From the NCBI RefSeq assembly GCF_043950625.1, contig NZ_CP171007.1: a stretch of DNA of 32,000 nt. One strand, written 5' to 3'. The stretch comes from Alkanindiges sp. WGS2144. Its GTDB lineage: Bacteria; Pseudomonadota; Gammaproteobacteria; Pseudomonadales; Moraxellaceae. Under the pieces are notes generated by a model. That model saw only the letters and a list, made by a program, of their open reading frames with translations, searched no databases and was not told the origin of the DNA. The translations under genes were made by a program, and so were the position numbers. Of the stretch, positions 1 through 32,000 are shown in pieces (the stretch's first letter is position 1; every line of letters starts with the position of its first letter).

Positions 1-120
1 CTTTGTTTATAAAAGACACGGTGCTGCTGATATTGCAAGGTCTGATTAAAAAAACCCTACAGCACACTTACAACTTCTCTATCCTGTTGCCCTGTTTTAC
101 CTCTACCCAAAAATAAAAAA

Positions 121-141
121 GCCAGCTTTTAAATAGCTGGC
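121..141. terminator. Hairpin GCCAGC-N9-GCTGGC; candidate bidirectional terminator 3' of purU
   Basis: A perfect 6-bp GC-rich inverted repeat is read at 121-126 and 136-141. It is preceded by AAAAATAAAAAA and followed by TCTCGTTTT. It lies just downstream of the minus-strand purU stop. Confidence 0.4.
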
Positions 142-163
142 TCTCGTTTTAGACGAGAATTGA

Positions 164-1024
164 TCAATCAAATACAATGGTTTTATTGCCATGCACAATC
201 ACACGGTCTTCCAGATGCCAACGCACCGCACGCGCCAGTACGTTACGCTCTACGTCCTCACCCAGCTCACGTAAGTCCGCCACACTGTAGCGATGGCTTA
301 CCCGTTCTACATCCTGCTCAATGATTGGCCCCTGATCCAGCTCGGCAGTAACATAGTGTGCGGTCGCTCCAATTAGCTTGACACCCTTATCATAGGCTTG
401 TCGGTATGGATCAGCGCCCACAAATGCTGGCAGGAAAGAATGGTGGATATTAATGACCTTCATGGGCCATTTATCAACGAACTCGCAGCTTAAAATCTGC
501 ATATAGCGTGCCAGTACCAAAAGGTCATTACCGGCCATGATTTCATGAATCTGGCTTTCTGCTTCAGCCTTGTTGTCCTTGGTGACTTTAATCACAGTAT
601 ATGGAATGCCAAAACCTTCTACCGCTTCACGCAGATCCTCATGATTGCTCACCACATGGGTAATTTCACAAGGCAGCAAGCCACGGGCATGGCGCCATAG
701 CAATTCCAGCAGGGCATGGTCATATTTGGATACCAGAATACCCACTTTTTTAATATCACTGACCACGGTCAGCCGCCACTGCATGTCATAGCGGTTAGCC
801 ACTGTATCTGCAAAAGACTGGCTCAGGCTTTCACGACGGCTATCTAGCTGGTTTACTTCAAACTCAACCCGCATAAAATAGGTGCCGCCTTGTGCTTCGG
901 TTGCATACTGATCCAGCGCCGTGATATTAGCGCCCTGATGATACAAAAACCCCGAAACCGCTTGCACGATGCCAGAGCGATCAGCGCAGGTAATAGTTAA
1001 GCGTGCAGTATTCGCGGTGCTCAT
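164..1024 (-). CDS. purU: Formyltetrahydrofolate deformylase
   Basis: 286-aa ORF. The N-terminal ACT-like segment (LTITCADRSGIVQAVSGFLY) is followed by a formyltransferase core (NIHHSFLPAF, GATAHYVTAELDQGPII), which is typical of PurU. Confidence 0.93.
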   Translation of the reverse strand: MSTANTARLTITCADRSGIVQAVSGFLYHQGANITALDQYATEAQGGTYFMRVEFEVNQLDSRRESLSQSFADTVANRYDMQWRLTVVSDIKKVGILVSKYDHALLELLWRHARGLLPCEITHVVSNHEDLREAVEGFGIPYTVIKVTKDNKAEAESQIHEIMAGNDLLVLARYMQILSCEFVDKWPMKVINIHHSFLPAFVGADPYRQAYDKGVKLIGATAHYVTAELDQGPIIEQDVERVSHRYSVADLRELGEDVERNVLARAVRWHLEDRVIVHGNKTIVFD

Positions 1025-1111
1025 AGCAACCTTCCACCTATTTGTAAAATAATTAATACGAACAAAAAATTGTAGGCATTCTAGCTGCTTTTAATCGCCA
1101 CTTAAATGCTT

Positions 1112-1810
1112 TTATGCTGGTGGCTTATCAAGCGTTGCCTGAATAGACAGACTTTCAAACAATTCCGAACGGCCAATGTTGCTCAGCAGGGTATCGTAGG
1201 CTTGTCGGCTATCCCCTATCAGGTATGGCCCCTCCAAAAAGACCATCTGGCGCAAGCCCTGCCAGATCCAGCGCTCATCCATGATGCCTGCCTGGGAAAT
1301 ATGCCCGGACATATACAAAAAGTTAGTCCAGTTGGTCAGTACAATCCAGATATTAATAATTAAGGCCTCAATTTCAGAAGGCTCAATTTTCATTAGCCCA
1401 GCAGCCACAAACCCCTGATAAATTTGCTTACCCTTTTGCATCACCTGTCCGGCAAATCTGGGGTACATTTGCTTAAAATCATCATTGGTGTCCATAAAAT
1501 GATGAATATCACGGTGCAAAAAGCGGTATTTCCATAACTGCTGGCTTAAGGACTGAAAATACTGAATCTTGTCAGCTACGGTGAGTGGGCGGTCATCAGG
1601 CAGGCTTAGCAGCTCCAGCGTTTCGGCCTGATAGGTATCCATGAGTTCCCGGATAATTTCTGTTTTATTTCTAAAATGATAGTACAGATTACCCGGGCTA
1701 ATTCCCATTTCCGCTGCAATATGATTGGTGGTGACCACGCGCTCACCACGCTCATTAAATAGCGCCAGGCTAACCTGTAATATACGATCTCTTGTTTTTA
1801 ATGGCTTCAA
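1112..1810 (-). CDS. TetR/AcrR-family transcriptional regulator
   Basis: 232-aa ORF with the classic N-terminal TetR HTH (TTNHIAAEMGISPGNLYYHFRNKTEII). The start codon at 1810 is TTG. The gene is divergent from the aldehyde dehydrogenase gene. Confidence 0.9.
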   Translation of the reverse strand: MKPLKTRDRILQVSLALFNERGERVVTTNHIAAEMGISPGNLYYHFRNKTEIIRELMDTYQAETLELLSLPDDRPLTVADKIQYFQSLSQQLWKYRFLHRDIHHFMDTNDDFKQMYPRFAGQVMQKGKQIYQGFVAAGLMKIEPSEIEALIINIWIVLTNWTNFLYMSGHISQAGIMDERWIWQGLRQMVFLEGPYLIGDSRQAYDTLLSNIGRSELFESLSIQATLDKPPA

Positions 1811-1881
1811 AATATCTCATCCTACTGCATTGAATAACCGGTGGAACAAACACTGGAACCCTGCGGTTCATCAAATAGCTA

Positions 1882-1911
1882 TTGACACTTTAGAGTAATT
1901 ACTCTAAAAAT
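1882..1911 (+). promoter_or_regulatory. Candidate sigma70 promoter (TTGACA -35) overlapped by a perfect 20-bp palindrome; probable TetR operator
   Basis: TTGACA lies at 1882-1887. The perfect palindrome TTTAGAGTAATTACTCTAAA lies at 1889-1908. An A/T-rich -10-like TAAAAAT lies at 1905-1911. All sit in the 137-bp divergent tetR/ALDH intergenic region. Confidence 0.55.
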
Positions 1912-1947
1912 CAACTTATCTCTTTAAAGTTTGGCTCATGTCTTATT

Positions 1948-3399
1948 ATGAACAGCTTGTCCTCTCCTGTCAGTGCACAAAATACTCTGCCACCTGAAGT
2001 CCAGCATATGCAAACTGCGCTGGCTGCGCAAAAAGTTGCCTATTCACAAAATCCAATGCCATCAGCCCACGAGCGAATTGAACGTCTTGCCCGCTTGCGT
2101 CGCACACTGGTGAAATATCAGGATGAACTTGCCAGCGCCATCTGTGAGGACTTTGGCAACCGTTCCATTCATGAGACCAAAATTGGCGAAGTCCTCACCT
2201 GTCTTGAACATTGTACCTACTATAGCAAACACTTAACCAGCTGGATGAAGCCATCCAAGCGTCATGTGTCTGCCCTGCACCAGCCTGCCAAAGCATGGGT
2301 ACAGTATCAGCCTTTGGGCGTGATTGGTATTATGGCACCGTGGAATTATCCGCTAGTTTTGTCTGTTGGCCCACTAATTTGTGCACTGGCCGCTGGTAAT
2401 CATGCCATGCTCAAGATTTCCAGCTCCTCCAGAAATTTTGGCAAGGTGCTAGAGCGTGCCCTGGCCGAAGTCTTCCCTAGTGATCTGGTCACTGTAATCA
2501 ACGGTAGCGGTATGGTCAACGATGCATTTTGCCGCCTGAATTTTGACAAAATGATTTTTACCGGTTCCATTAACGTGGGCAAAACCGTTATGGCCGCAGC
2601 GGCTGAAAATCTGGTTCCTGTTATTTTAGAGCTGGGCGGAAAATCGCCTGCTGTAGTGCATCCGTCCATGTCATTAAAAGATGCTGCCGAACGCCTGTCA
2701 GCCGGTAAATTCTGGAATGCGGGTCAAACCTGCGTGGCGCCGGATTATCTGTTCCTGCCGCGTGGCAAAACCCATGAATTTGTCGCGCATATGCGTCATT
2801 TTGCCACCACCATGTACCCGACCCTGCGTGATAACGCTGACTACACCAGTATTATCAATGACAGGCAGTACAACCGCATTCAGGGCTATCTGGACAATGC
2901 CCGTGAGATGGGCGCCGAGGTGATTGAGTTTAACCCGGCCAATGAAGATTTGAGTGGCGTACGCAAAATAGCGCCTACCTTGCTCACCAATGTCACTGAA
3001 GACATGGACATTTGCCAGAATGAAATTTTTGGCCCATTGTTGCCAATTCTGGAATATGACAATATTGATGAAGCCATCAGCTACATCAATGCCCGCCCGC
3101 GTCCACTGGCACTGTATTATTTTGACTATAATGCAGACCGTGCCGAGTATATGGCACGGCGCACTCACTCCGGGCATTTTGGTATTAATCAAGTGCTGAC
3201 TCATGTGGCACAGGACGACCTACCATTTGGTGGCGTGGGCGCGTCCGGCATGGGCAAATATCATGGCGAGGAAGGCTTTTACAGCTTGAGTCATGCGCGT
3301 TCAGTGATGGTAAAACCGCGTTTTTATGCGCTAAAACTGATTTTGCCGCCGTTTAACAAACCAATCCACAAAATCCTGTTTAAGACCCTGTTGCGCTAA
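1948..3399 (+). CDS. NAD(P)-dependent aldehyde dehydrogenase (coniferyl-aldehyde / class-3-like)
   Basis: 483-aa ORF with ALDH signatures: ELGGKSP (catalytic Glu), GQTCVAPDY (catalytic Cys) and PFGGVGASGMG near the C-terminus. The start could be a downstream Met. Confidence 0.9.
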   Translation: MNSLSSPVSAQNTLPPEVQHMQTALAAQKVAYSQNPMPSAHERIERLARLRRTLVKYQDELASAICEDFGNRSIHETKIGEVLTCLEHCTYYSKHLTSWMKPSKRHVSALHQPAKAWVQYQPLGVIGIMAPWNYPLVLSVGPLICALAAGNHAMLKISSSSRNFGKVLERALAEVFPSDLVTVINGSGMVNDAFCRLNFDKMIFTGSINVGKTVMAAAAENLVPVILELGGKSPAVVHPSMSLKDAAERLSAGKFWNAGQTCVAPDYLFLPRGKTHEFVAHMRHFATTMYPTLRDNADYTSIINDRQYNRIQGYLDNAREMGAEVIEFNPANEDLSGVRKIAPTLLTNVTEDMDICQNEIFGPLLPILEYDNIDEAISYINARPRPLALYYFDYNADRAEYMARRTHSGHFGINQVLTHVAQDDLPFGGVGASGMGKYHGEEGFYSLSHARSVMVKPRFYALKLILPPFNKPIHKILFKTLLR

Positions 3400-3557
3400 G
3401 CGTAGCAATTCTGATCCAAACAAATAAAAAGCAGGATATGTGGCTTTTTACTTGTGCTCAGGGCGTTTTTTTGATATAAAACGCCCCTTGAATTTAATCA
3501 ACCACTTTTTTGATATGACAGGCCGTTACTACTCAGGCCTAATCAATGGAGTTCACC

Positions 3558-3794
3558 ATGTCTAAGGTTTGCCAAGTTACCGGCAAGCGTCCAGTCGTTG
3601 GCAACAACGTCTCGCACGCCAACAACAAAACCAAGCGCCGGTTCGAGCCGAACCTGCATCACCACCGTTTCTGGTTAGAAAGCGAAAAGCGTTTTGTACG
3701 CCTGCGCCTGACCACTAAAGGTATGCGTATTATCGACAAGTTGGGCATTGAGAAGGTTGTTGCTGACCTGCGTGCTCAAGGTCAAAAGATCTAA
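3558..3794 (+). CDS. rpmB: 50S ribosomal protein L28
   Basis: The sequence [39 protein letters not shown] is canonical L28. GGAG lies 6 nt upstream of ATG 3558, so the track start at 3546 is probably too long. Confidence 0.96.
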
Positions 3795-3806
3795 GGAGTC
3801 ACTATC

Positions 3807-3962
3807 ATGCGCGATAAAATTCGTCTGGTTTCTTCTGCGGGTACTGGTTATTTCTACACTACCACCAAGAACAAACGCACCATGCCTGAAAAAATGGAGA
3901 TCAAAAAATTTGATCCCAAAATCCGTCAGCATGTAATCTTTAAAGAAGCCAAAATCAAATAA
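3807..3962 (+). CDS. rpmG: 50S ribosomal protein L33
   Basis: 51-aa ORF, below the track cutoff and translated by hand: [57 protein letters not shown] at 3793-3798 precedes the ATG. It lies immediately after rpmB, as in most bacteria. Confidence 0.95.
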
Positions 3963-3978
3963 TCTGATTTTAGCAACG

Positions 3979-4013
3979 AAAAAAACGGTTCATGTGTTGA
4001 ACCGTTTTTTTTT
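3979..4013 (+). terminator. Rho-independent terminator after rpmB-rpmG
   Basis: The stem AACGGTTCA / TGAACCGTT has a short loop and is followed by a run of 9 T. Confidence 0.75.
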
Positions 4014-4136
4014 ACATTTTTTTCATTTATTTTTATTTCTCTTGCTACAATTCTTGCTCTTATCACGCTTTTCATACTGACGCCTGCATTTTTTGGTTTG
4101 GCCATTGGGTTGTGATAACGATTTACCCGGGAGATA

Positions 4137-5873
4137 ATGGTGCCGCATGAAACCGATCTGATTATTTTACTGGCTGCTGGCTTTGGCATGGCCTTGCTAT
4201 TTGGCTACCTTGCCGCACGCTTTAAACTCCCTCCCCTGATCGGTTATTTAATCGCTGGTATTATTATTAGCCCTAACACGCCAGGTATTGATGGTGACCC
4301 TGCACTTGCCAACCAGTTGGCTGAGCTGGGCGTCATGTTTTTAATGTTTGGCGTGGGGATGCACTTTTCGTTGTCAGATTTGCTGGCCGTGCGCCGTATC
4401 GCCCTGCCCGGTGCCATGTTGCAAATTACGGTAGCAACCTTAATGGGCATGGCACTGACCTTATGGTGGGGCTGGAGTCTTGGTGCTGCGCTGGTATTTG
4501 GCTTAAGCCTGTCCTGTGCCAGCACCGTGGTATTGCTAAAAGCTTTAGGTGACCGGGGTTTGCTTGACTCGGTCAATGGCCGCATTGCTGTAGGCTGGCT
4601 TTTGGTAGAAGACTTGGTGATGGTACTGGTGCTGGTACTACTACCGGCAATGGCAGCTTTGCTAGGCGGGGTGGTACCCTCAGCACAAGGTGACGCTGCC
4701 GAGCATAATATCTGGCTAACCCTGATTCTTACCCTGCTTAAGGTAACTGCCTTTATCGCCTTCATGCTGATTGTAGGCAAGCGCCTGATTCCCAAAATTA
4801 TGCTACTCGTGGCGCGTATCGGCTCACGGGAGCTATTTACCTTAACTGTTGTGGCTTCTGCGGTTAGTATTGCTTATGGCTCCTATGCGCTGTTTGGCGT
4901 ATCCATGGCATTAGGTGCATTTTTTGCCGGTATGGTGGTTAAGGAGTCGGACTTTAGCCGTCGGGCGGAGGAAGAAACCCAGCCTTTGCGTGAGATTTTT
5001 TCCATTCTGTTTTTTGTATCAGTGGGTATGCTGTTTGATCCCAGCATTGTGCTAGACCAGCCCCTACAAATTCTGGGGGTGGTTGCCATTATCATGCTGG
5101 GTAAAACCCTGGCTGCCATGGCACTGGTGCTGTTTTTTCGCTATCCACTCAACACGGCCTTAACAGTTGGGGCCAGCCTGGCACAAATCGGTGAATTTTC
5201 ATTTATTCTTGCAGCACTGGGTTTATCTTTAAAACTCATCACTCCCGAAGCACAAAACCTGATTCTGGCCGCAGCGCTCATTTCAATTAGTCTGAACTCA
5301 TTTATGTTTACTGCGGTTGAGCCGGTTCAGCGCTGGGTTCGTTCACGCTCACAGTTGGCGCGCCTATTGGAGCGTAGCAGTGATCCGCTGGCCATGCTGC
5401 CTGATGAAGTGGATCAGGCTTACCTAAAAAATCAGGTAGTGATTGTGGGCTATGGGGAAGTTGGCCGCCGTATTAGTCAGGCCTTGCAAGCTCAGCACAT
5501 TAAGGTGGTAATTGCTGAGGAAAACCGCGAAATTGTCGAAGATCTACGTCATCAGGGCGTTGCTGCGGTGTCAGGTGATGCCAGCGAACCTGCCGTACTG
5601 ATTCAGGCACATATTATGCACGCCAGCATGCTGGTGGTTTCCCCTATGGATATTCTGTACGTGCGGCGTATGGCCGAAATTGCCCGGCAATTAAATCCTA
5701 CTATTGAAATTATGCTATGCGCTGAAAGTATTGAAGAAGCCAGTGTACTGGAGCAGGAAGATATTGGACAGGTGTATTATGCCAAGTCAGAAATGGCGTC
5801 TAATATGACTCATCATATCCTGTTTCAAATGGGTTTGGATGAACGTAGCCTGTCTGCAAAAGCGCACCACTAA
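4137..5873 (+). CDS. ybaL: CPA2-family monovalent cation/H+ antiporter with C-terminal RCK/TrkA-N domain (YbaL/KefB-like)
   Basis: 578-aa polytopic membrane ORF that is colinear with E. coli YbaL as I recall it (LAELGVMFLMFGVGMHFS, IAVGWLLVEDLVMVLVL, SRELFTL, LFFVSVGMLFDP, LAQIGEFSFIL). The C-terminus has a VVIVGYGEVGRR Rossmann motif. Confidence 0.9.
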   Translation: MVPHETDLIILLAAGFGMALLFGYLAARFKLPPLIGYLIAGIIISPNTPGIDGDPALANQLAELGVMFLMFGVGMHFSLSDLLAVRRIALPGAMLQITVATLMGMALTLWWGWSLGAALVFGLSLSCASTVVLLKALGDRGLLDSVNGRIAVGWLLVEDLVMVLVLVLLPAMAALLGGVVPSAQGDAAEHNIWLTLILTLLKVTAFIAFMLIVGKRLIPKIMLLVARIGSRELFTLTVVASAVSIAYGSYALFGVSMALGAFFAGMVVKESDFSRRAEEETQPLREIFSILFFVSVGMLFDPSIVLDQPLQILGVVAIIMLGKTLAAMALVLFFRYPLNTALTVGASLAQIGEFSFILAALGLSLKLITPEAQNLILAAALISISLNSFMFTAVEPVQRWVRSRSQLARLLERSSDPLAMLPDEVDQAYLKNQVVIVGYGEVGRRISQALQAQHIKVVIAEENREIVEDLRHQGVAAVSGDASEPAVLIQAHIMHASMLVVSPMDILYVRRMAEIARQLNPTIEIMLCAESIEEASVLEQEDIGQVYYAKSEMASNMTHHILFQMGLDERSLSAKAHH

Positions 5874-5886
5874 AACGACCCTCAAC

Positions 5887-5918
5887 AAAAAAGCGCTTTA
5901 TGATCAACGCGCTTTTTA
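5887..5918. terminator. Bidirectional hairpin terminator between convergent genes
   Basis: AAAAAAGCGC ... GCGCTTTTT: the stem AAGCGC/GCGCTT (5891-5896 and 5909-5914) is flanked by an A-run on one side and a T-run on the other. Confidence 0.6.
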
Positions 5919-5983
5919 TCGGGTAGTAACACTTTATCTCTCTGCCCAGCTATTTTTCACCAGAGCCATAAGCTTATAAAGCT

Positions 5984-6265
5984 TTAGCTATAGTGAGCAG
6001 GCTCTACATCAAATACTTCAGCATGCCAGCGAGCAGACTGCTGCTCCATCATTAGATAAATGGCAGACTGAATCATATGCTGGCCCAGCACTTGCACATG
6101 GTCGCCCAACACCGCTTGCACCTGATCAGAGAACTTGATACTCACTAATGGATCGTTATCACTACCGGCTGGACGTAATACCAGTTCACCATCATTAAGT
6201 TGTACCAGCTCCAGAACAGTTTCGGTCGATTTAAGTAATTGTTTAATTTTTTCAATTGAAGCCAT
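5984..6265 (-). CDS. Small hypothetical protein (93 aa)
   Basis: Open frame on the minus strand. The start was chosen at ATG 6265 because GGAGG lies 5 nt upstream; the track start at 6337 has no such site. I recognise no motif. Confidence 0.55.
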   Translation of the reverse strand: MASIEKIKQLLKSTETVLELVQLNDGELVLRPAGSDNDPLVSIKFSDQVQAVLGDHVQVLGQHMIQSAIYLMMEQQSARWHAEVFDVEPAHYS

Positions 6266-6415
6266 GATTACCTCCGCAAGCAAACACTCGGCTGGTGTCA
6301 ATATGCTGTTAAGCCCGGCGCTTAGCATGTAGAACAAACTGACTATTTACCTAGTAACAATGCGATCAATGGCAGCAATTTTCAAGGGTTAATACGATTT
6401 TTTGCGCAAATTTTG

Positions 6416-6922
6416 CTAAAACTCCACCATTTCGTTGCGAAAACCTTCAATGAGCTGCAATAACTCACGATGCCATTCCCGTAAGATCTGCACATCAGGT
6501 AACCAGGCTTGCGGGCTTTGGGTCACCTTAATAATAAGAGTGGCTGAGGCTTCATCTTCGGGCGTAGGGAGCGCGGGTTCAGGTGCATACTGGCAACTGG
6601 CATAAGCACGATTAAGCCCGGCCAGAAAGCCTTGTTGCGATAGCTGCTCTAAAATAGTGACTTCAGGCGAAACCTGCTCATGGCTGGCCATTTCTTCCCG
6701 GATGCTTTTTAGGGTAGGTTGTGTATTATTTAGCCGGTAGTAACGCGTTAATTCCTGCAAAAATGCCAGCACTGCGCCTTGCAAGTGAAACACGGCTGCT
6801 TCACGCTCCCCTTGCGCTTCTTGCATATTGTCAGTTTTTTCTGCCTGTTGGCAGGCCAGCCTTGCAAAATACAGCTTCTGGTTAGTGCGGTCAGCATGAT
6901 AACGGGCAACACGTGACATCAT
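6416..6922 (-). CDS. Hypothetical protein (168 aa from the MMSRVARYH start)
   Basis: Long minus-strand ORF. The longest start (6991) would run across the divergent NMO promoter and RBS, so the internal ATGATG at 6922/6919 is preferred. I recognise no domain. Confidence 0.6.
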   Translation of the reverse strand: MMSRVARYHADRTNQKLYFARLACQQAEKTDNMQEAQGEREAAVFHLQGAVLAFLQELTRYYRLNNTQPTLKSIREEMASHEQVSPEVTILEQLSQQGFLAGLNRAYASCQYAPEPALPTPEDEASATLIIKVTQSPQAWLPDVQILREWHRELLQLIEGFRNEMVEF

Positions 6923-7005
6923 ATATTCTCTGGCTAAAGCAGATATAATAATTTGAATTGCGCCACCACAATAGTAGTTTTTATTTTTCATTTTGGGGAA
7001 ATCTT

Positions 7006-8073
7006 ATGCGTACTCGCCTGACCGAGCTTTTGGGCATTGAATATCCAATTGTATTGCCCGGCATGAGCTGGATATCCACGCCTGAACTGGTGGCAGCAGT
7101 AAGTAACGCCGGTGGCCTTGGAATTTTGGCCTTGGGTCCGCTCAATGTAGAGGAAACCCGTGCAGCAATTTTAAAAATTCGCAACCTGACCAATAAGCCC
7201 TTTGGTGTAGGTTGTACCCTCATGATGCCGGGTGCCCGGGAAAATGCCGAAGTCGCTTTGGAGTTAAAGGTTCCGGTGATTAATTTTTCCCTGGGCAAAG
7301 GTGACTGGCTGATCCAGCGCTGCCATGCTTATGGTGGCAAGGTGATTGCTACAGTGACCACGGCCAGGCATGCGCTGGCAGCACAGGAACAAGGCGCTGA
7401 TGCCATTATGGCAACAGGACACGAAGCAGCTGCACATGGAGGTGAGGTAACTTCACTGGTACTGGTGCCAGCTTTAGTCGATACAGTTAAGGTTCCGGTC
7501 ATTGCCTGTGGAGGGTTTGCTGATGGACGCGGCTTACTGGCCGCACTTGCTCTGGGCGCCTCAGGCGTTGCCATGGGTTCACGGTTTGCTACCTGTCAGG
7601 AAAGCCCGGTGCATCAGCAGACCAAGCAGGCGGTACTGGTCAAAGACCAGCACCAGACCATTTATTCATCCAATTTTGATGGCCTGCCGGCACGCTACAT
7701 GCAAACCTCCACGGCGATTAAACTCACTCAAAAACCCATGAACTTTTTTGCGGCAGCCTGGCAAGCGATGCTGGCGGCAAGGCAATTAAATATTTCTATC
7801 TGGAAAATTCTGGCGGGATTGGTGGCTGAACCCGCCAAGGTACGTCTGCTTGCCTATTTTGGGGCTGCAACCCCACGACTTAAAGCCGCTACCGAGCAAG
7901 GTGATCTTGACACGGGCATGCAGTTTATTGGTCAGTCACAGGGGTTAATCCATGATATACCTTCGGCCAAAATACTGATTGAACGTATCATTACGCAGGC
8001 TGTTCAGCAAAGTCAGCAGCTTCAGCAGGAGATTCTTTTACCGCAGTCTACAGACATTTCACCAACCCGCTAA
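7006..8073 (+). CDS. Nitronate monooxygenase / 2-nitropropane dioxygenase family (FMN TIM barrel, FabK-like)
   Basis: The N-terminus MRTRLTELLGIEYPIVLPGMSWIS and the motif GGFADGRGLLAALALGASGVAMGSRF are typical of the NMO family. GGGGAA lies upstream of ATG 7006. Confidence 0.85.
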   Translation: MRTRLTELLGIEYPIVLPGMSWISTPELVAAVSNAGGLGILALGPLNVEETRAAILKIRNLTNKPFGVGCTLMMPGARENAEVALELKVPVINFSLGKGDWLIQRCHAYGGKVIATVTTARHALAAQEQGADAIMATGHEAAAHGGEVTSLVLVPALVDTVKVPVIACGGFADGRGLLAALALGASGVAMGSRFATCQESPVHQQTKQAVLVKDQHQTIYSSNFDGLPARYMQTSTAIKLTQKPMNFFAAAWQAMLAARQLNISIWKILAGLVAEPAKVRLLAYFGAATPRLKAATEQGDLDTGMQFIGQSQGLIHDIPSAKILIERIITQAVQQSQQLQQEILLPQSTDISPTR

Positions 8074-8405
8074 ACGCTAAATCGTCCTTGTCTGATCCAT
8101 AGGCAATGTACATTAAATCTTTAAGCTCCCTGATCAGGTCATTCTTACGGTTAAGCTGATCAGGTTTGCATATTTTAAAATAACAAAATTATCAGCTTGC
8201 ATGCACAACCCTCTTCTATTGTTACTTTTTTTACCACCTAGCTAAAAAAGCGCACAATTTAACCATCGAGCCGGAAATATTTTTATATCAATTTATTAGA
8301 TAGTTAATGATGAACAAGTAACAAGGCTGGTCCAGGGCAACCAGGAGCGTGACCAGTTCTTACAGTAGTCAGAATTTACATTGATAACTAATACTGGAGA
8401 ATACC

Positions 8406-10055
8406 ATGGCTCTCAATCCAATTGACTTGCTCAAAGAGCAGGTTACGCCCCAGCTTCTTAGCCATAGCGAAGCCGATTTTGACAGTAAGTCCGCATTGCT
8501 TGACCAGTTTTATCCAGTACTGGTTGCCATTTTCTCCCATCAGCCCAATGCCTTTAACTATGCACTTGAACACAATGAAGCTACTTTGTCAGATATCCTG
8601 CCAGTACAGGCAGCTAACGCTTCTTATCAACAATTGCTGGAAGAGTTTTCTCGTCACCATAACCTGCCGATTAGCACCATTACTCCTTTATTTGACCGTG
8701 CAGTACCCATTAGCGCACAGGCATTAAATAATGATATTGGACCAGAGGATACCATTGCTTATTTACAGCGTTATTTGCCTGTCATCCGCAGTAGCATTCC
8801 AGCCTGGGCGGTGGCTATCTTAAGTACATTAGGTCTGGCGACTCTCTTCAACACACAAACTGCCCCACCTGCCCCGGATGTGCTAACAGCCGAACCCGTC
8901 AAACACATGCCCGCCGCAGATGCCCCAGCCAACCGGCTAGGCAGGTTCATGCCATGGCTGGTGTTGCTCATTCTGCTATTATTACTGCTGTTGTTCTGGC
9001 GAGCCTGCCAACACAAGGAAGCGTTGCCTCCTGCCCCTGAGACCAGCCCGGCAGCTACCACCCAGGCTGCCACAGCATTTATTCCGGCCACTTTATCAGT
9101 GAGCTCCGGTGTCAATGGCAGCTTGCAGGCCTGTAATGCCTATGTAGGCGCTGCGACACTAGAGTCAGCCATTAATAGTGCAGTAACAAGTACTTTTGGC
9201 AGCTCACCTGACTGTCGTATGAGTGTGGATCAGGCTTATGCGCCAAACCTGCCAGGACAGGATAAACTAACTCATATTTTAGGCAGCCTGCATGCCTTTC
9301 CCCATGCCAGTCTGCAATGGACTGGGAATCAGATCACTATTAATGCACTTGATTCCGGTGATCTGAACCGTCTGGTAGAGCAAATCAGAACTATAGCGCC
9401 AGAGCTGAGCGTCATTGCTGCGCCGCCGCTGGATATTAATGCTTCAGTCAATAGCAGTATTGATGCTGCCCAGAGTGCGCTTAATAACCTGCGCTCACCA
9501 GTGCGCCCCGCAGATGTAGCACGTGCACTGAACCTGCAAATTATTAATTTTGCCAGCGACTCTGCAGTGATCCCTGAGCAGAACAAAACCGTGCTTAATC
9601 AGGCAGCCGCAATTATACGCCAAACCCCGAATGTTGCGCTGACCGTGGAAGGCTATACCGATGCCACCGGCAATGCCGCCCATAACCGGGTTTTATCTGA
9701 GAAGCGTGCCCAATCAGTCGTCAGCTATCTGGTTGATCAGGGTGTCAGCCCGGATAAGCTACGTGCAGTGGGCTATGGTCAGGCAAACCCGGTGGCTGAC
9801 AATATGACTGAGCTAGGTAAATTCCGGAACCGCCGGATTGAATTTAAGGTGATCAATACCAGCACTGGCAATACCCAGCATATCGATGAAGATACAGTTT
9901 ATCGTACTGCTCAGCCTGTGCAGGGTAATGAACAGGCAATTTACCGTCAGGAAATGGCCAACCGGCAACGTAACGCCAGCAATCAGGATGTAATCAACGA
10001 TCAGGATACAACGGTGATTGCTACTGGTTCAGGTTCAGCACCTGAAAACCCCTAA
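8406..10055 (+). CDS. OmpA-family peptidoglycan-associated protein with central TM segment
   Basis: 549-aa ORF with GGAG upstream of the ATG. It has one hydrophobic poly-Leu segment (FMPWLVLLILLLLLLLFW). The C-terminal OmpA-like domain reads TVEGYTDATGNAAHNRVLSEKRAQSVVSYLVDQGV...GYGQANPVADN...NRRIEF. Confidence 0.85.
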   Translation: MALNPIDLLKEQVTPQLLSHSEADFDSKSALLDQFYPVLVAIFSHQPNAFNYALEHNEATLSDILPVQAANASYQQLLEEFSRHHNLPISTITPLFDRAVPISAQALNNDIGPEDTIAYLQRYLPVIRSSIPAWAVAILSTLGLATLFNTQTAPPAPDVLTAEPVKHMPAADAPANRLGRFMPWLVLLILLLLLLLFWRACQHKEALPPAPETSPAATTQAATAFIPATLSVSSGVNGSLQACNAYVGAATLESAINSAVTSTFGSSPDCRMSVDQAYAPNLPGQDKLTHILGSLHAFPHASLQWTGNQITINALDSGDLNRLVEQIRTIAPELSVIAAPPLDINASVNSSIDAAQSALNNLRSPVRPADVARALNLQIINFASDSAVIPEQNKTVLNQAAAIIRQTPNVALTVEGYTDATGNAAHNRVLSEKRAQSVVSYLVDQGVSPDKLRAVGYGQANPVADNMTELGKFRNRRIEFKVINTSTGNTQHIDEDTVYRTAQPVQGNEQAIYRQEMANRQRNASNQDVINDQDTTVIATGSGSAPENP

Positions 10056-10161
10056 AGTTAATGCTGCTACCAGCTTTTCTTAAAGCCTTATACCCCCCGA
10101 TGCTGAATAACTGTATCAGGGGGTTTTAATGATTAAAACTGTCTATTTATCAAGCAAAGGC

Positions 10162-11169
<1,008 letters not shown>

Positions 11170-11288
11170 TCATAGCGCAATCCCATAAAAAAATTATGGG
11201 ATTTATTAAAATATTTTTATCTGGCAGGCGGAACGCGAAATTGTCCAGTTAGAAGTTTAACGGGCTTATGGAATAGGTCTTTTTGACT

Positions 11289-11903
11289 TTAAAACAAATG
11301 CCGCATACGCTGCTGCTTGGTCAGCAAATACGCCTCATTAAATGGGTTTTTCCCCACCTTTAAGGGTACACGCTCTACCACTTCAATACCTAGTTGTTGC
11401 AGGGCTTCCACCTTGGCCGGATTATTAGTCACTAGTTTTACCTGTTGTATACCCAGATGATCCAGCATGATTTTGGTCATCTCATAAGTACGGGCATCGG
11501 CAGGCAGGTTAAGCAGTAAATTGGCATCCACCGTGTCGTGGCCCTGATCCTGTAAGGCATAAGCGCGGATTTTATTGGGCAGGCCAATCCCGCGTCCTTC
11601 CTGACGTAAGTACAATAAAGCGCCCTTTCCTGCCTGTTCTATCATTTGCAGAGTGGTGTTTAACTGTGGACCACAATCACAGCGCAGGGAGGCAAATGCA
11701 TCACCGGTCAAACATTCAGAATGCAGACGCACCAGTACCGGTTCAGCTTGCAGCCCGGCCTGACCATGCAACAAACCCTTGGATAATGCCACATGCTCCT
11801 CTCCAGTTTGCGGATCTTCGAATACAGAAATATCAAATTCACCATGCGCAGTAGGTAATTTAGAGGAGGCAACAAACGAAATGGGCACTGCATTTTCTTC
11901 CAC
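11289..11903 (-). CDS. ribA: GTP cyclohydrolase II
   Basis: [24 protein letters not shown] (zinc site), [28 protein letters not shown] and LVTNNPAKV match RibA. The start codon is GTG. Confidence 0.93.
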
Positions 11904-12202
11904 AAAAATTGAAGATATCTAGTATAACGAAAAATAACAGGCATAAACTAAAGCTAAAACGAATGGTTAAGTTTAAATATATGCCTTGCACTAGTGTTCC
12001 ATTGACAAAATCTGCTAAATTAACAGACGATTAATGAGCATTATCGACAACAATACTAGGACATCTATGCAGCAAATGGTACGATTTGCGGCTGATGTGG
12101 CCGCCCCGCTTGGCTTGTTGAGCTTAGACGGAAGTCGCCGATTTTAGTCAATCGACATTTTAACCCAGCTAAGGAATGCCAGGCTAGCAGGTATACCGCC
12201 AC

Positions 12203-14134
12203 ATGATGTATGACACAATCCCAACAGCCCGACCTTTTACGCCGCTTCTGGATAGTATTGATCAGCCACAGCAGTTGAAAATCCTGGGTTTAACCGAGCT
12301 TAAGCAACTGGCTGACGAGCTGCGTCTATACCTGCTCTATGCAGCGGGTCAAAGCGGCGGGCATTTTGGTGCCAATCTTGGCGTGGTTGAGCTTACCATT
12401 GCCCTGCATTATGCGCTGGATACCCCCAAAGACCGGCTGGTATGGGACGTGGGCCATCAAGCCTATGCACACAAAATATTAACAGGTCGCCGCGAAGCAC
12501 TTACAACAATTCGCAGTAAAAACGGCCTGGCAGCTTTTCCCTCACGTGAAGAATCCGAATATGACACCTTTGGCGTAGGCCATTCCTCTACCGCCATTTC
12601 TGCTGCTTTGGGCATGGCGCTGGCCTTGCGTTACCAGCAGGATCATCGTCGTGTGGCTTGTGTGGTAGGTGATGGCGCCATGACCGCCGGAATGGCCTTT
12701 GAAGCCATGAATGATGCAGTGCAGCATCAGGCTGATATACTGGTAGTACTCAATGATAATGATATGTCAATTTCTGGTAGCGTGGGTGGGTTTGCCAAAC
12801 ACTTAGGCGCCTTATGGAAAAAAGGCCAGTCGGTATACTTGAGCGATACTGGCGAAGTATCTATCCAGCCACACCCGAACTGGACGTTTAATCCACGGGT
12901 CAATAGCAACGATGCCGCCGAAAACCTCTTTTCTGCTATCGGTTTTGAATATTTTGGCCCGGTTGATGGTCATAACCTGCAAGAGCTAACCCGCATTCTG
13001 ACCCTGCTTAAAGACCGTAAAGGCCCGCGCCTGCTGCATGTGTATACCACGAAGGGCAAAGGCTTTGCACCGGCTGAGCTTGATCCCATTGGCTACCATG
13101 CCATCAGCAAGCTTAGCAGTAATGTGATTAATTCAATTAAGGCGGTTGATAAAGATACCAAGCCCCAGAAATATTCCGATGTATTTGGCCAATTCCTGTG
13201 CGATCAGGCGGCCCTGGATGAGCGCCTGCTCGCCATCACTCCCGCCATGAGTGAAGGCTCTGGCATGGTACAATTTGCCAGCCAGTATCCAGAACGCTTT
13301 TTTGATGTTGCGATTGCTGAGCAGCATGCCGTTACACTGGCAGCGGGTATGGCCTGTGAAGGCTTAAAGCCTGTTGTTGCCATTTATTCCACTTTTTTGC
13401 AGCGCGGTTATGACCAGCTGATTCATGATGTTGCCCTGCAAAATCTGGATGTCACCTTTGGCATTGACCGGGCAGGTCTGGTTGGTGAAGATGGCCCAAC
13501 CCATGCCGGTGCTTATGATTATGCCTATATGCGCACGGTGCCCAATTTAATCCTGATGGCGCCCAAGGATGAAAATGAATGCCGCCACATGCTGCATACT
13601 GCTTATCAATATCCGGGGCCGGCAGCAGTGCGTTACCCGCGTGGGACTGGACCGGGCAGCCTGATTGAGCAGGATTTTATTAGCCTGGAGATTGGTAAAG
13701 CAGAAGTATTGGCACATCTAAATCCAGAGACTAACTACACCGTTGCGCTACTGGCATTTGGCAGTATGGTCATGCCGACCCTGCAAGCTGCTGAACAGCT
13801 GGCTCATCATCAGTTGGGCGTCATCGTGGTCAACATGCGCTTTATCAAGCCACTGGATCAGCGCCTGCTTAAACAACTGGCCGATCAGGTACAAGGTTTT
13901 GTCACCCTTGAAGAACACGCCGTGATGGGCGGTGCAGGGAGTGCCGTGCTGGAAAGCCTGCAAGCACAGGGGATTTTAAAACCCGTGTTAAATCTTGGCC
14001 TTCCGGACTCATTTTTGCATCAGGCCACACATCCGCAAATGCTGATAGACTGCGGACTGGATCAGAGTGGGATTTACCATTCCGTTAATGCTTTTGTGCA
14101 AAAGCTTATGTCTGGTGAAGGGCTCAACTCTTAA
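12203..14134 (+). CDS. dxs: 1-deoxy-D-xylulose-5-phosphate synthase
   Basis: 643-aa ORF with [19 protein letters not shown], the TPP motif [15 protein letters not shown] and [14 protein letters not shown]..., all typical of DXS. Confidence 0.96.
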
Positions 14135-14290
14135 ATACTGGAAGCAGCATAGTGCTCACAGCCAGACAATGTAGCCAGTTTACAAGTTACTGCGCAATAT
14201 CTCACACGATGAAAGAGTTTTTTGCTAAAATATCCGCCTAGACTTGTTCTATATTCTTTGACGTCTTTAATTAATGCAAATGGGTGAATC

Positions 14291-15121
14291 ATGGAACCTA
14301 TGGTGGTGATGGCTGCGCGTGCGGCACAAACAGTAGGCAGTGAAATTTTAAAAGCACATCAGAACCGTCATAAGCTGGACCTGCAAATTGAGAGCAAGGG
14401 TATCGATGGTCCAGTGACTCGCCTTGATCGTTATATTGAAGAACTCACCATTGCCACCTTAAAAAAAAGCTATCCCAAACACAGTTTTCTGGGTGAAGAA
14501 TTTGGTCTACAAGAAGGCCAGGGCAACGATGCTGACTGGTGCTGGGTGATTGACCCTCTGGATGGCACCGTCAACTTTATTCAGGGCTATCCGCATTTTT
14601 GTGTATCCATTGCTGTGCAACATAAAGGGATTACCCAGCATGGTGTGATTTATGACCCGGTTAAAGATGAGCTATTTTCGGCCAGCCGCGGTCGTGGCGC
14701 TGTTTTAAATCAACGCCGTATCCGCATGACGCCAAAAGACAACCTGAAAGACAGCTTCTTAGCCGTTGGCTATCCATTTGCAGCCATGCGTAATGGCGAA
14801 GTGGTTTCCTATGCGGAGCAGCATTTTAATACTCTGCTTGCCATTACCAAGGCTGGCGCGTCTTTCCGCCGTGGTGGCTCAGCTGCGCTGGATCTGGCCT
14901 ATGTGGCTGCTGGTCGTTTTGATGGTTATTTTGAGCTTGGTTTAAAGCCGTGGGATCTGGCTGCCGGTGAACTCATTGTCAAAGAAGCAGGTGGCACGGT
15001 AGTCGATGCCAAAGGTGGCAGTGACTGCTTTAACAATGGTCAAATTGTTGCTACTTCCATGAAATTACTCAAGCCGCTCATGCAAGCCATTGTACCGGCC
15101 TGGGGCGAGGCGATTCGCTAA
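14291..15121 (+). CDS. suhB: Inositol monophosphatase family protein (SuhB-like)
   Basis: IMPase motifs are present: WVIDPLDGTVNF, GSAALDLAYVAAGRFDGY and WDLAAG. Confidence 0.88.
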   Translation: MEPMVVMAARAAQTVGSEILKAHQNRHKLDLQIESKGIDGPVTRLDRYIEELTIATLKKSYPKHSFLGEEFGLQEGQGNDADWCWVIDPLDGTVNFIQGYPHFCVSIAVQHKGITQHGVIYDPVKDELFSASRGRGAVLNQRRIRMTPKDNLKDSFLAVGYPFAAMRNGEVVSYAEQHFNTLLAITKAGASFRRGGSAALDLAYVAAGRFDGYFELGLKPWDLAAGELIVKEAGGTVVDAKGGSDCFNNGQIVATSMKLLKPLMQAIVPAWGEAIR

Positions 15122-15136
15122 TTCACATCTATCCTG

Positions 15137-15166
15137 CAAAAAGCAGTCTACTACAGGCTGCTTTTT
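15137..15166 (+). terminator. Rho-independent terminator after suhB-like gene
   Basis: The stem AAAAAGCAG ... CTGCTTTTT is followed by T residues. Confidence 0.6.
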
Positions 15167-15252
15167 GAGTATCTGGCATTCAAAATGAGCGACCTTGTCC
15201 GCCCAATTTTTAACGATAACAACTGGCCGCTGCTCAGGTGGAAAATAGCTTA

Positions 15253-16022
15253 ATGTGGAAAATAACCAGAATTTTTATTTTGCTGATTATTCTGGCGGTG
15301 GTGATTATCCAGTCCTTGCAGGACAAAGCTGATTTAACCTGGAAAAACAGCTTTTATGTGGCGGTGTATCCTGTGAATGCCGCTCAAAGTCCACAAGTTG
15401 AGCAATATATTCAAACGCTGCAAGCAAGCGATTTTAGAGCGATGCGGCTGAGTTTTTAAATAGTGAAGCCAAACGCTATGGCCTGCCGCTATACCGGCCA
15501 ATTAATATTGTGCTGGGTAAGCCGGTTTCTACTTTACCCCCTGCCCCACCAGTAAATGGCGATATTTTTAAGGTGATGCTGTGGAGTTTAAAACTGCGTT
15601 ATTTTGCCTGGAAGCATGAGCAGGTATTTAGCATTCATCCAAAGATTCAATTGTATTTATTGTACTTTGATCCCAAACAGCATCCGGCACTTAGCCACTC
15701 TACCGCACTACAAAAAGGCCGCGTGGGACGAATAAACCTGTTTGGAAATACTGAATATAACCAACAAAATCTGGTCATTTTAAGCCATGAGTTACTGTAT
15801 ACACTGGGTGCTAGCGATAAATATAATTTTGGCGATAATATGCCTATTTTCCCTGATGGCTTTGCTTATCCACAACAACAACCATTTTATCCACAAGCCA
15901 AGGCGGAACTGATGGGTGGACGTATTCCCTTAACTGATAGCAAAGCCATTATTCCGCGTGACCTAAGCCAGACTGTAATTGGAGAAAAGACAGCACGCGA
16001 GATTGGCTGGGTGAAGGATTAA
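15253..16022 (+). pseudogene. Conserved-looking membrane-anchored protein split by a frameshift (two ORFs, 15238-15459 and 15510-16022)
   Basis: The upstream frame (MWKITRIFILLIILAVVIIQ..., one N-terminal TM) stops at 15457-15459. The downstream frame is already open from 15438 (SDAAEFLNSEAKRYGLPLYRPINIVLGKP...) but has no ATG of its own until far downstream. Frames shift from 1 to 0, consistent with a 1-nt deletion or a sequencing error near 15430-15459. Confidence 0.7.
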
Positions 16023-16038
16023 GTTAACGCATAGTAGC

Positions 16039-16068
16039 TTGCATTTAATACGAATAAATAGCTAGAAT
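16039..16068 (+). promoter_or_regulatory. Candidate sigma70 promoter for the PAAR operon
   Basis: TTGCAT (16039-16044), an 18-nt spacer, then TAGAAT (16063-16068), located about 40 nt upstream of the PAAR ATG. This is a sequence match only. Confidence 0.35.
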
Positions 16069-16109
16069 TCATGGCTCTTGCAGGTATGCAATAAAAATAA
16101 GGTATAAAA

Positions 16110-16673
16110 ATGAGTGTGGCTTATGCAATTGTCGGCAGTCCAACCACAGGCGGCGGGCAGATTACTACAGGGGATTCTTTATTTATCATCGATGGAACAC
16201 CCATAGCTTGTGTAGGAGACAGAGCCACTTGTCCGTTACATCAGTCTGATGTCATCATCGTTACGGGTGATCCCGCATGTATTATCAATGGAAAGGCTGC
16301 CGCAAGAGTCGGTGACAGCTTATCCTGCGGCTGCAAAATATTGCCCAAGCAAGTTCGAGTAGTAGGAGATAATTTTCCTAGCAAAAGCCCAGTGGCTTCG
16401 CCTGCACCTTCGTCTTCTCACCTGAACAGTAATTTTAATTCCAATTCTGGCACTGATGAGCAACAGTTACATGGTCTTAAAATTCAATTTAAAGACGAGT
16501 TAAGCAAACAGCCAGTGCCTTATTTATATTACAAATTAAAAAAACCTGATGGTCACTTTGTAGAAGGACTAACCGATGAGCAAGGCTATACAGAAGAAAT
16601 TCAGGGCGGTTATGAAGCCGAAGAAATAGAAATTATTAATTTAGACTTAGATAAACCTTATACGCAGGAATAA
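16110..16673 (+). CDS. PAAR-domain protein (T6SS spike-tip) with Ser/Pro/Asn-rich linker and about 65-aa beta-rich C-terminal extension
   Basis: Residues 1-88 show the PAAR pattern: GGGQITTG..., IDGTPIACVGDRATCP, INGKAAARVGDSLSCG. The linker reads FPSKSPVASPAPSSSHLNSNFNSNSG. The C-terminal segment LKIQFKDELSKQPVPYLYYKLKKPDGHFVEGLTDEQGYTEEI resembles transthyretin/CarboxypepD_reg-like beta-sandwich repeats. That last assignment rests on pattern recognition only. Confidence 0.85.
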   Translation: MSVAYAIVGSPTTGGGQITTGDSLFIIDGTPIACVGDRATCPLHQSDVIIVTGDPACIINGKAAARVGDSLSCGCKILPKQVRVVGDNFPSKSPVASPAPSSSHLNSNFNSNSGTDEQQLHGLKIQFKDELSKQPVPYLYYKLKKPDGHFVEGLTDEQGYTEEIQGGYEAEEIEIINLDLDKPYTQE

Positions 16674-16679
16674 TAAATT

Positions 16680-17000
16680 ATGGCTACCAGTCGCGTTGAT
16701 TATCAACAACTTGAAGAGCAAGCATATCCACAAGAGATAGAAACTTGCGAGTTTACCGAGCCACTTTGCAATAACTATATTAAAGTGAGAAATATTAAAG
16801 TCATTCAGCCTTATAATTTTTTTATGTCACCTGAACAATGGGCTGAAGTAGAAAGAATTAATGGCCTGGAATTTCGCCTTGCCTTAAAGTTTGGTTTAGA
16901 AAATGACATGCGGTTTTATAGTGACGCGTTAACCAACCGCCTGTCCTTTCATACCATGATGTATATTAAATTTGCTGAATATGTGCGAAAAACTCTTTAA
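16680..17000 (+). CDS. Hypothetical acidic 106-aa protein tightly linked to PAAR gene (candidate cargo-effector N-terminal part or cognate immunity)
   Basis: The ATG lies 6 nt after the PAAR stop codon. There is no signal peptide and I recognise no motif. The ORF sits in AT-rich island DNA. Confidence 0.55.
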   Translation: MATSRVDYQQLEEQAYPQEIETCEFTEPLCNNYIKVRNIKVIQPYNFFMSPEQWAEVERINGLEFRLALKFGLENDMRFYSDALTNRLSFHTMMYIKFAEYVRKTL

Positions 17001-17082
17001 ATGAAGTTAAAAAACTAGTTGCAGAGTTTCAGTCCGCAGCTTTTAAAGCGCGAACTACGAGTGTTTTTCAGCAGCCAAGATA

Positions 17083-17262
17083 ATGACAGTGAAAGATTTA
17101 GTAGAAAAATCTTATCTTGCTCCAAGAGCTGCGCTTGACATTCATCAACTCACGGTAAATAAAGGCCCTATCACTATCAATAGAACGTTGTATAAGAAAG
17201 TTTTTAAACGAGATTATGACGTTGATATAGTTAATTTTATAAAGGTGAGGGGGTTTATTTAG
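17083..17262 (+). CDS. Short 59-aa ORF (MTVKDLVEKSYLAPRAALDIHQL...); possibly a fragment of a decayed larger gene
   Basis: Translated by hand because it is below the track cutoff. Its ATG overlaps the TAA of the preceding 34-codon open frame (TAATG at 17081-17085). I recognise no homology. Confidence 0.3.
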   Translation: MTVKDLVEKSYLAPRAALDIHQLTVNKGPITINRTLYKKVFKRDYDVDIVNFIKVRGFI

Positions 17263-17567
17263 GCGATCCTGACAATGTAATTTATGAAGAATTGAGAATG
17301 TAAAATATGAAATTATTTGTAATTGTTTTCTTATGCCTTTCTTCCTCTATAGCCTGTGCAAAAAAGGATGATAATAACTCGGAGATTAAACAAGCGCTTG
17401 ATACAAGCATGCAATTATTAAAACTTGATGAACCTATTTATATAGAAATTGAAGCTGATAAGATAGATAAATTACATCATGCTATTTTTCTAAGTACAGT
17501 GATTAAATTAGGTGCAATTAAAGATTAGACCTCTTGCGAAAGTAAAAACTGCCTCAATATAGATTTC

Positions 17568-17966
17568 ATGAAATATCAGAAATTAAACCGTTTTTCAGAT
17601 TCTGAATTCAAGCGCTTGGTTGGTGTACCTCGACCAGTTTTTAGTGAAATGGTCGAAGTTTTAAAAGAAGCAGAATCACTTAAAAAGAAATCTGGGCGTC
17701 CTCATACTTTAGTTATAGAGGATCAATTATTATTAACACTCAATTACTTACGGAATTACAGCACTCAATTGGAATTGGCTGCAAATTACCATATCGCTGA
17801 AAGTAATGTGAATCGAACTATTAAAAAGGTTGAAGATGCATTAATGAAATCAAGGCGTTTTACCCTGCCAAAACGAAGCATTACAACAGCAGACGAACAA
17901 TTTAACTGGGTCATTATTGATGCTACAGAATGTTCAATAGAACGCCCGAAAAAAAAATCAGAGTAA
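17568..17966 (+). CDS. IS transposase OrfA (HTH part)
   Basis: 132-aa ORF that ends just after the A9 run (17949-17957). The sequence up to IIDATECSIERPKK is the N-terminal and first catalytic-Asp region of DDE_Tnp_4-type transposases. Confidence 0.85.
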   Translation: MKYQKLNRFSDSEFKRLVGVPRPVFSEMVEVLKEAESLKKKSGRPHTLVIEDQLLLTLNYLRNYSTQLELAANYHIAESNVNRTIKKVEDALMKSRRFTLPKRSITTADEQFNWVIIDATECSIERPKKKSE

Positions 17967-18390
17967 GTTCTACAGTGGTAAAAAGAAGAAACATACGCTA
18001 AAAGCCCAAGTGATCTATCATCCGAAGAGTAAACAAATCATAGGAGTAGATATATCGTCTGGCAGTCAGCATGATATTAAATTGGCAAGAAAAACAGTAA
18101 AAAAATTCAAACATTTTGAATATGTTATGACCGATTTAGGGTACTATGGGTTAGAGCAAGATGGCTTTAAATTATTGATGCCAATAAAGAAAAAGAAGAA
18201 TTTACCCTTATTTGATGTTGAGAAAAAGTACAATAAAATGATTGGAAAAATACGAGTTGTAATCGAACATATTAACAGTCAATTGAAAAGATTTAGAATA
18301 CTAAGTGAACGCTATCGAAATCGACGGAAAAGATTCGGTTTACGCATTAACTTAATCGCTGCACTGGTAAACCGGATGAACTTGCAATAA
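17941..18390 (+). CDS. IS transposase OrfB (DDE part, +1 frame, no own ATG)
   Basis: The frame is open from 17941: NARKKNQSKFYSGKKKKHTLKAQVIYHP...GSQHD...TDLGY...IEHINSQLKRFRIL. The FYSGKKKxHTLK motif normally follows ERPKK directly in one polypeptide. An A8 run instead of A9 would give a continuous protein of about 273 aa. Confidence 0.8.
   Translation, partial: NARKKNQSKFYSGKKKKHTLKAQVIYHPKSKQIIGVDISSGSQHDIKLARKTVKKFKHFEYVMTDLGYYGLEQDGFKLLMPIKKKKNLPLFDVEKKYNKMIGKIRVVIEHINSQLKRFRILSERYRNRRKRFGLRINLIAALVNRMNLQ
17949..17957 (+). promoter_or_regulatory. A9 homopolymer at the OrfA/OrfB junction (candidate +1 recoding or transcriptional-slippage site)
   Basis: CCG AAA AAA AAA TCA. The same A9 run is present in copy 2 (19625-19633). 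Confidence 0.5.
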
Positions 18391-18665
18391 CGACTTTCGC
18401 AAGAGGTCTAATATACAAATATTTTAGGCACTACATTAAATGACTCTAACTATTTTGACTTATGGGAAACAAATACTTTATGTTTAGCAGCAAACTACGC
18501 TATAAATTATGCTTATACCGACAAAACAGTTAATAATATAAAATCTATCTACTGGTTAGAAAAGCAGCAAGTCGACTGGATAAAAACGCTTAGAGATAAA
18601 AGTTTTCGTAAAACACTAGAGCAAACAAACTGTCTAGATAAAATATCTAAGCAAGCCTTAAAAAA

Positions 18666-19142
18666 ATGAAATATCTTATTGCTTTTATGTGCTCTCTTTT
18701 CCTCTCTGCCTGTACACTAATGAACAATCACTCTTCTGATAAATTAGAAGTAGGAAGCTCCTTAAAAATTACCAAAAGTATTTTAAAGAATGAAAGTGAT
18801 CTTTACTATTATATAGGCAATAAACATATTAACCAAACCAATGACTTAATTTATAAGAAAATTTTGTTCAAGTTGGGTGTTTTGAATGATTTCGCAACAT
18901 ATTTAAAAACAGACTTAACGAGCTTAGAACTAAATTCTATGCGAGAAATAAATGCTTATTGCCTTGCTACAGACTTTGTGTTGAATTACAAATCACAAAT
19001 TTTACCGCCTAACGAAATGTATCAACCTTTATTAATTGAATTGAAAAAGAATCAACTTATCTGGATTGATAGACTTAGCGAGAATAAACAAGTAGAGATT
19101 AATTATTCCTGTTTAGAGAAACTTAAATTGCAGACTACGTAA
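18666..19142 (+). CDS. Lipoprotein (paralog 2), candidate periplasmic immunity protein
   Basis: 158-aa ORF with signal peptide and lipobox MKYLIAFMCSLFLSAC. Its ATG overlaps the stop of paralog 1 (ATGA at 18666-18669). It shares the colinear motifs KLGxxxD, NxxCLAxxxxxNY, WIxxL and CLxK with paralog 1. Confidence 0.8.
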   Translation: MKYLIAFMCSLFLSACTLMNNHSSDKLEVGSSLKITKSILKNESDLYYYIGNKHINQTNDLIYKKILFKLGVLNDFATYLKTDLTSLELNSMREINAYCLATDFVLNYKSQILPPNEMYQPLLIELKKNQLIWIDRLSENKQVEINYSCLEKLKLQTT

Positions 19143-19243
19143 AGTCTAATGATTATAATTCTAGGGTTGACGAATATAATAAAACTTATCATAAATAAGA
19201 TTAGACCTCTTGCGAAAGTAAAAACTGCCTCAATATAGATTTC

Positions 19244-19642
19244 ATGAAATATCAGAAATTAAACCGTTTTTCAGATTCTGAATTCAAGCGCTTGGTTGGT
19301 GTACCTCGACCAGTTTTTAGTGAAATGGTCGAAGTTTTAAAAGAAGCAGAATCACTTAAAAAGAAATCTGGGCGTCCTCATACTTTAGTTATAGAGGATC
19401 AATTATTATTAACACTCAATTACTTACGGAATTACAGCACTCAATTGGAATTGGCTGCAAATTACCATATCGCTGAAAGTAATGTGAATCGAACTATTAA
19501 AAAGGTTGAAGATGCATTAATGAAATCAAGACGTTTTACCCTGCCAAAACGAAGCATTACAACAGCAGACGAACAATTTAACTGGGTCATTATTGATGCT
19601 ACAGAATGTTCAATAGAACGCCCGAAAAAAAAATCAGAGTAA
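19244..19642 (+). CDS. IS transposase OrfA, copy 2
   Basis: The protein is identical to 17568-17966. Confidence 0.85.
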   Translation: MKYQKLNRFSDSEFKRLVGVPRPVFSEMVEVLKEAESLKKKSGRPHTLVIEDQLLLTLNYLRNYSTQLELAANYHIAESNVNRTIKKVEDALMKSRRFTLPKRSITTADEQFNWVIIDATECSIERPKKKSE

Positions 19643-19736
19643 GTTCTACAGTGGTAAAAAGAAGAAACATACTGAATAGCCACCGATTTTGTAGACACCT
19701 TTTAGTTAGATAAAATGGCTAATTAACGAGGTGCTT

Positions 19737-20015
19737 ATGAGCAGTAAACGATACCCTGAAGAATTCAAAATTGAAGCAGTAAAACAAGTCACTGAGAAAG
19801 GTCATAGTGTGGCTGAAGTTGCTACACGTTTAGGAACCACTACACATAGTCTGTATGCTTGGATCAAACGTTATGATCCACAGCAGCCCAAGACAACAGA
19901 ATCTAGTGATCCAACTACAGAATTAGCGAAATTAAAAAAAGAGCTGCAAAGGGTCACTGAAGAAAGGGACATATTAAAAAAGGCCGCGGTGTACTTCGCA
20001 AGCCAGTCCAAATGA
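19737..20015 (+). CDS. IS3-family transposase OrfA (HTH)
   Basis: MSSKRYPEEFKIEAVKQVTEKGHSVAEVATRLGTTTHSLYAWIKRY...LKKELQRVTEERDILKKAAVYFA is the typical IS3 OrfA HTH plus leucine zipper. GAGG lies upstream of ATG 19737. Confidence 0.9.
   Translation: MSSKRYPEEFKIEAVKQVTEKGHSVAEVATRLGTTTHSLYAWIKRYDPQQPKTTESSDPTTELAKLKKELQRVTEERDILKKAAVYFASQSK
19976..19982 (+). promoter_or_regulatory. A_AAA_AAG programmed -1 frameshift heptamer of the IS3 element
   Basis: TTA AAA AAG is in the orfA frame. The -1 frame is open from here into orfB (KKGRGVLRKPVQMRYAF...). Confidence 0.7.
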
Positions 20016-20884
20016 GGTACGCCTTTATTCGGGACAACCAACATATATGGTCTGTTCGTCGTTTATGTTCAACGTTAGATGTTCATCACAGTGGTTATTA
20101 CGCCTGGTTAAAGAAACCTACCAGTATAACTGCGAGGAAGCGGCAACAGCTTTCAGGATTAATTAAACAGTTCTGGTTGGAATCTGGCGGAGTCTACGGT
20201 TATCGCAAGATTCATTGTGATTTGAAAGACGTTGGCGAAAGTTGCGGTATCAATCGAGTACATCGACTCATGAAGGCGAATGGTCTCAAGTCACAGCGTG
20301 GCTATCGCAAACCTAGAGCTAATGTTAGTACTCCATCGATTGTGGCTCGAAATACTTTAGACAGACAGTTTAACCCCACCCAGCCCAACCAGTTGTGGGT
20401 GACTGACATCACTTATATTCGCACTCATGAAGGATGGCTGTATCTTGCAGTAGTAATCGACCTATTCTCACGGCTAGTCGTTGGCTGGTCTATGAAGTCG
20501 AGAATCACAACAGATCTGGTTTTAGATGCTCTACTGATGGCTTTGTGGCGAAGAAGCCCAAAGAACAAAGTCCTGATTCATTCTGATCAAGGTAGCCAAT
20601 ACACCAGTCATGAATGGCAGACATTTCTCAAGCATCACAACCTTGAAAGCAGTATGAGCCGGCGTGGAAACTGCCATGATAATGCTGTTGCTGAGAGCTT
20701 CTTTCAGCTGTTAAAGCGAGAGAGGATCAAGAAGAAAATCTATGTGACAAGAACTGAAGCAAGGTCGGATATCTTTGAATATATAGAGATGTTCTATAAC
20801 TCAAAACGCAGACATGGTTCCAATGGTCAGCGTTCTCCATTAGATTATGAAAAGGCCCATCAAAAGATGGTTATGTGTGTCTAG
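20012..20884 (+). CDS. IS3-family transposase OrfB (DDE integrase core)
   Basis: 290-aa ORF in the -1 frame relative to orfA. It carries the rve-type motifs WVTDITYIRT, LYLAVVIDLFSR, HSDQGSQYTS and CHDNAVAESFF. Confidence 0.92.
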   Translation: MRYAFIRDNQHIWSVRRLCSTLDVHHSGYYAWLKKPTSITARKRQQLSGLIKQFWLESGGVYGYRKIHCDLKDVGESCGINRVHRLMKANGLKSQRGYRKPRANVSTPSIVARNTLDRQFNPTQPNQLWVTDITYIRTHEGWLYLAVVIDLFSRLVVGWSMKSRITTDLVLDALLMALWRRSPKNKVLIHSDQGSQYTSHEWQTFLKHHNLESSMSRRGNCHDNAVAESFFQLLKRERIKKKIYVTRTEARSDIFEYIEMFYNSKRRHGSNGQRSPLDYEKAHQKMVMCV

Positions 20885-20903
20885 AATTTTGGTGGCTATT
20901 CAT

Positions 20904-21299
20904 ACGCTAAAAGCCCAAGTGATCTATCATCCGAAGAGCAAACAAATCATAGGAGTAGATATATCGTCTGGCAGTCAGCATGATATTAAATTGGCAAGAA
21001 AAACAGTAAAAAAATTCAAACATTTTGAATATGTTATGACCGATTTAGGGTACTATGGGTTAGAGCAAGATGGCTTTAAATTATTGATGCCAATAAAGAA
21101 AAAGAAGAATTTACCCTTATTTGATGTTGAGAAAAAGTACAATAAAATGATTGGAAAAATACGAGTTGTAATCGAACATATTAACAGTCAATTGAAAAGA
21201 TTTAGAATACTAAGTGAACGCTATCGAAATCGACGGAAAAGATTCGGTTTACGCATTAACTTAATCGCTGCACTGGTAAACCGGATGAACTTGCAATAA
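20904..21299 (+). pseudogene. 3' portion of IS copy-2 OrfB, separated from its 5' part by the IS3 insertion
   Basis: It has the same reading frame and protein as 17995-18390. The track ORF 20847-21299 is a read-through from the IS3 end into this fragment. Confidence 0.85.
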
Positions 21300-21539
21300 C
21301 GACTTTCGCAAGAGGTCTAATCTTTATAAAAAATTTGATTTTCAAGCTTACGGCGTAGAACCAAAAGCATTAAAAAACAACAATGAATATACTCATGAAA
21401 TTTTAATGAAGCTTTTTTTATTATAGGGCTTTCTTATAAAAGCCTCTTTGCCTTAGATATTAGCAAACTATTAAACTGGCATGATGTGCCTCAATAACCC
21501 ACCACGCCAGCTTTCTAGCTTTAATATCTATTAAAAACT

Positions 21540-24245
21540 CTAACCCTCAACCCATTTGCCATCCTTAAACACCAGTGTCCATTTGGTCGGCTTGCCATCT
21601 TTTTCTGAAGAAATGTACTGGGCGCTATTTTTGCGGCTCCAGCGCAGGATAGTGGGATTACCTTCGGGATCTGTATCAGGTGCCTTAAGCAAATACTGAT
21701 ATTTTGGTGCCAGTTGATCTTTTACCGTACGCAACTCACTAATGGCAGGGGTACGGGTTTCACGCACCTTGGGAAATTTGCTGGCCGCCAAAAATAAACC
21801 AGCAGCACCATCACGCAATACAAAATGGTCATCAAATTTCTTTGAGCGCAAATGTGGCATATCAATCGGGTCTTCGCGTGGTGGAGCAGCCTCCCCGCTT
21901 TTTAGCACTTTACGCGTATTATCGCAGCTATTGCAGGCAAAATAAGGTCCAAAACGGCCAGTTTTTAACTGCATTTCACCATTACACTTGTCACAGGGAA
22001 TGGTTGGGCCATCATAACCCTTGATTTTAAAAGTCCCTTCCTCAACCAGATAGCCTTCACAATCCGGGTTGTTGCCGCACACATGCAGTTTACGGCCACC
22101 ATCAATAAAATAGCTATCCATGGCAGTATCACATTTCGGGCAGCGCTTCTTGGCCATTAAATCAGCAGTTTCTGCACTGTCATCCGCATCTGCCAGCGCC
22201 GCCAGCGACTCAACCGGTGTCAGGTTCAAAGTGCCTTTGCAGCGCTCCTTGGGCGGCAGGTTGTAGCCTGAACAACCCAGAAACACTCCGGTTGAACCGG
22301 TACGAATCTGCATGGCACGGTCGCATTCCTTGCAGTGCACATCGGACACCTCTACCGGCTGATTACGGCGCATACCGCCTTCTTGTGCCTTGGCATGCTC
22401 CAGCTTGATTTTAAAGTCACTATAAAAGCTGTCCAGTAGGTTTTTCCAGTCGCGCTCGCCGGTAGCTACCTTATCCAGTTGTCCTTCCAGATCAGCGGTA
22501 AAGGTGTAATCCATCAGGTTACTAAAATTTTCATTGAGACGATCAGTCACGATATCGCCCATTTTCTCGGCATACAGGCGCTTATTTTCCAGTTTTACAT
22601 AGCCGCGATCCTGAATGGTGGAGATAATTGCAGCATAAGTTGACGGTCGGCCAATGCCTTTTTTCTCAAGTTCTTTGACCAGTGAGGCTTCAGTATAACG
22701 CGCTGGCGGTTTGGTAAAATGCTGGCTAGGATCAAGTTTCAGCAGTTTTAATTGCTCACCCACTTTGACGCTAGGCAACAGGACGTCATCATCCTGCTTG
22801 TTGGCGCCGCGCACCCGGGTAAAGCCATCAAATACCAGCGTGCGACCACGTGCCTTTAGCTCAATACCATTGGCTTCAACCGTAATGGTGGAAGATAGGT
22901 ACTCTGCTGGGGTCATCTGGCAGGATACAAACTGACGCCAGATCAAGTCATACAGACGCTGTGCATCGCGTTCCATGGTGGTGAGCTGGCTACCAGTTAA
23001 ACCCACACTGGATGGACGAATGGCCTCATGCGCTTCTTGTGCGCCTGCCTTGTTGCCATAGCGGTTTGGTTTGGCAGGCAGGTATTTTGACCCGTACTCA
23101 TGCTCAATATGATGGCGCACCATATTGACTGCATCGTCGCTTAAGTAGGTCGAGTCAGTACGCATATAGGTAATAAACCCCCCTTCATACAAGCGTTGCG
23201 CCAGCGTCATGGTTTTTTTCACTGAAAAACCAAGCCGTGTGCTGGCTGCCTGTTGCAAGGTCGAGGTGATATACGGTGCGCTTGGATTGGTTTTGGTGGG
23301 TTTGTCTTCACGTGCTGTAATGGTGTACTTGGCGTCTTTAAGCACGGCCAGCACGGCATCAGCTTGTGCCTTGTTTTGCAGCTTTAAGGTCTTACCATTT
23401 TGCTTGATGGCTTCCAGGCGAATTTCATCGTTTTGTTTGGCTTTTTGAGAGAGTGTATCGGCAAAAATTTGCCAGTATTCTTCTGGCACAAAAGCACGAA
23501 TTTCACGCTCACGCTCCACTACTAGCTTGACGGCCACCGACTGCACGCGGCCAGCCGATAAGCCACGGGCAATTTTTTCCCACAATAAGGGCGATACCAT
23601 AAAGCCCACCACCCGGTCTAAAAAGCGACGGGCCTGCTGCGCATTGACTTTATCTGTATCCAAACGTCCTGGAGTTTTAAAAGCTTCCTGAATGGCATTT
23701 TTGGTAATTTCATTGAACACCACGCGGCGATAGCGCTCAGGTTTTCCACCAATGACTTGCTGCAAGTGCCAGGCAATGGCTTCCCCTTCCCTGTCCAAAT
23801 CCGTTGCCAGATAGACTTCATCCACCTGTTTGGCCAGCTTTTTTAGCTCGCTAACCACATTTTCCTTGCCGGGCAACACTTCATAATGTGCCTGCCAGCC
23901 ATGCTCAGGGTCAACGCCCATGCGGTTAACCAGTGCCTGCTGGGCTTTTGCTTCTTTCTCTTCGGCTGTCAGCTTGGCCTTGGCTGGTGCTTTGGCAGCC
24001 GTTGATTTGCCACTGCCACTGGTTGGCAGGTCGCGTACGTGGCCTACACTGGATTTGACAATATAATCCTTGCCCAGATACTTATTAATGGTTTTGGCTT
24101 TGGCAGGTGACTCTACAATAACCAGTGCCCGCGCCTTTTTACCAGTAGTGGTCGTCTGGTCAGCATCTGGCAGAATTGCAGGATCTGCCGTCTTGCGGCC
24201 TGCTTTGGCAGATGTTTTAATGTTAGAGCGAGGCGCTGTTGACAT
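21540..24245 (-). CDS. topA: DNA topoisomerase I
   Basis: 901-aa ORF with the Toprim start [31 protein letters not shown], the active-site region ITYMRTDS and multiple C-terminal Cys4 zinc-ribbon repeats. Confidence 0.96.
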
Positions 24246-24277
24246 GGTCTTTCAGTATTCTCAAAAAATTAAAAGGT

Positions 24278-24745
24278 TCAGGTTTTTAGATTTGCAGCCT
24301 GTTGTGCAAGTGACATAAGGATGGTTTTCATTTTTTCAAGGTGCGACCCATGCAGGTCGCTATCCTCATCCCAATACATACCTACACAATTGGCCTGCAT
24401 TTCTAGCGCGTATATTCCCTTTAAATCGATGACTTGTCCATCAAATTGCGTATTTCCCTGCCTGACACGCAGCTTTTGCTGCTCAACCAGCGCCTGCATA
24501 AGGGGCAACCGGGCGTCAGACAGTAAAACACTATAAAAAGCCACCATGCCGCCGGGCTTCCCCGAAGGGGAGATATGCTCAATCCAATCAGGTGCAGCAA
24601 TCAGGCGCGGATGCAGGTTCATCTTGCGTGCCCGATCACGCATCTGCCCCAGCGCCTTCTCGCGTGGGCTAACCCGTAAGCCCAAAATGGAACCCAGAAT
24701 AAAAATAATGATAAAACCTATTACCCAGTAAGCAGTTGTGCTCAT
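24278..24745 (-). CDS. Hypothetical membrane-anchored protein (one N-terminal TM)
   Basis: 155-aa ORF located 32 bp upstream of topA on the same strand. The N-terminus YWVIGFIIIFILGSILGL is hydrophobic. I recognise no motif. Confidence 0.6.
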   Translation of the reverse strand: MSTTAYWVIGFIIIFILGSILGLRVSPREKALGQMRDRARKMNLHPRLIAAPDWIEHISPSGKPGGMVAFYSVLLSDARLPLMQALVEQQKLRVRQGNTQFDGQVIDLKGIYALEMQANCVGMYWDEDSDLHGSHLEKMKTILMSLAQQAANLKT

Positions 24746-24944
24746 CAGCAGTCTCTAATGACATGTTATATTCTCTTTAGCTTGCCTAGGCCGGTGAATA
24801 AAGACAAGTTTTTAGTTTATTTATGGCATCTGTGTAAAAACAAACCCATGATAAATTAATCTCTATAACGAAACGTTTAGTGCCGAGCATTCAGGTTTCT
24901 GCCTATCACGCGCTTTTGCCCAGCAACACCTCCTCAGGTAGGCT

Positions 24945-25778
24945 ATGATAAAGCGATCTTTTATTACTTATTGTGAAGCTCTCATGTCACTTGCCTGCCT
25001 TGTCTCACCGCATCAACACCTGAATATTACCCTCCACGATAATGGTATTCTGGAACTGGTACTTAACCGGCCAGAACGCAAAAATGCCCTATTTGGAGAC
25101 TTTTATCTGGCGCTGACACAGGCACTCAACGAAGCCGACTTGTCAGATGCGGTGCGCGTGGTTCTTTTGCGTGGTGAGAAGGATTTTTGTGCAGGCAATG
25201 ATTTACAAGACTTTATTGATCATCCACCTACCACTCCTGATGCTCCGGCGTTTTTATTATTGCGTGCTGCTGCCAGTTTAACCAAGCCTTTGGTAGTAGC
25301 AGTTCAAGGGGTAGCCATTGGCATTGGCTCGACTATTTTACTGCATGCTGATCTGGTATATAGCGATAGTCATGCGCGTTTTCAGTTGCCGTTTTTAAAT
25401 CTGGGATTAGTGCCAGAAGGCGGTTCTACCTTGTTGCTGCCGCAGCGTGCCGGTTACTTAAAAGCAGCCGAATTGCTACTGCTGGGTGAACCATTTAATG
25501 CACAGACTGCCCTGCTGGCTGGTCTGGTCACGCAAGTTATAGAAGAACAGGATACGTATCAATATGCCCATGCCAAGGCTGCCCAGGTAGCCCGGCTACC
25601 ATTAGCTACAGTGAAGCTGACCAAACAGCTTTTGCGCGGCGGGAATAGTGACGTTATAGCCCGTATTAATGAAGAAGGCACACATTTTATTGAACGTGCC
25701 CAGTCAAAAGCCTTACATGAGGCGGTCGCAGCATTTAAGGAAAAACGGATGCCAGATTTTAAGCAGTTTGAAGACTAA
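24945..25778 (+). CDS. Enoyl-CoA hydratase/isomerase (crotonase) family protein
   Basis: Crotonase pattern LNRPERKNAL ... FCAGNDL ... KPLVVAVQGVAIGIGSTILLHADL. An alternative start at ATG 24984 (MSLACLV...) is plausible. Confidence 0.85.
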   Translation: MIKRSFITYCEALMSLACLVSPHQHLNITLHDNGILELVLNRPERKNALFGDFYLALTQALNEADLSDAVRVVLLRGEKDFCAGNDLQDFIDHPPTTPDAPAFLLLRAAASLTKPLVVAVQGVAIGIGSTILLHADLVYSDSHARFQLPFLNLGLVPEGGSTLLLPQRAGYLKAAELLLLGEPFNAQTALLAGLVTQVIEEQDTYQYAHAKAAQVARLPLATVKLTKQLLRGGNSDVIARINEEGTHFIERAQSKALHEAVAAFKEKRMPDFKQFED

Positions 25779-25821
25779 AGCGACCTTGCTGAGTATTTTT
25801 TACGCTTATATTAGTCTGTAG

Positions 25822-25855
25822 GCACGGTAGAAGCAGATGACTTATCGCTACCGTG
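25822..25855. terminator. Hairpin between convergent genes
   Basis: A 9-bp perfect inverted repeat GCACGGTAG ... CTACCGTGC is followed by TTTA. Confidence 0.5.
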
Positions 25856-25890
25856 CTTTAATTAACCATTCACTTATTCAAAGACTTGGA

Positions 25891-26328
25891 TTATTTAGGG
25901 CGAATGATCATATTCGTAGCGGTGGCATGGGCGTACAGTTTACCCTCTTCATCGCGCAAATAGCCTTCAGAAATCACCAGATTACGGCTTGTATTAATCA
26001 CCTTACCTTCGGCAATCAGCTTTTTATTAAAAGGAATAGGACGACAGATTTTTATATTTAAATCCGTGGTGCCGTAACCTTCGCCTGCCGCCAGCATGGT
26101 ATGCGCCGCGCAACCGGTTACCGAGTCAAGCACTGTGGCAGCAAAACCACCATGCACGCCACCTAAAGGATTAGTATGGCGTTCATCCGCGATGGCACTC
26201 ACTACCACCCGGCCTTGCGATGCTTCTATTGGTTTCATGGGCATGGTTTTGGCAATACCCGGCTCTGGAAACAGCCCTGCACCAAACGCCTGCATAATTT
26301 CAAGACCAGTCATTTCAAATGGATTCAT
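25891..26328 (-). CDS. PaaI-family (hotdog fold) thioesterase
   Basis: The motif NPLGGVHGGFAATVLDSVTGCA is the PaaI/4HBT signature. GGAG lies 7 nt upstream of the ATG. Confidence 0.85.
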   Translation of the reverse strand: MNPFEMTGLEIMQAFGAGLFPEPGIAKTMPMKPIEASQGRVVVSAIADERHTNPLGGVHGGFAATVLDSVTGCAAHTMLAAGEGYGTTDLNIKICRPIPFNKKLIAEGKVINTSRNLVISEGYLRDEEGKLYAHATATNMIIRPK

Positions 26329-26357
26329 GTTTTTACTCCGTAATATAAGAGGCTGAT

Positions 26358-27212
26358 TTAGCTGACTAATGGGCTAGCAGGCTGGATACCAATTTTGGCC
26401 TTGGTTTTAGTCACCAGCTCATCGATTTGAGTATCATTAGGATGAAAATCGAAGCGGTAGTACTCCAGCATTTTTGGGGTTAACTTTTTAAGATTGGTGC
26501 CCATAAATCTGGCGTATTTCGCCCAGGATTTTATATTCGACAGTTGCTTGTCCTGCGCCATTAACCTGACCTGATAGACATAGCTCAGTGCCATAATCAC
26601 CGTAAAGCCAAAGGTAAACAACGCAACTCGTGGTATATAGGCATCAAGCCCTTTACCGTACAGATATTCATATAAATCAAATGCCAGTGCTTTATGCTCG
26701 GTTTCCTCAATACTATGCCACAGCCACAGGTTACGAATGGTGGTATCGGTCATTAGCGTGTTGGTGGTTCTCATCATTTCTTCTACCAGTACAGCGGTAT
26801 AATGTTCCACCCCAACAGTTACCAGCAAATTCCATTTTTGAGGAAAAATCCGCTCAATGGTTTTCATAACAACACCAGTGGCTTTTTCCAGTGCCTCCAG
26901 GTCTAAACCATGTTGCTGGGCACTGAGGTGAAAAGCGTGATGCTCTTTGGAATGCATGGCTTCCTGACCAATAAACGCCCCAATATCACGGTCTAGCGCT
27001 GCATCATCTTTAGCCAGATGGCGTACTGCACGAACAGAACGCACAAAAAACGCCTCGCCTTCTGGAAATAAAGTCGATAAGCCAGTGAAAAAATGGGTCA
27101 GTGCCGGATCATGGTCACACCAGTATTTTGGCAGGTCATTAAATTGATAATCCATACGACGCACAGGAAATGAAGCAGACGGTCTCGGTTTGGTTTTTAG
27201 CTTGGTTGACAT
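26358..27212 (-). CDS. Predicted metal-dependent hydrolase (PF10118-like)
   Basis: 284-aa ORF with the His-rich segments FIGQEAMHSKEHHAFH and WHSIEETEHKA. The family assignment is from memory of this architecture. Confidence 0.7.
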   Translation of the reverse strand: MSTKLKTKPRPSASFPVRRMDYQFNDLPKYWCDHDPALTHFFTGLSTLFPEGEAFFVRSVRAVRHLAKDDAALDRDIGAFIGQEAMHSKEHHAFHLSAQQHGLDLEALEKATGVVMKTIERIFPQKWNLLVTVGVEHYTAVLVEEMMRTTNTLMTDTTIRNLWLWHSIEETEHKALAFDLYEYLYGKGLDAYIPRVALFTFGFTVIMALSYVYQVRLMAQDKQLSNIKSWAKYARFMGTNLKKLTPKMLEYYRFDFHPNDTQIDELVTKTKAKIGIQPASPLVS

Positions 27213-27354
27213 GGGAAACCCTCATTTATCTACTAAGTTCCATTTTGAAACCGACTAAAAACAACATAGCTGTGCTAAAATATTTTGTCAATAAGACCTA
27301 CCATCATTGGGCGAAGATTGTCCTGAAATGATGATTGTTTGCCTATAAGGATAA

Positions 27355-32000: not shown

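Follow-up and report, generated by a model that had tools for sequence, protein, structure and literature searches.

An AT-rich island of Alkanindiges sp. WGS2144 as a likely remnant of a mobile PAAR-associated gene cassette

The 32,000-nucleotide stretch of Alkanindiges sp. WGS2144 DNA analysed here (contig NZ_CP171007.1; hereafter the window) contains an AT-rich island (16030-21539) located between core genes. An earlier note, made from the sequence alone, read this island as a candidate orphan PAAR module in which a T6SS effector is paired with lipoprotein immunity. Is this the origin of the island and, if so, is the module still in working order?

Anatomy of the island

The G+C content of the island is 35.7%, against ~47.7% in the flanks (47.6% in 1-16029 and 47.8% in 21540-32000). 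The abrupt change in composition described in the earlier note is thus real, and the two 60-nt lines quoted there have 12 and 26 G+C. Insertion sequences account for 3,011 of the 5,510 bp (55%), with two ISAba27-like IS5 copies of which the second is split by an IS3-family element. The statement that no product other than the PAAR protein belongs to a recognised family therefore does not hold for four ORFs, all of them IS-derived. The features are the following:

16023-16109, + strand: intergenic leader upstream of the PAAR gene, 87 nt, with TTGCAT-N18-TAGAAT at 16039-16068
16110-16673, + strand: PAAR gene, intact, 187 aa (PF05488 at E = 1.9e-21)
16680-17304, + strand: candidate cargo effector pseudogene ("231-aa family"), read in frames 0, 2, 1, 0
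17307-17523, + strand: lipoprotein paralog 1 (lip1), N-terminal part with signal peptide and lipobox …SSSIAC, ending at IS5 copy 1
17524-18412, + strand: IS5-family copy 1, ISAba27-like, 889 bp, with 20-nt terminal inverted repeats ATTAGACCTCTTGCGAAAGT
18413-18669, + strand: lip1, C-terminal part, whose TGA overlaps the ATG of paralog 2
18666-19142, + strand: lipoprotein paralog 2 (lip2), intact, 158 aa, lipobox LSAC
19200-19672, + strand: IS5-family copy 2, ISAba27-like, left part, recognised by its repeats and by comparison with copy 1
19673-20902, + strand: IS3-family element nested in IS5 copy 2, 1,230 bp (HTH_Tnp_1, rve, NF033516 at E = 4e-106)
20903-21321, + strand: IS5-family copy 2, right part, beginning with the duplicated TAC
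21322-21539, no strand assigned: AT-rich remnant from IS5 copy 2 to the topA stop codon, with an unidentified ORF tail and a hairpin

The transposase of IS5 copy 1 spans two frames (132 aa and 126 aa) about an A8 run and has profile matches to HTH_Tnp_4, DDE_Tnp_1 and NF033581. This copy is 95-99% identical to copies annotated as IS5/ISAba27 in 56 Acinetobacter plasmids, and inspection of its junctions for a target-site duplication revealed no clear one. The Logan assembly of run SRR30887707 stops at the IS, as short-read assemblies do. With the nested element taken out, copy 2 shows 2 differences from copy 1. The IS3-family element carries orfA (19731-20015) and orfB (20012-20884), joined by an ATGA overlap, and has the inverted repeats TGAATAGCC…/…GGCTATTCA. 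Comparison of its junctions with the uninterrupted copy 1 identifies a 3-bp target duplication, TAC, at 19670-19672 and 20903-20905. The element is 99.8% identical to plasmid copies of A. lwoffii and Acinetobacter sp. Tol 5. The earlier note recommended a comparison of this interval in relatives, and an intact, IS-free cassette flanked by the same two core genes was found in a related MAG (L022). The remnant at the right end of the island, which includes a terminator-like hairpin (21426-21445), has no counterpart in that MAG.

The PF05488 match confirms the PAAR gene recognised in the earlier note. Its product, for which 130 homologs from Acinetobacter (mostly 170-200 aa long) were found, is of the "PAAR-2a" class. 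The PAAR domain (residues 8-78) is followed by a disordered Ser/Pro/Asn linker and by a C-terminal all-beta domain of ~60 aa (~121-176), with beta strands over 121-176 in the AF2 model (pLDDT 72-81 there). This domain is probably transthyretin-like, an assignment based on an AF2 model of pLDDT 55.8 and on Foldseek matches with E > 0.01. The matches of the C-terminal part are weak and coherent (transthyretin, 5-hydroxyisourate hydrolase and the TTR domain of Tle1-bound VgrG), those of the N-terminal part are weak matches to solved PAAR proteins, and weak SpaA/prealbumin-like Pfam matches were found in 9 of 40 PAAR homologs. The dN/dS of the gene relative to L022 is 0.145. The upstream motif TTGCAT-N18-TAGAAT, formerly proposed as a promoter, is present but fails a consensus promoter scan because its −35 hexamer matches at 3/6 positions only; 16 promoter-like sites were counted across the region where 18.9 are expected by chance. 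The 87-nt leader is nonetheless ~98% conserved in L022 and in a sister lineage, L002 (2-3 differences), while the adjacent coding DNA is ~86% identical.

A 106-aa ORF does start 6 nt beyond the PAAR stop codon, as noted earlier (16680-17000), but it is not a gene of its own. When Acinetobacter 231-aa proteins were used as tblastn query, three successive frames were matched in 16680-17304, and three-frame translation agrees with a single gene spread over frames. Nucleotide alignment with the intact 201-aa ortholog (L022 7959-8564) located 1-nt deletions at three sites (near 16988, 17065 and 17232), which account for the succession of frames 0, 2, 1, 0. The repaired translation has 208 aa. The short frames joined by TAATG, taken earlier for genes of an operon, and the 59-aa ORF (17083-17262) are likewise pieces of this sequence, and their tight packing is an artefact of the frameshifts. 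WGS2144 carries the candidate toxin gene as a pseudogene.

Two tandem lipoprotein paralogs overlapping by ATGA (18666-18669) exist as described earlier, but the first is cut by IS5 copy 1. Excising 17524-18412 rejoins lip1 as an in-frame 157-aa ORF that aligns with the family over its full length and has both conserved Cys. Besides the lipobox Cys, lipoproteins of this family have two more invariant Cys in common. The family of lip2 includes the Acinetobacter 163-aa lipoproteins, and no family match for lip2 was found in Pfam, NCBIfam, PHROG or PADLOC. lip2 is 96% identical in amino acids (97% in nucleotides) to lipA of L022, the gene directly after the intact effector; its dS relative to L022 is 0.057 while that of core genes is 1.3-1.7. 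Judged only by gene order, lip1 is a candidate for the cognate immunity gene and lip2 for an orphan one.

The gene triad in other genomes

Intact relatives of the candidate effector have 201-236 aa and are predicted to be all-helical, with neither a signal peptide nor a hydrophobic or membrane segment. Their N-terminal ~110 residues are very strongly conserved (~30 invariant positions), and the invariant Cys are C31 and C38. No known family was matched in Pfam, NCBIfam or PDB sequences, and nothing was found by a Foldseek search with the AF2 model, which is mediocre (pLDDT 65) and leaves the most conserved residues, 28-48, unmodelled. The earlier note had named matches to non-T6SS families as evidence against its reading; family searches of Pfam, NCBIfam, PDB sequences and PADLOC returned no such family for the gene after PAAR.

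In all 11 intact loci of GTDB genomes, the gene coding PAAR with its extension is followed by the effector family and then by 1-3 lipoprotein genes. A 12th locus (L021) is decayed and keeps the same order. The triad is on one strand, with genes that abut or overlap, in 12/12 of these species-genome loci, and its order is found also in L003-L010, L023 and L026. In Acinetobacter sp. WU_MDCI_Axc73 it comes directly after tssG…tssM-tagF-tagN(OmpA), and in A. ihumii it is positioned, as in WU_MDCI_Axc73, after the same OmpA-type gene and before ileS. The triad occupies in these two species the PAAR slot beyond tssM-tagF-tagN, where the main T6SS cluster ends. Elsewhere it is located in prophage or integrase islands.

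Within the cassette, it is the lipoprotein that evolves fastest (mean pairwise identity 40% versus 60-77% for the other parts). Between the window and L022, identity is 85-89% for PAAR, 93% for the N-terminal part of the effector, 61% for its C-terminal part and 28% for the adjacent lipoprotein. The latter two seem to have diverged together in an immunity-like pattern, though shared phylogeny confounds the statistics of this co-divergence (rho 0.70-0.87 among all parts).

Origin and present state of the locus

As the earlier note had stated, tss, hcp and vgrG genes are absent from the window, over its full 32 kb. For the genus Alkanindiges, homologs of four core proteins of T6SS-1 have been reported (TssB, TssC, TssK and TssL; PMC6838775). 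We consider it likely that the island derives, by degeneration, from a mobile three-gene T6SS PAAR-cargo effector-immunity cassette found mainly in Acinetobacter. The core idea of an orphan PAAR module with lipoprotein immunity is thereby retained, in keeping with the triad of the 11 intact loci and its T6SS-cluster placement in two species. The idea of a working locus is not: three 1-nt deletions have inactivated the candidate toxin gene, an IS splits one of the candidate immunity genes and IS DNA accounts for over half of the island, which makes the locus a disarmed remnant.

In an intact cassette, the PAAR spike-tip protein with its C-terminal, probably transthyretin-like extension would cap a VgrG spike belonging to a T6SS whose genes lie elsewhere, and the extension would carry the ~200-aa protein as non-covalent cargo. 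The 201-236-aa protein would poison target cells from within their periplasm and the lipoprotein would neutralise it in the periplasm of the producer, additional lipoprotein copies possibly serving as orphan immunity against toxin variants of relatives. The lipobox and invariant Cys of the lipoproteins and the two invariant Cys of the effector family suggest such a periplasmic logic. The cassette of WGS2144 keeps the tip gene (PAAR) and one candidate immunity gene (lip2); the strain is disarmed at this locus and probably still resistant to one toxin variant.

Other explanations were weighed against this one. It is very improbable that the effector gene of the window is still functional and that its frame changes result from homopolymer sequencing errors or ribosomal frameshifting. 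Errors in homopolymer runs are typical of long-read assemblies, at least two of the three lesions are found in short runs (A5, T5), and the N-terminal 102 codons keep a dN/dS of 0.11 relative to L022. However, the independent Logan assembly L001 (run SRR30887707) is identical to window positions 6110-17550 (11,441 nt, 0 mismatches), all three deletions included, a neighbouring conserved gene is likewise frameshifted, the adjacent lip1 is cut by an IS, and the effector gene of L002 has a separate lesion, TAG at codon 53; taken together, these findings point to real decay. We know of no precedent for three recoding events within one 625-nt gene. A non-toxic role of the 201-236-aa protein, as an accessory or adaptor partner of the PAAR class (tip-stabilising or loading) with lipoproteins that are structural or regulatory in the envelope, is a more serious contender but an unlikely one. 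The conservation of its N-terminal part suits an interaction module better than a rapidly evolving toxin, neither a catalytic family nor a catalytic fold was recognised, and A. baylyi Tpe1, the sole studied PAAR-linked cargo of the genus, is reported in a 2026 review to show no toxicity toward E. coli under standard competition conditions. Yet the protein matches none of the known Pfam adaptor families, and no cassette at any locus offers another toxin candidate. Toxin/immunity pairs are typically marked by tandem arrays of rapidly diverging paralogs, as in the 1-3 lipoproteins here, and by joint replacement, as in the effector C-terminal part and the lipoprotein after it. Decay of the effector in two related lineages that both have an intact PAAR gene, along with an intact lipoprotein in this genome, fits the loss of a weapon.

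Somewhat less probable than an adaptor role is a phage function, either a tail-spike tip or a moron for superinfection exclusion or envelope modification, of which the window would hold a prophage-end relic. Triads of the A. baumannii group are indeed within integrase-bounded islands or adjoin endolysin and tail genes, PHROG families exist for both the PAAR class (phrog_5348) and the 231-aa family (phrog_24557), a contig deposited under the name "Acinetobacter phage MD-2021a" carries a relative, and PAAR folds cap phage spikes (Foldseek matches to T4 gp5.4, phiKZ and P1). In L003-L005, though, the triad is antisense to the endolysin and a long adjacent gene run, read as late/tail (Pfam match for the endolysin only), and in L007-L010 it adjoins an integrase and umuDC; judging from these neighbours, prophage triads sit in a cargo/moron position and not in the baseplate module. 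The triad is also found away from phage genes, in a core-gene setting (window, L022) and in the PAAR slot of T6SS clusters (L018, L016). Among 50,697 deposited phage records, only 2 contain a relative, and these are contigs from a single metagenome-derived entry. A PADLOC search gave no defence matches for the cassette.

The favoured reading, a T6SS effector-immunity cassette, can be compared to characterised PAAR loci. Published surveys describe a PAAR class with an N-terminal PAAR and an unannotated extension (170-190 aa) that adjoins Tpe1, Tae4 and VRR-Nuc toxins, and Acinetobacter species without a T6SS are mostly devoid of PAAR genes (PMC6838775). In A. baylyi, a 45%-identical PAAR of the same class precedes a 225-aa HExxH protein and then a 151-aa protein whose N-terminus bears a hydrophobic leader, and this locus with its HExxH protein fits the published Tpe1 locus.

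Setting of the island and its insertion sequences

The island (16030-21539) lies among housekeeping genes. The rest of the window codes for a purU-like gene, an aldehyde dehydrogenase, a K+/H+ exchanger, an OmpA-family protein, hemF, ribA, dxs and suhB, as well as for topA, an enoyl-CoA hydratase, an ABC-F protein and a lipid A acyltransferase. None of tss, hcp or vgrG was found within the 32-kb window, in agreement with the earlier note; homologs of four T6SS-1 core proteins (TssB, TssC, TssK, TssL) have been reported in the genus Alkanindiges (PMC6838775). The composition break on which that note relied is real: the island has a G+C content of 35.7% against 47.6% and 47.8% in the two flanks, and the two 60-nt lines it used as examples contain 12 and 26 G+C. 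Its description as an AT-rich island of accessory ORFs has to be revised, as more than half of the island (3,011 of 5,510 bp) is insertion sequence (IS) DNA that had been overlooked.

Features of the island
16110-16673: PAAR gene, 187 aa
16680-17304: candidate effector gene, pseudogene
17307-17523 and 18413-18669: lip1, first lipoprotein paralog, in two parts
17524-18412: IS5-family copy 1, ISAba27-like, 20-nt perfect terminal repeats
18666-19142: lip2, second lipoprotein paralog, 158 aa
19200-21321: IS5-family copy 2, ISAba27-like, differing by 2 nt from copy 1
19673-20902: IS3-family element, 1,230 bp, nested in IS5 copy 2, with TAC target duplication
21322-21539: AT-rich remnant between IS5 copy 2 and topA, 30% G+C

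The transposase of the IS5 copies matches PF01609, PF13613 and NF033581, and the elements are bounded by perfect inverted repeats of 20-23 nt. Their DNA is 95-99% identical (up to 99.2%) to copies found on 56 Acinetobacter plasmids, some of which are annotated ISAba27. A target-site duplication was sought at both IS5 copies without a direct repeat being recognised; AAG is present at both left flanks and CTT at the right flank of copy 2. The IS3-family element carries orfA (HTH) and orfB (rve) in overlapping frames (PF01527, PF00665; NF033516 at E = 4e-106) between 26-nt inverted repeats, and the TAC duplication is apparent by comparison with the uninterrupted IS5 copy. Plasmids of A. lwoffii and Acinetobacter sp. 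Tol 5 carry copies that match it at 99.8% identity. Such near-identity of both types of element to plasmid copies shows that IS elements have recently passed between Acinetobacter and Alkanindiges. The plasmids bearing near-identical copies include those of a permafrost A. lwoffii isolate. Terminal repeats and transposase domains agree with those of ISAba27 and of the IS3-family element of Acinetobacter plasmids, but the host here is Alkanindiges and IS5 copy 2 is inactivated by the nested element. The segment 17524-21321, in which two ISAba27-like copies in the same orientation flank lip2 and the 3' part of lip1, resembles a composite transposon. This arrangement could mobilise a candidate orphan immunity gene.

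Two further observations concern the island borders. The membrane-protein gene immediately to the left (15253-16022) is a pseudogene in the window and is intact (255 aa) in L022, a metagenome-assembled genome (MAG) described below. A 2-nt insertion near 15441, also present in an independent Logan assembly, breaks it into pieces of 73 and 170 aa. Together with the IS load, this pseudogene hints at wider gene decay in the 2.38-Mb WGS2144 genome. At the right border the remnant 21322-21539 holds an ORF tail (…FDFQAYGVEPKALKNNNEYTHEILMKLFLL, then stop) and a terminator-like hairpin (21426-21445). It has no counterpart in L022 and may be the leftover of a gene removed by IS.

The PAAR gene, the candidate effector gene and the lipoprotein genes

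The PAAR gene recognised in the earlier note is confirmed by its match to PF05488 (E = 1.9e-21, 76.5 bits for a cut-off of 27, residues 8-78), a domain that is also matched in 40 of 40 aligned homologs. No second Pfam or NCBIfam domain was found in the window protein. With its 187 aa and a C-terminal extension of ~100 aa it fits the PAAR-2a class (170-190 aa), as this class is defined in PMC6838775. The PAAR domain is followed by a low-complexity linker (residues 81-120) and by a segment (residues 121-176) predicted to be all-beta (pLDDT 72-81). Foldseek matched the N-terminal part of the model with the PAAR cones 4jiw_D and 4jiv_D as top hits (probability 1.00, E = 0.016-0.024), and residues ~121-176 with transthyretin, 5-hydroxyisourate hydrolase and 6ski_A (probability 0.8-0.97, E 0.5-2). 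The latter is the VgrG transthyretin-like (TTR) domain bound to Tle1 (probability 0.97, target-relative TM-score 0.70, E about 0.8). Weak or sub-threshold matches to SpaA prealbumin-like Pfam families appear in 9 of the 40 PAAR homologs (best E = 0.012). All Foldseek matches of the model are weak (E > 0.01) yet coherent, and the C-terminal domain is probably a TTR-like adaptor; because the PAAR model as a whole is poor (pLDDT 55.8), this assignment is held as a lead only. Shneider et al. reportedly described, in 2013, a class of PAAR proteins with transthyretin-like extensions.

The sequence TTGCAT-N18-TAGAAT, put forward in the earlier note as a promoter candidate, is found upstream of the PAAR gene at 16039-16068. 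It fails a consensus promoter scan, in which promoter-like sites are no commoner in the region than in shuffled sequence. The motif is nevertheless fully conserved in three lineages, the window, L022 and L002 (a metagenomic relative). The whole 87-nt leader (16023-16109) is about 98% identical in L022 (7302-7388) and L002 (379-465) while neighbouring coding DNA is about 86% identical, which implies some constraint or recent exchange. The leader could be a regulatory element, a 5' UTR or a recombination tract.

A 106-aa ORF (16680-17000) starts 6 nt past the PAAR stop codon, as previously noted. It is not a separate ORF: together with the 59-aa ORF (17083-17262) and the short frames thought to be joined by TAATG overlaps, it belongs to one gene read in four successive frames. 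In a word-indexed homology search the 106-aa ORF found only itself, and its treatment as an ORFan was dropped after comparison with the genes beside PAAR homologs. Downstream of the Acinetobacter genes for PAAR proteins with this architecture (180-191 aa, 46-51% identical) come a 231-aa gene and then a 163-aa gene. The 231-aa proteins, used as tblastn queries, matched the window in three consecutive frames (16719-17244). Three-frame translation and nucleotide alignment to an intact ortholog located three 1-nt deletions near 16988, 17065 and 17232; a C-terminal GDPxNV motif then returns in the original frame ahead of the stop codon at 17302-17304. The repaired product has 208 aa. WGS2144 has no intact effector ORF; the three deletions are the same in an independent assembly. 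This assembly, from Logan (run SRR30887707), stops at the IS in the manner of short-read assemblies and is identical to the window at 11,441 of 11,441 shared positions. The frame breaks are thus not assembly noise. In L002, whose PAAR protein is 87% identical, the same gene carries another lesion, a TAG at codon 53.

The candidate effector family (201-236 aa) has no Pfam match even at E <= 1, no PADLOC defence-system match and no PDB sequence match at E <= 10, and the window fragments have no NCBIfam match. A Foldseek search of the PDB returned only noise (best E = 2.2); its matches to ClyA/SmhA pore toxins were non-significant and were set aside. No profile or structure match to known T6SS toxin families (Tae, Tge, Tle, Tpe1, nucleases) was obtained with Pfam, NCBIfam and the PDB, and the literature searches yielded no characterised homolog. 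Among 1.84 billion representative proteins, a profile search retrieved only 25 representative clusters, none of them beyond the family. Structure prediction (pLDDT 65) gave a mostly helical model that leaves out the most conserved segment. About 30 positions are invariant in the N-terminal ~110 residues, including C31, C38, TEPLCN, PYNF, G78-E80-D82 and F96-H97-T98. Signal peptide and hydrophobic segment are absent.

The two lipoprotein paralogs described earlier as joined by an ATGA overlap are indeed so arranged, the overlap being at 18666. It had been missed that lip1 is cut by IS5 copy 1. Removal of exactly 17524-18412 yields an in-frame product of 157 aa that aligns with the lipoprotein family end to end. 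The 163-aa Acinetobacter protein matches both window genes in tblastn. All paralogs have a signal peptide, a lipobox cysteine and two further invariant cysteines. They diverge fastest within the cassette (mean pairwise identity 40%). Identities of the effector C-terminus and of the lipoproteins were compared at 14 loci; as every part of the cassette follows phylogeny (rho 0.70-0.87), their co-variation is not used as evidence.

The intact cassette of L022 and the spread of the triad in Acinetobacter

One scan of GTDB species genomes with the effector-family alignment gave 12 loci. At all 12 a PAAR gene with extension, a family member and one to three lipoprotein genes are tightly packed, one locus (L021) being decayed; 11 of the 12 belong to Acinetobacter species. 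L022, the MAG 'Proteobacteria bacterium OH_PBrB_6', and the window are collinear: the shared stretch, with 77-86% of its nucleotides identical, leads from hemF/ribA/dxs over suhB and the membrane-protein gene to topA and further. Between the same two core genes L022 carries an intact version of the island, as the earlier note proposed to look for in related genomes. The L022 island has 33.9% G+C and no IS. A zinc-type alcohol dehydrogenase gene (L022 4279-5310) lies between dxs and suhB and is not in the window, the core being otherwise collinear. An empty site was also searched for by a metagenome scan with the upstream membrane protein as query; it returned a single 1.8-kb contig.

Genes of the L022 island, in listed order
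PAAR gene: 87% aa identity to the window PAAR
Effector-family gene: intact, 201 aa
lipA: 96% aa and 97% nt identity to window lip2
lipB: 44% identity to window lip1
lip fragment: follows lipB

Synonymous divergence (dS), window against L022
dxs, suhB, topA: 1.3-1.7
PAAR: 0.43
Effector N-terminal part: 0.25
lip2/lipA: 0.057

Homology between the two islands (window 16110-19203 against L022 7389-9122 for the exchange comparison) is continuous between the membrane-protein gene and 17115, a position within the effector gene, and is then lost until the start of lip2 at 18663. The lineages therefore differ by a block made of the C-terminal part of the effector and the next lipoprotein. The exchange breakpoints are near 17115 and 18663. 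The island has a much lower dS than the core genes on either side of it; the cassette has therefore passed from one lineage to the other after their split, at the same chromosomal site. The dN/dS values of 0.145 for PAAR and 0.11 for the effector N-terminal part show that PAAR is under selection and that the death of the effector gene is only recent.

The same order of the triad is found in comparison loci L003-L010, L023 and L026. Both here and at the 12 GTDB loci the family member is linked to the spike gene and has an immunity candidate directly downstream, and two of all these loci are inside a main T6SS cluster. In Acinetobacter sp. WU_MDCI_Axc73 the triad comes immediately after tssG…tssM-tagF-tagN(OmpA), and in A. 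ihumii it comes after the same OmpA-type gene. Both fill the slot normally held by the short PAAR of the main cluster, whose layout is known from PMC6838775. In the A. baumannii group the triad is carried by integrase/umuDC islands or is found in prophages, at their lysis end and in opposite orientation to the endolysin and the genes beside it. These sites are hotspots of prophage and island accessory genes. In L003-L005 (5266-9499) and L007-L010 (2555-9836) the triad is beside defence-like cargo (a PIN-domain protein, a RelA/SpoT-domain protein, an AAA_15/AAA_21 ATPase, Bro-N/Arc) or integrase-SRAP-umuDC. The A. baumannii-complex cluster of the effector family alone is recorded on 552 contigs, strain AB0057 included. 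PAAR and effector family both have PHROG entries, of function unknown in PHROG, and relatives among 50,697 phage records were limited to two contigs, both belonging to one metagenome-derived 'phage' record.

Unrelated pairs are found downstream of the same PAAR class at three comparison loci (L024 4518-5653, L025 4515-5650, L027 4520-5627). One pair, of A. baylyi and A. baumannii, consists of a 225-aa HExxH protein and a 151-aa protein with an N-terminal hydrophobic leader, DUF7480-like below the Pfam cut-off; it fits the published PAAR-2/Tpe1 locus. Another pair has a 262-aa protein and a 109-aa protein with a hydrophobic N-terminal stretch. Neither the 225-aa nor the 262-aa cargo has a Pfam match. 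The differing pairs argue for the PAAR class being a general carrier for swappable cargo cassettes. A delivery motif common to the N-termini of PAAR-2a cargos was considered and discarded, as the HExxH and 262-aa cargos are unrelated to the 231-aa family; no HMM similarity was found between this family and the HExxH cargo of L024/L025.

Significance of the cassette and comparison with known systems

In WGS2144 the PAAR gene and lip2 are intact, whereas the effector gene has been inactivated and an IS interrupts lip1. The proposal of a T6SS effector/immunity module made in the earlier note stands as far as a PAAR-linked triad with lipoproteins is concerned; it fails for the window copy itself, which is non-functional with its effector pseudogene and IS-split lip1. 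Cassettes of this kind, in which a PAAR-island effector/immunity pair is accompanied by orphan immunity genes, are already known; here the cassette is eroded by IS. The best-supported reading is that the cassette codes for a T6SS PAAR-borne cargo effector and its lipoprotein immunity, moved by recombination and on prophages and islands; we infer delivery, toxicity and immunity from the sequences. A periplasm-acting toxin would be the most likely kind, given the lipoprotein nature of the immunity candidate, the paired invariant cysteines in both partners and the leaderless toxin. The immunity candidates have the signal peptide and lipobox expected for that compartment, in which the toxin itself would presumably act. 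The strain would have lost its weapon at this locus and has probably kept protection against the toxin variant of L022-like relatives.

It is possible that the 200-aa protein is an accessory or adaptor rather than a toxin, in keeping with its strongly conserved N-terminus and with the fact that no catalytic signature was found. This would leave unexplained the lipoprotein arrays, the joint replacement of effector C-terminus and lipoprotein, and the decay of the effector gene alone. The prophage locations of the triad suggest instead a phage function, against which speak its cargo position, the phage-free chromosomal copies and those inside T6SS clusters. Sequencing error as the origin of the frame breaks is contradicted both by the identity of the independent assembly and by the independent lesion of L002. 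In our estimate the chances are slightly better than even that the 201-236-aa proteins are an unrecognised T6SS toxin family of a new, mostly helical fold, which would act in the periplasm, be loaded via the TTR-like extension of PAAR-2a and be carried through Acinetobacter, epidemic A. baumannii lineages such as AB0057 among them, mostly on prophages and genomic islands, with prophages re-arming or disarming the T6SS of their host.

If so, a missed effector/immunity class would be added to the clinically important A. baumannii, for which a survey of 97 genomes (Lewis et al. 2019, PMC6833914) reported no predicted effector at the same locus as a PAAR gene. The same survey found that PAAR proteins of 172-280 aa have extensions without identifiable domain. 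Repizo et al. 2019 (PMC6838775), who define the PAAR-2a class, connect some of its members with toxins (Tpe1, Tae4, VRR-Nuc) and give several PAAR neighbourhoods to which no toxin is assigned; a 2026 review of the Acinetobacter T6SS names Tpe1 as the only PAAR-linked effector. The literature searched describes neither the 231-aa family nor its lipoproteins, and both the effector and the immunity families appear undescribed. Were the 231-aa family a T6SS toxin, it would provide a new effector/immunity pair of unknown mode of action, give a concrete role to the unannotated PAAR extensions and mean that prophages ferry T6SS ammunition in Acinetobacter. The value of the window locus is as a lead to an intact cassette common in Acinetobacter, rather than as a relic. 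With the intact L022 locus and the independently broken relative it forms a small natural series of weapon loss, in which the toxin goes first and the tip is kept (PAAR intact in all three), one immunity gene being kept as well in WGS2144.

Among the closest known systems are the PAAR-2a islands of Acinetobacter, for example the PAAR-2/Tpe1 locus of A. baylyi ADP1, as the work of Ringel 2017 is summarised in PMC6838775 (Repizo et al. 2019). The PAAR proteins share architecture and length and are 45% identical. Both loci have the order PAAR, ~200-aa leaderless protein and small protein with N-terminal hydrophobic leader, and both are orphans apart from the main T6SS cluster. The cargos are unrelated, the effector family lacking the HExxH of the 225-aa A. 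baylyi-type partner. The immunity candidates differ also, being lipoproteins of another family that are often arrayed, and the window copy is pseudogenised and IS-ridden. The loading of Tle1 on the VgrG TTR domain in enteroaggregative E. coli (6sjl, 6ski) offers a parallel for the PAAR extension: a small beta-sandwich on a spike component is the proposed docking site of a non-covalent effector. Here the beta-sandwich would be on PAAR, its match is weak, the cargo is outside the lipase family and docking is predicted only. Tandem paralogous immunity-like genes after the effector are likewise found in the aux clusters of Vibrio cholerae and in A. baumannii vgrG loci with non-cognate immunity genes (PMC6833914). 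Here too, lip2 matches the partner of another effector variant in a relative and the breakpoint is inside the effector gene; the window differs from those loci in that its effector is dead, its array is invaded by IS and the array stands behind PAAR instead of vgrG.

What the first reader, a model, noticed from the sequence alone, without database searches (positions are those of the whole stretch)
16110..16673. PAAR protein with an unusual short C-terminal extension: adaptor (TTR-like) or miniature toxin?
Residues of about 1-88 form a complete PAAR cone, with AAAR in place of the name-giving PAAR motif. A low-complexity S/P/N linker follows, then a domain of only about 65 aa (LKIQFKDELSKQPVPYLYYKLKKPDGHFVEGLTDEQGYTEEIQGGYEAEEIEIINLD). 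The pattern D-x-x-x-x-P ... Y-x-L ... DG ... G-x-TD-x-x-G-Y-T recalls transthyretin/carboxypeptidase-regulatory beta-sandwiches. Those folds are known as PAAR extensions thought to recruit cargo effectors. The domain is too small for most known toxin domains. Two models follow. In the first, it is a cargo-docking domain for the downstream gene product. In the second, it is a very small novel toxin whose immunity gene is the immediately downstream acidic 106-aa ORF.
Basis: partly seen in the sequence, partly recalled or inferred. Interest (0 to 1): 0.7.

Follow-up and report, generated by a model that had tools for sequence, protein, structure and literature searches.

The report
PAAR spike tip with effector-docking domain
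This gene encodes a type VI secretion spike-tip (PAAR) protein carrying a small transthyretin-like docking module for the toxin encoded next door; it is a known kind of design, and here the toxin gene and its first immunity gene are broken.

Summary
Window 16110-16673 (+) encodes a 187-aa protein: a PAAR cone (Pfam PF05488, E 1.9e-21), a disordered S/P/N linker, and a ~65-aa all-beta C-terminal module.

The adaptor reading is supported. A profile of the module matches, at sequence level, the TTR modules of EAEC VgrG1 (6sjl residues 777-831, the Tle1-binding domain; E 3.5e-7) and P. aeruginosa VgrG2b (6h56; E 2.9e-9).

In 29 Acinetobacter/Alkanindiges loci the protein is followed by a ~200-250-aa gene and then small genes, mostly lipoproteins. 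The module's sequence type tracks the downstream gene family (21/21 vs 0/8; r = 0.98). The PAAR cone does not: cones 93% identical carry different modules and effectors.

The mini-toxin/immunity reading is refuted. The "106-aa acidic ORF" is the 5' fragment of a ~208-aa gene of that downstream family, broken by three 1-bp deletions. The next gene, a lipoprotein in the immunity position, is split by an IS element.

This is a new member of a known kind (PAAR-TTR plus cargo effector, as in V. cholerae VCA0284/TseH), in a decaying locus. The side interest is the downstream family: uncharacterised, with an all-alpha fold unmatched in the PDB.

The parts
16110..16673 (+). PAAR-TTR gene (187 aa), intact
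   Evidence: ORF. 100% identical to the Alkanindiges sp. WGS2144 PAAR domain-containing protein. Whole-gene dN/dS 0.14 against L007.
16110..16373 (+). PAAR cone, residues 1-88 (AAAR variant of the motif at residues 63-66)
   Evidence: PF05488 E 1.9e-21, residues 8-78. Foldseek 4jiw_D E 1.3e-4, TMt 0.73. C34, C41, H44, C73 and C75 are invariant in the family.
16374..16460 (+). Disordered S/P/N-rich linker, residues 89-117
   Evidence: pLDDT <50 for residues 82-121. dN/dS 0.79. Length and sequence vary across the family. Acts as the recombination boundary between cone and module.
16461..16670 (+). TTR-like (prealbumin-like) docking module, residues 118-187, with motif G-x-T-D-x-x-G-x-T and tail D-L-D-x-P
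   Evidence: Profile hits 6h56_A E 2.9e-9 and 6sjl_A residues 777-831 E 3.5e-7. hhalign to a VgrG C-terminus, probability 97%. All-beta, pLDDT 70-76. dN/dS 0.05. Tail motif specific to FAM1-linked loci, 21/21 vs 0/8.
16680..17303 (+). Candidate cargo effector gene (FAM1), a pseudogene with three 1-bp deletions. Annotated ORFs 16680-17000 (106 aa) and 17083-17262 (59 aa) are fragments of it.
   Evidence: tblastn of the A. baumannii neighbour matches in three frames, E 2.8e-32. DNA alignment to the intact L007 gene. Three-frame translation. Adding one base at each site gives a 208-aa ORF that matches the family end to end.
16988..16992 (+). Frameshift site 1 (frame 0 to 2), at an A5 run; creates the stop at 16998-17000
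17064..17068 (+). Frameshift site 2 (frame 2 to 1): T5 here, T6 in L007
17241..17245 (+). Frameshift site 3 (frame 1 to 0), at AAAGG. The downstream frame reads GVYLGDPDNV, matching the family C-terminus.
17307..17526 (+). 5' part of the lipoprotein gene in the immunity position (FAM0), cut by an IS
   Evidence: Lipoprotein signal MKLFVIVFLCLSSSIAC. FAM0 membership. Excising the IS restores a 158-aa ORF similar to L007 D3.
17524..18412 (+). IS5-family insertion sequence (two ORFs, 20-nt perfect inverted repeats)
   Evidence: Inverted repeats 17524-17543 / 18393-18412. HTH_Tnp_4 and DDE_Tnp_1.
18413..18669 (+). 3' part of the IS-split lipoprotein gene
18666..19142 (+). Second FAM0 lipoprotein gene (158 aa), intact; orthologue of L007 D2
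19197..21326 (+). Second copy of the IS5-family element, itself interrupted by an IS3-family element (19673-20902)
   Evidence: Repeats D1, D2, I2 and I3. HTH_Tnp_1 plus rve, and DDE_Tnp_1.

Best explanation
The gene encodes a type VI secretion spike-tip protein of the 'PAAR plus TTR extension' kind.

Proposed mechanism:
- The N-terminal PAAR cone caps the VgrG trimer.
- A ~30-residue disordered linker tethers a ~65-residue transthyretin-like beta module.
- That module is the docking site for one specific cargo effector, the ~200-250-aa protein encoded immediately downstream (here family 'FAM1').
- By analogy with EAEC VgrG1-TTR/Tle1, the effector probably docks through its N-terminal ~38 residues. 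These are predicted unstructured on their own and carry two invariant cysteines. The likely mode is beta-strand complementation of the small sandwich.
- The effector probably acts in the target's periplasm, because the downstream immunity-position genes encode lipoproteins.

Module, effector and immunity genes are inherited and exchanged as one cassette behind a more conserved, interchangeable PAAR cone.

In this Alkanindiges genome the cassette is decaying. The effector gene has three frameshifts and the first lipoprotein gene is split by an IS. The PAAR-TTR gene and a second lipoprotein gene remain intact.

Shown here: domain identities, homology to VgrG TTR modules, synteny, co-variation, gene disruption.
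Inferred: physical docking, the complementation mode, periplasmic action, toxicity of FAM1.
For: 1. PAAR cone: PF05488 E 1.9e-21; Foldseek 4jiw_D and 4jiv_D.
2. C-terminal module profile against PDB sequences: VgrG2b TTR region (6h56 residues 11-54) E 2.9e-9; EAEC VgrG1 residues 777-831 E 3.5e-7. [quoted passage not shown]
3. The profile finds 1,903 proteins. Those sampled are VgrGs with the module at the C-terminus, PAAR proteins, and more distantly SpaA/CarboxypepD_reg/SdrD_B repeat adhesins. hhalign to a VgrG C-terminus gives probability 97%. Foldseek gives consistent but weak transthyretin/HIUase hits and the 6sjl VgrG.
4. Synteny: in 29 loci with an intact PAAR-TTR gene, a 200-253-aa gene follows within a few bases, usually followed by one to three small genes.
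5. Co-variation: the tail motif D[LA][SD]xP is present in 21/21 FAM1 loci and 0/8 others (Fisher 2e-7). Within FAM1, r(module, effector) = 0.98, partial r = 0.97 controlling for the cone, Mantel p ~5e-4. For the cone, r = 0.41.
6. Cones up to 93% identical carry unrelated modules (27% identity) and different effector families. The nearest neighbour by module shares the effector family in 28/29 loci.
7. One partner family (FAM2) is the Tpe metallopeptidase family (6h56 residues 98-230, E 4e-15). Its A. baylyi member Tpe1, which sits downstream of a PAAR-2 gene, is an experimentally shown T6SS effector (PMC6899460; PMC6838775). In VgrG2b the same TTR and Tpe domains are fused in one chain.
8. 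Module dN/dS is 0.05.
9. The FAM1 model has a disordered N-terminal 38 residues followed by a confident alpha domain.
10. The genus Alkanindiges is reported to have T6SS-1 core homologues (PMC6838775).
Against: - No direct binding or secretion data exist for this PAAR class. Even for the V. cholerae analogue (VCA0284/TseH), the cited paper treated the adaptor role as a proposal (PMC4453574).
[quoted passage not shown] They considered only vgrG-linked effectors and reported no effector next to paar genes (PMC6833914).
- Co-variation of adjacent DNA can arise from linkage alone.
- The window sequence alone gives no Pfam TTR-clan hit. The AF2 confidence for the module is only moderate.
- FAM1 has no recognisable toxin domain or fold, so its effector status rests on position and on the immunity-like neighbours.
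- I did not verify that this genome has a T6SS.
- In this genome the partner gene is broken, so docking cannot be the module's current function here.
Confidence: 0.72

Rival explanations
1. The C-terminal ~65 residues are a miniature toxin fused to PAAR (an 'evolved PAAR'), and the downstream 106-aa acidic ORF is its immunity protein.
For: PAAR proteins with C-terminal toxins followed by immunity genes are a known arrangement (background in PMC6833914). The 106-aa ORF is mildly acidic, pI 5.2.
Against: - The 106-aa ORF is a fragment of a frameshifted ~208-aa gene that is intact in relatives.
- The module is homologous to the non-toxic TTR modules of VgrGs.
- It is conserved across loci whose downstream genes belong to unrelated families.
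- A. baylyi and A. baumannii extended PAARs showed no intrinsic toxicity according to PMC6833914.
Confidence: 0.02
2. The TTR-like module is not effector-specific. It is a general structural or adhesive appendage (for example target-surface binding, spike or VgrG selection, or stabilisation of the tip), and its match with the downstream gene reflects only genetic linkage.
For: - The same superfamily forms stalk repeats in Gram-positive adhesins (SpaA/CnaB/SdrD_B hits).
- tagP (an extended PAAR of A. baumannii) affected fitness traits without changing killing (PMC11348943).
- Adjacent sequences share recombination history.
Against: - The closest relatives are spike-borne TTRs, one of them solved in complex with its cargo (6sjl).
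- The exchange boundary lies exactly at the linker, so the module travels with the effector rather than with the cone that contacts VgrG.
- The module tail is family-specific.
- TTR and Tpe are fused in one chain in VgrG2b but split across adjacent genes in Acinetobacter.
Confidence: 0.15
3. The frameshifts are assembly errors: the effector gene is intact in the living strain and the cassette is functional apart from the IS-split lipoprotein gene.
For: All three lesions are 1-bp deletions at or next to homopolymers. Their net effect (-3) restores the original frame. The contig is 2.38 Mb, which suggests a long-read assembly. The 5' part of the gene shows dN/dS 0.11.
Against: - Intact genes in the window show no frameshift across 91 homopolymer runs of >=5 nt (20.4 kb). 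That gives P ~1e-3 for three hits among the 7 runs in this gene.
- The neighbouring immunity-position gene is inactivated by an IS, which cannot be a base-calling error. The upstream gene carries a 2-bp indel. This fits a locus under relaxed selection.
Confidence: 0.2

Closest known systems
Vibrio cholerae PAAR2 (VCA0284) with TseH/TsiH
   Same: A PAAR protein with a C-terminal TTR extension, directly followed by a ~223-aa cargo effector gene and its immunity gene. The TTR is proposed to act as an adaptor (PMC4453574).
   Different: The effector families are unrelated: TseH is a predicted amidase/peptidase, while FAM1 is an unknown all-alpha family. I could not compare the VCA0284 sequence directly. 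Here the locus is degraded.
EAEC VgrG1 C-terminal TTR domain bound to Tle1 (PDB 6sjl)
   Same: Sequence-level homology of the module (E 3.5e-7 over VgrG1 residues 777-831). Same size (~63 aa), same position after a flexible linker on a spike protein, and the cargo gene lies nearby. Binding is by complementation with the effector's N-terminal beta-strand (PMC10715212).
   Different: There the module is carried by VgrG (three copies per spike); here it is carried by PAAR (one copy per spike). The cargo is a phospholipase, not FAM1. Extra contacts with the gp5 needle are available to Tle1 but are not obviously available here.
P. aeruginosa VgrG2b (spike-TTR-Tpe metallopeptidase, PDB 6h56) and A. 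baylyi PAAR-2 + Tpe1/Tpi1
   Same: Best PDB hit of the module (E 2.9e-9). The Acinetobacter sister loci of this PAAR class carry Tpe-family effectors (E 4e-15), that is, a split version of the fused TTR-Tpe unit. Tpe1 is a validated T6SS effector downstream of a PAAR-2 gene.
   Different: The window's partner gene is FAM1, not a metallopeptidase. The module's tail differs: D-L-D-x-P here, against His/Cys-rich tails in Tpe-linked PAARs.
Acinetobacter 'PAAR-2a' / 'extended CT' PAAR proteins (Repizo 2019; Lewis 2019)
   Same: This protein is a member of that class: 41-51% identity over the full length to many Acinetobacter proteins of 170-200 aa.
   Different: Those surveys found no identifiable domain in the extension, called its purpose unresolved, and (for A. 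baumannii) reported no co-located effector. Here the extension is assigned to the spike TTR family and a conserved downstream effector-like family is defined.
B. fragilis PAAR for Bte2 (PDB 8gra)
   Same: An extended PAAR (222 aa) solved as part of a cargo delivery vehicle. The cone is homologous (E 7.7e-4).
   Different: The extension is not detectably related to the module studied here.

Membership tests
PAAR-repeat spike-tip proteins (PF05488) | PAAR_motif profile above Pfam's gathering score | tested here: met
   76.5 bits against a cutoff of 27, residues 8-78
PAAR-repeat spike-tip proteins (PF05488) | Conical beta fold like 4jiw/4jiv | tested here: met
   AF2 pLDDT 83-93 for residues 1-80. 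Foldseek 4jiw_D E 1.3e-4, TMt 0.73.
PAAR-repeat spike-tip proteins (PF05488) | Conserved Cys/His metal-site residues | tested here: met
   C34, C41, H44, C73 and C75 are invariant in 48 family members and present here. Metal binding itself is not testable with these tools.
PAAR-repeat spike-tip proteins (PF05488) | Binds the VgrG tip of a T6SS present in the same genome | not testable with these tools
   No T6SS core genes lie in the 32-kb window. The genus is reported to have T6SS-1 core homologues (PMC6838775).
Spike-borne TTR-like adaptor module (VgrG1-EAEC / VgrG2b type) | Sequence homology to solved spike TTR modules | tested here: met
   Profile A3: 6h56_A E 2.9e-9; 6sjl_A residues 777-831 E 3.5e-7. 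hhalign to a VgrG C-terminus, probability 97%.
Spike-borne TTR-like adaptor module (VgrG1-EAEC / VgrG2b type) | Small beta-sandwich (prealbumin-like) fold | tested here: inconclusive
   All-beta prediction at pLDDT 70-76. Foldseek transthyretin/HIUase hits cover ~44 residues at E 0.3-1.4 only.
Spike-borne TTR-like adaptor module (VgrG1-EAEC / VgrG2b type) | C-terminal position on a spike protein, after a flexible linker | tested here: met
   Residues 118-187 follow the disordered residues 82-121
Spike-borne TTR-like adaptor module (VgrG1-EAEC / VgrG2b type) | Cognate cargo effector encoded adjacent and co-varying with the module | tested here: met
   29/29 loci have the downstream gene. Motif present in 21/21 vs 0/8; r = 0.98. 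In the window the gene is present but frameshifted.
Spike-borne TTR-like adaptor module (VgrG1-EAEC / VgrG2b type) | Physical binding of the effector, and effector delivery that depends on the module | not testable with these tools
   Needs multimer modelling or experiments
Pfam Transthyretin-clan families (PF13620 CarboxypepD_reg, PF00576, PF17802 SpaA) | Profile match of the window's module | tested here: not met
   No Pfam hit at E<=5 for residues 116-187. The relationship is seen only at superfamily level, through profile hits to SpaA/CnaB proteins.
Evolved PAAR toxins (PAAR fused to a toxin, with immunity downstream) | A recognisable toxin domain in the extension and a complete immunity gene immediately downstream | tested here: not met
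   The extension is TTR-like. The downstream 106-aa ORF is a fragment of a larger gene.
Tpe1/Tpi1 metallopeptidase effector loci | Downstream HExxH protein homologous to VgrG2b C-ter / Tpe1 | tested here: not met
   True for sister loci (FAM2). The window's partner is FAM1, with no HExxH and no match.

The most novel reading that the evidence does not exclude
The 'domain-less' C-terminal extensions of the whole Acinetobacter/Alkanindiges PAAR-2a class are effector-specific mini-TTR docking modules, exchanged as a cassette with their cargo. One such cargo (FAM1, the gene broken in this window) would be a previously unrecognised, Moraxellaceae-restricted T6SS effector family. It would have a new all-alpha fold and lipoprotein immunity, and would load onto PAAR through its disordered, two-cysteine N-terminus by beta-strand complementation.
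Probability: 0.45. Interest if true: 0.55.

Novelty: new member of a known kind. Interest (0 to 1): 0.33.

Why it matters
PAAR-TTR proteins have long been proposed as effector adaptors with little direct proof. In Acinetobacter the extended PAAR C-termini were explicitly left unexplained.

Three results turn that open point into a directly testable hypothesis:
- The extension is assigned to the spike TTR family.
- Extension, effector and immunity genes move as one cassette behind an interchangeable cone.
- The cassette boundary lies at the linker.

The analysis also flags an unstudied effector-like family (FAM1) in a clinically important genus.

For this window specifically, the practical lessons concern annotation. 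The 106-aa and 59-aa 'hypothetical proteins' are pieces of one pseudogene, and the 73-aa ORF is the front half of an IS-split lipoprotein gene.

Tried and rejected
- Pfam and NCBIfam scans of the C-terminal module alone, and of the 106-, 59-, 73- and 158-aa ORFs, gave nothing usable.
- phmmer of the whole protein against the PDB found only PAAR cones, not the TTR modules; a family profile was needed.
- FAM1 had no significant match in PDB sequences, NCBIfam or Pfam, or by Foldseek of a confident model. Best results were alphaRep at E 0.035, judged spurious, and Foldseek E 3.2.
- FAM6 (a third partner family) is also unassignable.
- The promoter/terminator scan around the locus was no better than shuffles: 12 promoter-like sites against 13.3 expected.
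- Programmed frameshifting was considered and rejected for the effector gene. There are three separate shifts, and orthologues are uninterrupted.
- The Ringel 2017 and Shneider 2013 papers could not be retrieved, so statements about them are second-hand, via the papers cited.
Fused or foreign sequences are not accepted by the predictor, so the docking step could not be modelled.
- The exact target-site duplication of the IS could not be fixed. Excising 886 or 889 nt both restore the reading frame.
Full report
**1. What is there**

It is 100% identical to a deposited 'PAAR domain-containing protein' of Alkanindiges sp. WGS2144, family Moraxellaceae.

- PAAR cone. Pfam's PAAR_motif covers residues 8-78 (E 1.9e-21, 76.5 bits against a cutoff of 27). 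An AlphaFold2 model built on a 48-sequence family alignment is confident for residues 1-80 (pLDDT 83-93). That part matches the solved PAAR cones 4jiw_D and 4jiv_D (Foldseek E 1.3e-4 and 4.5e-4, TM on target 0.73). The 'AAAR' variant of the motif is the family consensus.
- Linker. Residues 82-121 are predicted disordered. This S/P/N-rich stretch evolves almost neutrally (dN/dS 0.79 against the 87%-identical orthologue L007).
- C-terminal module. Residues ~118-187 form a conserved all-beta module (pLDDT ~70-76). G153, T155, D156, G159 and T161 are nearly invariant. Purifying selection is very strong (dN/dS 0.05).

**2. What the C-terminal module is**

The single sequence gives no Pfam or NCBIfam hit, even at E<=5. 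A profile of 24 modules from the family is decisive. Against all PDB sequences its best two hits are:
- the TTR-like region of P. aeruginosa VgrG2b (6h56 residues 11-54, E 2.9e-9);

Weak hits to CnaB/SpaA adhesin domains follow.

The VgrG1 TTR (residues 779-841, about 63 aa) hangs on a flexible linker. [quoted passage not shown]

A search of 1.84 billion representative proteins with the same profile gave 1,903 hits at E<=1e-3. Pfam scans of a sample of these show three groups:
- VgrG spikes with the module at the very C-terminus;
- PAAR proteins, one of them with two copies;
- more distantly, Gram-positive surface proteins built of SpaA, CarboxypepD_reg and SdrD_B prealbumin-like repeats.

Profile-profile comparison with one such VgrG gives probability 97%. 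Foldseek on the whole model adds a consistent but weak series of transthyretin and 5-hydroxyisourate-hydrolase matches, plus the 6sjl VgrG.

The closest relatives are the TTR modules of T6SS spike proteins.

**3. The neighbourhood, and why the toxin/immunity model fails**

In A. baumannii and A. baylyi the orthologous PAAR gene is followed by a 225-231-aa gene and then a 151-163-aa gene.

The A. baumannii 231-aa protein matches the window in three consecutive pieces in three different frames, with a joint E of 2.8e-32:
- 16719-16991;
- 16988-17068;
- 17074-17244.

A scan of species-representative genomes returned 80 loci. Among them is L007, a syntenic relative with the order suhB-like gene, 255-aa gene, PAAR, 201-aa gene, two lipoprotein genes, topA.

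The window is ~97% identical to L007 over the first ~440 nt of the downstream gene. Relative to L007 it lacks one base near 16988 and one in a T-run at 17064-17068. A third shift at ~17241-17245 returns to the original frame, which then reads '...GVYLGDPDNV...', the family's C-terminal consensus. Adding one base at each site yields a continuous 208-aa ORF.

So the '106-aa acidic ORF' (pI 5.2) and the 59-aa ORF are fragments of one gene. It is not a small immunity gene.

The 73-aa ORF that follows (17307-17528) carries a lipoprotein signal and is cut by an IS5-family element with perfect 20-nt inverted repeats at 17524-17543 and 18393-18412. Removing the element restores a 158-aa lipoprotein ORF homologous to L007's third gene.

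A second, intact lipoprotein paralogue follows at 18666-19142. After it comes another copy of the IS, itself interrupted by an IS3-family element.

Sequencing error is the less likely explanation for the frameshifts. Intact genes of the window show none across 91 homopolymer runs of >=5 nt, giving P ~1e-3 for three hits in this one gene. The adjacent IS insertion is certainly real. Read-level confirmation is still needed.

**4. Evidence that the module is tied to the downstream gene**

Among loci with an intact PAAR-TTR gene, all 29 have a 200-253-aa gene starting within a few bases of the PAAR stop. Clustering gives three families:
- FAM1: 22 loci plus both window fragments.
- FAM2: 8 loci, with an HExxH motif.
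- FAM6: 2 loci.

The second genes form matching families. FAM0 lipoproteins accompany most FAM1 loci and include the window's 73-aa and 158-aa ORFs.

The module's tail is diagnostic:
- D[LA][SD]xP in 21/21 FAM1 loci and 0/8 others (Fisher 2e-7);
- His/Cys-rich tails (EEHQHG, DKDHEHCCKP) with FAM2.

Within FAM1, pairwise identity of the module tracks that of the effector almost perfectly (r = 0.98; partial r = 0.97 controlling for the cone; Mantel p ~5e-4). The cone correlates only weakly (r = 0.41).

The cone does not respect effector families. Mean cone identity is 0.78 within families and 0.76 between them. Cones 93% identical (L012 vs L018) carry modules only 27% identical, with different effector families. 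The nearest neighbour by module shares the effector family in 28/29 loci.

The exchange boundary therefore lies in the linker. Module, effector and immunity genes form a cassette behind an interchangeable cone. Linkage alone could produce co-variation, but it does not explain why the boundary falls exactly between the VgrG-binding part and the module.

**5. A validated sister system**

FAM2 proteins are homologous to the metallopeptidase domain of VgrG2b (6h56 residues 98-230, E 4e-15), that is, the Tpe family.

A. baylyi Tpe1/Tpi1 is an experimentally shown T6SS effector-immunity pair that acts in the periplasm (PMC6899460). tpe1 lies downstream of a PAAR-2 gene, and 20 of 21 Acinetobacter tpe1 orthologues lie next to PAAR genes (PMC6838775).

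In VgrG2b the TTR and the Tpe domain are fused in one chain. In Acinetobacter the TTR is on PAAR and the Tpe domain is the next gene. The same pair of modules thus occurs both fused and split, which fits a direct functional connection.

**6. The partner in this window (FAM1)**

- The family is annotated only as 'hypothetical' and was found only in Acinetobacter and Alkanindiges.
- It has no Pfam, NCBIfam or PDB sequence match.
- An AF2 model of an intact member has a low-confidence N-terminal 38 residues, containing the invariant C23 and C30, followed by a confident all-alpha domain (pLDDT 85-94, pTM 0.75).
- That domain has no Foldseek match in the PDB (best E 3.2).
- Invariant polar residues (E64, D76, H91, E116, R125, N161) suggest an enzyme, but I cannot name an activity.
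- Its effector status is inferred from its position, its lipoprotein neighbours (often in tandem arrays), and the parallel with Tpe1.

**7. Mechanism proposed**

- Shown: the PAAR cone, the flexible linker, a TTR-like module homologous to cargo-binding VgrG TTRs, a co-inherited downstream gene, and degradation of the cassette here.
- Inferred: the module docks one copy of the cognate effector on the spike tip. Docking is probably through the effector's unstructured N-terminus completing the small beta-sandwich, as Tle1 does on VgrG1. The effector acts in the periplasm and is neutralised by the lipoprotein.
- In this genome: the effector is inactivated and the first lipoprotein gene is destroyed. 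The PAAR-TTR gene is intact and may still serve as a plain spike tip. I did not verify a T6SS in this genome; the genus is reported to have T6SS-1 core homologues.

**8. Comparison with what is known, and novelty**

The architecture is the known 'PAAR with TTR extension plus downstream cargo effector', as in V. cholerae VCA0284/TseH (PMC4453574). The protein belongs to the Acinetobacter 'PAAR-2a / extended-CT' class.

Two 2019 surveys described that class as having no identifiable domain in the extension, and called its purpose unresolved. One of them reported no co-located effectors in A. baumannii.

What is added here: the domain assignment, the cassette structure with its boundary at the linker, and the definition of FAM1/FAM0.

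For the finding as stated, this is a new member of a known kind, sitting in a decaying locus, so interest is modest. The more novel but unproven part is FAM1 as a new effector family with a new fold.

Noticed in passing
window 16680-17303; L007:5571-6176; L001:6547-7242: The gene family downstream of this PAAR class (FAM1, ~200-245 aa) is uncharacterised and restricted to Acinetobacter/Alkanindiges. It has no Pfam, NCBIfam or PDB match. Its confident all-alpha AF2 domain (pTM 0.75) has no Foldseek hit in the PDB. Invariant residues are C23, C30, E64, D76, H91, E116, R125 and N161.
   Followed up: partly
L018, L019, L020, L022, L025, L031, L036 (PAAR C-termini); L005:6001-6540: PAAR-TTR proteins paired with Tpe-like HExxH effectors end in His/Cys-rich tails (EEHQHG, DKDHEHCCKP). 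Those paired with FAM1 never do. The tails might contact or mask the metallopeptidase zinc site.
   Followed up: no
window 17082-17303 vs L007:5990-6176: Identity to L007 drops from ~97% to ~55-60% in the 3' third of the effector gene. The first lipoprotein gene also differs between the two, while the window's second lipoprotein gene (18666-19142) is the orthologue of L007's first. This looks like replacement of the effector 3' end plus its immunity gene, with the old immunity gene retained.
   Followed up: partly
window 14291-17000 vs L007: Synonymous divergence is much lower in the PAAR gene (dS 0.43) and the effector 5' part (0.25) than in the flanking suhB-like gene (1.27). This suggests the island was exchanged more recently than the flanks diverged.
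   Followed up: no
window 15238-16022: The conserved 255-aa gene upstream of PAAR (intact in L007 at 4146-4913) is split here into 73-aa and 170-aa ORFs by a 2-bp indel near 15442. This is a second broken gene next to the island.
   Followed up: partly
window 17524-18412 and 19197-21326: There are two identical copies of an IS5-family element. The second is itself interrupted by an IS3-family element (19673-20902, HTH_Tnp_1 plus rve). This IS-in-IS nesting sits between the island and topA.
   Followed up: partly
L008, L010, L015, L026, L028, L031 (downstream of PAAR): Several Acinetobacter loci carry two or three tandem paralogues of the lipoprotein gene after the effector. This is typical of orphan-immunity arrays.
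   Followed up: no
P0065-P0113; L038-L086: A second abundant Acinetobacter PAAR class of ~279-280 aa shares only the cone (about 60% identity over residues 1-88). It has a different, longer extension that I did not analyse.
   Followed up: no
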